From an uncultured Candidatus Poseidoniales archaeon (GTDB lineage: Archaea; Thermoplasmatota; Poseidoniia; Poseidoniales; Thalassarchaeaceae), in NCBI GenBank assembly GCA_902560445.1, contig CACELO010000004.1, positions 9,170 through 73,169 of the forward strand: a DNA stretch of 64,000 bases, given 5' to 3'. This document shows positions 1-64,000 of the stretch, one piece after another. Position 1 is the stretch's first letter. Each line of letters opens with the position of its first letter. The notes under the pieces were generated by a model that saw only the letters and a program-made list of their open reading frames with translations, ran no database searches and was not told the DNA's origin. The translations under genes and the position numbers were made by a program.

Positions 1-1474
1 CTCCATCCTTGATGCTTGTACCCGGGAGCTTCCATTTCGAGACCAGGAAGGGCTTGGCGGGATCAGTTGTATCTATGGTCCAAATGAATCCTGTGTGGTT
101 TTCGTTGGAACCATATTCCGGAGCGATGTAAGTGTAGTGCCTCCAATTCTCACTGTATGTAGAATCAGTAGGTCCTGTTCCACAATGTTCAGGCCAAGTC
201 TCTACAGGGTCATACTCACTGATTCCCGAACAAATAAGATTGTCTTGTGGGACCGCATAGTGGATATTGTCATTTCCATCATTTGCATTCAACCAAACAT
301 CTGGATCCATGTTTGCATGGCCACCGCCATCAGGTCCATACCATCCTGCATCATCTGTGGGGCAACCGAGCCAGCGGCCGGTTTCAGGAGGCCAGGAAAT
401 GCCTAGAGGGTCTGCAATTTGAGGTGGTTCTGATACATCAACAAGCCTCAATCCTGCACCCCAGTATGAAACTGCCAACATCTTTTGTTTGGTTATCGGG
501 TGAATGAAAAACACATTATCGTGATTAAAAATAGATCCACCACAAGTTGTCTGTGGTTCAGGAGTGTATCCACCCCAACGAATGATTTCTCTGCTTGCGT
601 TTTGTTGTTCATTGTTGTTTGTGGGATTCAGTCCCTCGAAATCGATTAGTGCATAGAACACTTGAGTGCCTTTGTAGAATGTTCCACTGGATCCTTCAAC
701 CATTTCCGGATAAGGATCCGCTCCGAATAGGAAAAGGTGACAATCATCTTGCCACAGGGCAGTTGGATTTGCAGGCTCCCAGTCGCAATAGACATGCAAA
801 TCTTGGTTGTGGAATCCTGCTGGAGGGTTATCCCATTCGGCGACCTTGATTGGACTTGTCTTGTCTCCAACATAAATCAGGTCAAGTCTATTTGCTCCAC
901 TGTTGGCATCGTCATCATTTGGAATTGGATCTAGTTCTGAGTTGGTTAATTCGTGATTTACCAAAACCCAATTATTGTCTGAGGTCACCTTGATATCAAT
1001 CATTCTGGCTATTTCTGCGTAGTAAGTTGACAGTAGTCGGATATCGTTAGGCCTGCTGATATCAAGTATTTCGAATTGGTTGTATGAAGACACGTATGCG
1101 AAGCATCCACCTGTTCCATCTCCGTAAATTTCACAATCATCTAGGAAATTCCCTTCGATTGCGATTTCTGAATTATCTCCAGGAGTAGGTCCTGTATTCT
1201 TGAATTCATCAAAACAAGGCCTTCCAGCTACGTTATCCAATTCTGCTGGAGGTTTGACATTTCCATCACAATTCAGGTTGTGATAATCAATAAGCTGAGC
1301 ATTTGGAGTTGCAAGCCTGTGAGCAAGTAAATCATTGTGGGAGTGATTTCCATCTTCGATTTCAGTGACGGGATCAATCCATTCCCAACTCTCTGAATCA
1401 TCGGCATCGGGTTCGAATACGCCAATACAACCACTTAGTGGCGCTGCAAGCATAAGGAAAGTCATCAGAATCAT
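1..1474 (-). CDS. LVIVD-repeat beta-propeller-like secreted protein or lipoprotein, truncated at the left window edge
   Basis: It is absent from the ORF track because it runs off the edge. My translation of the minus frame from ATG at 1474 gives MILMTFLMLAAPLSGCIGV (signal or lipobox-like). The frame stayed open in the stretches I checked (2-121, 602-715, 1451-1474). The visible C-terminal part reads ...FIWTIDTTDPAKPFLVSKWKLPG. It is similar in style to the neighbouring 597-aa protein. Confidence 0.7.
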   Translation of the reverse strand, partial: MILMTFLMLAAPLSGCIGVFEPDADDSESWEWIDPVTEIEDGNHSHNDLLAHRLATPNAQLIDYHNLNCDGNVKPPAELDNVAGRPCFDEFKNTGPTPGDNSEIAIEGNFLDDCEIYGDGTGGCFAYVSSYNQFEILDISRPNDIRLLSTYYAEIARMIDIKVTSDNNWVLVNHELTNSELDPIPNDDDANSGANRLDLIYVGDKTSPIKVAEWDNPPAGFHNQDLHVYCDWEPANPTALWQDDCHLFLFGADPYPEMVEGSSGTFYKGTQVFYALIDFEGLNPTNNNEQQNASREIIRWGGYTPEPQTTCGGSIFNHDNVFFIHPITKQKMLAVSYWGAGLRLVDVSEPPQIADPLGISWPPETGRWLGCPTDDAGWYGPDGGGHANMDPDVWLNANDGNDNIHYAVPQDNLICSGISEYDPVETWPEHCGTGPTDSTYSENWRHYTYIAPEYGSNENHTGFIWTIDTTDPAKPFLVSKWKLPGTSIKDG

Positions 1475-1561
1475 GGGGTTTAGATAACTACGAGTCACGT
1501 TCTCACCATTGGCTGTGGCTTTGGCGGTATTCGTCTAGCAATTGAATGCAACGGTCCTAAG

Positions 1562-1580
1562 CGCCCTCTAAGAGAGGGCG
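1562..1580 (-). terminator. GC-rich hairpin downstream of the 1604-3397 gene (CGCCCTCT-AAG-AGAGGGCG)
   Basis: Perfect 8-bp inverted repeat with a 3-nt loop, about 25 nt past the stop codon at 1604-1606. There is no clear oligo-T tract. Confidence 0.3.
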
Positions 1581-1603
1581 GGATTTAGTGACATTCTGGT
1601 TAG

Positions 1604-3397
1604 TTATGTTTTCAGAGGAATGCCATATGGTGCATCAATATCGAGTTGGACAATGTATAGTCCAGTTGTGATACAGGAAAGATAGGTGTATCCGTCGTGA
1701 TATTCAGCTGCCCACAGGAATGGAGTCCATCCAAAGTCGTAGTACGAACTATCCAGAGGGACTCCGTCTTGACCATGAGGTAAGTGATAACCAATCGTAG
1801 CTTCCATATGAGCCACTGAACGATTCTTTCCATCTTCTAAACCTAAAACCATCAGAGTTTCAATGTCTACAACCCATAATCCTGCGTGGTAACTCGAGAG
1901 ATATATTCGACCATCCCATGCCCCTCCATAGCTATGATCTGGCATATTTGGCAGACCGGTTTGGAAGATTTCATGGTCAGCATTGTGGGGGCTGAAGAGT
2001 AACCATTCTTCTCCGGATGGGATGAAATGGTCCTCGGCAAAAGGAATCTCATAACCATGGATTAACTTCGGCATGAAAGTGACTTTTCCGTTCAATACTT
2101 CGTAATCGGTGGTGTCCAACAAATATCCCATACCTGTTCCGATTTCAGTCGAAAGTACTTCAGTGGCTAGGAAAGTCATGTGCATTTTTCCAGCAGGATA
2201 GCCTAAGTGACTTGCATCTACCATTTTGTCAATTGGTTCGGCGTAGTGAATGTAAGAGGCACGTCCACCATTTTCATTGCTGGTGCAACCACAATCCATT
2301 TCTCCGTCTCCATCAAGATCGGCGAATTCCATCCAGGCCCCAACTTCAGGTGCTCTCCATGTACAGCCGGCTTGAGTGCCGCCGGACATACGACATAGCG
2401 AACCGTGCCAGAGATATTGTTCTGGACTATTTTGAGGATGAGGGACATCACTCACATCGAAGATTCTCAGACCGGCTTCCCAGTATGCTCCATAGACGTA
2501 GGTACGGCCGTAGCGAGGGTCACTCTGGTCCTCACCAGGCCAAGTCTGGACGGTCATATCATGAATGTAGATCCAACCTCCAAGAGTAGTTTCCCAACTT
2601 ACTTCTGCTTCGCCCACCTTTACAATTCTAGGCAAGTCACCCCAAAGTCCGAAGTTCAGATGAGCGATGGTAATTCCACCACAGGCATCTCCCTGGCCAA
2701 CATCACAGGCTTCGTAATCTGGATTCGCCACAAAAATGTACCATTCTCCATCAATCATGTGGGTGTAGAGGTTGTGAGGTCCACTTGGATGATCTGCATC
2801 ATACCAAGCATCGACAAACGTAGGTTCGGTCTTGTCAGTGACATCAACCAAAGTCACGGTAACTTGAGCAGGGTCTCCCCACTGACCAACATTAGGATCT
2901 GCATTGCCGGCATCTACCAATTGATTCTGAACAATAATGTATTCACGACCATTGTATTCCAGATATTTCACATCCAAAACTTGTGTATTTGGATCGATGT
3001 ATACTCCAGTTACAGTGGTATTTGCTGGATTTGTCACATCGACAATATGCATTTCTGACCATCCGGCGAGGTAGGCATAGGTTCGACCATCGGGGGAATC
3101 GGCCACTTGCACTTCGGCATTGCCTGGTGCAGTTAGTGGGTTGAATGAAACAGGTTGGATATTATCGGTGTAGAAGACGTGTTGACTCGCATTTCGATGG
3201 TCATGCCCCTCGTCGTATTGAACCAATGGGTCAATCATTGAAGACGGACCATCTGAGGTCAGCGATTCTCCATCTTCGAGCATCATTATCGCCACTCCTC
3301 CAATTAGAAGAGTAACCGCTAATCCCACTGCGATAAGGAGCCGCTCGGTATCCATCATCCGCTTACCGTCCGAGTCATGTTGAAGTCTTTGCCCCAT
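1604..3397 (-). CDS. LVIVD-repeat protein with an N-terminal membrane anchor
   Basis: 597-aa ORF. Recurrent LVIVD-type strands: MHIVDVTNP, TLVDVTDKTEP, LRIFDVSDVPHP, GLWVVDIETL, GLYIVQLDI. N-terminal TM LLIAVGLAVTLLIGGVAIMML. An alternative start at MMDTERL (3358) is possible, because only 11 bp separate it from the divergent 3409 gene. Confidence 0.8.
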   Translation of the reverse strand: MGQRLQHDSDGKRMMDTERLLIAVGLAVTLLIGGVAIMMLEDGESLTSDGPSSMIDPLVQYDEGHDHRNASQHVFYTDNIQPVSFNPLTAPGNAEVQVADSPDGRTYAYLAGWSEMHIVDVTNPANTTVTGVYIDPNTQVLDVKYLEYNGREYIIVQNQLVDAGNADPNVGQWGDPAQVTVTLVDVTDKTEPTFVDAWYDADHPSGPHNLYTHMIDGEWYIFVANPDYEACDVGQGDACGGITIAHLNFGLWGDLPRIVKVGEAEVSWETTLGGWIYIHDMTVQTWPGEDQSDPRYGRTYVYGAYWEAGLRIFDVSDVPHPQNSPEQYLWHGSLCRMSGGTQAGCTWRAPEVGAWMEFADLDGDGEMDCGCTSNENGGRASYIHYAEPIDKMVDASHLGYPAGKMHMTFLATEVLSTEIGTGMGYLLDTTDYEVLNGKVTFMPKLIHGYEIPFAEDHFIPSGEEWLLFSPHNADHEIFQTGLPNMPDHSYGGAWDGRIYLSSYHAGLWVVDIETLMVLGLEDGKNRSVAHMEATIGYHLPHGQDGVPLDSSYYDFGWTPFLWAAEYHDGYTYLSCITTGLYIVQLDIDAPYGIPLKT

Positions 3398-3408
3398 TAC
3401 GGAGAGTC

Positions 3409-4014
3409 ATGAAGCGTGCTGGCTGGTTGCTTGTAGTAGTGACATTGAGCCTTCTAGTAAGCTCATCTGTGACTGCTCATGATCAAAAGGAGTACACAGT
3501 AATCCTTGGCTCTGAAGGTGCTATACCTTCGTCGATTGATGCTGGCATACTCGTCGAAACCGATTCTATTTTCTTCCGTAATCATGACTCGAGAGAAAAT
3601 GCAAGCCACAGAATTCTAATCGATGCTGATTCCGATGGTTCATTCGATTCTGTTGATGATATCTACACTGATTGGATGTACACGTCCTGTGAATTAAACG
3701 AAACTGGTCACAAGGTCGACGAAAGTTGTAACACATCTACAACGGTCCTTTTAGCACCTGAAAATGGCTTACTTCCAGGTAATATATCAATGATTCATGA
3801 GATAAAATTCTACGAACAAGTCACTCAAGCTCCGTTTTATGCTTTATTCTCGATAGACGACCACAGCCAACAAAATACACTTATCCCACAAGAGCCCGAA
3901 ACACCTACTGACTCAGAAGAATCAGATTCTCTTCTCAGAGGTATCGTGGTGATTACAGCAGGAGTTTCCATTTTTCTCGTCTCACTATTGATTTCTCCTC
4001 GAACCGATAACTGA
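3409..4014 (+). CDS. Hypothetical secreted protein with a C-terminal membrane anchor
   Basis: 201-aa ORF. GGAGAG lies 3 nt upstream of the ATG. Signal peptide MKRAGWLLVVVTLSLLVSSSVTA. C-terminal TM GIVVITAGVSIFLVSLLI. I recognise no family. Confidence 0.55.
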   Translation: MKRAGWLLVVVTLSLLVSSSVTAHDQKEYTVILGSEGAIPSSIDAGILVETDSIFFRNHDSRENASHRILIDADSDGSFDSVDDIYTDWMYTSCELNETGHKVDESCNTSTTVLLAPENGLLPGNISMIHEIKFYEQVTQAPFYALFSIDDHSQQNTLIPQEPETPTDSEESDSLLRGIVVITAGVSIFLVSLLISPRTDN

Positions 4015-4069
4015 GACTCTCTTTACGACGGTCGAACTCAAGAACCCCGGCTCGGTCGGCGGACTCACG

Positions 4070-4146
4070 GGGCGCTTAGCTCAGCTTGGAAGAGCACCTG
4101 GTTTGCAACCAGGGGGCCGGGGGTTCAAATCCCCCAGCGTCCACCA
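4070..4146 (+). tRNA. tRNA-Ala (anticodon TGC), CCA encoded
   Basis: Hand-folded cloverleaf. Acceptor GGGCGCT/AGCGTCC with the G3:U70 alanine identity pair. D-stem GCTC/GAGC. Anticodon stem CCTGG/CCAGG with loop TTTGCAA. T-arm GGGGG-TTCAAAT-CCCCC. Discriminator A followed by CCA. Confidence 0.95.
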
Positions 4147-4150
4147 TCAA
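4134..4150. repeat. Direct repeat copy 1 (CCAGCGTCCACCATCAA), the 3' end of tRNA-Ala plus 4 nt
   Basis: Exact 17-mer, found again at 6924-6940. Confidence 0.9.
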
Positions 4151-4221
4151 CTAACACTGGCGGAATCCGACAAGATTAGGAATTAGTAACCATAATACAT
4201 CTTCCTGCCAGATTGTAACTC

Positions 4222-6861
4222 ATGGCGAAGACAGGACTGACTAGATGGTTTAAAGAAACTAGAATTCAGGATACTCTGGAAGTGGGCGGAAAAGGTGCTT
4301 CGCTCGGCGAAATGTTTCAGAAACTGTCAGAATCCGGCGTCAAAGTACCCAATGGATTCACCCTCACCACAGAAGCATTCTCAAGATTCCTGAATTCTGA
4401 AATTCCCGAAAAGACATGGGACAATGTACGAAATCCTCAGGGAATGGAGGGCGTGAGGAACGAGGCCATCAAGGCGAAAACACTGGCCGACGCACTGGAG
4501 GTCTCTCTAAGAGATACGGATCCGAGCAAGGAGCTCGACCTGAATGGCAGGGCAGCACTCGCAAGGTCTCTCGTGAGGGAAACTCCCGTTCCTGAATCCG
4601 TCAGGAAGGCAATCGCGTCTGAATATGGTAAACTGTGTGATATCTATTACCCGGGAGTGGACGTCGCGGTCAGATCATCTGCGACAACTGAAGACTCCAA
4701 GGAGGCATCGTTTGCCGGACAGTACGAGTCATTCCTAAATGTAAGCGGAGAGGTTGAGATTGTCGAAAAGTGGAGGCGATGTATTGCTAGTATGTTCACT
4801 GAGCGCTCAGTTGGATACCATCTTGAGAACGGCCTTCACCCCCTAGATAGCGCCGTCGCGGTGGTTGTTATGAAAATGGCAAGATCGGACAAAGCTTGTT
4901 CGGGGGTCATGTTCACCATAGACCCGGATTCCGGACACGAGGGAGTTATCCACATCGCGTCCTCATACGGCTTAGGTGAGCTTGTGGTGCAAGGTGTTGT
5001 TATTCCTGACACATTTACGTTATGGAAGAAGGGCCTTAGTAAGGGCAAGTCAGCGATAGTACACAGGACACTTGGCTCGAAGGAGCAGATGCTCGTCTAT
5101 GACGACGAACTGGCCAACGAGGTATCCTCTGTTAGAGTTCCCATAGACATGAGGAAGAGGTGGTCGTTGGATAGTAACGAATGCGTGAAACTGGGGGGGA
5201 TGGCGGTCTTGATAGAGAAATACTTCGACCGGCCAATGGACATTGAGTGGGCCAAAGATGGTGTTGACGATGAGATATACATCGTCCAGGCAAGACCCGA
5301 AACAATACACTCTAAAACAGAAGGCAACAAGATTCTGATGTATAAGATAGATGAGAAAATCGCATCGAATCTGAAGCGCCAGGGTCGTGTAATCGCATCG
5401 GGACAGGCCGTTGGGAAAAGGATTGGAGTGGGAAAAGTCAGAATCTTCAGATCATATTCGGAAGTCCTGGACAAGAGGAGGGAGTTCGGGAAATTGCTAG
5501 ATAGTGGACTCTCAACAGAAGAGATATCAGACGAAATGGCGGTCTTCCAAAACGGGGACGTACTCGTCACGGAGATGACTACTCCAGACTGGGAGCCGTT
5601 GATGAAAAAATCATCACTGATTATCACTAGAAAGGGCGGTAGGACATCCCATGCTGCTATTATAGCCAGGGAGTTCGGAATTCCCGCAATTGTGGGATGC
5701 TCAGATGCTATGGAAATACCCGAGTTGACGGAGGTTACAGGAAGCTGTGCGGAGGGAGACACGGGCTACGTTTATTCGGGAGCTGTCCCCTTCGAAATAG
5801 AGGAGTTTTCCATAGACGAGGACGAGATACTTGAGACCAAAATTAAACTCAACGTAGGGTTTCCTACCAAATCTTTGGCAGACTCGATGCTACCTGTAGA
5901 TGGAGTTGGATTGGCGAGAATAGAGTTCATACTTTCCTCGGAATTAGGAATTCACCCTCTTGCGTTCGTCCATCATGATGAACTAAGGATTTATGCCGAA
6001 TCGGGCGAAGTCTCTGACAGTCTCAGGCCCTACAGAGAAGTATTAGAGATAGCAGATGCCAACGAGGTAAAAACGGTTGTAGAATCATTGGAAAAGAGGG
6101 CTTGGGCGTATCCCGAAAAAAAGGGCCTTTTCATTGATAAACTCAGGGAGGGAGTAGGGCTAATTTGCGCCGCATTTTATCCAAGGCCAGTTCTCGTACG
6201 GTTATCCGACTTCAAATCGAACGAATATAGGGAATTGTTGGGCGGTTGGATCTTTGAGCCGATTGAGGAGAATCCAATGATCGCCTGGAGAGGCGCTTCT
6301 AGGTACATGGATGACAAGTTCAGACCCGCGTTTGAGATGGAGTTGGAGGCCATGAGGTCTGTGAAAGAAGAGTTCGGCTTGGACAATCTACAACTCATGG
6401 TACCATTCTGCAGAACCCCTGAAGAGGGAGAGATGGTCACCGAACTATTGAATCAGAAGGGAATCGGGCCCGACTCAGGAACCGACCTCTTCGTAATGGT
6501 GGAGTTGCCCTCAAATGTCATAGAGGCAGATCGCTTCATCGAGATGATGGGGCTCTCTGGTGGCTCGATAGGATCGAACGACCTAGTGCAGACGGTTTAC
6601 GCCGTTTCGAGAGACGACTTGGAGGGCTATCAGAACCCGATTGACGCGCGCTCTCCTTCGGTGAAATCTATGATTAGGCAAATAGTCGAGAAGTTCAACT
6701 CCCGAGGTCTGGAGATAGGGATATGCGGGCAAGCACCCTCTGATTTCCCAGATGAATTCCCGCCTTTCCTCATCGATTGCGGCATTACTAGCATCTCGGT
6801 AACACCAGATACTGCCGTCGCTGTGAGAGCCACGGTAGCAGAAGCTGAAAGAAAATCCTAG
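4222..6861 (+). CDS. ppsA: Phosphoenolpyruvate synthase (pyruvate, water dikinase)
   Basis: 879-aa ORF. N-terminal ATP-grasp signature GGKGASLGEM. Central phosphohistidine swivel region TRKGGRTSHAAIIAREFGIPAIVG. C-terminal PEP-utilizing TIM barrel (GSIGSNDLVQ). AGG and AGA Arg codons are much commoner here than in neighbouring genes. Confidence 0.95.
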   Translation: MAKTGLTRWFKETRIQDTLEVGGKGASLGEMFQKLSESGVKVPNGFTLTTEAFSRFLNSEIPEKTWDNVRNPQGMEGVRNEAIKAKTLADALEVSLRDTDPSKELDLNGRAALARSLVRETPVPESVRKAIASEYGKLCDIYYPGVDVAVRSSATTEDSKEASFAGQYESFLNVSGEVEIVEKWRRCIASMFTERSVGYHLENGLHPLDSAVAVVVMKMARSDKACSGVMFTIDPDSGHEGVIHIASSYGLGELVVQGVVIPDTFTLWKKGLSKGKSAIVHRTLGSKEQMLVYDDELANEVSSVRVPIDMRKRWSLDSNECVKLGGMAVLIEKYFDRPMDIEWAKDGVDDEIYIVQARPETIHSKTEGNKILMYKIDEKIASNLKRQGRVIASGQAVGKRIGVGKVRIFRSYSEVLDKRREFGKLLDSGLSTEEISDEMAVFQNGDVLVTEMTTPDWEPLMKKSSLIITRKGGRTSHAAIIAREFGIPAIVGCSDAMEIPELTEVTGSCAEGDTGYVYSGAVPFEIEEFSIDEDEILETKIKLNVGFPTKSLADSMLPVDGVGLARIEFILSSELGIHPLAFVHHDELRIYAESGEVSDSLRPYREVLEIADANEVKTVVESLEKRAWAYPEKKGLFIDKLREGVGLICAAFYPRPVLVRLSDFKSNEYRELLGGWIFEPIEENPMIAWRGASRYMDDKFRPAFEMELEAMRSVKEEFGLDNLQLMVPFCRTPEEGEMVTELLNQKGIGPDSGTDLFVMVELPSNVIEADRFIEMMGLSGGSIGSNDLVQTVYAVSRDDLEGYQNPIDARSPSVKSMIRQIVEKFNSRGLEIGICGQAPSDFPDEFPPFLIDCGITSISVTPDTAVAVRATVAEAERKS

Positions 6862-6916
6862 TTTTAACAAAAAATAAACTGTGGTCGTTTCTTTACAACT
6901 CTGTCAGCCCAGGCAC

Positions 6917-6932
6917 GGACGCTCCAGCGTCC
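6917..6932. terminator. Hairpin GGACGCT-CC-AGCGTCC between the convergent ppsA and tfb genes (tRNA-Ala acceptor-stem look-alike)
   Basis: 7-nt arms are exact reverse complements. The hairpin lies between the ppsA stop (6861) and the tfb stop (6937). Its 3' arm is part of the 17-bp repeat. Confidence 0.35.
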
Positions 6933-6940
6933 ACCATCAA
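6924..6940. repeat. Direct repeat copy 2 (CCAGCGTCCACCATCAA)
   Basis: Exact match to 4134-4150. It overlaps the tfb stop codon (6937-6939). Confidence 0.9.
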
Positions 6941-7962
6941 GCTTCAATCCGAGGGGCAAGCTGATTGAGGATCTTCAGCAAGCCACGAAGAGTTACTTCG
7001 CTAATTCCTGACACCTTACAAACTTCACTTTGGGTTCGGGGTGAAGTGCTCTCTTGGGAGACACGATAAAGAATAACTCCAGCAATACCGGAAGGCTTCT
7101 TTCCTTGCCAAGATAGGTCTTCTCCAACCTTCTTCCACATGTCTCGAGCCGCACCTAGTACAGCAGGAGGTAGTTGTAGGTCTGAATGGAACTTTTCGAA
7201 GTACTCTTGTGGCCCTGTAATGTGATGTGTACCCAAATTTCTCGCAACCAACCTAATAGTTCTCTTGAGCTCCTTTTGTTCGACTTCAGTTCTCATATCG
7301 AATGCTTCTGCAATCTCCTCAATTTTCCTAGGAATTCTTGCTTCGCGCGCTGCGATGTAAACACAAGCAGCAGATACACCACGAATACTTCGACCAGTAA
7401 CTAAGCCACGTTCTACAGAGTGCCGGTAAAGAGAAGCAGCCTGTTGTTCAATCTGTGGAGTTAAGTCTCCACGATCTCGGATGAATTGCATAGCAGTTGT
7501 CAAGTTGCGCGCACGCGAGTCCCTGGTCTTACTTCGCTGGTCTATGCGCTGACGCCTTCGCCAGTCGCGAGCAGACTTTCCAGTTATTCCGTGACGCTTT
7601 GCGGCCCCGGAAGTCAAGTCGGACCGACTAATTTCAGTAGACAGTCCTTTGTCCGAAATTGTCAACGTTGTTGGCGCACCAACTCTACTTCGATCCGCTG
7701 CGTCAGAATGGTTCACCCATTCTGCACCAGGGTCAATCATATTCTGCGCCGCTACAAATCCACAAACAGCACAACTGGTTTCACCACGCACTACATCCGT
7801 ATCCCATTCGTCACTTCCACAAACTTCGCAGGCACCAGATACAATCTCGGTATTCCTAGCTTGTGAAGGGCGTACACCACTTACAAACGATTTCTTTCTC
7901 TTTGTGTCTGTCATAGTACTCTTCTCCTCAGTCTGTTGGCGCTCAGTGTGTCGTTCGCTCAT
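6937..7962 (-). CDS. tfb: Transcription initiation factor B (TFIIB homologue)
   Basis: 341-aa ORF. Zn-ribbon CEVCGSDEW...CAVCGFV. B-reader/linker and two cyclin-fold repeats (SAACVYIAAREARIPRKIEEIA ... GIAGVILYRVSQESTSPRTQSEV). About 44 aa of basic N-terminal extension. Confidence 0.95.
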   Translation of the reverse strand: MSERHTERQQTEEKSTMTDTKRKKSFVSGVRPSQARNTEIVSGACEVCGSDEWDTDVVRGETSCAVCGFVAAQNMIDPGAEWVNHSDAADRSRVGAPTTLTISDKGLSTEISRSDLTSGAAKRHGITGKSARDWRRRQRIDQRSKTRDSRARNLTTAMQFIRDRGDLTPQIEQQAASLYRHSVERGLVTGRSIRGVSAACVYIAAREARIPRKIEEIAEAFDMRTEVEQKELKRTIRLVARNLGTHHITGPQEYFEKFHSDLQLPPAVLGAARDMWKKVGEDLSWQGKKPSGIAGVILYRVSQESTSPRTQSEVCKVSGISEVTLRGLLKILNQLAPRIEA

Positions 7963-7994
7963 GTTAACTCTTGGTTGTATAATTCAACTTATCA

Positions 7995-8003
7995 TTTATA
8001 TAA
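7995..8003. promoter_or_regulatory. Candidate TATA box (TTTATATAA) in the tfb/gcvT divergent intergenic region
   Basis: Near-palindromic AT-rich element about 37 nt upstream of the tfb ATG. A second TATA-like CTATATGTTA lies at 8011-8020 facing gcvT. This rests on position alone. Confidence 0.25.
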
Positions 8004-8103
8004 CTTTGTCCTATATGTTAGTATGATTTTTTCTAAAATCGCGCCATTGCACTCTAATCTGCCAATAGAGAGATTCTTGCGCCTATCGCCTCCGCAATAG
8101 GTT

Positions 8104-9255
8104 GTGTCAGATACTCCACCTGTGCGTACTGCGTTGTATGCTTGCCATCTAGAGTCAGAAGCGAAGATGGTTGATTTCCACGGATTTGAGTTACCGATAT
8201 GGTATTCTTCAATCCAAGAGGAACATCTTGCATGCAGATCCTCAGCCGGAATGTTTGACGTTTCACACATGGGGTTGTTCTCCTTTAATGGCGCCAAAGT
8301 CAGACAGTGGCTCGAGAGTATATCAACTCAGAGAGTTTCTTCATTTTCTTCCGGTCGCTGTGGTTACACACACTTTCTTGACCACGATGGACAAATAATC
8401 GATGACATGATTTTCGCGATAAAATCAGATGATTGCGTATTAGGAGTACCAAATGCCTCTATGGTTTCAACTATGTGGGATTGGTTCAGTGGATTGCTAC
8501 CTGAAGATGGCTCGGTAACTATAGAGAACCTATCAGAGGAGACCAGTATAATCGCTCTTCAAGGGCCAAATGCGTCAGAAATTCTTGATACAGCATTGGG
8601 CGATGAAAATAGTATTGGAAGATTCAAGTGTCAGGAAATAGCTTCCAATGATGCAGGAATTACTGGTTGGATTCAAGGGACAGGTTACACCGGTGAGAGT
8701 GGCGCAGAGATTTTTGTTCCAAACGAACAGGCAGGCTTACTGTGGAATCTACTTCTCAAGTCTGGTCGCCCTCACGGTTTGGTTCCGGTCGGACTGGGTG
8801 CTAGAGATACTCTTAGGCTTGAGAAAGGCTACTTATTATCAGGTCAAGACTTCCTCTGGCCGGGTTTAGGAATACATCCTGATGAATCGTTACCTTCTGA
8901 ATTCCTTACCCGTGATACAGCCGAAACAGCAGTCCCCTTTGGCCTAGATATGAATCACGAATTTGTTGGTCGCAGTCGTGTTCTATCATCACTAGAATCG
9001 GGAGTGAAGTGGCATGGTCTTCGGTGTCTTGATAGAGGCCCTGCGCCTCGATTAGGGCACGCCATTAAATTGTCTGATGACGACGAATCTGCAATACTGG
9101 GATATGTGACTAGTGGCTGCCCTTCTCCTTCTCTATCTAGAACAGGAATAGCCATGGCTTACCTTGAGAACGTCGAAATTGGTTCAGAGGTTTGGATCCA
9201 AGCCAGCCCAAGAAGGCGAATAAGGGCAGAAATAGTACGCCCACCCTTCGTTTGA
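8104..9255 (+). CDS. gcvT: Glycine cleavage system T protein (aminomethyltransferase)
   Basis: 383-aa ORF with a GTG start. N-terminus TALYACHLESEAKMVDFHGFELPIWYSSIQEEHLACRSSAGMFDVSHMG is the canonical GcvT opening. Confidence 0.93.
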   Translation: MSDTPPVRTALYACHLESEAKMVDFHGFELPIWYSSIQEEHLACRSSAGMFDVSHMGLFSFNGAKVRQWLESISTQRVSSFSSGRCGYTHFLDHDGQIIDDMIFAIKSDDCVLGVPNASMVSTMWDWFSGLLPEDGSVTIENLSEETSIIALQGPNASEILDTALGDENSIGRFKCQEIASNDAGITGWIQGTGYTGESGAEIFVPNEQAGLLWNLLLKSGRPHGLVPVGLGARDTLRLEKGYLLSGQDFLWPGLGIHPDESLPSEFLTRDTAETAVPFGLDMNHEFVGRSRVLSSLESGVKWHGLRCLDRGPAPRLGHAIKLSDDDESAILGYVTSGCPSPSLSRTGIAMAYLENVEIGSEVWIQASPRRRIRAEIVRPPFV

Positions 9256-9342
9256 ATTTCGATAGAATTCAGGTCGAGAATCCACCTCGCGCCGGCGTAA
9301 TCCTCTTGACCACTACTGACCAGCGAGTAATTAGGTGGACAT

Positions 9343-11148
9343 ATGAGTGCAAGATTTGAAGCGGTCGCACTTAAGAAACTACAAGAGATTATTCAGGAAA
9401 AAGGAATTAGTGCTGAGGCAATATTCTCTAAATTCGATATCAACAATGATGGAAGTTTGGACGTCCAAGAATTCAAGCAGGCAATATCATCATTAACAGG
9501 CCAAAATGCTCCTGATGCAATAATTAGAGCAGTCTTCTCGGCTCTCGATAGCGATGGTGATAACGCACTCGATCTCGCTGAACTTCTAGCTTTAGCTGGT
9601 GGTGGACAGGCTGGAACTGTCACTGGAGATATCAATGAAATTACTATTCAAGGACACACTGTTCCAGAATACAATGGCGGTTATCTTCGTGGGGAGGATA
9701 TTAATGGTCAACCAAGTTTTTCCAAGCCCTCAGGCCATACTCTTTACTTCTACAATATGTCAGCTGGAGGCGCTAAGTCTTGGAGCTTGCATAAACGTCG
9801 AACAGATGGTAGTAAAGATCACTATGATGGTGGATGGACTAGACCCCCCTCCGCCGGAGGTCTTCCCTTAGGTGCAAGAAGGTGGGTAGGCGTTGGCATG
9901 CTCACGATTACTGCAATTGGCGATCGATTAACTCCTAATGCCGAGGAAGCGGAAAATGAAGACACAACAGATATTCGAATTGAATTGGAAAAAGGAAGGT
10001 ACAAGTCAAATGAGTCTATACTGGTTAATTTCACGGGTCCTACATTAGGTTCTGATTCATGGTTGGGTGTTGTGCCTGCAAATATAAAGCATGGCGATTC
10101 TTCTGTAAATAGATTCAATCGTTTGTCGTATTTTGATATGGAGGGGCAATCGATTGGAACTCATATTTTCGAAAACCCAGGGGAGGGCGATTGGACAATC
10201 AGAATGAATGATGGTTCTGGCGATGAACTTGCTTATGTTGAGTTTAGCGTTGATTTGGCTGAAGTGGAAGAAATAAGCCCAATTCCAGTGGAGTCTTCGG
10301 AAGCCAATCTAGAATCCACCTCCAAAGATGGATTAAACGCCGTAGATAAGATAATGTCAGATTTTGGACCTGAATTCACTAACGATCTTGAGAGCTTACT
10401 TTCTAATCCAAACCAAAGCCTAGATGAGACTAGAGCAGCAGCGGACGAAATGGCTGAAGAGAAGATACGTGATTTACCATTCTTATTCCAATCTCCAGCG
10501 AGGCGAATGTGGTCAAATAATGCCGATTCAATCCTTGCAAAGATGGTGGAAAATTTACCTCCTCCGGAGGATTTGGCAAAGGCTGCTGCTGTTGCTAGTG
10601 CAGTAGGTGTAGGTGCCGCAACAGTAGCCACTCAGGCCGGATTGGATGCACAAACTCCGGAAGAGGCAATCGTAAATGCGGTAGTTAATACCGTTGTAGA
10701 AAATACTGCCGAAGTAGTGTTGGATACTGTATCTCCTTCATATGAATCGGCACCAGAGACAACATCCTCGATTGAGGTTGTAAAGGATACTGAAGCAAAT
10801 ACAACAATCGAATCAAGCGTTCTAGACTTGCTTGCTATTTCCACAGCATTGAATGAATCACGCTATCTTAACGACCAAGTCGAAATTATCGAATCGGTAA
10901 GCGGTAAAATCGCTAACGCGTCAGTACTAGTAGACAAACTTGAGAGAACCTTCTCTATTGGAATCGACGATGAATATCGAGGAGGTCAGACAATAATTGG
11001 TAGCATAGATGGAGTAGGGGAAGTTGAGGTTCACCTGAAGGCATCAACTGATATTTCTTCTATTACAGTAAACAATAATTCTGACTTCGCTCTCTCAGTC
11101 CATAAGTGGAATGGAATAAGAAAGAGATTGGAATTGTATGCTCAATGA
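9343..11148 (+). CDS. EF-hand pair protein, otherwise uncharacterised
   Basis: 601-aa ORF. GGTGG lies 4 nt upstream of the ATG. Two canonical 12-residue Ca loops, DINNDGSLDVQE and DSDGDNALDLAE. No signal peptide. I do not recognise the remainder. Confidence 0.7.
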   Translation: MSARFEAVALKKLQEIIQEKGISAEAIFSKFDINNDGSLDVQEFKQAISSLTGQNAPDAIIRAVFSALDSDGDNALDLAELLALAGGGQAGTVTGDINEITIQGHTVPEYNGGYLRGEDINGQPSFSKPSGHTLYFYNMSAGGAKSWSLHKRRTDGSKDHYDGGWTRPPSAGGLPLGARRWVGVGMLTITAIGDRLTPNAEEAENEDTTDIRIELEKGRYKSNESILVNFTGPTLGSDSWLGVVPANIKHGDSSVNRFNRLSYFDMEGQSIGTHIFENPGEGDWTIRMNDGSGDELAYVEFSVDLAEVEEISPIPVESSEANLESTSKDGLNAVDKIMSDFGPEFTNDLESLLSNPNQSLDETRAAADEMAEEKIRDLPFLFQSPARRMWSNNADSILAKMVENLPPPEDLAKAAAVASAVGVGAATVATQAGLDAQTPEEAIVNAVVNTVVENTAEVVLDTVSPSYESAPETTSSIEVVKDTEANTTIESSVLDLLAISTALNESRYLNDQVEIIESVSGKIANASVLVDKLERTFSIGIDDEYRGGQTIIGSIDGVGEVEVHLKASTDISSITVNNNSDFALSVHKWNGIRKRLELYAQ

Positions 11149-11987
11149 CCTGCGAATTCGAAAGCTTCCTCTAGCATTTCTTCTAAGCTGATTTGAGGTG
11201 AGAAGCCTAACCGCATCTCTAGATCTCTGGCGTCTACAATGCCGAACACTTCTTGCGAATCATCCTGACCATATTCTGATTCACACCCGGTCTTTTGATT
11301 GTAAATCGCAGCAAGGTCAGTCATACTGATTGCCTTACCTGAACCAACGGAGATGCTCTCGCGAGTAGGGGGTGGATTCTCCAAAACAGCACCGATTATT
11401 GACACTAGGTCTTGTACGTGAACGAAATCTTTCACATCTGAGCCATCTCCAGGGATGTTTACCCAGCCCATCATACATTCCATTGCCCATCGATGTAGTA
11501 ATCCATTGCCTTCTGAACCATCGAGAAGAACACCTTGTACGTTTGAAGCCCGAATAATGCTAACCGGCCTCTCGGCTTGGGCTCTCTCTAGTGCCGTTTC
11601 TTCCATCCATAATTGTCCTTCAGCTGCAGTATCCCTAGGAGATAGAGTTGAATCATATCCATAGTACGGCTCATCGGGCTCCCACTGCGGGTGAACTCTG
11701 AGAGTTCCAACGATGATTAGGTGCAATTCACCATGACGATCTACAGCATCTAGAATCGGCCTTGATTGCTCACGCATCCTAAGTAACGTTTCTCGGTCAT
11801 CTCTACCAAAAGCAGAGTCTGTTGGTTTTGAATTAATGTGAACGATTGCAGTGCAGGATGTAAGCAATGCATCCAGCGTCATTGAGTCTTCCATAGCCTC
11901 TGGTGGGATCTCAACAGCCGCATCTCCAAGCATCTCGAAAATATATGGAGCAACGAAGCGGTCGGGTGCGCTAACAGCGACCTTCAT
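11142..11987 (-). CDS. Atypical (probably non-catalytic) extended-SDR / NAD-dependent epimerase-dehydratase-fold protein
   Basis: The ORF track gives 11142-12065. I prefer the ATG at 11987 (MKVAVSAP...), which is preceded by GGTGAT 4 nt upstream. C-terminal half IIRASNVQGV...DVKDFVHVQDLV is epimerase-like. The GxxGxxG and YxxxK motifs are not recognisable. Confidence 0.55.
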   Translation of the reverse strand: MKVAVSAPDRFVAPYIFEMLGDAAVEIPPEAMEDSMTLDALLTSCTAIVHINSKPTDSAFGRDDRETLLRMREQSRPILDAVDRHGELHLIIVGTLRVHPQWEPDEPYYGYDSTLSPRDTAAEGQLWMEETALERAQAERPVSIIRASNVQGVLLDGSEGNGLLHRWAMECMMGWVNIPGDGSDVKDFVHVQDLVSIIGAVLENPPPTRESISVGSGKAISMTDLAAIYNQKTGCESEYGQDDSQEVFGIVDARDLEMRLGFSPQISLEEMLEEAFEFAGH

Positions 11988-12119
11988 TGTATCACCAATA
12001 CTCGACCTTCTTCCATAACCTAAGAGTGTGTCGGTAAATAGTGTTTGATTTGTTGAAGCAATCATTGAAGCACCACCCGCAATTCAGAAGACACGCCCAA
12101 GGGCTAGAGGTGAGCGTCA

Positions 12120-13487
12120 ATGGACCAATTACCAAATTTAGGTAGAGAGCAAGAGATGCTTGATTCAATGGGTCTCAAGTCGATTGATGACCTATTTTCG
12201 GACATACCAGAAGATGTCCGTAGAATGGACCCTCTACCTCTTCGAGGGCCACAATCAGAAGAAGAAATTTGGGCTGATGCACAACATTTGCTAGGAGCCA
12301 ACATAGACCTTGACTCCAGACCCTCCTTCCTTTCTGCAGGTTTGGCTCGAAACTTCGTTCCAACCATGGTGCCTATGCTTGCAACTCGGGGAGAGTTCCT
12401 GACCTCCTACACTCCTTACCAACCTGAGGTCAGCCAAGGGATGCTACAGGCGATGTGGGAATTCCAAACGATGGTATCAGAATTAGTAGGATTGCCAGTA
12501 TCAAATGTCTCGATGTATGATGCTAGCACAGCAGCTGCAGAAGCCATAACTACTGCTGTTAGGGTAAAAGGACGCAAAGCGACTCAGAAAGGAGTTGTAT
12601 ACGTCTCACAATTTGTACCACCTCATCGATTGTCTGTAATAGAAAATTATACCCAAGGCGTTGGTATAGAATTGCGTACTCTTGAACATAATTCTGATGG
12701 TATGGTAAACCTAGAAGCCGCCTCAGTGGCAGCAGGTGCTTGTGCTGTTTACGTCGAACAACCGAATGCCTTTGGGGAACTTGATGAAGGAATCACCCAG
12801 ATGAAGGAAATAATCGGTGAAAATACTGCCTTAATCATCGGTGTTGATGCTGTCTCTCTCGGTATAGTGGAGGCGCCTGGAAATTATGGTGCCGATATCG
12901 TAGTCGGAGAAGGTCAGCCATTCGGCATCGGTCCTACTGCAGGAGGTCCAATCTACGGGCTATTTGCCTGTAAGAAGGACTACCTTCGGCTAATGCCAGG
13001 AAGAATTGTTGGGAAAACTCTAGACGAAGATGGCAACGATGCTTTCACTCTGACTCTGTCTACCCGCGAGCAACATATTCGCCGCCATCGAGCAACGTCG
13101 AATATTTGTTCAAATGAAACCCTCATTGCTTTGATGGGAGCAATGCATATGGCATTGCTTGGACCAGAGGGTTTGGAAAAATTAGCTCTCCGTGTTGCAG
13201 CGACAACAGAAGTTACCAAGCAAGCCATAAGCGGAATTCCTGGAGTCGAATTAGTAGACCCAAATACACCTAATTTCCGTGAGTTTGCAGTAAAGTTACC
13301 GGGTAATGCTGCTGATGCAGTCGCTCACATGGATGCAGCAGGAGTTCTTGGTGGATTTCCTATGGGTGAATGGTGGGATTCAATGTCATCGTACTTGCTA
13401 ATTGGTTGTGACGAGCGTACTACGCAATCGGATATTGACGCCCTAGTATCGGCTCTCACGGCTTGGGTTGAGGAGGTGTCTGCATGA
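12120..13487 (+). CDS. gcvPA: Glycine dehydrogenase (decarboxylating) subunit 1
   Basis: 455-aa ORF. GAGGTGA lies upstream of the ATG. N-terminus ...EQEMLDSMGLKSIDDLFSDIPEDVR and SYTPYQPEVSQGMLQAMWEFQ are typical of GcvPA. Confidence 0.95.
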   Translation: MDQLPNLGREQEMLDSMGLKSIDDLFSDIPEDVRRMDPLPLRGPQSEEEIWADAQHLLGANIDLDSRPSFLSAGLARNFVPTMVPMLATRGEFLTSYTPYQPEVSQGMLQAMWEFQTMVSELVGLPVSNVSMYDASTAAAEAITTAVRVKGRKATQKGVVYVSQFVPPHRLSVIENYTQGVGIELRTLEHNSDGMVNLEAASVAAGACAVYVEQPNAFGELDEGITQMKEIIGENTALIIGVDAVSLGIVEAPGNYGADIVVGEGQPFGIGPTAGGPIYGLFACKKDYLRLMPGRIVGKTLDEDGNDAFTLTLSTREQHIRRHRATSNICSNETLIALMGAMHMALLGPEGLEKLALRVAATTEVTKQAISGIPGVELVDPNTPNFREFAVKLPGNAADAVAHMDAAGVLGGFPMGEWWDSMSSYLLIGCDERTTQSDIDALVSALTAWVEEVSA

Positions 13488-14980
13488 GTGAAATCTTCGA
13501 TTTTAACGGAGCTAAGGGATCCGGCTGGTCGCAACCGGAACCAATGAAGAAGGATGCGATAAACACTGTTCCGAGCTCTTTACGCCGTAGTACACTTCCC
13601 AGATGGCCTCGAGCCAGTGAGCCAGAATTAGTCCGTCATTACACATGGTTATCGCAACGTAATTTTGGAATAGACACTGGATTTTATCCACTAGGATCCT
13701 GTACAATGAAGCACAATCCAAGAATCAACGAGAGGATTGTTCAACTGCCCGGAATCGATAGGATACATCCCTTACAGCCGGAACATCAAATCCAAGGTTT
13801 ACTCTCGATTTTCTATGAGATGCAAGAAATGTTGGAAATTTGTGCCGGTATGGACCAAGTCACCCTACAACCAGTTGCCGGCGCGCAAGGCGAGTTTACC
13901 GCGATTCGATGTATTCAAGAATACCATCGCCAAAATGGCGATATTCAAAGAGACAAAGTAATCGTACCTGATTCCGCTCATGGCACAAACCCCGCATCGG
14001 CTGCGATGTGTGGTTACGAAATTGTTGAGATTCCAAGTGGCGACGACGGTCGCTTAGACCTAGATGCGCTAAGAGCGGCGGTCGGAGAAGACACAGCCGC
14101 GATGATGATTACCAATCCAAGCACACTAGGAATCTTTGAGCCAGATATTGCCGAGGCGGCAGAGATAGTCCACACGGCTGGTGGACAAATGTACTATGAT
14201 GGTGCCAATTTCAATGCAATTCTAGGTAAGACTGACCCCGGTAGAATGGGATTCGATGCGGTACACTACAATCTTCACAAGACCTTCAGCCAGCCCCATG
14301 GAGGAGGGGGTCCTGGAAGTGGTCCAATCGGAGTCAAGTCCCATCTGGCCGATTTCCTTCCATCCCCAATTGCAGATAGAGAAGAAACAGAAGATGGGGG
14401 AGCTACAGGAGATGGTTACCGCTACTTTTGGCGAACCCCACCCAATTCTATCGGTAAGGTACAGCAGTGGCATGGGAATTCCGGCGCAGTTGTTCGAGCA
14501 TGGGCATACTATCGCCGCTATGGTAGAGAATTGGAATTGATGAGTGAGCATGCTGTTCTGAATGCTAATTATCTCCGACATCAAATTATGAATCCAAACC
14601 AAGAACATCAGAAGTCCATTCACTCAATGCCGGTTGATGGGGCGCCCACAGAGGTAGTAAAGCACGAGTTTACTCTGAGCATGATGCCGCTAAAGGAAAC
14701 TACTGGAGTTACCGGAAAGGACATTGCAAAACGACTACTCGACTATGGTTACATGTCTCCAACCCTTTACTTCCCAATGATAGTACCAGAATGTTTGATG
14801 ATAGAACCAACCGAAACCGAAAGTCGAGAAGTATTGGATAAATTTGCCGAGGATTTCCTGACAATTCTTTCAGAAGATCCTGAGGTGATTCAAACAGCCC
14901 CTCACACCACAGATGTTAGGCGTGTAGATGAGGTACTTGCAGCCAGAACCCTGGTTTTGCGTAAAGAATTCGAGGATTAA
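13484..14980 (+). CDS. gcvPB: Glycine dehydrogenase (decarboxylating) subunit 2
   Basis: 498-aa ORF. ATGA start/stop overlap with gcvPA. GSCTMKHNPR, and the PLP-lysine region NLHKTFSQPHGGGGPG. Confidence 0.95.
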   Translation: MSEIFDFNGAKGSGWSQPEPMKKDAINTVPSSLRRSTLPRWPRASEPELVRHYTWLSQRNFGIDTGFYPLGSCTMKHNPRINERIVQLPGIDRIHPLQPEHQIQGLLSIFYEMQEMLEICAGMDQVTLQPVAGAQGEFTAIRCIQEYHRQNGDIQRDKVIVPDSAHGTNPASAAMCGYEIVEIPSGDDGRLDLDALRAAVGEDTAAMMITNPSTLGIFEPDIAEAAEIVHTAGGQMYYDGANFNAILGKTDPGRMGFDAVHYNLHKTFSQPHGGGGPGSGPIGVKSHLADFLPSPIADREETEDGGATGDGYRYFWRTPPNSIGKVQQWHGNSGAVVRAWAYYRRYGRELELMSEHAVLNANYLRHQIMNPNQEHQKSIHSMPVDGAPTEVVKHEFTLSMMPLKETTGVTGKDIAKRLLDYGYMSPTLYFPMIVPECLMIEPTETESREVLDKFAEDFLTILSEDPEVIQTAPHTTDVRRVDEVLAARTLVLRKEFED

Positions 14981-15002
14981 TATCAGGGACAGATATCAAT
15001 CT

Positions 15003-15899
15003 ATGCGAACCAAATACGAGCAACCCGACCGGACAGTCGTGCAGGCGGCTCGCGACTCAGACTGGTTGAGGGGTGAATCTCGTTGGTATCCTGCTAGCGA
15101 GTCCACTCCTGCGCATCTGGAAGGAGAAGAAAACCCAGGGAAAAATTGGGAATCAGCCTCAATTTCAGAAGTTACTAGAGGTTGGATGAGACAGAGATTA
15201 AATCCTCTGGGTCCAAGAATATTGTATACAACAGCATGGGCTCCGTTTTTCCTAATCACTTCGGTCTTACCTCTAGCATTTCCAGATCGTACTCCGGATG
15301 ACCAATTGGTAGCAGTATCATTGTTCTCAGTTAGCTGGTTTCTATTGTTAGTTGGTTTTCGTAGATTGCAAGATGGTTTACCAATTGCAGTTGAGGGGTT
15401 ATCGAAAAAATTCTATCCTTTTGACATTTCACTAATTCTTCCAGCTGTAATAATTTTCCCATTACATATCTTCGTCGATAGCCGCTTGGGTTGGCTTTCC
15501 TTTCTGCTTTTTGCCATCGCCCAATACCGGACCATACAGAACATAATCTCAGTGGCCGGTCAGAACTCTGCTCAATGGCTTCTTCCAATCGATCCAGAAG
15601 ACTACTCAGAAGAATTGCTAACTGGGGGTTGGATAGGTGTTTCAATTAATTTCAGAAACGGTACACTTGCACGATGGGGAGATGAACTTCCTGAATATAA
15701 AGCGAATTTAATTGGATTAACTCGAGGCGATTCAAGTTTTGTGGCATTCACTCTTATGCATCGTGTAGGTATAATACATGATGCTTTTTCTGACACATTT
15801 GTTTCCGACTCTCGCTTTGAATCTCTTCTATTATCACCGCCTTTGGTGATTGCTGGTGAGGCATGGCCAGAGAGGTTCCTTGCAACAACTGATGAGTAG
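15003..15899 (+). CDS. Hypothetical polytopic membrane protein
   Basis: The ORF track start at 14928 would overlap gcvPB by 53 nt. The in-frame ATG at 15003 removes the overlap. Several hydrophobic segments are present (APFFLITSVLPLAF, VSLFSVSWFLLLVGF, LILPAVIIFPLHIF, WLSFLLFAIA). Confidence 0.5.
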   Translation: MRTKYEQPDRTVVQAARDSDWLRGESRWYPASESTPAHLEGEENPGKNWESASISEVTRGWMRQRLNPLGPRILYTTAWAPFFLITSVLPLAFPDRTPDDQLVAVSLFSVSWFLLLVGFRRLQDGLPIAVEGLSKKFYPFDISLILPAVIIFPLHIFVDSRLGWLSFLLFAIAQYRTIQNIISVAGQNSAQWLLPIDPEDYSEELLTGGWIGVSINFRNGTLARWGDELPEYKANLIGLTRGDSSFVAFTLMHRVGIIHDAFSDTFVSDSRFESLLLSPPLVIAGEAWPERFLATTDE

Positions 15900-15942
15900 A
15901 TTTTGCAGTCGTTGCTTTCGGCAGGCATTTTAACCGACCGTT

Positions 15943-16428
15943 ATGCGCTGTAGCATGGACATATGTGTTGTTCTCGGTTCTAAGTCAGACATGCCAATCG
16001 CTGAGAAATGCAGAGGGGTGCTGGAAAAGTTCAATGTCAGCTACCAAATTAGAGTTGCGTCGGCCCATCGGGCTCCCAAATATTTAGAAGGAATAATTGA
16101 GAAAGCAGAGGCCGATGGCTGTCAGGTTTTCATTGGAATGGCTGGTGTTGCGGCTGCCCTCCCTGGAGTTATCGCCTCAATGACCAATAAGCCAGTAATC
16201 GGCGTTCCTGTTGGTGGTAAGGTTCCTCTTGACTCGCTACTATCTATTGTTCAAATGCCGCCGGGAATGCCTGTGGCAACTGTAGGTGTTGACCGTGGAG
16301 ATAATGCAGGAGCTTTGGCTGTACAAATTCTTGCTACCTCCAATGATTCCCTAACCGCAGTCTATGCCGATTATAGGTCGGCTATGACTGCAAAAGTCAT
16401 TTCAGATGATGAGTCTATTCAGGGGTGA
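15943..16428 (+). CDS. purE: N5-carboxyaminoimidazole ribonucleotide mutase
   Basis: 161-aa [14 protein letters not shown]...RVASAHRAP...[28 protein letters not shown] is the PurE signature. Confidence 0.95.
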
Positions 16429-16436
16429 AGTCATTG

Positions 16437-17381
16437 ATGAACACCCAGATGCTAGTCGATGAGGCTATCGAAGCTCTGGAATCGCAAATTAATGACACTG
16501 CAATCATTGCCTGTTCAGGCGGTATTGACAGCACGGTTGCTGCGGTCTTAGCCCACCGTGCTGTGGGGAGCCTTCTGCATTGTGTCTATGTCGATACTGG
16601 ATTTATGCGTAAAGGAGAGACAGAAGAAGTTCGTGAGATGTTCAAGGAAATGGGAATTGATTTACAGGTCGTCGATGCTTCCAATCGCTTCTTTACCAAC
16701 TTAGAAGGAGTTACAGATCCCGAAGAAAAGCGTAAGGTCATTGGTGAACAATTCATTCGCGTATTCGAGGAAGAACAGAGCAACTGCGGGGCAAAATTTC
16801 TGGTTCAGGGAACTATTGCTCCAGATTGGATCGAGTCAGGTGGTGGTGAGCGAGACGTCATCAAGAGTCACCACAATGTAGGAGGATTACCTGAAGATGT
16901 TGATTTGAAAATTGTTGAACCTCTACGAGAATTTTACAAAGATGAGATTCGTCAAATCGCTAGAGAACTTGGTATCAAGTCAAGTGAAAGGCAACCATTC
17001 CCTGGTCCTGGATTGGCGGTTAGAGTACTCGGAGACTTAACTCGGCCTCGTGTTGAGGCCTGTCGTGAAGCCTGCCATATTGTTGAGACTCGACTAAGTG
17101 AGGCAGCGGATGAAGGAAAATGTGACCTTCCTTGGCAATACTTTGCCGCTCTCCTACCTGTTCGTTCCGTAGGTGTTCATGGCGATGCTCGAGTACATGG
17201 TGAAACAGTAGTTGTACGCGCAGTGACAAGTCTCGACGGTATGTCCGCACGTTACTCTCCAATACCACATGATGTGCTTGCGGGAATTAGTACTGAGATT
17301 ACTAATTCGTTGAAGGGACAGGTGAACAGAGTAGTTTATGACATTACTCACAAACCACCTGGAACCATAGAATGGGAGTGA
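16437..17381 (+). CDS. guaA: GMP synthase (glutamine-hydrolysing) subunit B, ATP pyrophosphatase domain only
   Basis: PP-loop SGGIDSTV, plus KSHHNVGGLPE and the C-terminal dimerisation domain ending PPGTIEWE. The ORF track starts at GTG 16425. I prefer ATG 16437, which has GGGGTGA 8 nt upstream. There is no GATase domain, so the enzyme is split in the archaeal manner. Confidence 0.92.
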   Translation: MNTQMLVDEAIEALESQINDTAIIACSGGIDSTVAAVLAHRAVGSLLHCVYVDTGFMRKGETEEVREMFKEMGIDLQVVDASNRFFTNLEGVTDPEEKRKVIGEQFIRVFEEEQSNCGAKFLVQGTIAPDWIESGGGERDVIKSHHNVGGLPEDVDLKIVEPLREFYKDEIRQIARELGIKSSERQPFPGPGLAVRVLGDLTRPRVEACREACHIVETRLSEAADEGKCDLPWQYFAALLPVRSVGVHGDARVHGETVVVRAVTSLDGMSARYSPIPHDVLAGISTEITNSLKGQVNRVVYDITHKPPGTIEWE

Positions 17382-17391
17382 TTTTTTGGAA

Positions 17392-17652
17392 ATGGAGGGT
17401 ACAACCTTCCAACTTAAAGTTTGGAATGAATTACTCAAAATTCCATATGGAGAAGTTAGAACCTACAAACAAATTGCCATTACCATAGGCCGTCCAAGAT
17501 CATCTAGAGCAGTTGCTAATGCCTGTGCTTCGAATCCATATGCCCCTATGGTCCCCTGCCATCGTGTAATTTGTAGTGATGGTTCTATTGGAGGTTATAG
17601 TGGAGATGGCGGAGTTGCAACCAAACGCAAATTACTAGATTCTGAGTCTTGA
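17392..17652 (+). CDS. ogt: Methylated-DNA-protein-cysteine methyltransferase, C-terminal (active-site) domain only
   Basis: The PCHRV active-site motif is present (VPCHRVICSDGSIGGYSG), preceded by the helix-turn-helix YGEVRTYKQIA. The product is about 86 aa, with no N-terminal domain. ATG at 17392 is preferred over TTG 17386. Confidence 0.85.
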   Translation: MEGTTFQLKVWNELLKIPYGEVRTYKQIAITIGRPRSSRAVANACASNPYAPMVPCHRVICSDGSIGGYSGDGGVATKRKLLDSES

Positions 17653-17699
17653 CATTACAGCCGATTGATTGATGAATGAATGTTCCAGCCGCAGACTGG

Positions 17700-17775
17700 G
17701 CCGACATAGCTTAGTTGGTGGAGCGGCGGACTGTTAATCCGCAGGTCGCAGGTTCGAGTCCTGCTGTCGGCGCCA
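17700..17775 (+). tRNA. tRNA-Asn (anticodon GTT), CCA encoded
   Basis: Hand fold. Acceptor GCCGACA/TGTCGGC. Anticodon stem GCGGA/TCCGC with loop CTGTTAA. T-arm GCAGG-TTCGAGT-CCTGC. Discriminator G followed by CCA. Confidence 0.95.
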
Positions 17776-17776
17776 C

Positions 17777-20416
17777 TCAATCTCTTCTTGCGAAAGCAGC
17801 AAGGCTAAGCATGGAAATAGCAGTCAAAAGTCCAAATCCTGGCAATAATCCGCCATCGTCGTCTTCATTGAGGTCACAAATACCATCTCCATCAGAATCA
17901 TCTGGAACACTACTAGCATCGGTGGAAATTGTCAGGCATTGTTGTTCTGCATAGTCTGACCATCCATCGTTATCGTCGTCGAAGTCCGAATTATCTCCTT
18001 CACCATCTCCATCGGTATCTTTGTGCTCTAATGAATCGAATTGGAAATCATCGAATACATCGGCGACTCCATCGTTGTCGTCATCATCGTCTAATTCGTC
18101 ACACTTACTATCTCCATCGAAATTTGATGGTATTGAATCGATATCTAATGGGTTGGAGGCGCAGGCTGCTTCCTCATCATCTGAGAATCCATCGTTATCA
18201 TCGTCTGTATCTGAATTGTCGGTTACCCCATCGCCATCTGTGTCAATTGGTAAAGATGAAGCATCTAGAGGGTCATAACCAGTCGAAGTTTCATACTCAT
18301 CACTCCAGCCATCACCGTCATCATCATCATCGGAATTATCTCCAGTTCCATCCCCATCAGTATCAGTTGTTTCAAGTCGATTATCAGGGAATGAATCTTG
18401 TTCATTGTCTACCCCATCACCATCTCTATCACTGTCGGAATTGTCTCCGATCCCATCTCCGTCCATATCGCTATATTCGAATGGATCTAGAGGAAATACG
18501 TCATTCACATCCTCCACTCCATCTCCGTCATCGTCAGAATCCAAGTAATTACATTCAGAATCAGAATCAGAATCAATCGGGGTAGACTTCTCATCAAGAG
18601 AATCTGTTGTGCAATTTACCTCATCTTGGTCTGTCCATCCATCTCCATCATCATCTTCATCTTCGTTATCTCCAAGACTATCAAAGTCAGTGTCCAACCA
18701 TTCCGCAGCATTCATCGGGAATACATCATTATCATCTGTGAATCCGTCATTATCATCATCATCATCGACTACATCACAAATCATGTCACTATCAAAATCA
18801 TCTGGCAAAACCAAACTGTCTCTAGGGTCTGTGCCACAAATCGCTTCATCTGAATCCGTCCATCCATCATTATCGTCATCTAGATCTGCATTATCTCCAA
18901 CGCCATCCATGTCAAAATCAGAAAATTCTGTGGCATTGAATGGAAACAGGTCATCGACATCTAAGACACCGTCTCCGTCGTCATCATCGTCCTGTGAGTC
19001 ACAATTTCCATCTCCATCTGTATCTGTGGGGTACTCAGAACTATTCAGGGGGTCAGTTAGACAATAATTCTCGACCTCGTCATCCCAACCATCTCCATCA
19101 TCGTCTAAATCAGAATTATCTCCTAAACCATCATTATCCGTATCTATCCATTCTGTAGAGTCGAGTGGGAATTCATCGACAGTGTCGTTGTAACCGTCTC
19201 CATCATCATCTAAATCTTCAACATCACAAATTCCATCTGAATCTGTATCAGTCGGATAGCTCTCGAAATCGGTAGTATTTGTTCCACAAAGAATCTCATC
19301 AATATCCGACCATCCATCATTATCATCGTCTGAATCTAAAGAATTACAGGTGCCATCTGAATCACTGTCAACGGGATATGACGTAGAGTCGATGGAGTCA
19401 GTTCCACAAGCCACTTCATCAGAATCCTGCCAACTATCTCCATCGTCATCATCGTCCAAGTAATTGCATGTTCCGTCTCCATCGGTATCGATTGGTGTGG
19501 AACTAGAATTGGTTGGGTCGGTGTTGCAATTTAATTCGTCAATATCATTCCAACCATCGTCATCATCATCAGGGTCTAATGGGTCGCATGTTCCATCCGA
19601 ATCGGTATCGGTAGGGGCGGAACTGGAATCGGTAGAGTTACTGCCACAATCATCTTCATCTGAGTCACTCCAACCGTCATCATCGTCATCGGTATCCATT
19701 GAATCACAGGTACCATCGCTATCAGTATCATCTGGAATTGAGCTCGCATCATTTGGATTAGAACCACATGCCTGTTCGGCACTATCACTCCAACCATCGT
19801 CGTCATCATCAGTGTCTACTGGATCACAGATACCATCACCATCTGTGTCAGTAGGTACGCTAGAGCTGTCATTAGCATCTGTACCACATGCCCCTTCGTC
19901 AGTATCACTCCAACCATCTCCGTCAGAATCCGATGCCTCTTCTGAGAGACTCCAAGAATCTGTACCATATCCATCGCCTCCTGTATTTCCATTACCATTT
20001 ACAAAATTGACAGTCAAGTCGAATGTGACATTACCTGAGCCTGAAGAGGGAGCGGTCCAATCCACTGTCCATGTTCGCGCGTTTGCATTACTGTGGGTGA
20101 CTTCACCATTCAAAATCTGGGCGTTGGAACCAGGATTGCTAAAGCTGCCTAAATCTGCATCTAGGTTGAACCCGCCGCCACTTCCTGATGGCCCACCAGT
20201 TCCTCCTATGGTCAATCCATAGGTGCTACTTGCAACATACCCATCGGCCGGAAACCCACTCAAACTAGGAGTTACTTGGTTTGCTCCACCACCATGGCAG
20301 GCACACCCTGAAGAGGCTGACCCAGTTCTTCCACCCGAGTGCCCAAATGCATCTTGTGGTACTGCTAAAACAAGTAGTAGAATCAATACCATTGACACCT
20401 TACGTCGAGAAGTCAT
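17777..20416 (-). CDS. Hyper-acidic thrombospondin-type-3 (Ca-binding) repeat surface protein with a PGF-CTERM sorting signal
   Basis: 879-aa ORF. Signal peptide MVLILLLVLAVPQDAFG. About 140-aa N-terminal globular domain. Dozens of DxDxDGxCDxxDxDDDxDGWxD...CG units. C-terminus LLPGFGLLTAISMLSLAAFARRD (PGF + TM + basic tail). Confidence 0.85.
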   Translation of the reverse strand: MTSRRKVSMVLILLLVLAVPQDAFGHSGGRTGSASSGCACHGGGANQVTPSLSGFPADGYVASSTYGLTIGGTGGPSGSGGGFNLDADLGSFSNPGSNAQILNGEVTHSNANARTWTVDWTAPSSGSGNVTFDLTVNFVNGNGNTGGDGYGTDSWSLSEEASDSDGDGWSDTDEGACGTDANDSSSVPTDTDGDGICDPVDTDDDDDGWSDSAEQACGSNPNDASSIPDDTDSDGTCDSMDTDDDDDGWSDSDEDDCGSNSTDSSSAPTDTDSDGTCDPLDPDDDDDGWNDIDELNCNTDPTNSSSTPIDTDGDGTCNYLDDDDDGDSWQDSDEVACGTDSIDSTSYPVDSDSDGTCNSLDSDDDNDGWSDIDEILCGTNTTDFESYPTDTDSDGICDVEDLDDDGDGYNDTVDEFPLDSTEWIDTDNDGLGDNSDLDDDGDGWDDEVENYCLTDPLNSSEYPTDTDGDGNCDSQDDDDDGDGVLDVDDLFPFNATEFSDFDMDGVGDNADLDDDNDGWTDSDEAICGTDPRDSLVLPDDFDSDMICDVVDDDDDNDGFTDDNDVFPMNAAEWLDTDFDSLGDNEDEDDDGDGWTDQDEVNCTTDSLDEKSTPIDSDSDSECNYLDSDDDGDGVEDVNDVFPLDPFEYSDMDGDGIGDNSDSDRDGDGVDNEQDSFPDNRLETTDTDGDGTGDNSDDDDDGDGWSDEYETSTGYDPLDASSLPIDTDGDGVTDNSDTDDDNDGFSDDEEAACASNPLDIDSIPSNFDGDSKCDELDDDDDNDGVADVFDDFQFDSLEHKDTDGDGEGDNSDFDDDNDGWSDYAEQQCLTISTDASSVPDDSDGDGICDLNEDDDGGLLPGFGLLTAISMLSLAAFARRD
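17873..19933 (-). repeat. Coding tandem array of diverged TSP3-like repeats (about 35-40 aa period)
   Basis: Periodic GAY-rich codon blocks. The repeats are similar but not identical at DNA level. Confidence 0.8.
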
Positions 20417-20448
20417 TGAATTACGGCGTCACACCGACCTTTTGGCCT

Positions 20449-23262
20449 TCACTGTCGCCTGCGTCCGACAATCATCGCTGCACATAGCATTGCTAAGGTT
20501 GCCAAAACTAATCCAAATCCAGGTGTGTTGTTGTCATCCGGAACATAGTCTGGACCATCTGTATTGTCGGAATCCAGTTCATCGCAAATTCCGTCACCAT
20601 CTACGTCCTTTGGTACTGATGTTGAGTCTACATGGTCGCTTCCACAGGAGTCTTCTTCAGTATCTAACCATCCATCACCGTCATCATCTGTATCTGCATT
20701 ATCACCAGTTCCATCAGAATCAGAATCGCTCCATTCTGCAGAGTCAGATGGGAAAGCATCGACATCGTCTCCGAAACCATCTCCGTCATCATCAGGGTCT
20801 TGTTCATCACACATTCCATCATCATCAAGGTCGTCTGGATTTGATAGGTTGTCCATTGAATCCGAGCCACAATTATCCTCTACAGAGTCGGGCCAGCCAT
20901 CTCCATCATCATCAGTGTCTGCGTTGTCCCCAACTCCATCCTCGTCCGAATCTTTCCATTCACTAGAATCGACTGGGAATTTATCCTCATAATCTCCAAC
21001 CCCATCATCATCACTATCTGAATCTAGAGGGTTAGTTCCAGTTGCGACTTCATCTGAATCGCTTATTCCATCATTATCGTCATCAACATCAATACTATCA
21101 CAATCGCCATCACCATCTGAATCACTTGGTAGTGAATTTCCATCTAAAGGATCTGAACCACACAATCCTTCGATGCTGTCAGAACTACCATCTGCATCAT
21201 CATCATCATCTGTTGCGTCGCAATCTCCATCGCCGTCGGTATCGGTTGGTATTGAACTAGAGTCCATTGAATCTGAAAGACAAGTTTCTTCGATTGAATC
21301 TGAAAAACCGTCATTGTCATCATCTGTATCGGAATTGTCCCCAATCGCATCTCCATCAGAATCTGCCCATTCGCTTTCGTCCAAAGGTGCCCAATCCTCT
21401 GAATCAGGCACTCCATCTTCGTCGTCGTCGGTGTCTATTTCATCACAGGTACCGTCACCGTCAGTATCGGTTGGTATAGACATACCATCCATCGGATTAC
21501 TACCACAGACATCCTCTAGGTTGTCATTGTACCCGTCGCCATCATCATCGACGTCTGCATTATCTCCAATTCCATCACTATCGGTGTCCATCCATTCACT
21601 TGGATCTAATGGAGCCCAATCCACAGAGTCGTCGTATCCATCTCCATCATCATCAGTATCTGCATTATTTCCTATACCATCACCATCGGTGTCTTCCCAC
21701 TCATATGGATCTAGAGGGAATGCATCCTCGGAATTGATTATTCCATCCCCATCATCATCGACATCTAGAGCATCACATGTCCCATCTCCATCAGAATCTA
21801 GCGGAACACTTGATGAGTCTAATGAATCAGAGCCACAATCTAACTCGTTTTGATCTAGGTATCCATCTCCATCGTCGTCATCATCTGCGTTGTTTCCAGT
21901 GCCGTCGTTATCTGTATCTGTGTCCTCATTAGGGTCTAGAGGGAAATCATCGTATGCATCATCGACACCATCTCCGTCATCATCGTTATCTGCATTATCA
22001 CCAGTACCATCTCCATCGGTATCTGTGTCTTCGTTTGGATCTAAGGGGAAGTCATCGTTGGTATCGTCAACACCATCTCCATCATCATCGGAATCTAATG
22101 TATCACAGGTCCCGTCGCTATCCGTGTCGGTAGGGATACTGCTTGAGGAAAGTGGGTCAGAACCACAATCATTCTCAACAGAATCACTGTAAGAATCTCC
22201 GTCGTCATCATCATCGGCGTTGTTACCAATTCCATCACCGTCGGTATCCGTATCTTCATTCGGATCTAATGGGAAATCATCCGCAGAATCATCGACTCCG
22301 TCATTATCGTCATCAGCATCAGCATTGTCCCCGATACCATCCCCATCATTGTCAGCCCATTCACTAGGATCGAGAGGGAATGCATCATTGACATCTAGGT
22401 AACCATCATTATCATCGTCATCGTCTTCAACGAGAGTTGTTGTAGTAGGATTTCCGGAGCTACTACTTGAGAATACAACATTATCGACATAGACTGATTC
22501 AGATTGTGAATTAGAAGTGAATTCAAATTCTAAATTACCCTGCCCAAGAGAGCTAATGTTAGAAGTAAAACTAGTCCATAATCCCATATATGAAGCAAAA
22601 CCACCGTTATTTCCTCCTCCTGTAGCACCGGTTGCGTTTACTAATTCGACTGTTGAGGTACTCCCAACGAATCGAATAATTAGATGGTCGGAATTCTCGT
22701 AACTATTACTCGAACCACCTTGGACATATAAATCGAAAGTCATTGAATCCGCTGTTACGTCATCAAGAGTCAAAGTTACCATCCCATCAACATCACCCAT
22801 TTGGTATCCTTGAGTTCCATCTGTGTAATTCCCAACAGTACCTGTATAGTTAGCGGTACCAAAGTAATCGCCATCTGTAAGACCAACACTTCCGGTAGAG
22901 GTGTAGTACAAGGTGAAGCCCATCTCTGCACCGGTGGTCTGGTTGTGAGCTATATCGGGCTCATTTGCATTGTTCCAAAGGTACCTACTTACCGACTCGC
23001 TTCCAGTGTCGAAATATTTTGCACCATTGGTAAATGGGTCTTCAAATGAAGTATACGCTACAGTTCCCGAACTACTGGGGCAACTGATTGTATCTGGCAT
23101 TCCATCGCCGTCGGTATCGGTATCTGCGCATGGGTCATTAGGGAAGTCATCAGCAGAATCATTCACTCCGTCTCCATCGGAATCTGTTGCCATTACATTT
23201 GGAACCCATGAAACCATGAGTAGTGCAATCAATAGTACGAGTGGCTTAGGGGTACTGGTCAT
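20449..23262 (-). CDS. Hyper-acidic TSP3-repeat surface protein with a PGF-CTERM sorting signal (paralogue of the downstream gene)
   Basis: 937-aa ORF. Signal peptide LVLLIALLMVSWVPNVMA. About 200-aa beta-sandwich-like domain ending SVYVDNVVFS. A long TSP3 array follows. C-terminus NTPGFGLVLATLAMLCAAMIVGRRRQ. Confidence 0.85.
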   Translation of the reverse strand: MTSTPKPLVLLIALLMVSWVPNVMATDSDGDGVNDSADDFPNDPCADTDTDGDGMPDTISCPSSSGTVAYTSFEDPFTNGAKYFDTGSESVSRYLWNNANEPDIAHNQTTGAEMGFTLYYTSTGSVGLTDGDYFGTANYTGTVGNYTDGTQGYQMGDVDGMVTLTLDDVTADSMTFDLYVQGGSSNSYENSDHLIIRFVGSTSTVELVNATGATGGGNNGGFASYMGLWTSFTSNISSLGQGNLEFEFTSNSQSESVYVDNVVFSSSSSGNPTTTTLVEDDDDDNDGYLDVNDAFPLDPSEWADNDGDGIGDNADADDDNDGVDDSADDFPLDPNEDTDTDGDGIGNNADDDDDGDSYSDSVENDCGSDPLSSSSIPTDTDSDGTCDTLDSDDDGDGVDDTNDDFPLDPNEDTDTDGDGTGDNADNDDDGDGVDDAYDDFPLDPNEDTDTDNDGTGNNADDDDDGDGYLDQNELDCGSDSLDSSSVPLDSDGDGTCDALDVDDDGDGIINSEDAFPLDPYEWEDTDGDGIGNNADTDDDGDGYDDSVDWAPLDPSEWMDTDSDGIGDNADVDDDGDGYNDNLEDVCGSNPMDGMSIPTDTDGDGTCDEIDTDDDEDGVPDSEDWAPLDESEWADSDGDAIGDNSDTDDDNDGFSDSIEETCLSDSMDSSSIPTDTDGDGDCDATDDDDDADGSSDSIEGLCGSDPLDGNSLPSDSDGDGDCDSIDVDDDNDGISDSDEVATGTNPLDSDSDDDGVGDYEDKFPVDSSEWKDSDEDGVGDNADTDDDGDGWPDSVEDNCGSDSMDNLSNPDDLDDDGMCDEQDPDDDGDGFGDDVDAFPSDSAEWSDSDSDGTGDNADTDDDGDGWLDTEEDSCGSDHVDSTSVPKDVDGDGICDELDSDNTDGPDYVPDDNNTPGFGLVLATLAMLCAAMIVGRRRQ
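20550..22430 (-). repeat. Coding tandem array of diverged TSP3-like repeats
   Basis: Alternating Cys-containing units (E..CGSD..D..S.P.DTD.DG.CD) and Cys-free units (D.FP.D..E..DTD.DG.GDN.D.DDD.DG). Confidence 0.8.
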
Positions 23263-23370
23263 GTTTTCCGGAGTGTGGCTGGGATTGAAATAAATGACTA
23301 CTGCGAATTCTTGTCGATAGAGAGCGACCTAGACCGTCATACTCTTTGACCTAGCCTTCAAGGGTTGGAT

Positions 23371-24651
23371 ATGAATCCTAGAGAGCAGGTAGATGCGGTA
23401 ATGCAAGCGAGTACGTCTTCCGGTCGCCATTATCGTAATTCCATCCCTATGATTGCTAGCGAAAATATTCTTTCTCCTTTGGTTGCAGAAGCCATTCAAG
23501 GAGACCTTCATGGTCGCTATGCAGAGGGTCTACCAGGTAAGCGATATTATCAGGGATGCGACGATTTTGATACTATCGAAAGCATTGGAATAGACTCTGC
23601 AAAACGGGTTTTTAATTGCCAATTCGCAAACATTCAATCAACTTCTGGAACGGTTTCTAACATGGGGGCCCTCAAGGCCTTGACGAAACCTGGTGATACA
23701 ATTACGGCAGTTTCGACTGCAGATGGGGGCCACATATCACATCACCCTATGGGTGCTGTGGGTATGCGAGGTCTCAATCTTGTCACCTATCCATGGGATG
23801 AGGAAAGGATGGAACCCGATGTAGACGCGGCTTCATCGATAATTCGTAGTGAGCAACCGGAACTATGTTTGTTCGGCCAATCGGTTATTCTGTTCCCTAT
23901 TCAGTTACAAGAATTAGCTGATGTAGCTCACGAGGTAGGTGCTCGTGTGATGTATGACGGAGCCCATGTCTTGGGGCTAATCGCTGGTGGGGAATTTCAA
24001 GACCCACTTCGAGAAGGTGCCGATGTTATGACAGGTTCAAGCCACAAGACTTTCCCAGGCCCTCAAGGGGGCTTTCTACTAAGTGATTCAGAGGATGAAT
24101 CATTGCAAAAGAAGCTCAACAATGCGATATTTCCAGGGGTCTGTTCATCATACCATCTTCACCATGTAGCAGGTAAAGTTGTTGCAATGGCAGAGTTTGA
24201 AGCCTATGGCGAACAGTACGCTCGAGATATAGTAGCCAACGCAAGAGCATTGGGTTCTGCTTTAGCCGAGGAGGGTTTTGATGTGATTGCCGAAGAACGC
24301 AACTTTACTGCGAGCCACCAAATATTAACCCGTCATGGAGGGCCTGATTCAGGCGCTGGAAAGAGAGCCGCCCAAAGGCTAGAAGATTGTGGAATTATTA
24401 CCAATATGAACATGCTTCCTGGGGATACTAAGGCAATGTCTGGCCCTAGTGGTTTGAGGCTCGGTACACCCGAGTTAACTCGAATTGGAATGGGTGCAAA
24501 TGAAATGATAGATGTTGCAAAATTCTTTGCTAGGTCACTGTTATCAGAAGAAAATCCAGAACGTGTCAAATCCGATATCGCACAATTCAAATCCGAATTT
24601 CAAACAGTGAAATATGCTATTCAGGAAGGTCCTGCTTATCCTGAAATGTAA
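23371..24651 (+). CDS. glyA: Serine hydroxymethyltransferase
   Basis: IASENILSPLV...GRYAEGLPGKRYYQGC, and the PLP-lysine motif GSSHKTFPGPQGG. ATG at 23371 is preferred over TTG 23365 in the ORF track. Confidence 0.95.
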   Translation: MNPREQVDAVMQASTSSGRHYRNSIPMIASENILSPLVAEAIQGDLHGRYAEGLPGKRYYQGCDDFDTIESIGIDSAKRVFNCQFANIQSTSGTVSNMGALKALTKPGDTITAVSTADGGHISHHPMGAVGMRGLNLVTYPWDEERMEPDVDAASSIIRSEQPELCLFGQSVILFPIQLQELADVAHEVGARVMYDGAHVLGLIAGGEFQDPLREGADVMTGSSHKTFPGPQGGFLLSDSEDESLQKKLNNAIFPGVCSSYHLHHVAGKVVAMAEFEAYGEQYARDIVANARALGSALAEEGFDVIAEERNFTASHQILTRHGGPDSGAGKRAAQRLEDCGIITNMNMLPGDTKAMSGPSGLRLGTPELTRIGMGANEMIDVAKFFARSLLSEENPERVKSDIAQFKSEFQTVKYAIQEGPAYPEM

Positions 24652-24680
24652 TGGTAACATCGATTGGTTAGCATTTATCA

Positions 24681-24699
24681 CGACCACCATAGGTGGTCG
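24681..24699 (+). promoter_or_regulatory. Perfect 8-bp hairpin CGACCACC-ATA-GGTGGTCG between glyA and the M60-like gene; the 3' arm contains the GGTGG Shine-Dalgarno
   Basis: Inverted repeat read directly from the sequence. It lies 30 nt after the glyA stop and ends 5 nt before ATG 24705. Confidence 0.4.
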
Positions 24700-24704
24700 A
24701 ACAT

Positions 24705-27700
24705 ATGAGGACAAAGGCCGCCACGTCTGTCCTCCTCACAATGCTGATGCTATCATCAGGCTGTTTGGGTCTGTTCGGAGATTCATCTGTTGAACCCGAG
24801 ACCATTGATTGTGAAGTACAACCAAATCATCCAGATTGTATTGAGGAACAGATAACTCAAGATGATTGTAGAACAGATCAAATCTTTACAGGATCCGAAT
24901 GTCGTCAAATGCAAAAGCCAGAAAATCTGTCTTATGGTTTGAGTATGGTATCTTTAACAATTGGAGAAGCAATGCAATCATTAACACCTTCATTTATAGG
25001 CGATGGACCTCAATTTTGGATAGTAAATCCGAGCCTTCCCTTAGGAATCATTTTCGACAGATATAGTGGAGTGATTTCAGGTACCCCTGAAGAGGTAAGT
25101 GAATCAATTAGATACACAATTGTCGGGTCAAATGCAGTAGGTTCAACGAATGCATGGATTGACCTAGAGGTAATTGTGAATTCACCTACTGCAATCAACT
25201 ACCTAGAACAAACACTTGCTTGTGAGTTAGGCAAATCTTGTGGAATTCCTTCTCCAATTCTCGAGGGGGGAGCGCCCGATGATTGGTCGGTATACCCACA
25301 ATTACCTAATGGGATTTCACTATTTCCCGATGGCTCAATTTCTGGAACCTCTAATCAATTGGGAGATTCTAACTATACAATAAGCGCCGCAAATATGGCA
25401 GGTTCAATTGAAACCACAATTCGAATAATCGTTCTCCACGAAGCTCCTATGGGGTTAGGGTATGGAAGTAACAATTTGCAACTTAGTATCGGTGATGTGG
25501 TGCAGGTAATCCCTTCTACCACCGGCGGAGAAATCGTCTCATGGTCAGTAGAGCCGCCATTCCCTGAGGGACTCAATTTAATGCAAATTGATGGTTCAAT
25601 TCGTGGCTCGCCAACAGAGGTTCAGAGCCTGACCATGCATAGAATTACGGCTTCGAACTCAGGTGGTTCGATTTCCGTTGATGTTCTAATCAGTGTTGCC
25701 GATATGCCTGTGTCAAACTTGTTATACAATCCTTGGGAACATGATTTAACAATTGGAGAACAGATTTCGATCACACCGTCATATTCAGGAGGGACACCCG
25801 ACTCATGGCAGATATCCCCTAGTCTACCTTCGGGATTCCAATTCAATTCAGCTAATGGTACAATTTACGGAGTCGCCAGTGAAGTACAATCATCTTGGGA
25901 ATCTTGGATAATCTGGGCAAACAATACCGGAGGGTCAACATCTACTTTTTTCAAAATCAAAGTTACCAGCATGGCTCCTGACCTGATATCATGGGAAAAT
26001 AATGAGTATATTCTAGAATCTAATCAGAGTGTCTTTATTCAAGCAAATAACAATGGCCCGGAAATTGAATCTTGGGAAATCGAACCACAACTTCCAGACG
26101 GGCTAACTCTTCTCGATAATGGCAGTATTTTTGGTACGCCAACACACAATAGTAATTGGATAGAGTATACCATTTGGGCAAATAATTCTGGAGGTTCTGT
26201 GGGTCTTAATCTTTGGATTGTGGTTCATGATTTGAGGGCGGATCAAGAGGAATTGTTGCGCGGAATGGGGCAAACCAATTGGGGTGGCTGGCCATCTCCA
26301 ATTCTACCAATTGGAGAGTGGTCTTTTCCCGTTGGATTTGCTGAAGGTGGCTATACAGATAGTATCCCAGTTATTTCTGCGAGTCATGTTGGTAGAGGCA
26401 AGATGCTAGGATACGGTCACGAAAGTTGGGTAGATGGGGCGGGAATCGAAGAGACAGAATTCTCACTACGAGCTGTTGAATGGGTTTGTGGCGAGAACGC
26501 GAACGTAGGTCTTGCCTATGGAGCAGGATTCGAAGACTTCGAAGACGAGTTACAAGCCGAAGGACACACAGTACATCTCTCAGTAACACCCGCGGACCTT
26601 ACTGGAATAGATTGTCTATTGGACGAATTTTGGAACGGGCACGACGACCAAGATAATCTGAATTTAATCAATTTCATGCTTGCAGGAGGCGGGCTAATAA
26701 TGGGTGGTCACGCTTGGTATTGGTCATACTCAAATTCAGATGTGGCTCACAATTATCCCGGTAATAAGATTGCAAAAACCACCGGTCTTTTCGTCTCTCA
26801 GGCTTGGGGTGACAACAGTGTCAATCTAACCGAAACTCCACATCCTTTGGCGAGACCGCAATCCGCGATCCAAGCGATTTACGATGACCGCATAAATAAC
26901 CAAAAACTCTCTATTAATGACGCTTCAATAGCCGATTCTACACTCTCGGTTTGTACTGGGGTTGTGAGTTTAGATTTCCATGATTTCTGGTCTCCACTTC
27001 GAGATACAGTTAACGCAACAGGATGGACAGTAATTCAATATGGAACTCTTTGGCAAAATGTTGGACATAACATGGGAGATGACCCAGTTGCCGACACGCT
27101 ACTCAGGGTCGAGGCTGCGCTAACACAAGGGCTTCCAGCGAACGAATTACTAGCACATCCTAGCCATGTGGAATTTCCCGGCGAAGTGCCTGCAAATGCC
27201 ACTAGAGTGACTACCACTGTTTCAGTCGATGGTAACCAAAGTGGTCTTCCGAGTAACTTTGGTTATGCGGGTGCCAGAGCTCATGTTAGGATGAGTACAG
27301 GACTATATGCAGCACCTGGAGATGTTGTGACGGTAACCCTTCCTTCGAAAATAGTCGACTCAGGATCCTACGTCTTGGTAGGAGCGCATAGTGACAAGTT
27401 GTGGTCAAAGAGCCAATTACATCGCCATCCAGAGATTGTCAGATGGTGGTATGTTGATGATGTTAGCATGGAGGTTGGAAATGCCTTCGGGGGGCCGATT
27501 TATATTGCAATAGACCCGGGTTCTACATTGGGTGATTTCCAAGTTAATTTCACAAATGTGGTAGAGGCCCCGATGTTTGTTCTTGGAGAGACTTCCGATT
27601 TTGAATGGATATATTCAGAAAGCGATAATCCCGCTCCTTGGGCCGAATTGGTTTCGGATAATTTCATTATGACAGTTCCAAGTAATGAAATTCGGGATTT

Positions 27701-28706
27701 AACAAATCCAACAGATTTGATGGACTGGTGGGATATTGCTCTAGAAATGGAGCATGAATTGTATGGCTACTTACCGTGGCCAAGAGTTGAGCGAGCCGTC
27801 TTTGATGCTCAGATATCAGCAGGTTGGATGCATTCTGGATATCCATTCATGGCTCATGATTTGAGCGTGGCAGGAGTAGTCAATGTGTCCTATATGTCAG
27901 AGAATGGAGATTGGGGGATGTTCCACGAATTAGGACACAACCATCAATGGATGCCTTCCACGCTTCCGGGAACAACAGAAACTGGATGCAATTTTGCTAG
28001 TGTCTATCTGATGGAAGATTTAGTTGGAATAGATGGTCACAACGCAGTTGACCCAGCTCAAAGAGCAAATCGTATGAGGGGCTATTTTGATGATGGTTCA
28101 AATATAGCCAATTGGTCTGTTTGGACTGCCTTAGATACCTATTTGATAATCAAAGAAGAGTGGGGTTGGGACCCGATAACTCAAGCTTTAACTGTATATT
28201 ACACACTACCTGCGGCAGAGGTTCCAACAACTGGTGATGAGGAATTCAATGCCTGGGTTTTGCATCTTTCAAACACAACAGGGTACAATTTAGCTCCTTA
28301 TCATGCCGCGTGGGGGTTCCCACTTATACAGAATACACACGATTCGCTTACCCATTTCCCAATATGGGTAGATGATCCGTTACGAGGCGAATATTTCACC
28401 TATCAAGCGATACTTCGAAACTTGGGCGTAAATAGTACCACATCCAGTAGTTCAACATTTAATTGGGAAACTTACGATAATGGAACGAATACCTCGCTAA
28501 CAATTTACTACGGGCCAATGGATATGGGTAACCAATCTTGGGTTTGGGCCAATAGTGCACCCTTAGGTGACTCAGAAGTTGGTTGGTCAGATTACGAAAT
28601 TACAGGGCTATCTAGTAATTCGACTTACTACGCCAGAGTCAAGGCTTCGAATGAAATTGGAGACACATGGTTCGGTCCTGTTAATTGGACTACATCCAGT
28701 AATTGA
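24705..28706 (+). CDS. Secreted or lipobox-anchored M60/enhancin-like zinc metallopeptidase with five putative-Ig (He_PIG/dystroglycan-cadherin-like) repeats and a C-terminal FN3-like domain
   Basis: HEXXH motif MFHELGHNHQW (HELGH at 27924-27938), as in M60-like peptidases. N-terminus MRTKAATSVLLTMLMLSSGCLG (lipobox-like). Five approximately 65-aa repeats of the type W.I.P.LP.GL.....G.I.GTP. C-terminus YYARVKASNEIGDTWFGPVNWTT. The ORF track start is GTG 24693. Confidence 0.8.
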   Translation: MRTKAATSVLLTMLMLSSGCLGLFGDSSVEPETIDCEVQPNHPDCIEEQITQDDCRTDQIFTGSECRQMQKPENLSYGLSMVSLTIGEAMQSLTPSFIGDGPQFWIVNPSLPLGIIFDRYSGVISGTPEEVSESIRYTIVGSNAVGSTNAWIDLEVIVNSPTAINYLEQTLACELGKSCGIPSPILEGGAPDDWSVYPQLPNGISLFPDGSISGTSNQLGDSNYTISAANMAGSIETTIRIIVLHEAPMGLGYGSNNLQLSIGDVVQVIPSTTGGEIVSWSVEPPFPEGLNLMQIDGSIRGSPTEVQSLTMHRITASNSGGSISVDVLISVADMPVSNLLYNPWEHDLTIGEQISITPSYSGGTPDSWQISPSLPSGFQFNSANGTIYGVASEVQSSWESWIIWANNTGGSTSTFFKIKVTSMAPDLISWENNEYILESNQSVFIQANNNGPEIESWEIEPQLPDGLTLLDNGSIFGTPTHNSNWIEYTIWANNSGGSVGLNLWIVVHDLRADQEELLRGMGQTNWGGWPSPILPIGEWSFPVGFAEGGYTDSIPVISASHVGRGKMLGYGHESWVDGAGIEETEFSLRAVEWVCGENANVGLAYGAGFEDFEDELQAEGHTVHLSVTPADLTGIDCLLDEFWNGHDDQDNLNLINFMLAGGGLIMGGHAWYWSYSNSDVAHNYPGNKIAKTTGLFVSQAWGDNSVNLTETPHPLARPQSAIQAIYDDRINNQKLSINDASIADSTLSVCTGVVSLDFHDFWSPLRDTVNATGWTVIQYGTLWQNVGHNMGDDPVADTLLRVEAALTQGLPANELLAHPSHVEFPGEVPANATRVTTTVSVDGNQSGLPSNFGYAGARAHVRMSTGLYAAPGDVVTVTLPSKIVDSGSYVLVGAHSDKLWSKSQLHRHPEIVRWWYVDDVSMEVGNAFGGPIYIAIDPGSTLGDFQVNFTNVVEAPMFVLGETSDFEWIYSESDNPAPWAELVSDNFIMTVPSNEIRDLTNPTDLMDWWDIALEMEHELYGYLPWPRVERAVFDAQISAGWMHSGYPFMAHDLSVAGVVNVSYMSENGDWGMFHELGHNHQWMPSTLPGTTETGCNFASVYLMEDLVGIDGHNAVDPAQRANRMRGYFDDGSNIANWSVWTALDTYLIIKEEWGWDPITQALTVYYTLPAAEVPTTGDEEFNAWVLHLSNTTGYNLAPYHAAWGFPLIQNTHDSLTHFPIWVDDPLRGEYFTYQAILRNLGVNSTTSSSSTFNWETYDNGTNTSLTIYYGPMDMGNQSWVWANSAPLGDSEVGWSDYEITGLSSNSTYYARVKASNEIGDTWFGPVNWTTSSN

Positions 28707-28709
28707 AAA

Positions 28710-29777
28710 TCAATTACTTACTCTTCTTAGTAACTCTTCGAGGCTTACTTTTGGACAGTAGCGCTGGTGTAAACTAGCAACGGGAATCCAGATGAGTGTA
28801 TGTGCAAATGTGACAATAAAAGCCTCGGGGATAGATAGAAGCGGTTTATCTATCATGTATTCTGCAGCAATCCCAAGAATCGCAAAGTGAAGGACATAGA
28901 TGGTCAAAGTCAGGCGCCCAGAAGCTTCTAACACACTCAAATCAATTAGTCCATTCTTGGAATTTCGTAGGAGTAATTCGTTTGCAATAAGAACGAACAT
29001 TGCAGTTATGAAAATGAAGAATGTTGTTGCCGGGAAGAATGTCAAAATCGCATCACCTTCGGTTAGTGCCCACATCTTTCCTGAAGTAAATGATAATCCT
29101 ATACTAATCAAAAATATAATTCCACCAATCGCCATGATGTTCTTTCTTGTTTCAAAATCATTTTCGGATTCTGCTATTATTGCGCCTAAAGTCGAAAACG
29201 CTAACCACGGGAAAACAGGGTATGTTCCATTGACTAAGAGCCGGTGACCCCATTCTCCAACCCCAGCAGAATCAACCCTTGAGGCCCAAGATAATTCAGA
29301 ACCATTGGATTCTCCCAGGAGTAGTGGCGTTAGCGCTAGTAACGAGAAACTTGCAATTAATTGCTTACTAGTAAATCGAGAAATTAGTGGGGCAAAAACA
29401 GCAGCAATTGCAATTAAGGTTAGAACACCTGGAGTGTGCCATTCGAATCTCCCACCTCGGTCAATGGCAAGTAGGAAATTGACAAGGAATTGACAAGCAG
29501 TTAGAATTACTACTCGTGGTAAAACCCAATTTATCCAAGCGGAGGAATTCAAGCCATCGGCAAATCTTTTCTTAGCCCCTCGATGCATTCCCCAACCTGA
29601 AACAGTAATGAATAGTGGAGCCGCCATGCCTCCAAATGCAGCAGCAACGAATGCAGCAGGATGGCCAACAGTGATTCCTTCCGGAGGTAAAATTGCTGCT
29701 GTGTGAACTTGGACCATGAAGAGAATTGCAACCGCTTTCATTTGGTCGATATAACCTAATCTCATGCACTCACCCAA
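28710..29777 (-). CDS. Polytopic membrane protein, acyltransferase-3 / DUF1624 (heparan-alpha-glucosaminide N-acetyltransferase-like) family, tentative
   Basis: 355-aa ORF with about 9-10 TM segments. The N-terminal LGYIDQMKAVAILFMVQVHTA resembles the family's opening motif. It overlaps the upstream gene's end by 8 nt. Confidence 0.45.
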   Translation of the reverse strand: MGECMRLGYIDQMKAVAILFMVQVHTAAILPPEGITVGHPAAFVAAAFGGMAAPLFITVSGWGMHRGAKKRFADGLNSSAWINWVLPRVVILTACQFLVNFLLAIDRGGRFEWHTPGVLTLIAIAAVFAPLISRFTSKQLIASFSLLALTPLLLGESNGSELSWASRVDSAGVGEWGHRLLVNGTYPVFPWLAFSTLGAIIAESENDFETRKNIMAIGGIIFLISIGLSFTSGKMWALTEGDAILTFFPATTFFIFITAMFVLIANELLLRNSKNGLIDLSVLEASGRLTLTIYVLHFAILGIAAEYMIDKPLLSIPEAFIVTFAHTLIWIPVASLHQRYCPKVSLEELLRRVSN

Positions 29778-31047
29778 TAATCTGAGAAATTCGAGATTCT
29801 ACCATTACCTGCTCTAGCGAGACCGAGAAAGCAGAGGATATTTTCTCCGACAAGCCATCGGGCAATTCTTCGCGATGAAAAATTACAACCAATGGATCAC
29901 CAATCTCCACTTCATCACCAACTTGGGCTTCTATAATCGCCCCGACAGCATGGTCTACGCTGTCACTTAGAGTTTTCCTACCCGAGCCTAATTCGAGACA
30001 GGCGAGTGCAATTGACATCGCATCAATGTCCTTAATCCATCCTTTTTTCTCAGTGTAAATCTCGGTTGAGAGTAAATCATCTCCAAGTAGACCGAGGGAA
30101 CTTAGCATTGCGTGGTCGCTTGCAAAGTCATTACGATTTCCTCCTTGAGCTTCGACCATATCTAGGAATTTTGTGAAAGCGCTACCATCATTCAAAGAAT
30201 TATGAATCATTAATGCACCTTCTTCCATGTTTTCCGCAATCCCCGATGCAGCCAATAAAATCCCTGCCTGAACACAAACCAGTTCTTCGATGTCATGCGG
30301 CCCACGACCACATAGAGTTTCAACAGATTCAACTATTTCGAGCGCATTTCCTACTGCGCAGCCTAATGGTTGGTCCATGGTTGAAAGAACCACAGAAGTA
30401 GCAATACCCATTCCATTCGCTGCATCTGCCATCGATTGGGATAGGGCTTCAGCTTGTTCTCTTTCGGTCATGAATGCCGCTCTGCCATATTTTACGTCTA
30501 GAACCAAAGCCGAAATTCCTTCAGCGGCTTTTTTCGATACGATTGATGAAGTGATTAGTGGAATAGACGCAACAGTACTTGTTACATCACGTAACGCGTA
30601 CATACGCCTATCGGCGGGGGTAAGTGAATCCGTTTGTCCAACCATTGCAAATCCAATTTCCCCAACTTGTTTTTGCAATTCATTTATCGATAGATCGACG
30701 CGAAAACCAGCTATACTTTCCAGTTTATCCAAAGTGCCTCCAGTGTGCCCTAACCCTCGTCCTGAAATCATCGGCACTTTGAGCCCACAAGCGGCTAGAG
30801 CGGGTGCTAAAATGATGGAGACCTTATCTCCAACCCCGCCCGTTGAGTGCTTATCAACAACGAGATGGCTCCAATCTTTGGGCCAAGCCAAGACCTTTCC
30901 TGAGTCTCTCATTGCTTTGGTAAGAAAGATTGTTGAGTTTTCATCGAGTCCGTTTTCAAATATATCCCTCAACCAATCGATGACCAGCTCATCACTAAGT
31001 GAACCATCCACGACTCCGTTTACAATATCGGCGATTGAATCGCTCAT
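29770..31047 (-). CDS. deoA: Thymidine / pyrimidine-nucleoside phosphorylase family protein
   Basis: 425-aa ORF. DKHSTGGVGDKVSIILAPALAACGLKVPMISGRGLGHTGGTLDKLESIAGF is the family signature. ATGA overlap with the upstream gene. Confidence 0.9.
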   Translation of the reverse strand: MSDSIADIVNGVVDGSLSDELVIDWLRDIFENGLDENSTIFLTKAMRDSGKVLAWPKDWSHLVVDKHSTGGVGDKVSIILAPALAACGLKVPMISGRGLGHTGGTLDKLESIAGFRVDLSINELQKQVGEIGFAMVGQTDSLTPADRRMYALRDVTSTVASIPLITSSIVSKKAAEGISALVLDVKYGRAAFMTEREQAEALSQSMADAANGMGIATSVVLSTMDQPLGCAVGNALEIVESVETLCGRGPHDIEELVCVQAGILLAASGIAENMEEGALMIHNSLNDGSAFTKFLDMVEAQGGNRNDFASDHAMLSSLGLLGDDLLSTEIYTEKKGWIKDIDAMSIALACLELGSGRKTLSDSVDHAVGAIIEAQVGDEVEIGDPLVVIFHREELPDGLSEKISSAFSVSLEQVMVESRISQIIG

Positions 31048-34000
31048 GCCTCATCCTCGCCGTATTCATCGCGTAATTCTTCGATACTCATTCCCTTGTC
31101 CATTAGGAATTGAACCTGATTCCGGTCAAGATTTTCGAAGCCAAAACCATCTAGAACAATCCGCCCATGTACCCCGTCATCTCTACCTTCACTCCACTCC
31201 CTCGTGTCTTCGGATTTATCATCGAATCGAGTACCCTTGAGAATAGCTTGTTCAGCATTAGTGTCATCGAATCGATAACCAGAATCATCGATAAGTCGAG
31301 AATCGGTTTTTGTCCCGGGTCTCCTTACCATTGTTAGTCCGGCAACAACTAAAGAAATCGCCGCAATTACTGTCAGCGTCAATAGAAATTTTGCCCCCGG
31401 AGTAGAAAGTGGGTCATCTCGAACATTGTCCTCTATCCACCCTCCATTTTCTCCATCATTGTTTTGTTCATCATTGGTATTGGTATTGTTTCCTTCACCA
31501 TTGTTATTATCGATGATTTCATCTTCATCGCACCCAAATTGTATACCATCAGGTATCCCGTTATCATCCACATCATTGGAATTCATGGCAACTACTGGAG
31601 ACCTTCCTAGTGATTGAGCGAATTCAGCTTCCTCGCCATCTAAAATACAGTCGTCATCCGTGTCATTGTCATTTGGATTTCCACCCCAAAGGTACTCATT
31701 CAGATTATTCAAACCATCTTCGTCTAAATCTAGTGACTGCTCGCTTAGAGCCGTTCCAAGTATTGCTGCAGAATGCCGATTCAAACCGTATTGAATCTCC
31801 CATATATCCGGTAGAAGATCTCCATCTGAATCTGTGGTTGTATCAAGACGAGACCAATCCTCCTCGAATGATTGCAAATACTCAGAGGTAAGTTCTTGTC
31901 CGTGAATTAATACTCCCATTTCTCTATTTCTTAATGCGGCGTTTGAACCCCAATTCATGCTTCCAACAAGAACGCTCTCGCCATCAATTATTGCACCCTT
32001 GTTATGGAGTTTGGTAATAGTGTCTGACCAAGCCATGAGTCGTGCTGTGACATCAAGACCTTGGGTTGCATTCCAATTTGTATTGAATAGGTTCACTGCA
32101 TCCCTAATTTCATCATCGCTATCGGCATAAAAGCCATTCAATAGTAAGCGGACTTGAACTCCCCTCTGAGCTGCTTCGTAGATTGCTTCGATAATTGGAT
32201 TATCACCGAATCCCCAATACCAATCTAAGTCTAAATATTGCAATGAAAGTTCAATGGCCGAATCCGCCGATTCAATCATTTCGATTATTCCATCTACACA
32301 ATCGTCTGGACATGTCATCAATTGCATTTCGAAAGGTCCAGAATATGACTGAGTAATAGGTTCTTGAAATGAGTCACCAGTGGGGTCTTCCATTTCCCAA
32401 TCGAAAGTTGGTGCATGATTGGCTGAGTGTGGTGATATGTGCAGGTGATTTTCATTTTCGTCCCATGATAGACGAGATAGAACCAACTCAGCAAATGAAT
32501 TTGAATTGACAATTACTGACCACTCTCGATTACCAACCCCATCTAAAGGTAGGCTTGTATCCTTCCAATTTCCTGAAGAAATCCATACACTTTCCGTATC
32601 CCTCACAGCAACTTTGCTGTGGATGTAAGAATATGGAGAACTAATCAAACTCGGGTCTTCCATCCAGAGAACGGTTGCTCCTGCATCATGGAGAGTTTGG
32701 GCGTGTCCTTTTTGTTTATTTTTGGTGCTACTTCCACCCAGTATACCTTCTTCTAGAAGAATTGTTACAGAAACACCTCGGTCAATTGATTCTATTAATG
32801 CGGTCGTCAGGTCTGGACTCATAAACTGGTAGACATGTAGATGAATCGATGTTTCTGCCCCCCCAATCCAATGCATCAAGTCATTGAACGAAGTATCTGG
32901 GCCGATTGAAGCTGATACAGTGGAGGATTCTTCTAAGGTGATTTTTCCTCCATCACAGAATGTAGAAGCTCCGATTCTAATCCATCTATATTCCCAATCT
33001 TCCCCTGTGTTTGTGTCTGGATTATCTCCACACCCAGATCCACGCATCAAAATCAACCCCGGGGTCCCATCCCCTGGTACTGAAATAGCGCCGCCATTCC
33101 AACCCTCGATTTCAGCATCACCGCCTCCATATACAACCGCATCAACCACAGTTCCATTTGGAGATTTTAGTTGGAGAGCGCTTCCTGAATCGACAAGCCA
33201 AGGCATATTGTTCATCACAACATTCCCATCAATGGCAGAAATGCCTCCATCTAAAAATAGGTTGTCTGGATTTTCGGTTAGAACAATCGACCCTCCTGCA
33301 GGTATCACTAGTTCGTTGAATGTTGATATCCAGGGTGTTGTGGACCTGATGCGTTCTATGGTCCAGCCAGTTAAATTTGCAACCTCATTACCCAAATTAC
33401 TCAATTCAAACCAATCGTTATCCCTGTTAGGCACTTCACCCGGCATAAGACGAGTGAACTTGACATCATATTTTCCATTCCATTCTGAAGGTTGTAAATC
33501 AGTAGGCGTTTCTGGATTATTTTCGTCATCCGAACCTCCGATATTTTGGTTTCCTGGGGTTGATTGTTCTGAGTCAATCCACTCCGCGCTTCCGTTAGAT
33601 GGTATTTTGGAAATTCCATTTGACGCCTGCCCTGTGGTTACTTCATCAACTACACCACCTTGTTCATCTGCCAGGAAAATAGTCTCTCCAGCGTTGTTTA
33701 TTCTTAGAGTTCCAATTTCATTTTCAGCAATAACTGCGTATGCTCCTGCTTCGATGTGATAAGGCGTATTTAAATCACTAAATCCTACCCAACTAGTTTC
33801 ATTGATTGGATGTGTCCATCCGCCAATATCGACAATTGTCCATCCCTCTAGATTTACAGAACTAGAGCCGGTATTGAGAAGTTCAACCCATTCACCTTGA
33901 GGAAAGATTCCTTGATCAGATCCATCTGCATTCGGCATTAGTTCGTTAATACAAACTACGCATGAGGAATTTTTTATCGCCTCTCGATTTTCTTTAGAAT

Positions 34001-34091
34001 CATCGACTTGTAGAATTTGAGAGGGACCTAGTAGACTCAGTGTCAATACTGCAATGATGACTACTGCTAGCCTTCCTGGCCCCCTTTCCAT
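31044..34091 (-). CDS. Membrane-anchored extracellular protein: 2 lamin-tail domains + 2 HKD (phospholipase D / Nuc-like) domains + TSP3-like segment + TM + 93-aa cytoplasmic tail
   Basis: 1015-aa ORF. LTD motifs VCINELMPNADG...EWVELLNTGSSSVNLEGWTIVD and VKFTRLMPG...DWFELSNLGNEVANLTGWTIE. HKD1 is IHSKVAVRD...SSGNW (32598-32621). HKD2 is LHNKGAIIDGESVLVGSMNWG. TM FLLTLTVIAAISLVVAGLTMV. Confidence 0.8.
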   Translation of the reverse strand: MERGPGRLAVVIIAVLTLSLLGPSQILQVDDSKENREAIKNSSCVVCINELMPNADGSDQGIFPQGEWVELLNTGSSSVNLEGWTIVDIGGWTHPINETSWVGFSDLNTPYHIEAGAYAVIAENEIGTLRINNAGETIFLADEQGGVVDEVTTGQASNGISKIPSNGSAEWIDSEQSTPGNQNIGGSDDENNPETPTDLQPSEWNGKYDVKFTRLMPGEVPNRDNDWFELSNLGNEVANLTGWTIERIRSTTPWISTFNELVIPAGGSIVLTENPDNLFLDGGISAIDGNVVMNNMPWLVDSGSALQLKSPNGTVVDAVVYGGGDAEIEGWNGGAISVPGDGTPGLILMRGSGCGDNPDTNTGEDWEYRWIRIGASTFCDGGKITLEESSTVSASIGPDTSFNDLMHWIGGAETSIHLHVYQFMSPDLTTALIESIDRGVSVTILLEEGILGGSSTKNKQKGHAQTLHDAGATVLWMEDPSLISSPYSYIHSKVAVRDTESVWISSGNWKDTSLPLDGVGNREWSVIVNSNSFAELVLSRLSWDENENHLHISPHSANHAPTFDWEMEDPTGDSFQEPITQSYSGPFEMQLMTCPDDCVDGIIEMIESADSAIELSLQYLDLDWYWGFGDNPIIEAIYEAAQRGVQVRLLLNGFYADSDDEIRDAVNLFNTNWNATQGLDVTARLMAWSDTITKLHNKGAIIDGESVLVGSMNWGSNAALRNREMGVLIHGQELTSEYLQSFEEDWSRLDTTTDSDGDLLPDIWEIQYGLNRHSAAILGTALSEQSLDLDEDGLNNLNEYLWGGNPNDNDTDDDCILDGEEAEFAQSLGRSPVVAMNSNDVDDNGIPDGIQFGCDEDEIIDNNNGEGNNTNTNDEQNNDGENGGWIEDNVRDDPLSTPGAKFLLTLTVIAAISLVVAGLTMVRRPGTKTDSRLIDDSGYRFDDTNAEQAILKGTRFDDKSEDTREWSEGRDDGVHGRIVLDGFGFENLDRNQVQFLMDKGMSIEELRDEYGEDEA

Positions 34092-34143
34092 TAGACTTAC
34101 GTCCAGTGTTCAGCGGTTGAACCCTTCGCGCAAGTGCGCCCGC

Positions 34144-34160
34144 GGCTGGCTTTGCCAGCC
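34144..34160 (-). terminator. Hairpin GGCTGGC-TTT-GCCAGCC downstream of the 34177-36963 gene
   Basis: Perfect 7-bp stem. A third copy of GGCTGGC at 34169-34175 could pair alternatively with the GCCAGCC arm. Confidence 0.35.
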
Positions 34161-34176
34161 GTAGTATAGGCTGGCC

Positions 34177-36963
34177 TCAATCTTCGTCTTTTGATACTGC
34201 CATAGGTCCTACACCGCTGAATCCTAGACCACCGATTAGAATCATCGCTAAACCAGCAAGGTAAACGACTGCGGTAACTGCATCAATTGTTGCAGTTCCT
34301 TCAAGTTCACAATCTCCACTACCTCCAAAATCGGTCCAATACATCGGTTCCATATTGTCCAGAACTCTACATTCAAAAGTTTCAGCGTCTTCATCTGAAA
34401 TTTCGGAAAAGGTATGTATTTCAAAGACAGGATGTGTATCAACATCAATGGTAGGATTCATGTGTCCTGGACCTCTTAAATCCAAATTAAACACAGACAC
34501 TGATTTTCCATACATAGCTGCTTGAGTAATGGGTTCAACCTTGATTTCAACGGACGATCCGAAGTAAACTGGTAGTGCGCCTGGTAGAATATCTACATAG
34601 GAAGCCGAGCCAATTAATTTAGCTTGGATTTGGGTTACAGCGGGATCAATAGTTATGCTGTGAGACTTCATTTCTATTCCCTTGTAAGTCTCTGTTTCGC
34701 CGGGTACAGAGGTTCCAATCGCGTACCCTCCAATGTTTGCTTTGAACGAATTGTCGAAGTCCGCTAATCCGCCTATGGCTCCAGCGACAACGGTATCTGA
34801 ATTTCCAACATGATCTGTAAGTAATCCTAATGATGAAGTCTCTCTGTTGTCAGCTCTCCAGGGTAGATCTTCAGTTAATCCGTAGATTTCGCCATCCTCA
34901 CAAGGATAGTTTCCAGCGGAATCAGGTTCTGCTAAACTTCCGTCAGTATTCAGTTTGATGTCACAATATCCATCGCCATCAGAATTGATGTATCCCTGTA
35001 GAAGCCTTTGACCCATCGTACCATCATTAGAGTGGGACCCTGTTCCTGTGCTTACAACATAAACGTCATAATCACCGGTAGATACATTATTTGATCCATA
35101 ATAGGTAGCATTTGTCTCAAGTGTAGACCATCCAACATCCATATTGTTGATGTCATCGAAAACTACGTCTGCTACTATTGGGTCTCTCCATCCATACAGC
35201 CAATTATTAACTGGTTGTGTGAGGTATGCAGACCCTCCGTATTGGAATCCGAGCAAAGCACCAATCACCGAATTAAACATGAAGTCAGCAACCCAACTTC
35301 TCAGAGCAGCTGCTTCGTTCTCCGAAATATCATACAACTCAGCCACGTAGGCATCATCCCAAGTTGATTGGGAACCCCCTTCTCCAGTTTCTAAAGGAGT
35401 ATCTCCGGTTTGAGGCAGAGCCATTCCGGACAATTCTCCGTACATGAAAACGCTGGAATAACTGGTAGTTAGGGCATAAGGAGAGTCATAGAGTATTTCC
35501 TGTACCTTTTCAATACTTAAATCCACAGTCCCCTCATACTCAGCACGGTTTAATCCAATAGGGATGTATCCGCCTGCCACTGGCTCTTCAGCTCCAAATG
35601 ATAATTGCCACCAATCATCTGCGTTTATGGTGCCTTGTCCCCCAGCAAGAATCATTTCGAATTCGGTCGGTGTTCCCACCATGCCAATCCATTCTCCACC
35701 ATAATCTGATAGTCCCAACAATTGGGTTAATCCAATTCCATATTCAGTCATAGTACCGAACAAATCCCCCTGAGCGCCTAACAAAAATAATGCAATTCCG
35801 TTTAGTGGGATACCGCTGTAGTCCGAAACCGAAAGAAGTCCGTTTGGAATTTCAGCGTCGGGTGTTCCAAATATTACGCCATTCAAAACATCTGGGTTGG
35901 TAATGTCAACTCCACTGACTTCATCTAACCTTTCACGCAGGTCATCGACTTGAGTTAAATCAGCCATACCTCCGGCGGATAAGAACTCCTGGCCGGCAAG
36001 AGCATACACGGCCCAATCCATATGAGTTAGTTCAACAGGATCTGTTGAATCGTAGCCAAGAAGGGCTGCACGCATTGGAGTAACCGTTTCGCTTGGTTCT
36101 CCCATACCTGTAATCAGCATTGGTCCGATGTCACAAGTTAATGCAATACAAGTTCCGGTAGATGGGTCAACCGCTGTGTTTAGTATTGAATTTGCAGAAA
36201 GTGAAAAGTCGGGATTCAATACACCCATTCCAGAAGATGAGTTCCAACTATCGTATGCTACGTCTAGAATAGCAGGAGGTGCAATTGCAGCAGCGGTAGA
36301 CTGATTGTAACCAGCTTGTTGCAGTTGTGCTTCAAATCCTGAGACCATTCCCTCAATCGATTCCGCCGCCCATATTGAAGGCGCTCGATTCTGCAAATCA
36401 TTAGTGATCATGTTGTTAGCGAATCCCGCCTTGGCAAAAATTTCACCAAAGGTGATTCCAGTCGAAAGTCCCGCAATCCTTTGGGTATTCCATAATATGT
36501 TGACTTGTGTCACTTCGGTTGTCCCGGGAACCGATTCATGCTCGACTCCATCATCATCGGTCCAAGTACAATCCTCACACCATTCAAAAGAATCAAATGA
36601 GGAATATGTTATTTCGCCCGCTTCGTAATCAAAGTCGAGAATTTCATTAGTGGTAGTAACGTTGTAAATGAAAGGCCCCATTTTGGTAAATTGGTGAGGT
36701 TCCCCCGCTCCTACTTCTACAGGGTTATCGAGAGAATATGCAAAATACACCTTCTCCGAGTACGAAACCAGCCATTCGTCATCATAATCAGCAGTATAGT
36801 CTTGATTTCCATCTTCATCCAGTCCGTCGTATCCCTCTCTTACTACGTCAGCAACTCCAGCCTCAACCTGCCCGGCCACAAAGGGGGCTAAAGCCATGAA
36901 GTTTAGTCCGATTAATATTAGTCCAGTTACAGCTACTACGCTTGCCTTCTGTTGCTTGTCCAT
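34177..36963 (-). CDS. CD36 / LIMP-2 / scavenger-receptor class B-like protein with N- and C-terminal TM anchors and a large inserted region
   Basis: 928-aa ORF. TM1 VVAVTGLILIGLNFMALAPFVAG and C-terminal TM AVTAVVYLAGLAMILIGGLGF. Ordered matches to CD36-family motifs are detailed in the finding at 34177-36963. Confidence 0.6.
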   Translation of the reverse strand: MDKQQKASVVAVTGLILIGLNFMALAPFVAGQVEAGVADVVREGYDGLDEDGNQDYTADYDDEWLVSYSEKVYFAYSLDNPVEVGAGEPHQFTKMGPFIYNVTTTNEILDFDYEAGEITYSSFDSFEWCEDCTWTDDDGVEHESVPGTTEVTQVNILWNTQRIAGLSTGITFGEIFAKAGFANNMITNDLQNRAPSIWAAESIEGMVSGFEAQLQQAGYNQSTAAAIAPPAILDVAYDSWNSSSGMGVLNPDFSLSANSILNTAVDPSTGTCIALTCDIGPMLITGMGEPSETVTPMRAALLGYDSTDPVELTHMDWAVYALAGQEFLSAGGMADLTQVDDLRERLDEVSGVDITNPDVLNGVIFGTPDAEIPNGLLSVSDYSGIPLNGIALFLLGAQGDLFGTMTEYGIGLTQLLGLSDYGGEWIGMVGTPTEFEMILAGGQGTINADDWWQLSFGAEEPVAGGYIPIGLNRAEYEGTVDLSIEKVQEILYDSPYALTTSYSSVFMYGELSGMALPQTGDTPLETGEGGSQSTWDDAYVAELYDISENEAAALRSWVADFMFNSVIGALLGFQYGGSAYLTQPVNNWLYGWRDPIVADVVFDDINNMDVGWSTLETNATYYGSNNVSTGDYDVYVVSTGTGSHSNDGTMGQRLLQGYINSDGDGYCDIKLNTDGSLAEPDSAGNYPCEDGEIYGLTEDLPWRADNRETSSLGLLTDHVGNSDTVVAGAIGGLADFDNSFKANIGGYAIGTSVPGETETYKGIEMKSHSITIDPAVTQIQAKLIGSASYVDILPGALPVYFGSSVEIKVEPITQAAMYGKSVSVFNLDLRGPGHMNPTIDVDTHPVFEIHTFSEISDEDAETFECRVLDNMEPMYWTDFGGSGDCELEGTATIDAVTAVVYLAGLAMILIGGLGFSGVGPMAVSKDED

Positions 36964-37070
36964 GGTATCACTCTATCAGCTCACGTATGCATTGAGGAAA
37001 TAAGCGATTCTATTCCGATGTTACCTAGTGTTACAGAGCACACCTTGTAGATTCCCCTGAAATCTTTAAT

Positions 37071-38726
37071 TCAAGCAAAGCCAAATGCATCTAACTCTCT
37101 AGCGAAGGTGTACATCATGATAGGCACTAAAATAACCCCCATTCCATGTGACCTTCGTATCCCAATTCTTGGCGCCATAAGTCCGATCATTGTTCCAATG
37201 ACTAATGTCCCGACGCCAATCCAATCTGTAGAAATCCAAACTAAAATTGTAATGAAGGCACTGACGGAAATAACTAGGTTTCTGAGAGGTACCAATTCAT
37301 GCATTTTCAACATACCCTTTCCAACCTCGATCATTACCGGAACAGCAAATAGTCCCGCGGCTACTGTAATAGCCAGAAGTCTGACGAAATCAGCAGGCGG
37401 CTCTACAGCATTCCACATGTCAATTGGATACATCATATTGAGTGCTAAGGCTGCTCCTGAGCGAGGCCTTCCTACCATGTAAAGGAAGCCTAGAACCATC
37501 ACTGTAACAGCGGTGTTGACTGAGGACAGAATTGCAATAATTTCCATGTCTCGTTGTTGATTATTATTTACTAAATCTAAGTCGGGTGCTGCGCCCGCTT
37601 CGGAAAGAGCCTCTTGGAATAATAAACGATCATCTTCTGCTAGTTCTTCCATGCCCTCAAAAGCCATCATTTGGGGCATCTGTTCAAATCCAGGCTGGGT
37701 TCCATGCTCAAAGTCTGCTGGTATGTAATTCGGGTCAGTCAATTTACCCCAAAAGTTTCGTGCACTCATAACTACGACAGTTGCCTGTGCAGCTGTCATT
37801 CCAGGGAGTATTGCCATTACTGAGGATACCACTGCTGAAAGGAATGTTGGAATTGCTAGAGGTTTAGGATCTGGTAATTCCCAATTTTGTTCTTGTGGAG
37901 GAATCTCACTTGTTGTTACATAGATATCGATTAGGTTTGCAATTCCGAATAATCCCGCCAAGCTCGGGAATAATAGTGAGGCGGATGGAATTCCAACGGG
38001 TGATCGGGCAGGTAATTCGAATACAGCCCATCCATAAAATCCAGTTAGTAAGAAATAGGCTGAGGCTACTAATATTCCAGCAACTCTCGAACTTCCTCCA
38101 AGTCGGAAGTCGATTGCATCATATCGTCTTCGAATACTGAGTCGTCCCATCGGTATTGTAAATTCTAATGGTTTCTTCAATGGCCATTTCAGTTTCTGTG
38201 TAATTTTTTGTGACCATACTGGCCATGGTAATCGAGTAGTCTCTGTCAAAATCAAAAATATAGAAATGAATAATAGAATCCATGGTAATTGTTCCCGGCT
38301 GGCTTCATACAAACCTAATCCGGGATTTTCTCCGAAAAGTAAGCGCGCGATAATCAGTAGAGGGATGGACATCAGCATACCCATCTGCGAGCCACGAGCC
38401 GAATATGCAACACCTTGAGCAGCTTGTCCCGAAATCAACATCCTGTGACCTGGAAGCAAAGCAAGCGCCATGTTGTCATCAGGCGCCCCTACTAAGGCGC
38501 TTGGAATGTAATTTAGGAATGTGTGCACAGTTCCACAGGCAACGATAATTCCTGCAACCGCGTCTAGAGGGATTCCTATCCCCACCGCAACAGGAGAGAG
38601 TGACAATGCAATCAAAGCAACATTATTTACGTGAAATCCGGGAATTAAACCCGTTAAACACCCAAGGAATATTCCGAATATAAATGACCCAATTAACCAA
38701 CCAAAATCGATTAACCATGGGTCCAT
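37071..38726 (-). CDS. Polytopic membrane protein, TctA/DUF112-like (tentative)
   Basis: 551-aa ORF with more than 10 TM segments. Duplicated G..PG motifs (LTGLIPGFHVNN, MAILPGMTAAQA) are reminiscent of the TctA family. A roughly 60-aa acidic loop is inserted in the middle. Confidence 0.45.
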   Translation of the reverse strand: MDPWLIDFGWLIGSFIFGIFLGCLTGLIPGFHVNNVALIALSLSPVAVGIGIPLDAVAGIIVACGTVHTFLNYIPSALVGAPDDNMALALLPGHRMLISGQAAQGVAYSARGSQMGMLMSIPLLIIARLLFGENPGLGLYEASREQLPWILLFISIFLILTETTRLPWPVWSQKITQKLKWPLKKPLEFTIPMGRLSIRRRYDAIDFRLGGSSRVAGILVASAYFLLTGFYGWAVFELPARSPVGIPSASLLFPSLAGLFGIANLIDIYVTTSEIPPQEQNWELPDPKPLAIPTFLSAVVSSVMAILPGMTAAQATVVVMSARNFWGKLTDPNYIPADFEHGTQPGFEQMPQMMAFEGMEELAEDDRLLFQEALSEAGAAPDLDLVNNNQQRDMEIIAILSSVNTAVTVMVLGFLYMVGRPRSGAALALNMMYPIDMWNAVEPPADFVRLLAITVAAGLFAVPVMIEVGKGMLKMHELVPLRNLVISVSAFITILVWISTDWIGVGTLVIGTMIGLMAPRIGIRRSHGMGVILVPIMMYTFARELDAFGFA

Positions 38727-38735
38727 CCAAACACC

Positions 38736-40325
38736 TCACCGAATATCTATACAGAATTGCATTGTATTATCCACAGAATCTTCTGTGGTAGATAATCTGC
38801 CTGTCCAATCAAGAGGACCTTGCCCCTCAGTTTGGCTAGACTCAGTACCATCTCCTAGTAAACAGATACTTTCGTCTGAACCGGATCTCTGAATCCATTG
38901 GTTACCTTCCTCGTCCATAACGGCCTCTCCGTTAATCACGACAAGTTTTCCAATATCCCATTTCCATGAGTTGTAACCATCTCCCCAGTTTAGAGTGATT
39001 GGTGCTGGTGCTTGACCGAGAGACCAAGAACGAGCTTCAAGAATCACTCGACCCTCGCTTTCTGACCAAATTATTGTAGCATTGAAGCGTATTGATTGAC
39101 CCCCTTCGATATATTCTGCGTGCTCACCGATTAGATGTATTCTGAGTTTGGTCTGCCTAGAGAAGTAATCCGAGCCATCTCCAACATATCCTTTGTCATA
39201 ATCCGGAGATATAGGGTCCGTAATCCATCCTTCAAATGTATGATTCTGATTTAGATAATCAAATGGATTCTCGGCAACATCGAGTAGTGGAGTCACATCA
39301 TCTCCAAAGTTGCCAGCGGTATTTTCGGCTGAGTATCCATCAAGCCGTAGACAGATGGTTGCTTCATCTGTTGACCAAATTAATCGTCCAAACCATTTTT
39401 GTTCAACACCCTCTAATCCCTCATCTAGAACATCCTCTGAAGGTAATAAACAAAGCCGGTCTGTAGGTGATTCGCCAATTAACCACCAACTACCCGATGA
39501 TTGAGTTGCGGTTCCATCTATTGACACATTCTTTCCAACTTCATAGGTCAACGTGTAGGGTTCTAATTCCCAAGACAAATCAACAACCGCTCCTTGGTTA
39601 AGAACTTCTATGGCGGTTGCTTGGACAAGTAATCTCCAACGTAGAGAACGTTGGTCATATTGTAACCAACCAGATATTTCTACATGACTTCCAGCTTCAA
39701 TCCAATCGATTACTCTCCCCTCGACTTGCATATACAATAGATGGTCTGCATTACCATAGGAGGGGTTATCCATAAGGCTCAATGAATGATATGTCACATC
39801 AGGCTCAAGAGGTTCAGACAAATAGCCATCTACTTTTACAGACAAGTTGGCAAATTCTTGGGGATTCATTGCAACCTCGACTAATTGCATAGCAGTATAT
39901 TCTATGGAGTAACAATCCGAATCAGCACATTCTATGGCACCATATCCATTAGATGACAACCAAATTCTTCCGTTCCATTCAGTCACTTCTCCTTCCACTG
40001 TTATTATTGTTCCAATTGGAGGGATATCGTTATCTCTATCTACAAACCATCGAACTTCGACTACTGAGTGACCATCAACTTCTCGAACTTGCAGATCTAT
40101 CCTGTCCGCCTGTTCACCGTAAGGGTCTACGACAAAACTGGTCAGTACTCCTTTGACCTTGACAGTCTCTCTTGGGTATTCGTGAATTTCGTCTATGTCA
40201 ATCAAATCCGGCTCACGGATAACCGCGTAGAAATTCATTGTTGATACTAGCAAAAGAGACGTGAAGAACATCACCCAAAGCTTGGCCATGAGTCTCGGAT
40301 GGGTTTCTAATGCTTGAATATTCAC
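38736..40325 (-). CDS. Membrane-anchored extracellular protein with about 4-5 OB-fold-like repeats (tentative)
   Basis: 529-aa ORF with N-terminal TM LWVMFFTSLLLVSTMNFYAV. Repeated units of the type V.V.G.L.......(variable)....V.G.V..W.GR. The gap to the TctA-like gene is 9 nt. Confidence 0.4.
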   Translation of the reverse strand: MNIQALETHPRLMAKLWVMFFTSLLLVSTMNFYAVIREPDLIDIDEIHEYPRETVKVKGVLTSFVVDPYGEQADRIDLQVREVDGHSVVEVRWFVDRDNDIPPIGTIITVEGEVTEWNGRIWLSSNGYGAIECADSDCYSIEYTAMQLVEVAMNPQEFANLSVKVDGYLSEPLEPDVTYHSLSLMDNPSYGNADHLLYMQVEGRVIDWIEAGSHVEISGWLQYDQRSLRWRLLVQATAIEVLNQGAVVDLSWELEPYTLTYEVGKNVSIDGTATQSSGSWWLIGESPTDRLCLLPSEDVLDEGLEGVEQKWFGRLIWSTDEATICLRLDGYSAENTAGNFGDDVTPLLDVAENPFDYLNQNHTFEGWITDPISPDYDKGYVGDGSDYFSRQTKLRIHLIGEHAEYIEGGQSIRFNATIIWSESEGRVILEARSWSLGQAPAPITLNWGDGYNSWKWDIGKLVVINGEAVMDEEGNQWIQRSGSDESICLLGDGTESSQTEGQGPLDWTGRLSTTEDSVDNTMQFCIDIR

Positions 40326-40443
40326 TGAAGGTAAGCAGAGATATTCAAGCTAAATTCAACTTCTTGAGGTGCCTTTTAGCGCCGTATTTCTCTTGTATCA
40401 AGAGAATAAGGTTCATCTCGCAGTTGTTGTCGAGTGATTAGTA

Positions 40444-40520
40444 GGACCCGTAGCTCAGTTGGTTAGAGCGCTCGGCTCATAACCGAGTGGCCATCGGTTC
40501 AAATCCGGTCGGGTCCACCA
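40444..40520 (+). tRNA. tRNA with CAT anticodon (elongator Met type; the Ile2 alternative is not excluded), CCA encoded
   Basis: Hand fold. Acceptor GGACCCG/CGGGTCC. D-stem GCTC/GAGC. Anticodon stem CTCGG/CCGAG with loop CTCATAA. T-arm ATCGG-TTCAAAT-CCGGT. The G1:C72 pair argues against an initiator. Confidence 0.9.
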
Positions 40521-40662
40521 AAATCTCCTAGTTAAAATCAGCTATTCCGAGCAAAAATACCACAAAATCATTATTGATTCAAATTAGAAAAAGGGGTTAG
40601 AAATTGCATTACAGCGAAGCCGACGGTGCTAACCCATAAATACGGCCTAAGTCGGCCATTGG

Positions 40663-41604
40663 ATGATGAGCACTGGAAGTAAGGTTCGTCGTGCCCTAAT
40701 GATATTGCTAGTGTACTTTCTCAGCACATGGGCTGCCGCTGCACCTGTACAAGCTCAAGGAGCAGTTCCAGACATCACCTTGACATGCGACCAACCTCAA
40801 CCAATCGACGTCTATCCAGGAGCTACAAGATCAAGCATAATCAACTGCCGAATTGAGAACCCAACCGTTCACCAGGAAAAGGTAAGAATCCAAATTCAAG
40901 CGGGTGTACTAGCCTTCTCTGGTCCGGCTACAATGTCAATTGGAGGAGGCTCTGAGGTGTCCTTCCAAGTTCTAGTCAGGGCCGAACTCCGAGCTCCAGA
41001 AGGTCAACACCAAGTAACTGTCAGTGCCGAAGTGACAATGGCGAATGGAGTTCCGGTTACCAGTGAACCGTCAGCCGCTAACGTCATGGCGATTATTCGT
41101 CAGTTTAGCCGTCTTCGAGTAGCGTCTGAAGTCGCTTTCTTACAATTACGACCTAAGGTAGATTACAACCTAGTATTCGACGTCTACAACGATGGAAATG
41201 CGTTAGATCGATTTAATATCCAAATCGAAAACTACGATCAACTAAATGATGACGGATTCCAACTAAGTATTCCACTTGTTAGCGTTGAAATCGAATCTAT
41301 GGCGCCTCCGGAGAAGATTAGAGTACAGATGAGAACTCCAAAGAATCAAGGTTGGACGGATACGTATTTCTCTTTACAATTCAAAGCAACGTCAGAATAT
41401 TCGGTCAGAACAGAAGGTATACCTAATTACCAAATCCAAACAATGACTGTTTACATTAGAGGTGTTTATCTTCCAGGCTTCGAATTGATTGGTACAATGA
41501 TGATTACTGCATTAGCAGCAGCTGCATTTGCAGGCCGATCTACAAGACTAACCAATGAAGAGGAATCAGACGAGTTAGAACCTCTGGATGCTCGTTTGTT
41601 CTAA
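40663..41604 (+). CDS. Secreted two-domain beta-sandwich (CARDB/NEW3-like) protein with a PGF-like C-terminal anchor followed by an acidic tail
   Basis: 313-aa ORF. Signal peptide ending APVQAQG. FDVYNDGNALDRFNIQIEN-type strands. C-terminus LPGFELIGTMMITALAAAAFAGRSTRLTNEEESDELEPLDARLF. Confidence 0.5.
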   Translation: MMSTGSKVRRALMILLVYFLSTWAAAAPVQAQGAVPDITLTCDQPQPIDVYPGATRSSIINCRIENPTVHQEKVRIQIQAGVLAFSGPATMSIGGGSEVSFQVLVRAELRAPEGQHQVTVSAEVTMANGVPVTSEPSAANVMAIIRQFSRLRVASEVAFLQLRPKVDYNLVFDVYNDGNALDRFNIQIENYDQLNDDGFQLSIPLVSVEIESMAPPEKIRVQMRTPKNQGWTDTYFSLQFKATSEYSVRTEGIPNYQIQTMTVYIRGVYLPGFELIGTMMITALAAAAFAGRSTRLTNEEESDELEPLDARLF

Positions 41605-41693
41605 CCAACGATAGTATATCTTCTGCCACCTATGGTGGCATTGGGTTGATAACCAACGCTGATGACGCCTTGGCCAATTGAGAGGTTACTGGT

Positions 41694-42899
41694 ATGAGTG
41701 ATGGCGGATTGCTTCAGAAGGCTATGGACGTACAACAACCGGCAGATGAGATAGTCGCTGTAGCGGCTCCAGAAGTGGAAAAAAAGACCTTAATCCCTAA
41801 TTCTCTCTTTATCGGAATTGGTTTGGCAGTTGTGTCAATCGTCTCGATGTGGCTATACTCACTACCCTCAATACAGAGTGATTATGCTTTTGCAATCATA
41901 GTTCCAATTCTATTAGCTGGAGCAGGATGGTTCTTTATCTGGGATGGGGCAAATCGGAAATACACAGGAGTTATTTCTGTAACCATCTTGCTTCTCCTTG
42001 CATCACCATTCATATCCAGTAGTTTCTTTTCTAGCTCAATTACGATAACGGATAGCGATTTATCTCCAGACGCTGAAACAATAACTCTCACAATCAGAGA
42101 ATCGGGTGGATTATTCGGCGGTTCTACTGGCGATGCTGATGTGTCGATAACCTACGGAGGAGAAAAAGTATGGGAATCAGTTATGCCTTTGTCAATAAAC
42201 TTCAATGATGGTATCGGAAAATATGGCAGATTGGTTCTTCCAATAGATGAATTCTATTCTGGTAACGCGGCTGATGATTCTCGTTACTTAGTAACTGTTG
42301 ATTCAGGTAGTTCCTCAGACTCTTTCATATTGAATCCGGGTCACTTGGAAAGAACTGTTGACACAACACAAAATCTCGCGGTTGGCGCCATGGGCCAAGG
42401 AAATGACTGCTCCGGAAATAAGGACAGTTGTGTTATTGGAGTAGGGCTGAAAGCTTGGGTTGGATTACAAACCAACGTAGGAAACCCTCCCGCACCTTTA
42501 CCTCATGCTAACTTTGAACTTACAGCGACCCTGACAAAGGATGGTGTAACTGCTATTTCCTACCCAACTGTCACAGTAATTAATGGCGAAGCAACTTGGG
42601 ATTCTATGAGCGGTGAATATGGGTCAGGTTCGTCAGTTGTAGGGGATTTTGGTTCAGAGATAATTCTCGATGGTTCCGTAGAAGATATTGCAATTAACAT
42701 GCAATTCATACCTAGAGATGATTGGCAAGAGTCTGATTTTGGCTGCTATGAGTTTACGGTATCTGCAACTCAAGGGCCGCCGTGGGGTGATCGCACAGCC
42801 CATGTTTCTACGACATTTTACGAACTTGCAGAATTTGGTGGAGAAGACGAAAATGGACCTCAAACAGATGAGTCTTGGACTCAAGTCTCGAGCTGCTAG
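41694..42899 (+). CDS. Hypothetical membrane protein (3 N-terminal TM segments + about 270-aa extracellular domain)
   Basis: 401-aa ORF. I recognise no family. Its stop overlaps the convergent gene's stop within the palindrome CTAG (42896-42899). Confidence 0.5.
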   Translation: MSDGGLLQKAMDVQQPADEIVAVAAPEVEKKTLIPNSLFIGIGLAVVSIVSMWLYSLPSIQSDYAFAIIVPILLAGAGWFFIWDGANRKYTGVISVTILLLLASPFISSSFFSSSITITDSDLSPDAETITLTIRESGGLFGGSTGDADVSITYGGEKVWESVMPLSINFNDGIGKYGRLVLPIDEFYSGNAADDSRYLVTVDSGSSSDSFILNPGHLERTVDTTQNLAVGAMGQGNDCSGNKDSCVIGVGLKAWVGLQTNVGNPPAPLPHANFELTATLTKDGVTAISYPTVTVINGEATWDSMSGEYGSGSSVVGDFGSEIILDGSVEDIAINMQFIPRDDWQESDFGCYEFTVSATQGPPWGDRTAHVSTTFYELAEFGGEDENGPQTDESWTQVSSC

Positions 42900-44587
42900 T
42901 ATAGTTCTTCTTCATCCTCTTCAGATGATTTTGTCATCTTGAAGAAGAATGCGGCCATTGCTACAACTGCGATTACAAAAGCAACCACAACAGGGAGAAT
43001 TGAACCATCTTCATCGTCTTCTGCGTCAATCCAAGTAATTTGCTCGCTTGAAGCGGTACCACCGCCAAATGCATACTCATCTACCAATTGAGTCGGCGTA
43101 AGTATCTCGCAGGTCAAGCCTGCATTATCCACATCACTATTCATCCAAGAGAATTGAATTGTCACTTCCTCCCCTGCTACCACTAAACCACCCGGGAAAC
43201 TTGTCATTTGTGCCGCTATTCCAGTTTCGGTTACGTCACATGTGAAATATACAATGGCAGGAGCAGTCCCACGATTTGCGATTGTAGCCATCATACCAAC
43301 GCCACTAGTTCCTCTTGAAACGCTCTCAGTTGGTTCTTGATAATCGACCGAAACAAATTCAATTTGTGGTGTATTTCCGTCAATAACAATTACTTCATCC
43401 CAGGTCAATGGGATAATTCCACCTCCATAATCATCCAGTGATTCGTCCATATTCCAGCCGGTCCGATATTCTATGATTTCTATACTCGCAGATTCAGTCC
43501 AAACACTTCCATCAGCCCAACCTATCTCTACAGTTCGAGAATCACCTGAGTCAATAAGGCCCACTCCGTTTTCATCACTGAAATATGTTGATGAAGTTAT
43601 TTCGTATTGGCCAAAGTTCAGTACTCTAAACAAAACTTCAGCAGCATCAAAATGAACTTCTTGTGAATCCATGATTTTCTCCCAGCGATCTGTATGTCCG
43701 CCACTTCCGATCACGTTTTCGCCCCAATGCAACCTAGAGTTGGCATGTGCGCGTACATCATGGTCATCTTTACTCATGGAGAATGTTGTTTCACCACTGA
43801 TAATTAAATCTGCATCGGTGTTAGAAATGATTGGTCCAGTTCTGTCTATTGCCGTCGAATGTAACGTCACCATACCGTCAACAACCACCATACATCCTAG
43901 AATTGAAGCCTCATCAAAATCAGCAGTCCCAGCAACATTTAGGGTGCAGGTTTCACTATCCTGATCTAATGCCATCATGTTTCGATGTTCTAATTCAATA
44001 GCGTCGTAGGTAATGGAGGATCCAACTTCAGGAGTCATGGTAACTGTAGCTAAATGAACTGATTGGTGACCATATCCTACTAAACCAACCCAAATATCGT
44101 CCGTATTTGCATCGAAAGAGAGGATAAATTCGCTACCGTTCAAGTCAATGGGATCTTGACCCTCAATTATCGCTTGACCTCCGTAAAATGTACTAGTTTC
44201 ACCTGAATAAAACGTAGCCTCAAAGCTTCCATCATAATCAGAACCAGGTATCAAAACAGCTGAGCGATTTAGCTCATCCCAGTATCCGTAACCCGCCAAT
44301 CCAGTTGGCGGATTTAAGTCTATAATTTCTGAGTTATGGACGTTTAATGTACCGCCAGATTCCACGTAAATATTTACTTCTTCATGTATACTTAGAGTAA
44401 GTTCACTAAGCGTCAAATCACCCCCGGAGACAATTCTTAAATCTGCCTCCAATGAACGATCTTCAATCCATTCTACCTGTGAATCAATGACAATTTCGGA
44501 TGGTTGTGCCACTGCATTAAGTGAGGTTGTTGTGGCTAAAGCAGTTAGCAGAAATATTGCCAATAGCATAGTCTTCGATTTCCTCAT
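42896..44587 (-). CDS. Secreted protein with a C-terminal CARDB-like domain, TM anchor and acidic tail
   Basis: 563-aa ORF. Signal peptide MLLAIFLLTALATTTSLNAVA. MMATIANRGTAPAIVYFTCDV...EEVTIQFSW is CARDB-like. C-terminus VVVAFVIAVVAMAAFFFKMTKSSEEDEEELY. Confidence 0.5.
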   Translation of the reverse strand: MRKSKTMLLAIFLLTALATTTSLNAVAQPSEIVIDSQVEWIEDRSLEADLRIVSGGDLTLSELTLSIHEEVNIYVESGGTLNVHNSEIIDLNPPTGLAGYGYWDELNRSAVLIPGSDYDGSFEATFYSGETSTFYGGQAIIEGQDPIDLNGSEFILSFDANTDDIWVGLVGYGHQSVHLATVTMTPEVGSSITYDAIELEHRNMMALDQDSETCTLNVAGTADFDEASILGCMVVVDGMVTLHSTAIDRTGPIISNTDADLIISGETTFSMSKDDHDVRAHANSRLHWGENVIGSGGHTDRWEKIMDSQEVHFDAAEVLFRVLNFGQYEITSSTYFSDENGVGLIDSGDSRTVEIGWADGSVWTESASIEIIEYRTGWNMDESLDDYGGGIIPLTWDEVIVIDGNTPQIEFVSVDYQEPTESVSRGTSGVGMMATIANRGTAPAIVYFTCDVTETGIAAQMTSFPGGLVVAGEEVTIQFSWMNSDVDNAGLTCEILTPTQLVDEYAFGGGTASSEQITWIDAEDDEDGSILPVVVAFVIAVVAMAAFFFKMTKSSEEDEEELY

Positions 44588-44612
44588 CGCCTTGGCGTAC
44601 CATAAGTAATCA

Positions 44613-45365
44613 ATGAAGGAATCGGCGGCATGTGTAAGAAACCGAGAGTTCTTCTCGCATGAGTGTATGGCCGAACTAATGTCTAGTATGGGGGCCCTTG
44701 CTTTTCCAGACGCTACAGTCGGAGATTTTGCGGTTAACGTACTAACTGTTCTGATTCTCTACGGGCCTGCATATTTAGCAAATACTGGAGCAATGCTTTT
44801 TGGAAAATGGATTCCTGATAAAATCGGATTTGATAACCATAAAATCGATGGAGGCAGGATTCATTCTGATGGTAATAGGCTTCTAGGCGACGGTAAGTCT
44901 TGGGAGGGACTTTTTGGGGGAGGTGTATTTTCTGGAATTTTAGTAATGATTGCACACTACATATGGAATGAAAACACCCCTCCTTCTGATCGCCCATTCA
45001 TCGACCCATTGTTAATCTCAGATTCATCTGATTGGTTTTGGGTTGGCAACGAATGGGTTGCAGCATTTGTACTTGGATTCACCCTAGGTTTCTCTTGTAT
45101 GTTAGGTGATATGACTGGGTCTTATGTAAAACGCAGACAGGGCCTGAAGAGAGAAGGGGAAGTTAGCTCCAAAGCACCGATTTTAGACACTCTTCCGTTT
45201 GCAATTTTCATCTTCTTAGCAGCGGCTATATTTTTCAACGACCAAGTAATGATGCATTCCGATCTGAGATCGCCAATTATTGCAATCATTGTCCTGACTC
45301 CAATAATTCATCGTTCTTTCAATATCTTAGGGTATAGACTTGGATTAAAGTCTGTACCGTACTGA
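44613..45365 (+). CDS. carS: CDP-archaeol synthase (CTP:2,3-di-O-geranylgeranyl-sn-glycero-1-phosphate cytidyltransferase, DUF46 family)
   Basis: PAYLANTGAMLFG, DGNRLLGDGKSWEGLFGG and GDMTGSYVKRRQG...APILDTLPF match the CarS family motifs as I recall them. The start is uncertain: ATG 44667 would leave a more realistic divergent intergenic region. Confidence 0.82.
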   Translation: MKESAACVRNREFFSHECMAELMSSMGALAFPDATVGDFAVNVLTVLILYGPAYLANTGAMLFGKWIPDKIGFDNHKIDGGRIHSDGNRLLGDGKSWEGLFGGGVFSGILVMIAHYIWNENTPPSDRPFIDPLLISDSSDWFWVGNEWVAAFVLGFTLGFSCMLGDMTGSYVKRRQGLKREGEVSSKAPILDTLPFAIFIFLAAAIFFNDQVMMHSDLRSPIIAIIVLTPIIHRSFNILGYRLGLKSVPY

Positions 45366-45445
45366 TGAGATTTCAGTATTTCTTTCAGTTCCAAGAGATT
45401 AACCATTGGAATGCATTATGTTGCTAATCGATTGCGAATACAAAC

Positions 45446-46714
45446 ATGGCTGGAATGAAGGTCCTTATTGTAGGAGCTGGGGGAAGAGAACACGCCCTTG
45501 CAATCGGACTCTCAGAAAGCCCTTCGGTTGAATCTATTCACACATGCCCGGGCAACGCAGGAACCTCGATGTTAGGCATTAATCACAACGTTTCTGCTAC
45601 AGATGTTGATGCGATTGTTAAACTTGCAACTAAATTATCAGTTGACCTTGTTGTAGTTGGCCCCGAAGCCCCCTTGGTTTCGGGACTTTCGGATTCCTTG
45701 AGAGACAGGGGAATACCTAGTTTCGGCCCGCATTCAGAGGGTGCCGAACTAGAAGGTTCGAAACTACACGCTAAGCAGGTGATGGAAGAATTAGGGATAC
45801 CAACTGGAGGTGTCCAGATTTTGAAGTCTGATTCCGACATCGATGCTGCCCTATCTCGCTATTCATCACCCTGGGTAATCAAGCGAGATGTACTGGCTGC
45901 TGGAAAGGGTGTAGTTGTAACTGAGGATGTAGATGAGGCTAGTAGTTTCATTCAAGATTCAATCTCCACGGATGGTTTTGTTCTATTGGAAGAATTTCTC
46001 TCAGGGGAGGAAGCATCTATGCTGGTAATTATGGATGAATCTGGCTTTATTTGTCTACCACCAAGCCAAGATCATAAGAGAGTTGGAGAGGGAGATACTG
46101 GACCTAATACTGGTGGTATGGGAGCTTATGCCCCTGCTCCGGTAATAACTGAATCAGTAAGGCAAAGGGCCATAAAGGAAATTGTTAATCCAATGCATCA
46201 CCATTTGCGTAATCAAGCGATTCCATATCGTGGTGTTCTTTACGTCGGGCTGATGATTGACGATGAAGGTGCACCTAGCGTAGTTGAATACAATGTTAGA
46301 TTTGGAGATCCTGAAACACAAGTAACAATTCCACTGATAGAAAGTGACCTTGGAGAAATGCTTCTAGCAGCTGCTGAAGGTAGGATTGAAAGTTATCAGC
46401 CAATCTTTTCAGATAAGTCCGCAGTTACAGTTGTTTTGGCTTCGGAAGGATATCCTGGACCGTCAAAAACCGGTAGGGAAATTACTGGTGAAAATACTAG
46501 AATCGAAGAAGGAGAAATTTCCGCTTTTGTACATCAAGCAGGCACACATCGGGATGAGGAGGGAAAACTTCTCTCAAGTGGGGGGAGGGTTCTCTCTGCA
46601 ACAGCCTTAGCACCTGATCTCCCTAGTGCTGTCGGCGCCGCTTATGCCATTATTCATGAAATCACTCTAGATGGCTCACATTATCGGAGAGATATCGCCT
46701 ATCGTGCCCTTTGA
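45446..46714 (+). CDS. purD: Phosphoribosylamine-glycine ligase
   Basis: 422-aa ORF. MKVLIVGAGGREHALA opening, ATP-grasp core, and RFGDPETQV. Confidence 0.95.
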   Translation: MAGMKVLIVGAGGREHALAIGLSESPSVESIHTCPGNAGTSMLGINHNVSATDVDAIVKLATKLSVDLVVVGPEAPLVSGLSDSLRDRGIPSFGPHSEGAELEGSKLHAKQVMEELGIPTGGVQILKSDSDIDAALSRYSSPWVIKRDVLAAGKGVVVTEDVDEASSFIQDSISTDGFVLLEEFLSGEEASMLVIMDESGFICLPPSQDHKRVGEGDTGPNTGGMGAYAPAPVITESVRQRAIKEIVNPMHHHLRNQAIPYRGVLYVGLMIDDEGAPSVVEYNVRFGDPETQVTIPLIESDLGEMLLAAAEGRIESYQPIFSDKSAVTVVLASEGYPGPSKTGREITGENTRIEEGEISAFVHQAGTHRDEEGKLLSSGGRVLSATALAPDLPSAVGAAYAIIHEITLDGSHYRRDIAYRAL

Positions 46715-46715
46715 G

Positions 46716-46753
46716 TAGTTTTTATTGAAAACTAGCCACGCTACTACGTAGCG
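46716..46753 (+). terminator. Two consecutive hairpins after purD: TAGTTTT-TATTG-AAAACTA, then CGCTAC-TAC-GTAGCG
   Basis: Inverted repeats read directly from the sequence. The first contains a T5 run, which fits an archaeal oligo-T terminator. Confidence 0.4.
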
Positions 46754-46835
46754 GAAACACCGCGAATGGTTATAACAGAAGTTTTGGTCGCCGCGACGCT
46801 GAGCCTTCAGGCTGCAAATAGACGGTGATGAAATA

Positions 46836-49800
46836 ATGTCTTATGAAAACGGGAAAACGGGGGACGTCGGTCAGTACAATGGACTGGTTTCGACGCCAGC
46901 GGTGTTAGCAGGAATACTAATCTTATTTTTCGCTGCTACATCCCTCGCTGATGATGTGATGATTGACACAGGAAAGTTGGTTATCCTTCCCGTCGCAGCT
47001 GCATTAGCGGCTGTTATGGGAAGGTTTTGGGTATCTGCCCTTCCTGAAGATTCTCCGATAAATCGAAACTCGGTTTTCGTAATGTTGTTTGCAATCGTTC
47101 CGATAGCATTGGAATTCCTAGGATTCATTGACGCCATACTCGCAACCACTTTTGCATTCATGGCGATTTCAACATTAATTCTTGTCAAATCAAATAGAAA
47201 TGAGGAAGCGACCATTCTATTCACTATGGTCGCAGGATTCCATGTTTCTGTAGCCTACGCTGCGTCTATGCCGGAATTGACACTTTCAGAGGGAGATAAC
47301 CTACAGAATCTGCTTATCGACGTCCAAAGGGCCGGTATAGCGGCTAATTTCTTTTCCTTTTACGCTGCATCTTTGACGCTCGGTACCATTTTCGCTATTT
47401 CTTTCAGAGGATACCTGTATGATGGAGGAAATGGGTCTTTGTTTGAAAGGCTACCACAAAAAATTGATTTTTCAGAACACCGTGATTTACTGATCACTGC
47501 AGTTACCTTATTGATTGTGAACTTAATTCCACTTTGTTCACTGGCAAGTATTTCCAGTGCTGGTACCTTTGAGGAGCACCACTATCTTGGCGGTATTTGG
47601 GCTCTAGTTACTTCGATAGTAGTGATGTTTGTAGCCTTCTGTCGTGCTGAGAGATGGCATGTTCTCGGATCGATAGTTGCGGTAAATTGGCTAATCTACA
47701 CTTTAGCTCACTTGGTAGAGATAGGTGTCAGTCTCCCAGAACAATTGGAATTCCTTGCTGGGAACGATTTCGGTGGAGCATTCTCTTGGTTCTTCATCAC
47801 ATTCTGGTTGAATGTGCTAGGAATTATGCTTGCTTCTAGTGGAAGGTTTGGAGATATTGCTCCTCGCCGAGAACCTAGCCAGTTCCGTTTGTGGTGGAGT
47901 GATAATTCCTATTCAATTCTAGTTGGTTCCGCAGTTATTGTTGGCCTTTTAATCAGGACTGGTTGGAATGTGCTTCCTGCAATGAATGCGAATATAACCG
48001 GACTTTGGGATATGACTGGAGGTTCTGACCCTTGGTACATGAAGAGAGTAGTTGACTACATCGTAGCAGAGCATGCCCACTTCATTTTCGATGCAGATCG
48101 AGCGTATCCGAGTGGTGGAATTAATCCTCGCCCACCTCTATTTTCGTGGTGTTTAGCACTTGGTGGCCTCGCACTCGAGTGGTTAACAGGTATTACCGCC
48201 GACGAAGTCGTTTGGTGGTCAGTTGCAGGTCTGCCAGCAATCTTCGGAGCATTGATTGTTCTACCAGTTGCAGGTATTGCAAACCGTCTTCACAGTGCAC
48301 AAGCGGGGATATTTGCTGCTTGGCTTATGGCACTAATGCCTGGTCACATTAGTCACTCAACATTTGGTCTAGCCGACCACGATTCGTTTGCACTACTTTT
48401 CCTTACCTTAGCCTTCTACTTCTGGGTTAGAACATTAGGGGAAATTGGTAGTGAAAGAGTATTCCGTAACCCAAGTTCCAATCCATTGTACTTGGTTGCA
48501 GGGATTAGAGAGATGTGGAATCGTAATCCAGTAATGATGTCCTATGCAACACTAGCGGGTATCAGTTTCTCTACAGTTGCGCTTGGTTGGAAAGGATTCG
48601 TTTACGGACCTGGAATTCTATTCCTTGCTTTTGCTTTCCAAATCATCCTCAATATGTTCCGCCGACGTGACAGTCTACCTCTTACTTCGGCAGCTTTACA
48701 GATGATGTTTACAACCTTCCTAATTCCTCTCCCATTCTACATTTGGCCTGGTCTTAACTTACTTTGGGCACCTAGCGGATTCCAACCTATGTTCTACATT
48801 GTTGGATTTACAATTGCCTTAGGTTGGGTGGCATCTAGCTTCCGAGACAAACCTTGGCTGTTGGTGTTGGGTAGCGGTGGCATCTTATTTGGCGGCATTC
48901 TATCGGCATTGTGGATTCTACAAACCGCTGAATATTACGACGGTTGGGATATTCTATTCACAGGAGGATTTTATTTCTCAAAGAACAAGATTTTCGGAAC
49001 AATCGGAGAAGCTCAGGCACCGAGTAGAGGTGTACTATTCGCTTCCTTTGGCCCGATTGTTACATTGATTGCATTAGGTTATGCGTTCATCCTTCTATGG
49101 CGTGGGGCTCGAGAAGAAAAGCAAGGCTTGTCTCTTGTTGGTTTGTGGGTTCTAATCGCCTCCTACATGGCTTGGACCGCTGGAAGATTCATTCTCAATG
49201 CAACTCCAGCAATGGCCGTTGTTGGTGCAATAGGTATAGCTGCACTTTGGAAGAGGGCCGATTTCTCAGGCTTCACCAAAGAATGGCGCCGTGCAGGAAT
49301 TGGAACTCCAAGAGCCCGATTCCGTTCGGTTAGAACTACCAGTGTAAAGAAGCCGATGATTCCAGCCCTAGTGCTCGTTTTCATGCTAGTTGCAACTCAA
49401 CATGCAACATATGGTGTAGACTCGGGTATTCCGAGGGGTGAGACTGCATCCGGGGATGTCGATCAGGTGATTTACGATATTACTCCTGATGTAATGAGAT
49501 TCGATGTAGGAGGGCTATCGCTTCTGGATAGCAGTTCCTACAACCCAACTGCGAACTGTGGAAATGGTTGCTGGTACATGGGAACATTCGGTCCTGGATT
49601 CAACGGAGGGGGTTGGAATATGGCCTATGAGTGGCTTTCAGAACAAGATTCAGATGAGAAATTTGGTGAAAGACCTGCATTCGTCTCATGGTGGGATTAT
49701 GGATTCCAAGCTTTGGATTCCGGAGAACATCCTACCGTTGCTGACAACTTCCAGTCTGGAATCCCACATAGTGGAGGAATGTTACTATCTTCAGGTCAGG

Positions 49801-52800
49801 AAGACACTCTAGCGATGTTTATCACAACCCTCGCTCAGGGAGATAGGAAATATTCCGGTGATGGACAATTTGGTGACGATTTCACTGAAGTTATCCAGAA
49901 CCACCTATCTGCACAACAAATTCAGGAGTTCCAAGATATTCTATCGCTTGGCCCTGGACAAAAGCAATCCGTAATCGATCGTTCTTTGGTTCTAATCTAT
50001 CAAAACGTTCAGGAGATACAGGATTCTTCCTTTACAGCTGGAAATCTCAAAATTACCACAGATTTGATGCATGGTACTGTCCTTGATGAAAATGGACTTC
50101 CAACAGAACCAATGTGGTTTGTATTCAAAGATGGTGAGCAAGTAGGTAATGCTACGACAAATGAAACAGAGGCCAAGTCGATTTTCAATGAAGCACGCGG
50201 ATCTAGCCAACCCTATGAAGAGGAAACAACCCATTACGATATTGGCGGCTACAGATATACAGCTGACTTAATCGAGAGCTATGATGACGTTTCAACAAAC
50301 TTACATCGTTCAAATGCTAAGTTGGGTCTAGCAAGGGCTTTCCTAACTACTGCCCTTACTCTTGATGAATTAGTAGAAATGTACCATGACATCTCTACCC
50401 AAGTTGTGTATGAGGTTCAGGATTACGGAGGTAGTTTGGGAGAAACTATCGAACGAAATAACGAGATTCGCTACTTCGCAATAGACGATAGATTGTACCC
50501 ACTCGGTGGAGCTTATTATGCCGACCAAAGTTACCATAGAGGTCAAACTACAGGGATTTTCTACGCTCCAACCACCTTATCGGGCCTTGATCCCAATCAT
50601 TACATTGAATCGATTTACGAGACCCAGCGCGGTGATAGGCCGACAGTCTTCATGAGCGCTGAGCGCTATGAGCAGGAGTATATGTCTGATGTTGTCAAGC
50701 AACAATCTGGAGCAATGGAAGATTCCACAGATATGATTCAACTTGTTGATATACAATATCAGCAAACAGAATCTTTCTTTGAAACAATGGTTGCTAGAAT
50801 CTATGTTGGATACGGGACCTCAAGTTTGGGATTAACGGTTGATCCATCTCAACCTGGACCAACTTGGGCAATAAGCGGAACACCAGGTTCTCCACTAGAG
50901 AATGCCTTCCCTCTTCCAGGCGCTATGATGAATCATTTCGTAATAGCCAATTGGTACGATGACGGCTCAGATTCTCCTGATGAAGACAATAACAGTGTAC
51001 CGGATATTTTCGATGGTGGCTATGCCGCAATCGGCAGAGCTAATTCCAATGTTAAGGTTGTGAAATATTACAGTGGAGCTAACCTAGAAGGTACAGTTGA
51101 ATTGGATGGAATTGGTCCAGTTCCGAATGCTAGAATATTGATTGAAAGAGATGCCTTCAGTGGTGAAGAAGTCGCCGATGAGAATGGAACTGTGACCGAC
51201 CAAGATTCTCGGACCTATTGGGTTCCTATTGGCACTGTAGACGCAGATGAGAACGGAGATTATTCATTCACTGTTCCAGCAGGCAAGATTAGAGTTTCAG
51301 CCTTCTTTGGCGAACCTGATATCAGGGCTGCTCGGGATGAACTAACAAGCGGTTCTGGTGGTATGTTGCAAGACGTAGCCACAGAGTCAACAATTGGGGT
51401 TAGAAATGTCAACTTAATCACTGGAATACTGGGTAATGTTTCTGGATCTCAATGGCTATCAGAGACCATAATAAACGTCTCAGGGGAAGCGGGTCATTCC
51501 AATGGCCAAGCTCTGATTAATGCTGATATCACCGTAGAACCTTCATTCTCTACAGGCCGATTAGTTTGGAATGGGCAGGGCTCCTTTGATGGCGAAGCAA
51601 TTACCGATGCTGTTGTCGAGTTATCTCCTGCATGGGACCAAATTCAGATGCAACCGATTTTGCTCGAGACCTCTACAGGAAGTGTAAACGGACCTGACCT
51701 AGCTTTCCAAGGAATAGGCCAAGCGACATTTACCGGTGAAGGTGAAGTCATCAGTAATGGTTTGATGACAGTCACTGATTTCGTAGGTACACACAGGCAG
51801 ACCATTCTGAACGGACACAGTCTAGCCGGCTCCGGAGAGTTTACCGGGCGAGGGACGCTTTCCGGAGTAATTGACGGAGTGGATATTGTTGACGGAAATT
51901 GTAACGAAAATGGAACAATGCCAGAGAACTACTCAGTTTGTAGTCTACCTGATGGAGACTTCTTGATTGAGGGCGCAATTAACGCAACTGGACGATTTAC
52001 ATCCAATGGAACATCTTCATTCTCGCAAGAACACAACGGTTCATCTCTCACTGGCTCAGGTGTATTTACTATTGATGCTAGTAATGAGGAACTAGACACC
52101 TATGGGACCCTAAATGGTACAGGAACTTTCAGTGGAAAGGGTGAATTCAGCGGCCCTATGGTACAAGCTGGGACATTCCACTTAATCGATGCTATACCTG
52201 GAAATTACAACGTGGCAGTAGTATTCGATGACGATACTAGAATCGAAATTATTGATGGATTTAACGTTCCATATCAGGGTGTACCATCTCTTAATCAAAT
52301 CGATGTAGCGGGCGGAGTTATCTCCGGTACATTAACTGATGAGAATGGAAATTCTTTGTCGGGTTCTGTTACAATGGTCAAACTCGAATCTGAAAATGAC
52401 ACCACTATCGGGGAATGTAGCGAAGTCATGTTCGCACCATGTCGATTAACTGCAGATGAGAATGGTACCTTTGAGTTTGGACCAATCGTTCCAGGGGAGT
52501 ACCTCTTTGGGTTGGATATGGATGAAGATGGATTCAATGAGGTTGAATTGACCCATGAATTCGATGCTGATATGGACTCACAAGTTAACTTCCCAACTCC
52601 CATACCTACAGTATTTGATTTGAGATTCTCGTTAACTCAAATTGTTGATGGAATGCAAACATCTGTGGAGAATCTCGATAATTTGACTTTGGTCAAGAGT
52701 GATAATTCAGCAGCACCAGTTGTTGCCGTATTCGATAACATCAGTGGTGAATACTTGGCTGAACTATCACAGGGTCAGTGGATTCTCAGCCATGACTTGA

Positions 52801-55800
52801 GTAATTCTGAGCAATTATGGGAACAAATTGACCTTCAATCAGACATTTCTACTTCCTACGCCTTTAGAGAATCGATGAATGTAGTGGGAATTGTGTATTA
52901 TGATACTAATACAGCAGTCTCCAATTCCACAATTCAAGCAGAGGTTGTTGATTATACGCAGGTAATTTTCCATTGGGAGAATTTCACTACAAGCGAAACT
53001 ACAGATGCCAATGGTGTATTCAATGTCGTTTTGCCGATTGGTTCAGTTGTTGACGCCGCTGTATTTGGTAATGTTCTGAATGTAGTCAATGGTACACGAT
53101 TTACAGTCGAAGAGGGTATGGCCAATATCACGATGGTTGCACGCCCCGGACATGATGTTAGCGGTAGCCTAAATCTAAATCGATTAGGAAATTACTACAC
53201 ATCAAATCTAGACGGTTGGGAGCCTGTTACTGTATATGCAACGAATGAGCATGTCGATGCAGTGTGGCATATAGAAGTCACTCAGTTTGGGACTTTTGAC
53301 ACTATTTTACCTGAAGGTAACTGGACATTTACAATAGATCTAGATTGGCTGAATGCAAGTGAAGCAACTCTCATGGTTGATGGTGAAAATGATACATTAG
53401 AGATGTATCTCTACCCTGCACCTTCATTCCTTGAGATAGATTTCTTCTTGGATAATAGTGGTGACAATAACGTAGCTAATGGAACTCCTGTAGAGTACAA
53501 ATTCTCAGTTGTACCTCTTGAAAATGAAGCGGGATTAACGATAGATGTAGAAGAAGATGGTTCAGAGTGGATTTCAGATGGATTCGCAAGAGTTCCTCTA
53601 GAAGCGGGTTCATATCGAATAAATGTAGAAATTTCTAGCGCTCGCGCAGGAGATCTTTTTGGAACCCGAATTATGACCGGTGATGCCTACTTTGAGGTCG
53701 GTCTCGACGGTGAAGTAGTTAGCAGAAGTATTGGCTTTGATCCAGAATGGAAGGTAGATTTGACATTTACGAATGAAAGCGGTGGGCAACTAGTAGATCA
53801 ATTAGTTAGATTCATCGATCCGCAGAATAGTGGAGAAATTATCACTAGAAAGACCGATATGAATGGCACACTAATTGACCATCTTCCAGATGGTGAATGG
53901 ATTCTTGTGATCGATTCTATGGAAACAGATGCGGCGGTTACAGAAGGAGTTCGAACAACGATTATCGTATCAGAACAAACTGCTAACGATTCTCAAACGA
54001 TATCAACTAGCGAACTTGCATCATTCACTGTTAGAATTTCTGATGCTGATGGAGGTAATCTGCAAGATATGGAATTACAACTAATTTCCAATGATGGGTT
54101 AGGAACGGTATATCTTGACAACACTGATGAATCGGGACAAACCTCAGGAATCATATCTCCAGGTTCATGGAATATTGAATTAAATCAGACCGTGGATAGG
54201 ACTCGTTATGTCGTAGAGTCGCTTGAACTTCAGGATGGTGGTTTAGTCGCTGGTGAGAATGAATTAATCGATATCGTTACATCAACACACTATCAGTTGT
54301 CTGGGACGATATTCTGGGACCATGATGACGACGATGATGCAGACGTTGGAGAGGGTGTATCAGATGTTGAAATTCTGATGACAAGCGAAGGTCATGATAA
54401 TATTACTCAAATTACCGATGCCGCCGGTGATTGGAGTGTGTATATTCCTGCAGGTACAACTTGGCAAGTCTCTACATACAGAGAAGGGTTTGATCAAGAA
54501 ACTGAATCTATAGCGATGAACGCTCCTAACTCTGTAGAAATTGAACTTACAGCTGGATATGTGGACATATTTGGAAACGTAACGCACTCAGATTTGTCGA
54601 ATATTGGTGAGCAAGTAGAATTAATTTTGATTCCCACATCTGGTATGGTACGTGACCGAATAGTGCCTGATAAGGTATTCGAAGATGGAGTGTGGAACGG
54701 TCAATGGACTGCTTCAGTTGAACCTGGTCTTTGGATTATTCGAGCAACACTGGAAGCGTCTAATCTAGTAGGAATGGCAAGCATCGATGCAGACATTAGT
54801 GATGGTGGAAATGTAGACATCAATCTTGTGTATGGCGGGTGGCTGCATCTTTCTACTCAATGGCTAGACTTTAATGGAACTCAACATCATGCAACGGAAA
54901 CCGGGATAGAGGGTGCAGAGATTGTTGATGATGTGGAATTCATAATGTCCTCAGGAGCAGGAGTCCGATGGGATGCTTTGTTGACTGAAAACGGTGAAAT
55001 TTCAATTCTAATGCCAAGTGGAATGATTGAGGTCGAAGGTGGCTTCTCTGTTGACCAAATGGACCGTGTAATGGAATATACTGCAACCAAGTCAATTAGT
55101 GTACCAGGTTCAGGAACAGATATCACCGCCTCGGTTACCCAGGACTTATTGTTCGGCCGAATCGGTAACCACACAATAAGCGCTACAATAGTCTCAGTAA
55201 CTGGTGGAGAATTGACCCAAGAAGGGGAATTTAATGATGTCAAAGCCACACTAGGAGATGATGGCCAATACGGCTCAATAGAGTTTACAATGTCTCTTGA
55301 CTATCTTGGACATGAGTCGTTATCAAGTTACATCGTGTCAGGAAATGTTGTAGGTACCGATGGTCAATATTGGAACGTTGAAGTATGGGATGAGTCTATT
55401 GAAAATTGGACCACGCCTTTCGCCTTTGAATTCGGTTTAGATAGTAACAATAGCACAACCTATGACAATCTACTGCTTCGAATTACTCCTGCCAATCAAT
55501 CGACTGCTCAGTCACTTACCAATGGTCACAACGTAGATATCAAGTTCACTTCAACTGATGGCTATCAATTTGAACAGGAAGTAATTGTTAGGATTCCTCA
55601 ATTCCATAATTTCGAATTAAGGGAGCCAGTGTTGGATATTTACGGAATCCGTCCAGGTGAAGAGCTGTCTATCCCTCTATTATTCACAAATAGTGGAAAT
55701 GGTGATGAGAGATTTGAATTTGAATTCGATGACATTCAACTTCCACCAGATTGGCAAAGAACAGGTGCCACATCACATACCATAGGAGCTTTTACAGACA

Positions 55801-56372
55801 CAACTCATACTATCAAGATAATTTCACCTGAGAATGCAACAGGAAATGAGGATTTCATTATTACAATTTCCGTTACTGACAAGAATAATGGAACTTATCC
55901 TCCAATAGTGATTAGACTTAAGACATCTCTCCCTGTGCTTGAAATTAGCGTAATTGATGCCGTTAACGACCCATTATTCGGAACGATCCATACATTTACA
56001 GTAGAGGTGGAAAATTCTGGATTGGTGGATGCTGAGAAGGTTAAGTTGATTGGAACAGTTCGTGGAACGAATGTAAGCTCTAGCGTAACACAAGATGTGT
56101 TATCTGGAGATACGGTGAGATATCTCATAGACATAAACCTGACAGATTTCGATGGTCCATCCCAAGAATGGTTTGACTTTGAGATTGAAACTGAAGGACA
56201 AGAATTTGGCGAAGAACCGGAAACAGTAAGCAAGAGATACTCACTTAAGGCTCCAGGAGTGGATGATTCAACAGCAACCACGGTTATTGGTTTAGTTCTA
56301 GCATTAATCCTGCTGTTTGTTTTGTGGTACTTCACAAGATCTGGATCGAGAAGACCCGGTGCCCCATTCTGA
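46836..56372 (+). CDS. aglB: Giant fusion protein: extra polytopic membrane module + AglB/STT3 oligosaccharyltransferase core + about 2100-aa multi-beta-sandwich ectodomain + C-terminal TM anchor
   Basis: 3178-aa uninterrupted ORF. GGTGAT lies 8 nt upstream of the ATG. WWDYG is at 49689-49703 (aa 952-956), followed by HPTVADNFQSG. EL1-type GGSDPWYMKRVVDY and ADHDSF acidic motifs are present. Downstream are CarboxypepD_reg-like (LEGTVELDGIGPVPNARILIE, ISGTLTDENGNSLSGSVTMV) and CARDB-like repeats. C-terminal TM is VIGLVLALILLFVLWYF. Confidence 0.88.
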   Translation: MSYENGKTGDVGQYNGLVSTPAVLAGILILFFAATSLADDVMIDTGKLVILPVAAALAAVMGRFWVSALPEDSPINRNSVFVMLFAIVPIALEFLGFIDAILATTFAFMAISTLILVKSNRNEEATILFTMVAGFHVSVAYAASMPELTLSEGDNLQNLLIDVQRAGIAANFFSFYAASLTLGTIFAISFRGYLYDGGNGSLFERLPQKIDFSEHRDLLITAVTLLIVNLIPLCSLASISSAGTFEEHHYLGGIWALVTSIVVMFVAFCRAERWHVLGSIVAVNWLIYTLAHLVEIGVSLPEQLEFLAGNDFGGAFSWFFITFWLNVLGIMLASSGRFGDIAPRREPSQFRLWWSDNSYSILVGSAVIVGLLIRTGWNVLPAMNANITGLWDMTGGSDPWYMKRVVDYIVAEHAHFIFDADRAYPSGGINPRPPLFSWCLALGGLALEWLTGITADEVVWWSVAGLPAIFGALIVLPVAGIANRLHSAQAGIFAAWLMALMPGHISHSTFGLADHDSFALLFLTLAFYFWVRTLGEIGSERVFRNPSSNPLYLVAGIREMWNRNPVMMSYATLAGISFSTVALGWKGFVYGPGILFLAFAFQIILNMFRRRDSLPLTSAALQMMFTTFLIPLPFYIWPGLNLLWAPSGFQPMFYIVGFTIALGWVASSFRDKPWLLVLGSGGILFGGILSALWILQTAEYYDGWDILFTGGFYFSKNKIFGTIGEAQAPSRGVLFASFGPIVTLIALGYAFILLWRGAREEKQGLSLVGLWVLIASYMAWTAGRFILNATPAMAVVGAIGIAALWKRADFSGFTKEWRRAGIGTPRARFRSVRTTSVKKPMIPALVLVFMLVATQHATYGVDSGIPRGETASGDVDQVIYDITPDVMRFDVGGLSLLDSSSYNPTANCGNGCWYMGTFGPGFNGGGWNMAYEWLSEQDSDEKFGERPAFVSWWDYGFQALDSGEHPTVADNFQSGIPHSGGMLLSSGQEDTLAMFITTLAQGDRKYSGDGQFGDDFTEVIQNHLSAQQIQEFQDILSLGPGQKQSVIDRSLVLIYQNVQEIQDSSFTAGNLKITTDLMHGTVLDENGLPTEPMWFVFKDGEQVGNATTNETEAKSIFNEARGSSQPYEEETTHYDIGGYRYTADLIESYDDVSTNLHRSNAKLGLARAFLTTALTLDELVEMYHDISTQVVYEVQDYGGSLGETIERNNEIRYFAIDDRLYPLGGAYYADQSYHRGQTTGIFYAPTTLSGLDPNHYIESIYETQRGDRPTVFMSAERYEQEYMSDVVKQQSGAMEDSTDMIQLVDIQYQQTESFFETMVARIYVGYGTSSLGLTVDPSQPGPTWAISGTPGSPLENAFPLPGAMMNHFVIANWYDDGSDSPDEDNNSVPDIFDGGYAAIGRANSNVKVVKYYSGANLEGTVELDGIGPVPNARILIERDAFSGEEVADENGTVTDQDSRTYWVPIGTVDADENGDYSFTVPAGKIRVSAFFGEPDIRAARDELTSGSGGMLQDVATESTIGVRNVNLITGILGNVSGSQWLSETIINVSGEAGHSNGQALINADITVEPSFSTGRLVWNGQGSFDGEAITDAVVELSPAWDQIQMQPILLETSTGSVNGPDLAFQGIGQATFTGEGEVISNGLMTVTDFVGTHRQTILNGHSLAGSGEFTGRGTLSGVIDGVDIVDGNCNENGTMPENYSVCSLPDGDFLIEGAINATGRFTSNGTSSFSQEHNGSSLTGSGVFTIDASNEELDTYGTLNGTGTFSGKGEFSGPMVQAGTFHLIDAIPGNYNVAVVFDDDTRIEIIDGFNVPYQGVPSLNQIDVAGGVISGTLTDENGNSLSGSVTMVKLESENDTTIGECSEVMFAPCRLTADENGTFEFGPIVPGEYLFGLDMDEDGFNEVELTHEFDADMDSQVNFPTPIPTVFDLRFSLTQIVDGMQTSVENLDNLTLVKSDNSAAPVVAVFDNISGEYLAELSQGQWILSHDLSNSEQLWEQIDLQSDISTSYAFRESMNVVGIVYYDTNTAVSNSTIQAEVVDYTQVIFHWENFTTSETTDANGVFNVVLPIGSVVDAAVFGNVLNVVNGTRFTVEEGMANITMVARPGHDVSGSLNLNRLGNYYTSNLDGWEPVTVYATNEHVDAVWHIEVTQFGTFDTILPEGNWTFTIDLDWLNASEATLMVDGENDTLEMYLYPAPSFLEIDFFLDNSGDNNVANGTPVEYKFSVVPLENEAGLTIDVEEDGSEWISDGFARVPLEAGSYRINVEISSARAGDLFGTRIMTGDAYFEVGLDGEVVSRSIGFDPEWKVDLTFTNESGGQLVDQLVRFIDPQNSGEIITRKTDMNGTLIDHLPDGEWILVIDSMETDAAVTEGVRTTIIVSEQTANDSQTISTSELASFTVRISDADGGNLQDMELQLISNDGLGTVYLDNTDESGQTSGIISPGSWNIELNQTVDRTRYVVESLELQDGGLVAGENELIDIVTSTHYQLSGTIFWDHDDDDDADVGEGVSDVEILMTSEGHDNITQITDAAGDWSVYIPAGTTWQVSTYREGFDQETESIAMNAPNSVEIELTAGYVDIFGNVTHSDLSNIGEQVELILIPTSGMVRDRIVPDKVFEDGVWNGQWTASVEPGLWIIRATLEASNLVGMASIDADISDGGNVDINLVYGGWLHLSTQWLDFNGTQHHATETGIEGAEIVDDVEFIMSSGAGVRWDALLTENGEISILMPSGMIEVEGGFSVDQMDRVMEYTATKSISVPGSGTDITASVTQDLLFGRIGNHTISATIVSVTGGELTQEGEFNDVKATLGDDGQYGSIEFTMSLDYLGHESLSSYIVSGNVVGTDGQYWNVEVWDESIENWTTPFAFEFGLDSNNSTTYDNLLLRITPANQSTAQSLTNGHNVDIKFTSTDGYQFEQEVIVRIPQFHNFELREPVLDIYGIRPGEELSIPLLFTNSGNGDERFEFEFDDIQLPPDWQRTGATSHTIGAFTDTTHTIKIISPENATGNEDFIITISVTDKNNGTYPPIVIRLKTSLPVLEISVIDAVNDPLFGTIHTFTVEVENSGLVDAEKVKLIGTVRGTNVSSSVTQDVLSGDTVRYLIDINLTDFDGPSQEWFDFEIETEGQEFGEEPETVSKRYSLKAPGVDDSTATTVIGLVLALILLFVLWYFTRSGSRRPGAPF

Positions 56373-56456
56373 TACCTAACTAAGTCCCCTTTGCAACCTT
56401 GGTCAAGACAAGACCTCATAGGTGAAAACCAAATAGAGTAGGTTAGTGATTGGCCA

Positions 56457-57695
56457 ATGACTCTTGAAGATCTTGAGTTAATGCCCGAACCAGAAGATAG
56501 TAGGTTGTTGACTGCTGTTGACCCCCAGGCTCCGGGATATCCTGGTTCTGAGTATGGATTATCCGATCAAGAAGCGAGAGAGCTACGTTGGCCATTAGGT
56601 CCGATGAAGGAGTTTCTATGGCCTTGGGGTGCTGCCAGCTTTGCAATAGGGGCAGTTCTATTGGTAATGACTTGGTCATCTATTCAACCATTGTTGGTAT
56701 CTTATCTACCAGACTCTGAGTGGGCATATCAGTCTTCAGGGATTAGGAAATTACAAGATCAGGGTTACTATGGAGACGGAGTTCATGTATGCATCGTAGA
56801 TACTGGAATTGATATTGCTCACCCCGATTTCAAAAATACAAATTTGGTCGGTTTTCGAGATTTCTACTCAGGAGACGACGGTAATATCCGAGATATTGGA
56901 GATGATTATCACGGTACGTTGATGGCTGGATTATTAATTGCAAATGGTACTTACGTAGGAGCGGCGCCAAGCGTTTCCCTCTCAGTGGCTTTGGCTCTTG
57001 GACCTGAAGGAGAAGCGGGTCAGTCGGATAGAGTTTCTTTGGCGATTCGATGGTGTAGGATTTCTCAAGATGTTGATATCATTAGTCTGAGTTTAGGTGG
57101 TGATCCAGGGGGCGGAATGAGCAATCTCCAATCTGAAACTGTCGAGGCGGTAAACGAGGCATTAGATGCTGGAATTTTTGTTGTAGCGGCGGCTGGCAAT
57201 AATGGCCAAAAGGCTAACATCAAAGATGTATCAATTCCAGCAAATATCCCAGGAGTTATTGCAGTGGGCGCCTCAAATATAGATGGTAGAATCTGGTCAA
57301 ATAGTTCAATGGGTTCCAACATGGATCCTTATTTCAATGAGGAAAGGCAATTTCCTAATCAGAAGCCAGAAGTTACCGCACCTGGAGTCAGATTGTTCTC
57401 TACTGCATCAACAGAAATCACACCGGCTTATGCCTATTCAACTGGAACCTCTGACTCAACTGTTATTGTTGTTGGAGCTCTCGCTTTGATTCTTCAAATT
57501 CAAGGGAACGAAATGCGAGGAGAAAATGGACAATTCGACTCACAAGAAATGAATTTGGTGAAGAGTGCTCTTGCAAACTCATCCTTAAAATCGCAAGATA
57601 TGGGTGCAATTCATTCAATCAAATCAGGCTACGGTGAATTGAATGCAGAGGCATGGTTAGAAGAGATAAGTATTGAGTTTAATCTTAGTGTATAA
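56457..57695 (+). CDS. Membrane-anchored subtilisin-like serine protease (S8 family)
   Basis: Catalytic triad contexts VCIVDTGIDIAHPDF (Asp), DDYHGTLMAGL (His) and STGTSDSTVIVVGA (Ser). Oxyanion AAAGNNG. N-terminal TM AASFAIGAVLLVMTW. Confidence 0.9.
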   Translation: MTLEDLELMPEPEDSRLLTAVDPQAPGYPGSEYGLSDQEARELRWPLGPMKEFLWPWGAASFAIGAVLLVMTWSSIQPLLVSYLPDSEWAYQSSGIRKLQDQGYYGDGVHVCIVDTGIDIAHPDFKNTNLVGFRDFYSGDDGNIRDIGDDYHGTLMAGLLIANGTYVGAAPSVSLSVALALGPEGEAGQSDRVSLAIRWCRISQDVDIISLSLGGDPGGGMSNLQSETVEAVNEALDAGIFVVAAAGNNGQKANIKDVSIPANIPGVIAVGASNIDGRIWSNSSMGSNMDPYFNEERQFPNQKPEVTAPGVRLFSTASTEITPAYAYSTGTSDSTVIVVGALALILQIQGNEMRGENGQFDSQEMNLVKSALANSSLKSQDMGAIHSIKSGYGELNAEAWLEEISIEFNLSV

Positions 57696-57701
57696 TTATC
57701 C

Positions 57702-57737
57702 TTTTTCCTATATTTCCCCAACCGAGCCTACGGCTCG
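57702..57737 (+). terminator. T5 run plus hairpin CGAGCC-TAC-GGCTCG after the S8 protease gene
   Basis: TTTTT at 57702-57706. 6-bp stem at 57723-57737. Confidence 0.4.
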
Positions 57738-57779
57738 ATGAAACCCTATGATTAAATCACTTTGAGATTCCCCAATATC

Positions 57780-60700
57780 ATGATGAGTGCCCGAGCAAGA
57801 AGCGAGTTCCTGGTATTTCTAATGCTTACAAGCACAATGTTGGCCATGGTTGGCCCTGCACTTCCAGTCTCCGCAGACAATGAAACTACTAGTGGGACGA
57901 TTACCGGAATTGAGAGATGGAGTGGGAATCATCAACTCACAGGCGATGTTACAATCGCCGCTGGTGCAAAACTGATAATCGACCCTGGCACTGATATCTC
58001 ATTTCCAAACGGTACAATGTTAGATGTTCGTGGTAATCTATGTGCAGGAGTCGCATCCTGCGGTTCCAATGGCAATGCAGCATCAGGTAATCCAATCACT
58101 CTCACATGGGCAGAACCTGCGGTTCCGAATGCAACGGGAGAATGTTACGGATTGGGTAGTGGGGATTCACAAATAATGATTGAGGACCCCTCCTGTGGAG
58201 AAGGAGTAATTCTTCGAGATACCATGGACCTTTCACAATCAGGATTCAAGAGTATGCATTTTGAAGGCGCATGGGGAGTTCCATTCTATGTTCAATTAGA
58301 ATATGAATACAGATATGGGGTATTGGTTCTTGACGGAGCAAGCCCTACTCTTCGAGATATGAGATTTGAAGACATCAATACTTCCAGTGTACTTGCAGCG
58401 AATTTAGCTCAACCAACTTTCATCGGCGGCGAATATGTTGCTGGCAATGATGAAGAGAGCGGAGTCACAGGTCAGGCAGTGCAAATTTATGGAGGAGGTA
58501 CACCAATCTCACCGATGATTTTCCAGGATGCTACTTTCCAATCAACAAATAAGGGATGTGGAAATAGAGATGGAGGAAGGTCTGCTATTTGGGCCTCCCA
58601 GACATTTATTCAAGTCCAAAACTCTGATTTTGCCGGTGGTGATTTTGGAATTAGTATCCGGAATTCAGCTGGAAAGGTGACTAATTCTACCATTTCTGTC
58701 ACTTGCAATGGTATTGATGTGAATAGCCTAAAGGCAATTGGAAATACCGAATATGATGTTGAAATAGCAAATAATGTAATCACAACTACCCAACGTACTC
58801 CCATTACCGCCTATTCTGGAGCCGATGTGCGAATTCACAATAACGAACTAGCTGGAGCTGGACAAGGTTCTGGAATAGCAGTATATTCATCGAAAGCTGA
58901 AATACACAATAACGACATTGGGCCTATTGGTGGTTGGAATGGTCTATGGCTATTGGGAAGTTTTGATGTAATTGCTGAAAATAATTCAATTTCAGAAACC
59001 GGACAGGAACCGATACTTGCTGGAGAATATGGGACTCAAGCACCATCTCCTACACCTGCAAGACTTTACTTGGCTAACAATTCAATCTCGACTCAAGGTA
59101 GTGGTGAATGCTCATCGCAAAGGTGGTGGGGTGGTTCTTTCACTTGCCCAGCTATAATGGCGCACAGATCAGGAGCTACAATTGTTGACAATCAAATTAA
59201 TGCCGGTGGAAATGCTGATGGAATCAGGGCAACAGGAGCCATACTTGATGTCCAAAGAAATGTATTCAATGTTCAAGGAACCGGTGCTATATTGCAGCAT
59301 TATGATAGTGGCTTTGCAGATTCCCAACAATATGGGACACTGGCATTCTTTAGCAATAATGAATGGAATGGAGTTAGTGTAACCTACAATGTTTCTAAGT
59401 CTTCGGTTACAGTACAATCAGAATACATCCCAAGCCCTCCACCAGATGAACATCCTGTTTTACTTAGGTGGGCAGATCAAGAAGCTTGGGTACAGAATGG
59501 TTGGCAAAACGGAGTCATTCCACACGAAGTTAGGGCTTGTGATACCTGTGACGATTTCACCCCTTACAATTTCCCTTTAGCGATAAATATGGATAATAAT
59601 TCTACAGTGTTCACCTTCTCTAACCTTTCAAACTTGGATTTATCAAAGGTTAAAATTGATACACAACCGACAAAATATGCAGTTCAGGTACAAAGAGCTG
59701 AACTGGTAAGACTCCAAACTCTAGTGAACGGCCAACGAGTAGAAAATGCAAACGTATTGATTGAGGACGCGCTTGGGAATGACCTCTACAGTCTTGAAAC
59801 TGACTCGGATGGCTATACGCCATGGTTCTCTCTTGCTTCTAATTTCCACCTTGATTTCAGAGGTTTAGCGGGAGGAGATAACCCCGATGGTTTTGCAGAC
59901 GATGAATTCGAAGATTCCTGTTCAGATGGAGAGGATAATGACGGTGATTTACTACTTGATACTGATGATCCTGACTGCGATTACTCTGCTGGAACTAGAG
60001 AATTATCTCTCTACAGATACACTGCGTATAAATTTGGATATGGTATAGATAGTGGGGAGTTTACACTTTCAGATACCACATACCAAGATACTCTGTTTTT
60101 ACATAATGATCCGCCCAGTGTTTCTGTGATTCAAAATGATGGAGAGTCTTTCAGAAGAGTAGTCAATCTGACAGGTTCTGCCTATGACGGTACATGGGCA
60201 GGAATTTACGAAACCGACGAGTTAGCCCAGTGGGATCAGAAAGGTTTTGTTCATGCTGTAGAAGTCAAAGATCCATTTACAAGTGACTGGGCTACAGCTG
60301 GATACGCTACAGACTCTAGTGGTGCGGAACCAGGTTACGTGTCAAGAAATAATCATCCATTCAGTAGTTGGTACTATGAGTATGACATGTCAGGTAGACA
60401 GGAAGGAGACTATACATTCGAATTTAGGGCATTTGATGGTCTAGAGTATTCTCCTATTTTAACTCGGACGATTAAGGTCAACACAGAGGCTCCAACTATC
60501 TCCGTAACTTCCCCGAGCACTCAATCGACTCACTCAGATGGTACTGTGACATTCGAAGGAACCGCTCATGACCCGTATGGATGTCCTATTGATTGTGGAA
60601 CAGATATTGACCAGATATATTTCCAAATCGAAGGCCCGAACTACAACGTAATAACTTCGACAGAAGGCGGCATTGAGTGGTCTTGGACTTGGGATTTTAG

Positions 60701-62018
60701 TGGCCTTCCACGTGAATTAGCTACATACACATTTACTATTTGGGCCTCAGATACTGATTTCTGTAAGGGAGACATTGATGAATGTCAACCCGTGGTTATA
60801 GATCTTCAAATTGATAACCAAAACTCTCGCCCATTTGTAAGTCTAACCTCACCTCAGAACGCACAGATATATGCTGTTGATGAGAAATCAATTATCAGCG
60901 GAGTTGCTAGAGATAATGATGGAGATATTACTCGTGTTGATGTGGAGGTATTCGACGTCTCAAATGGATTTTTGAATGTCTTCACAGGTGCTGTCACGGA
61001 AATTGAATCAAATGGTTATTGGGAAATGGAATGGGATTCAAGAATATTAACTCACAACATGCAATATCTAATCAAAGTAAGGTCCTATGACGGCTATGAG
61101 TACAGCGATTGGATGGAAGTTCAGGTCGTCGCAGATAACCCGCCAGATGCAGATAATAATAGGCCCACATTTGACTCAACTAACTGGCAAACGGAGATTA
61201 CTCTTTTCTGCGAATTCGATACAACTTCGCAAAACCCTTGCACAAAGGCGGAGATTGATTTACTAGAGTTCTTTGATGATTTAGATGGAGTAAATTCTCT
61301 CATTCTATCTGTGTACGATGATGCAGCAAAATCATCTGATGATGAGTTTGGATTAGTGATTAACATAGGTGTTGACGGAGTCGCGTTTTATGATCCTAAG
61401 GCGATGGGCTTCTACAATGAGGACATGGATACATGGTCTTTGAGTAATGTGATATTTGTTGCCACTGATCCCTTTGGTTCAAAGGAGATTTCTACACCTG
61501 TATCTTTCAATGTAGTTCCAATCGAATTCTATGTTGGCCCGCCAAATCAAAACACTGCAAACGAAGAAGAATTGATCATCTTCGGTGGTTCTGGATTGCC
61601 TGGAAAGACCGTTAGAGTAACATTGGGTGGTATTCAAGTCAATTCTACTGTAGTACTTGATGATTCAACATGGGAACTTGGAATTCCGGGAGCCATGCTA
61701 AGTAAGCCAGTAATACCTGTATTTTCTATTAGTGGTTCAGAATCCATTCAGGGGCAAGAAATTTCCCCACCATCTAGTGAGGGAGGAATCAGCCCTGTGA
61801 TGATTATTGCTATTGTTGTAGTTATTATCGCATTATTGGCAGCTACACTTTTCTTTACTGGAGTAGTAACCTTCGAGGAAGATGATGATGAATCCAATAA
61901 ATCAGAAGGAGCCGATAAAAAGGCAGAACATCTAGTAAAAAGCGATGACCACCCTGGTTGGCTTTGGGACGCTGAAAAAGAAGAATGGGTGCCAGATCCC
62001 GACCATATTGGTGAGTGA
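57780..62018 (+). CDS. Giant surface protein: right-handed parallel beta-helix (PbH1/NosD-like) region + Ig-like domains + C-terminal TM + acidic, Trp-rich cytoplasmic tail
   Basis: The ORF track start at TTG 57762 is replaced by ATG 57780 (MMSARARSEFLVFLMLTSTMLAMVGPALPVSA signal). Beta-helix rungs: VQNSDFAGGDFGISIRNSAGKVTNSTISV, IANNVITTT, RIHNNELAG, EIHNNDIG, AENNSIS, IVDNQIN. Cys/Asp-rich CSDGEDNDGDLLLDTDDPDC. TM IIAIVVVIIALLAATLFFTGVV. Confidence 0.7.
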   Translation: MMSARARSEFLVFLMLTSTMLAMVGPALPVSADNETTSGTITGIERWSGNHQLTGDVTIAAGAKLIIDPGTDISFPNGTMLDVRGNLCAGVASCGSNGNAASGNPITLTWAEPAVPNATGECYGLGSGDSQIMIEDPSCGEGVILRDTMDLSQSGFKSMHFEGAWGVPFYVQLEYEYRYGVLVLDGASPTLRDMRFEDINTSSVLAANLAQPTFIGGEYVAGNDEESGVTGQAVQIYGGGTPISPMIFQDATFQSTNKGCGNRDGGRSAIWASQTFIQVQNSDFAGGDFGISIRNSAGKVTNSTISVTCNGIDVNSLKAIGNTEYDVEIANNVITTTQRTPITAYSGADVRIHNNELAGAGQGSGIAVYSSKAEIHNNDIGPIGGWNGLWLLGSFDVIAENNSISETGQEPILAGEYGTQAPSPTPARLYLANNSISTQGSGECSSQRWWGGSFTCPAIMAHRSGATIVDNQINAGGNADGIRATGAILDVQRNVFNVQGTGAILQHYDSGFADSQQYGTLAFFSNNEWNGVSVTYNVSKSSVTVQSEYIPSPPPDEHPVLLRWADQEAWVQNGWQNGVIPHEVRACDTCDDFTPYNFPLAINMDNNSTVFTFSNLSNLDLSKVKIDTQPTKYAVQVQRAELVRLQTLVNGQRVENANVLIEDALGNDLYSLETDSDGYTPWFSLASNFHLDFRGLAGGDNPDGFADDEFEDSCSDGEDNDGDLLLDTDDPDCDYSAGTRELSLYRYTAYKFGYGIDSGEFTLSDTTYQDTLFLHNDPPSVSVIQNDGESFRRVVNLTGSAYDGTWAGIYETDELAQWDQKGFVHAVEVKDPFTSDWATAGYATDSSGAEPGYVSRNNHPFSSWYYEYDMSGRQEGDYTFEFRAFDGLEYSPILTRTIKVNTEAPTISVTSPSTQSTHSDGTVTFEGTAHDPYGCPIDCGTDIDQIYFQIEGPNYNVITSTEGGIEWSWTWDFSGLPRELATYTFTIWASDTDFCKGDIDECQPVVIDLQIDNQNSRPFVSLTSPQNAQIYAVDEKSIISGVARDNDGDITRVDVEVFDVSNGFLNVFTGAVTEIESNGYWEMEWDSRILTHNMQYLIKVRSYDGYEYSDWMEVQVVADNPPDADNNRPTFDSTNWQTEITLFCEFDTTSQNPCTKAEIDLLEFFDDLDGVNSLILSVYDDAAKSSDDEFGLVINIGVDGVAFYDPKAMGFYNEDMDTWSLSNVIFVATDPFGSKEISTPVSFNVVPIEFYVGPPNQNTANEEELIIFGGSGLPGKTVRVTLGGIQVNSTVVLDDSTWELGIPGAMLSKPVIPVFSISGSESIQGQEISPPSSEGGISPVMIIAIVVVIIALLAATLFFTGVVTFEEDDDESNKSEGADKKAEHLVKSDDHPGWLWDAEKEEWVPDPDHIGE

Positions 62019-62076
62019 AGCAATAAAGCCCACCATACGGTTAATTTCTTGAGTAATAGAAATCGCACTCATCATT

Positions 62077-64000
62077 ATGGCGTCAATGGCTACTACACGT
62101 CCTGGCGTTCAGGAACGCATTTTACTACATTTAAGGGATTATGTGGATTACTCCGATAAGGTCGAGGTACCCTTTGCAATTTCTCAGATGGGTATTGCAA
62201 ATGCTGTTTCCATCGCTCGTTCGAATGTTCCCCGTGCAATTTCTGGAATGAAAGAGTCTGGACACCTAATTGAGCGACAAGCTCATGTAACGGGAGTGTC
62301 GAGAAAAAGGAAAGCATACTTTCTAACCTCTGAAGGAGTAAGTCTTGCTGACAATATATGGGATAAGGTGTGTGAGCAACCAGTTCGACTAATTCACTCG
62401 GATGGAAGAGCCGAAAATCTGGATCTTAAAACAGCATTGGAACGAACCGAACTGCCTTTAAGACACGTTGATGTTTTGAGATATCTGGATGATTCTGGCA
62501 CTCTTGACTTGTCTACATTATCTCCCGATTTAATCGAAAGGGACCTCTCAAAACATATTGAGAAGCAACTTGTAAATTCACTGAATGATCTACCTAGATT
62601 ACGTCGTTTCTATGGTCGAGACGATGAAATTACCAAAATGGCCAATATCTTGGAATCAGAATCTACAACGCTACTAGTACCAGGAATTGCCGGAATTGGA
62701 AAAACCGCTTTAGCGGCAAAATTACTCGAGCGTTTTACTCATCGAAGAAATCTTCTCTATCACCGGTGTCAAGACTGGGAAGGTTCGAGAGCGTTTCTAG
62801 AGGCTTGTTCGGAATGGCTTGCAATGATTGGAAATAATGACTTGAATGATTATGTTTCCTCAACAGCTGTTCCACAGGTCACAATGGCGGTGAACATCAT
62901 TGTCGAGGGCTTGAAAAATTCCCCTGCCCTAATCGTCATAGATGACTTACACAAGGTAGCAGATGAGAACTTCGTAGCAATTCTTCGAGGCCTTACTCTT
63001 CGTATACCTGAAACTGAGGAATTGGGGTTAGTTATGTTCTCTAGATCATTTAGAATGGTCATTCCGGAAAATGATTCAAGTGGCAATACAGTTGCACATT
63101 TCCTCCCTCTCGAGGGACTGGATCAAGATTCTAGTAGGCAAATACTCACTGCAATGCCAGATATTGATTTGCAACAATTTCTCCATATTTATACCCTATC
63201 AAGAGGGCATCCATTGGTACTTGAATTGATAAATCGAGGCAGTGTTGGTGAAACCTTCCACTCTACCTTAGAGGCTTTTGTTGAAAAGGAAATTTTCAGT
63301 AAATTATCAGGGCCTCAAAAAAGACTTCTAGGGGCAATTGCAGTATTCCGTGAACCAATGCCATTGGCCTCACTTAGCACATTAGACGCCGACCTAGATT
63401 TACTAGATGACCTTGTGGAAAAAGGACTAGCAAGAAGAATAGATTCTGATAATTATGATGTCCACGATTTAGTTAGAGAATTCCTTGTTCGTTCGATGGA
63501 TGATTCATTGAAAGCAGAATTACATAACAATGCTGTAGAATGGTATCGAAAAAGAACTGAAACCGCTGTTGAGAAGATCGAATTCATCTATCATCTAAAT
63601 GAATCTGGAGATATGGATACTCTTGCCGATGTTTTGCAAAGAGATGGTAGAGAGCTGGTTAAGTCCGGTCATATCGAACTCTTAGGCATACTCAGAGGCT
63701 TGGAATCAGATGGTCTTAGCGCTATACAATGGGGTTTGATTAGAGAACTTCGAGGCGATATTCTCTCTATTCAAGGCCGATGGGATGAGGCTGAAGAAGA
63801 ATATGCAGCGGCGATTCCAACTGCAAAGAAACACAAGGAAGCAGAGACACTTGCTCGATTACTCTCAGCTCGAGCTGATATTGCGATAAAACGTGGTGCT
63901 ATGGATGACGCTCTAGAATTACACCGTCAGGCATTAGAAATTCAAATAGCAAAAAGAGATGCAGTTGGTGCATCAAGATCCTACATCAACATGGGATATA
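62077..64000 (+). CDS. wHTH - STAND (NB-ARC/AP-ATPase-like) NTPase - TPR regulator, truncated at the right window edge
   Basis: It is absent from the ORF track because it is open at the edge. My translation from ATG 62077: the N-terminal MarR-like wHTH is FAISQMGIANAVSIARSNVPRAISGMKESGHLIERQ. Walker A is GIAGIGKT (62683-62706). Walker B is ALIVIDDLH. The GxP-type motif is SRGHPLVLELI. The C-terminus has TPR-like repeats (GRWDEAEEEYAAAI..., GAMDDALELHRQALEI). Confidence 0.75.
   Translation, partial: MASMATTRPGVQERILLHLRDYVDYSDKVEVPFAISQMGIANAVSIARSNVPRAISGMKESGHLIERQAHVTGVSRKRKAYFLTSEGVSLADNIWDKVCEQPVRLIHSDGRAENLDLKTALERTELPLRHVDVLRYLDDSGTLDLSTLSPDLIERDLSKHIEKQLVNSLNDLPRLRRFYGRDDEITKMANILESESTTLLVPGIAGIGKTALAAKLLERFTHRRNLLYHRCQDWEGSRAFLEACSEWLAMIGNNDLNDYVSSTAVPQVTMAVNIIVEGLKNSPALIVIDDLHKVADENFVAILRGLTLRIPETEELGLVMFSRSFRMVIPENDSSGNTVAHFLPLEGLDQDSSRQILTAMPDIDLQQFLHIYTLSRGHPLVLELINRGSVGETFHSTLEAFVEKEIFSKLSGPQKRLLGAIAVFREPMPLASLSTLDADLDLLDDLVEKGLARRIDSDNYDVHDLVREFLVRSMDDSLKAELHNNAVEWYRKRTETAVEKIEFIYHLNESGDMDTLADVLQRDGRELVKSGHIELLGILRGLESDGLSAIQWGLIRELRGDILSIQGRWDEAEEEYAAAIPTAKKHKEAETLARLLSARADIAIKRGAMDDALELHRQALEIQIAKRDAVGASRSYINMGY

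What the first reader, a model, noticed from the sequence alone, without database searches (positions are those of the whole stretch)
46836..56372. 3178-aa AglB: oligosaccharyltransferase fused to an extra membrane module and an S-layer or adhesin-sized ectodomain
The catalytic WWDYG motif sits at aa 952-956 (49689-49703). The first STT3-type TM and the EL1 loop (SDPWYMKRVVDY) begin only at about aa 355. So about 350 aa containing roughly 8 additional TM helices precede the canonical core. After the core come about 2100 aa of repeated beta-sandwich domains (CarboxypepD_reg-like, then CARDB-like) and a second membrane anchor at the extreme C-terminus. From general knowledge, characterised AglB/STT3/PglB enzymes are roughly 600-1000 aa. 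This architecture covalently couples the N-glycosylation enzyme to a wall or adhesin-like scaffold. Possible meanings are a self-glycosylating envelope protein or an OST positioned within the surface layer.
Basis: partly seen in the sequence, partly recalled or inferred. Interest (0 to 1): 0.7.

Follow-up and report, generated by a model that had tools for sequence, protein, structure and literature searches.

The report
Giant double-anchored archaeal N-glycosylation enzyme
The abundant ocean archaea called Marine Group II make their protein-glycosylating enzyme as one conserved 3,178-residue chain, in which the enzyme core sits between an unknown ten-helix membrane block and a long sugar-coated surface stalk pinned back into the membrane, and I found no paper describing this layout.

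Summary
Window 46836-56372 (+) is one intact 3,178-aa ORF with WWDYG at aa 952-956. It is not an assembly artefact. Its 90% cluster has 453 public members. About 48 related genomes carry intact ORFs of 3,145-3,320 aa, including single-cell and long-read assemblies. Ten further full-length representatives (3,146-3,228 aa, 33-62% identical) align collinearly end to end. dN/dS is 0.02-0.17 in every module.

Anatomy:
- A 10-helix N-terminal module (aa 1-352). AlphaFold pLDDT is 87. It has no Pfam, PDB-sequence or Foldseek match, and it occurs only at the N-terminus of this family.
- A 13-TM STT3/AglB core with D398, D514-H-D516, TIGE722-725 and WWDYG intact.
- The enzyme's own outer domain, to about aa 1400.
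- About 1,750 aa of transthyretin/CnaB-like beta-sandwiches, twofold enriched in N-X-S/T sequons.
- A C-terminal TM helix with a basic tail ending in Phe.

The organism is an MGIIb Poseidoniales archaeon (UBA126). Methanomassiliicoccales/Thermoplasmata relatives have STT3 plus beta-sandwich AglBs of up to 2,166 aa, so the N-module and the extreme length are what is specific to Poseidoniales. The most likely reading is a working oligosaccharyltransferase whose glycosylated ectodomain forms part of the cell surface coat. Whether it forms an S-layer or acts as an adhesin is unproven. It is a new variant of a known kind.

The parts
46836..56372 (+). Whole gene: 3,178-aa giant AglB/STT3 with 24 predicted TM helices; the stop codon is at 56370-56372.
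   Evidence: ORF list and translation. The 90% cluster has 453 members, many exactly 3,178 aa. About 48 related genomes carry intact ORFs of 3,145-3,320 aa.
46836..47891 (+). N-terminal module, aa 1-352: 10 TM helices at aa 10-37, 46-68, 75-94, 100-118, 122-143, 157-190, 216-237, 253-271, 275-295 and 312-334. An Arg-rich cytoplasmic linker follows. E123, E272, W274 and E295 are conserved.
   Evidence: AlphaFold2 on a 28-sequence alignment gave pLDDT 87.1 and pTM 0.84. There is no Pfam or PDB sequence hit and no Foldseek PDB hit (best E about 1, TM <= 0.25). A profile search of 1.84 billion representative proteins found it only at the N-terminus of 3,146-3,228-aa proteins or in fragments. It is not a duplicate of the STT3 TM domain (hhalign probability 0.3%).
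47892..49394 (+). STT3/AglB membrane domain, aa 353-853, with 13 TM helices. It carries the EL1 acid D398 (nt 48027-48029), D514-H-D516 (nt 48375-48383) and the EL5 TIGE motif at aa 722-725 (nt 48999-49010).
   Evidence: Pfam PF02516 E=1.2e-15 and TIGR04154 over aa 362-986. phmmer against A. fulgidus AglB-L (3waj) gave E=4.5e-11 and aligned GGSDPWY with GGNDPWY and LADHD with FNDHH. Hydropathy plus the positive-inside pattern gives 13 TM helices. This is the most conserved block of the protein, at 55-74% identity.
49395..51035 (+). The enzyme's own extracellular catalytic and peripheral domain, aa 854-1400. WWDYG is at aa 952-956 (nt 49689-49703). A variable insert lies at about aa 1000-1150, and a conserved block at aa 1200-1250 (IRYFAIDDRLYPLGG...GIFYAPT).
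   Evidence: Motif position. Conservation profile. Homology to Methanomassiliicoccales-type AglB extends to q1497. Sequons are not enriched here.
51036..56276 (+). Add-on ectodomain, aa 1401-3147: an array of transthyretin/CnaB/Ig-like beta-sandwich domains. It is very acidic (16% D+E, 3.5% K+R) and rich in N-X-S/T sequons.
   Evidence: CarboxypepD_reg scores 37.6 bits (cut-off 32.3) and is found in 18 of 18 relatives. AlphaFold2 of aa 1380-2579 is all-beta with pLDDT 82.6. Foldseek matches B. anthracis TIE, Gram-positive pilins, the SdrD and Cna B repeats, alpha-2-macroglobulin MG domains and SlaB, with E from 1e-12 to 1e-6. Sequon enrichment and 13 conserved sequon columns. Omega is 0.06-0.17.
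51681..52151 (+). Gly-rich GxGxF sub-region, aa 1616-1772, predicted as unusually long beta strands of 20-42 residues. An invariant Cys pair sits at aa 1689 and 1702. This is the most conserved part of the add-on ectodomain.
   Evidence: DSSP of the model shows strands at model positions 237-278, 283-301, 330-344, 348-367 and 378-393. Invariant columns C310 and C323 of the segment. Conservation.
55932..56099 (+). Possible CARDB/E-set-like domain near the membrane, aa 3033-3088. Support is weak.
   Evidence: Pfam CARDB E=0.0044, 17.6 bits, below the 22.7 cut-off. NCBIfam choice_anch_T 18.5 bits. NPCBM_assoc matches in 3 of 18 relatives.
56277..56369 (+). C-terminal anchor: TM helix at aa 3148-3166 plus the basic cytoplasmic tail TRSGSRRPGAPF, ending in a family-invariant Phe. 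It is not a PGF-CTERM signal.
   Evidence: Hydropathy. The C-termini of 11 representatives and about 48 loci all end in a basic cluster plus (P/R)F. True PGF-CTERM-like tails occur on other proteins in the window.

Best explanation
This gene is the AglB, the archaeal N-oligosaccharyltransferase, of Poseidoniales (Marine Group II; this window is MGIIb genome UBA126). I expect it to be catalytically active. The 13-TM STT3 core binds the lipid-linked glycan and a divalent cation through D398, D514/D516 and E725. With the WWDYG pocket it transfers the glycan to Asn in N-X-S/T on the outer face of the membrane. This step is inferred from motif conservation.

Two lineage-specific additions are fused to the core in one polypeptide. 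The first is a cytoplasm-in, 10-helix membrane module of unknown fold. I infer that it acts as an accessory membrane subunit, for example in handling the lipid carrier or in docking. The second is an acidic array of about 1,750 aa of beta-sandwich domains. It leaves the catalytic domain, extends from the cell, and returns to a C-terminal TM helix, so the chain is pinned at both ends. The ectodomain carries conserved sequons. It is therefore probably a major N-glycoprotein itself, glycosylated in cis or by neighbouring copies, and a structural component of the cell's glycoprotein coat rather than a variable adhesin.

Shown here: gene integrity, domain anatomy, conservation, purifying selection, motif integrity and sequon enrichment. 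Inferred: enzyme activity, topology, glycosylation of the ectodomain and its envelope role.
For: - Integrity and conservation.
- All modules are under purifying selection, omega 0.02-0.17.
- STT3 membership and catalytic residues aligned to the solved AfAglB-L structure.
- A coherent 10+13+1 TM topology, with basic loops inside and acidic loops outside.
- Beta-sandwich stalk fold.
- Sequons: 36 observed against 17.4 +/- 3.6 expected, with 0 of 5,000 shuffles reaching 36. Control motifs are not enriched. Thirteen sequon positions are shared by at least 6 of 11 divergent orthologues. The catalytic domain is not enriched.
- Conserved synteny CarS-PurD-AglB-S8 protease-beta-helix surface protein in 57-72 of 83 loci.
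- An 'oligosaccharyltransferase' gene of an MGIIb genus-O1 MAG is reported as enriched in field metatranscriptomes (PMC9723583). The paper does not give the gene's sequence or length, and I did not check that it is this orthologue.
Against: - There is no biochemical or proteomic evidence.
- The Ser/Thr-pocket DK/MI motif could not be identified by sequence.
- The protein scores only 152 bits against the 450-bit cut-off of TIGR04154.
- I could not test whether these genomes also carry a second, ordinary AglB.
- Nothing indicates what the N-module does.
- Sequon enrichment is also seen, more weakly, in one other surface protein of the window (21 against 13.5), so it marks surface glycoproteins in general.
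- The ectodomain could serve the enzyme rather than the envelope.
Confidence: 0.6

Rival explanations
1. The ectodomain and N-module are built-in accessory subunits of the enzyme, functionally analogous to the non-catalytic subunits of the eukaryotic OST complex. Ribophorins and OST48 have lumenal beta-sandwich domains with C-terminal TM anchors. On this view, the C-terminal helix packs back against the TM core and the stalk forms a canopy. The canopy captures or holds unfolded secreted substrates, or spaces the active site from the coat. It is not itself envelope material.
For: - The domain order, the length (3,146-3,320 aa) and the C-terminal tail are invariant, and omega is low. This is what is expected of a machine part.
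- The regions next to the catalytic domain (aa 1400-1500 and 1750-1800) are the most conserved parts of the ectodomain.
- The N-module and the (P/R)F-ended tail co-occur only in Poseidoniales.
Against: - Foldseek and sequence searches find no similarity between the N-module and any OST subunit in the PDB, which includes the yeast and human OST complexes.
- About 1,750 aa is far more than a canopy needs.
- Heavy, conserved sequons fit a displayed glycoprotein.
- Packing of the C-terminal helix against the core could not be modelled.
Confidence: 0.15
2. The ectodomain is an adhesin. It tethers the cell to particles, algal surfaces or polymers, and the fusion to AglB merely ensures co-expression and glycosylation.
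For: The best fold matches are Gram-positive pilins and adhesin stalks such as SpaC, RrgB, SdrD and Cna B repeats. The window and its neighbourhood encode many large surface proteins: beta-helix, TSP3-repeat and M60 peptidase proteins.
Against: - No recognisable ligand-binding tip domain was found.
- Both ends are in the membrane, so there is no free distal tip.
- The length is fixed and orthology is one-to-one across the order under purifying selection, unlike typical repeat-variable adhesins.
Confidence: 0.12
3. The ORF is a polyprotein precursor. The conserved S8 subtilase gene immediately downstream cleaves it after translocation. This releases a separate C-terminally anchored surface glycoprotein from an ordinary-sized AglB.
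For: An S8 protease gene lies directly downstream in 58 of 83 loci, including MGIIa-type contigs. A variable, gap-rich linker exists at aa 1050-1100 and 1350-1400.
Against: - There is no evidence of cleavage, and no conserved cleavage motif was looked for or found.
- The S8 protein has no obvious signal peptide at its annotated start.
- The Methanomassiliicoccales-type locus has the fused ectodomain without an adjacent S8 gene.
Confidence: 0.08
4. The ORF is an assembly or annotation artefact, for example a chimeric join, a read-through of separate genes, or a pseudogene.
For: In two polished long-read contigs (L001, L002) the orthologue is broken into 3-5 ORFs. L033 and L042 are truncated.
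Against: - In L002 the housekeeping gene purD is also split, which points to indel errors in those assemblies.
- The pieces sum to about 3,170-3,180 aa and are collinear with the window protein.
- About 48 independent genomes have the intact ORF, including single-cell genomes AG-313-L18 and AG-422-I18 and long-read MAGs LRMED-021 and LRMED-022.
- The 90% cluster has 453 members.
- Omega is well below 1 in every module.
Confidence: 0.02

Closest known systems
Archaeal AglB / STT3 / PglB oligosaccharyltransferases (GT-C fold, CAZy GT66; solved examples include A. fulgidus AglB-L, PDB 3WAJ/5GMY)
   Same: The 13-TM domain, the EL1 acidic residue in GG(S/N)DPWY, the D-x-D/H motif, the EL5 TIxE motif and WWDYG in an extracellular C-terminal domain are all shared. 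Pfam PF02516 is above threshold, and phmmer against 3WAJ gives E=4.5e-11.
   Different: The protein is 3,178 aa, against about 600-1,050 aa for characterised enzymes (general knowledge). It has 10 extra TM helices in front, about 1,750 aa of beta-sandwich domains behind, and a second membrane anchor. The DK/MI motif was not recognised.
Uncharacterised STT3 + CarboxypepD_reg proteins of Methanomassiliicoccales and other Thermoplasmata (P0033, 2,123 aa; P0142, 2,166 aa; P0208-P0245)
   Same: These have an STT3 core about 32% identical to the window protein. Their homology extends through the catalytic domain into the first CarboxypepD_reg domain. They have a long beta-sandwich ectodomain and, in P0033, their own C-terminal TM helix plus basic tail. 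purD and a beta-helix giant gene lie nearby.
   Different: They lack the N-terminal 10-TM module: STT3 starts at residue about 25. They are about 1,000 aa shorter. The tail ends in RRKR rather than a basic cluster plus (P/R)F.
Non-catalytic subunits of the eukaryotic OST complex (ribophorin I/Ost1, OST48/Wbp1, ribophorin II/Swp1), and NOMO-type rods of transthyretin-like domains
   Same: This is an analogy only. Beta-sandwich domains lie on the non-cytoplasmic side and are held by C-terminal TM helices next to STT3. The total TM count (24) is similar to yeast OST (28, general knowledge). Weak Pfam NOMO-domain hits occur in 4 of 18 relatives.
   Different: No sequence or fold similarity to any OST subunit was detected. 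Here everything is one polypeptide.
Gram-positive surface stalks built from CnaB/prealbumin-like domains (SdrD B repeats, pilins, B. anthracis TIE) and the archaeal S-layer stalk protein SlaB
   Same: Foldseek matches the tandem beta-sandwich array with E from 1e-12 to 1e-6.
   Different: There is no sortase or PGF-CTERM signal, no isopeptide motifs were examined, TM-scores are low (multi-domain alignments), and both ends are membrane-embedded.

Membership tests
STT3/AglB oligosaccharyltransferase (PF02516, GT66) | Significant match to the STT3 family model | tested here: met
   PF02516 scores 58.4 bits against a cut-off of 24.5, E=1.2e-15, over aa 383-610. It matches in 17 of 18 relatives.
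STT3/AglB oligosaccharyltransferase (PF02516, GT66) | 13-TM membrane domain with the C-terminal domain outside | tested here: met
   Hydropathy plus the positive-inside pattern gives 13 helices between aa 357 and 853, with EL1, DHD and EL5 outside. The region is aligned to AfAglB-L TM1-TM8. This is a prediction only.
STT3/AglB oligosaccharyltransferase (PF02516, GT66) | Catalytic acidic residues: the EL1 Asp, the D-x-D/H motif and the EL5 TIxE Glu | tested here: met
   D398 lies in GGSDPWY and D514-H-D516 in LADHD, both aligned to the equivalent AfAglB-L motifs. TIGE is at aa 722-725, in the 74%-identical block.
STT3/AglB oligosaccharyltransferase (PF02516, GT66) | WWDYG motif in the extracellular domain | tested here: met
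   It is at aa 952-956 and is nearly invariant in the family.
STT3/AglB oligosaccharyltransferase (PF02516, GT66) | DK or MI motif completing the Ser/Thr pocket | tested here: inconclusive
   A conserved block, IRYFAIDDRLYPLGG...GQTTGIFYAPT (aa about 1195-1235), is in the expected place, but no D-x-x-K or M-x-x-I could be assigned by eye.
STT3/AglB oligosaccharyltransferase (PF02516, GT66) | Transfers a lipid-linked glycan to Asn of N-X-S/T | not testable with these tools
   This needs biochemistry.
TIGR04154 archaeosortase-A-associated STT3 subfamily | Score above the curated subfamily cut-off | tested here: not met
   It scores 152.3 bits against a cut-off of 450. It is the best NCBIfam match, but the protein is not a member.
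PGF-CTERM / archaeosortase A substrates | A PGF motif directly before the C-terminal TM helix and basic tail | tested here: not met
   The C-terminus reads ...KAPGVDDSTATT-TM-TRSGSRRPGAPF. Other family members have no PGF either. Genuine PGF-like tails are present on two other proteins of the window.
CarboxypepD_reg / transthyretin-like beta-sandwich domain (PF13620) | Match above the gathering score, and the fold | tested here: met
   The whole protein scores 31.5 bits, just below the 32.3 cut-off. The 1,200-aa segment scores 37.6 bits, and 18 of 18 relatives match, with a best E of 1e-20. The model is all-beta and Foldseek hits CnaB and MG-type domains.
CARDB domain (PF07705) | Match above the gathering score | tested here: not met
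   It scores 17.6 bits against a cut-off of 22.7, E=0.0044, at aa about 3033-3088.
Archaeal S-layer glycoproteins | Homology to a known S-layer family, or lattice formation | tested here: inconclusive
   There is no S-layer Pfam or NCBIfam hit. There is only a generic beta-sandwich Foldseek hit to SlaB (E=5.6e-6). Lattice formation is not testable here.

The most novel reading that the evidence does not exclude
The protein is a self-contained, single-chain 'holo-OST'. The unique 10-TM module would perform a membrane step that is a separate protein elsewhere, such as flipping or recycling the lipid-linked glycan carrier, or docking to the Sec translocon. The C-terminal helix and its invariant basic, Phe-ended tail would fold back onto that module. 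The glycosylated stalk that the enzyme decorates on itself would be the main building block of the Marine Group II cell coat. In other words, the envelope would be made of the glycosylation enzyme.
Probability: 0.12. Interest if true: 0.85.

Novelty: new variant of a known kind. Interest (0 to 1): 0.62.

Why it matters
Poseidoniales are among the most abundant archaea of the surface ocean, and they are uncultured. Their cell envelope is essentially unknown. If the order's AglB is a 24-TM, 340-kDa protein that carries its own heavily glycosylated stalk, then several things follow.

- It is a strong candidate for a major surface antigen, virus receptor or envelope component of these cells.
- It is a natural experiment in fusing an OST to accessory membrane and ectodomain parts, which eukaryotes solved with separate subunits.
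- It contains a confidently predicted 10-helix membrane domain with no known relative, whose function could reveal a missing step of archaeal N-glycosylation.
- It gives metaproteomics and cryo-ET a precise target.
- The gene is already deposited many times as 'STT3 domain-containing protein' or 'hypothetical protein'. I found no paper describing it.

Tried and rejected
- N-module identity. I ran Pfam on 13 members, a PDB profile search, hhalign against the STT3 TM domain, hhalign against itself, and Foldseek against the PDB. None gave a hit. A duplicated STT3 half, an internal repeat and a known transporter or GT-C fold are therefore all unsupported.
- Stand-alone N-module genes. The only near-complete short hit, P0052 (359 aa), ends in the adaptor-derived peptide LLYTSPSPRD, so it is a truncated contig and not a separate gene. 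Other short hits end in adaptor or frameshift debris.
- Fragmented orthologues in L001 and L002. I rejected these as evidence for separate genes, because purD is split too and the pieces are collinear with the window protein.
- The 256-aa CARDB gene after the Methanomassiliicoccales-type AglB. It is not homologous to the window's C-terminus (best E=2.1), and P0033 has its own TM anchor. There is therefore no evidence for a fission or fusion there.
- PGF-CTERM sorting of the C-terminus. I rejected this on sequence.
- dS was saturated for orthologues below about 90% identity, so only close pairs were used.
- Literature searches for AglB or oligosaccharyltransferase together with Marine Group II, Poseidoniales or Thermoplasmatota found no description of this architecture.
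Full report
**1. Observation**

Window 46836-56372 (+) is a single ATG-initiated ORF of 3,178 codons with no internal stop. WWDYG is at aa 952-956, nt 49689-49703, and SDPWY is at aa 397. Pfam STT3 (PF02516) matches aa 383-610 with 58.4 bits against a cut-off of 24.5. NCBIfam TIGR04154 (archaeal STT3) aligns to aa 362-986 but scores only 152 bits against its cut-off of 450.

**2. The gene is real**

The window comes from MAG UBA126 (DAMG01000079.1, 100% identity). This is an MGIIb / Thalassarchaeaceae genus-O1 archaeon of the order Poseidoniales.
- 424 stretches in GTDB species-representative genomes encode a relative of the core.
- Among the best 80 loci, about 48 contain the whole gene, and in those the ORF is intact at 3,145-3,320 aa. 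Examples are single-cell genomes AG-313-L18 (3,168 aa) and AG-422-I18 (3,294 aa), and long-read MAGs LRMED-022 (3,199 aa on a 1.6-Mb contig) and LRMED-021 (3,177 aa).
- The protein's 90% cluster has 453 members, many of exactly 3,178 aa, from independent assemblies.
- Ten further full-length representatives (3,146-3,228 aa) are 33-62% identical to the window protein. They align collinearly with few gaps over the whole length.
- In two polished long-read contigs the orthologue is split into 3-5 ORFs. In one of them purD is split as well, and the pieces are collinear and sum to about 3,170-3,180 aa, so these are indel errors.
- Pairwise dN/dS against close orthologues is 0.09-0.15 for the N-module, 0.02-0.04 for the STT3 membrane domain, 0.03-0.04 for the catalytic outer domain and 0.06-0.17 for the rest.

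A chimera or pseudogene is excluded.

**3. The N-terminal module**

AlphaFold2 on a 28-sequence alignment predicts ten TM helices in aa 1-352, with pLDDT 87 and pTM 0.84. Acidic loops alternate with Arg/Lys-rich loops, and the module ends in an Arg-rich linker (aa 335-360). The N-terminus is therefore cytoplasmic, and the even helix count preserves the normal in-to-out orientation of STT3 TM1. E123, E272, W274 and E295 are invariant in 13 diverse members.

The module has no Pfam or PDB sequence match. It has no Foldseek match in the PDB: the best E is about 1 and TM-scores are at most 0.25. It is not related to the STT3 TM domain or to itself.

A profile search of 1.84 billion representative proteins found only 100 hits. 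Every complete one is a 3,146-3,228-aa protein carrying the module at its N-terminus. The rest are fragments, several of which end in adaptor-derived peptides. The module is thus a Poseidoniales-specific, always-fused domain of unknown function.

**4. The core**

Alignment to the solved A. fulgidus AglB-L (3WAJ, E=4.5e-11) pairs GGSDPWY with GGNDPWY (D398) and LADHD with FNDHH (D514, D516). The EL5 motif TIGE (aa 722-725) lies in the most conserved block. Hydropathy and charge distribution give 13 TM helices between aa 357 and 853, with EL1, DHD and EL5 outside.

The outer domain carries WWDYG and a conserved block at aa 1200-1250. I could not assign the DK/MI motif. Homology to Methanomassiliicoccales-type AglBs continues to about aa 1497. 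The enzyme's own outer domain therefore ends near aa 1400, followed by a conserved first CarboxypepD_reg-like domain at aa about 1410-1500.

**5. The ectodomain and second anchor**

CarboxypepD_reg (PF13620) is sub-threshold on the whole protein. It is above threshold on the 1,200-aa segment (37.6 bits) and is present in all 18 relatives scanned.

AlphaFold2 of aa 1380-2579 gives an all-beta chain with pLDDT 82.6. Foldseek hits tandem CnaB/prealbumin/MG-type stalks: B. anthracis TIE, pilins, SdrD, Cna B repeats, alpha-2-macroglobulins and SlaB. One Gly-rich stretch (aa 1616-1772) is predicted as strands of up to 42 residues and contains an invariant Cys pair. This is unexplained.

Support for CARDB near the C-terminus is weak. 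The chain ends in a TM helix (aa 3148-3166) and a basic tail. In all family members the tail ends in (P/R)F. This is not a PGF-CTERM signal, although such signals occur on other proteins of the window. In total there are 24 TM helices, and about 2,290 aa lie outside the cell between TM23 and TM24.

**6. Glycosylation of the ectodomain**

The region aa 1501-3138 has 36 N-X-S/T sequons against 17.4 +/- 3.6 in shuffles, and 0 of 5,000 shuffles reach 36. Reversed and Asp-substituted control motifs are not enriched. All 11 representatives show 30-64 sequons observed against 13-24 expected, whereas the catalytic domain is at or below expectation. Thirteen sequon positions are shared by at least 6 of 11 divergent proteins, and three of them (N1547, N2215, N2450) by all 11. 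The ectodomain is very acidic. This fits a displayed N-glycoprotein.

**7. Context and relatives**

The gene order CarS, PurD, AglB, S8 subtilase, beta-helix giant protein is conserved in most loci. No other N-glycosylation genes lie nearby; the window is mostly housekeeping genes plus several large surface proteins.

The nearest other family is found in Methanomassiliicoccales and other Thermoplasmata. These are STT3 plus CarboxypepD_reg proteins of up to 2,166 aa. At least P0033 has its own C-terminal TM anchor, but none has the N-module. Long beta-sandwich tails on AglB are therefore a class-wide but undescribed trait. Poseidoniales added the 10-TM module, about 1,000 more residues and the Phe-ended tail.

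**8. Interpretation**

The best reading is an active AglB whose fused, glycosylated, doubly anchored stalk contributes to the cell coat. The N-module would be an accessory membrane part of unknown role.

The rivals are that the additions serve the enzyme itself, that the stalk is an adhesin, or that the chain is a precursor cut by the neighbouring S8 protease. None can be excluded without experiments. The fixed length, one-to-one orthology and purifying selection argue against a variable adhesin.

Literature searches found no description of this architecture. One paper reports an 'oligosaccharyltransferase' gene of an MGIIb-O1 MAG as enriched in field metatranscriptomes (PMC9723583). It does not give the gene's sequence or length, and I did not check that it is this orthologue.

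**9. Verdict**

This is a new variant of a known enzyme family, with one genuinely unknown domain. Interest is moderate to high, because the organisms are globally abundant and their envelope is unknown.

Noticed in passing
window 34177-36963 (-): A 928-aa protein with a TM segment at each end matches Pfam CD36 (PF01130) above threshold, at 34.3 bits against a 26.5 cut-off. CD36 is a eukaryote-type lipid scavenger-receptor family, which is unexpected in an archaeon thought to feed on lipids.
   Followed up: no
window 17777-20416 (-) and 20449-23262 (-): Two adjacent surface proteins of about 900 aa carry bacterial TSP3 repeats and end in PGF-CTERM-like tails (LPGFGLL...ARRD and TPGFGLV...GRRRQ). 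The organism therefore probably has an archaeosortase system, which the giant AglB does not use.
   Followed up: partly
window 24693-28706 (+): A 1,337-aa secreted M60/enhancin-like peptidase with He_PIG Ig domains, a possible glycoprotein- or mucin-degrading enzyme. Its sequons are mildly enriched, 21 against 13.5 expected.
   Followed up: no
window 31044-34091 (-) and 9343-11148 (+): A 1,015-aa protein combines lamin-tail domains with two PLD-like domains, and a 601-aa protein carries EF-hands. Both are unusual domain sets for an archaeon.
   Followed up: no
window 56334-56369 (aa 3167-3178), and the C-termini of P0036-P0054 and L004-L082: Every full-length family member ends in a basic cluster followed by a C-terminal Phe (...RRPGAPF...SRF...KPF). 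The Methanomassiliicoccales-type AglB ends in ...SRRKR. This may be a lineage-specific interaction or sorting signal that co-occurs with the N-module.
   Followed up: partly
window 51681-52151 (aa 1616-1772): A Gly-rich GxGxF region is predicted with high confidence as beta strands of 20-42 residues, around an invariant Cys1689/Cys1702 pair. It is unlike the surrounding beta-sandwiches and is the most conserved part of the add-on ectodomain.
   Followed up: partly
window 56457-57695 (+) and 57762-62018 (+): An S8 subtilase without an obvious signal peptide and a 1,418-aa beta-helix/Big_7 protein follow the AglB gene. They do so in most Poseidoniales loci, including distant MGIIa-type contigs.
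   Followed up: partly
L001 (ERZ28548091) and L002 (ERZ28548099); database proteins P0052, P0070, P0044, P0045, P0057: Pilon-polished long-read contigs carry frameshifts that fragment this gene, and purD as well. Several short database 'proteins' end in sequencing-adaptor translations (LLYTSPSPRD, SLIHI, VSYTHLTLPT). Both can mimic split or stand-alone genes.
   Followed up: yes
L083 12372-13142 (JGI 3300040736): In the Methanomassiliicoccales-type locus, a separate 256-aa CARDB protein with a signal peptide and its own TM anchor starts at the stop codon of the 2,123-aa AglB. purD and a NosD/beta-helix giant gene lie nearby, echoing the Poseidoniales neighbourhood.
   Followed up: partly
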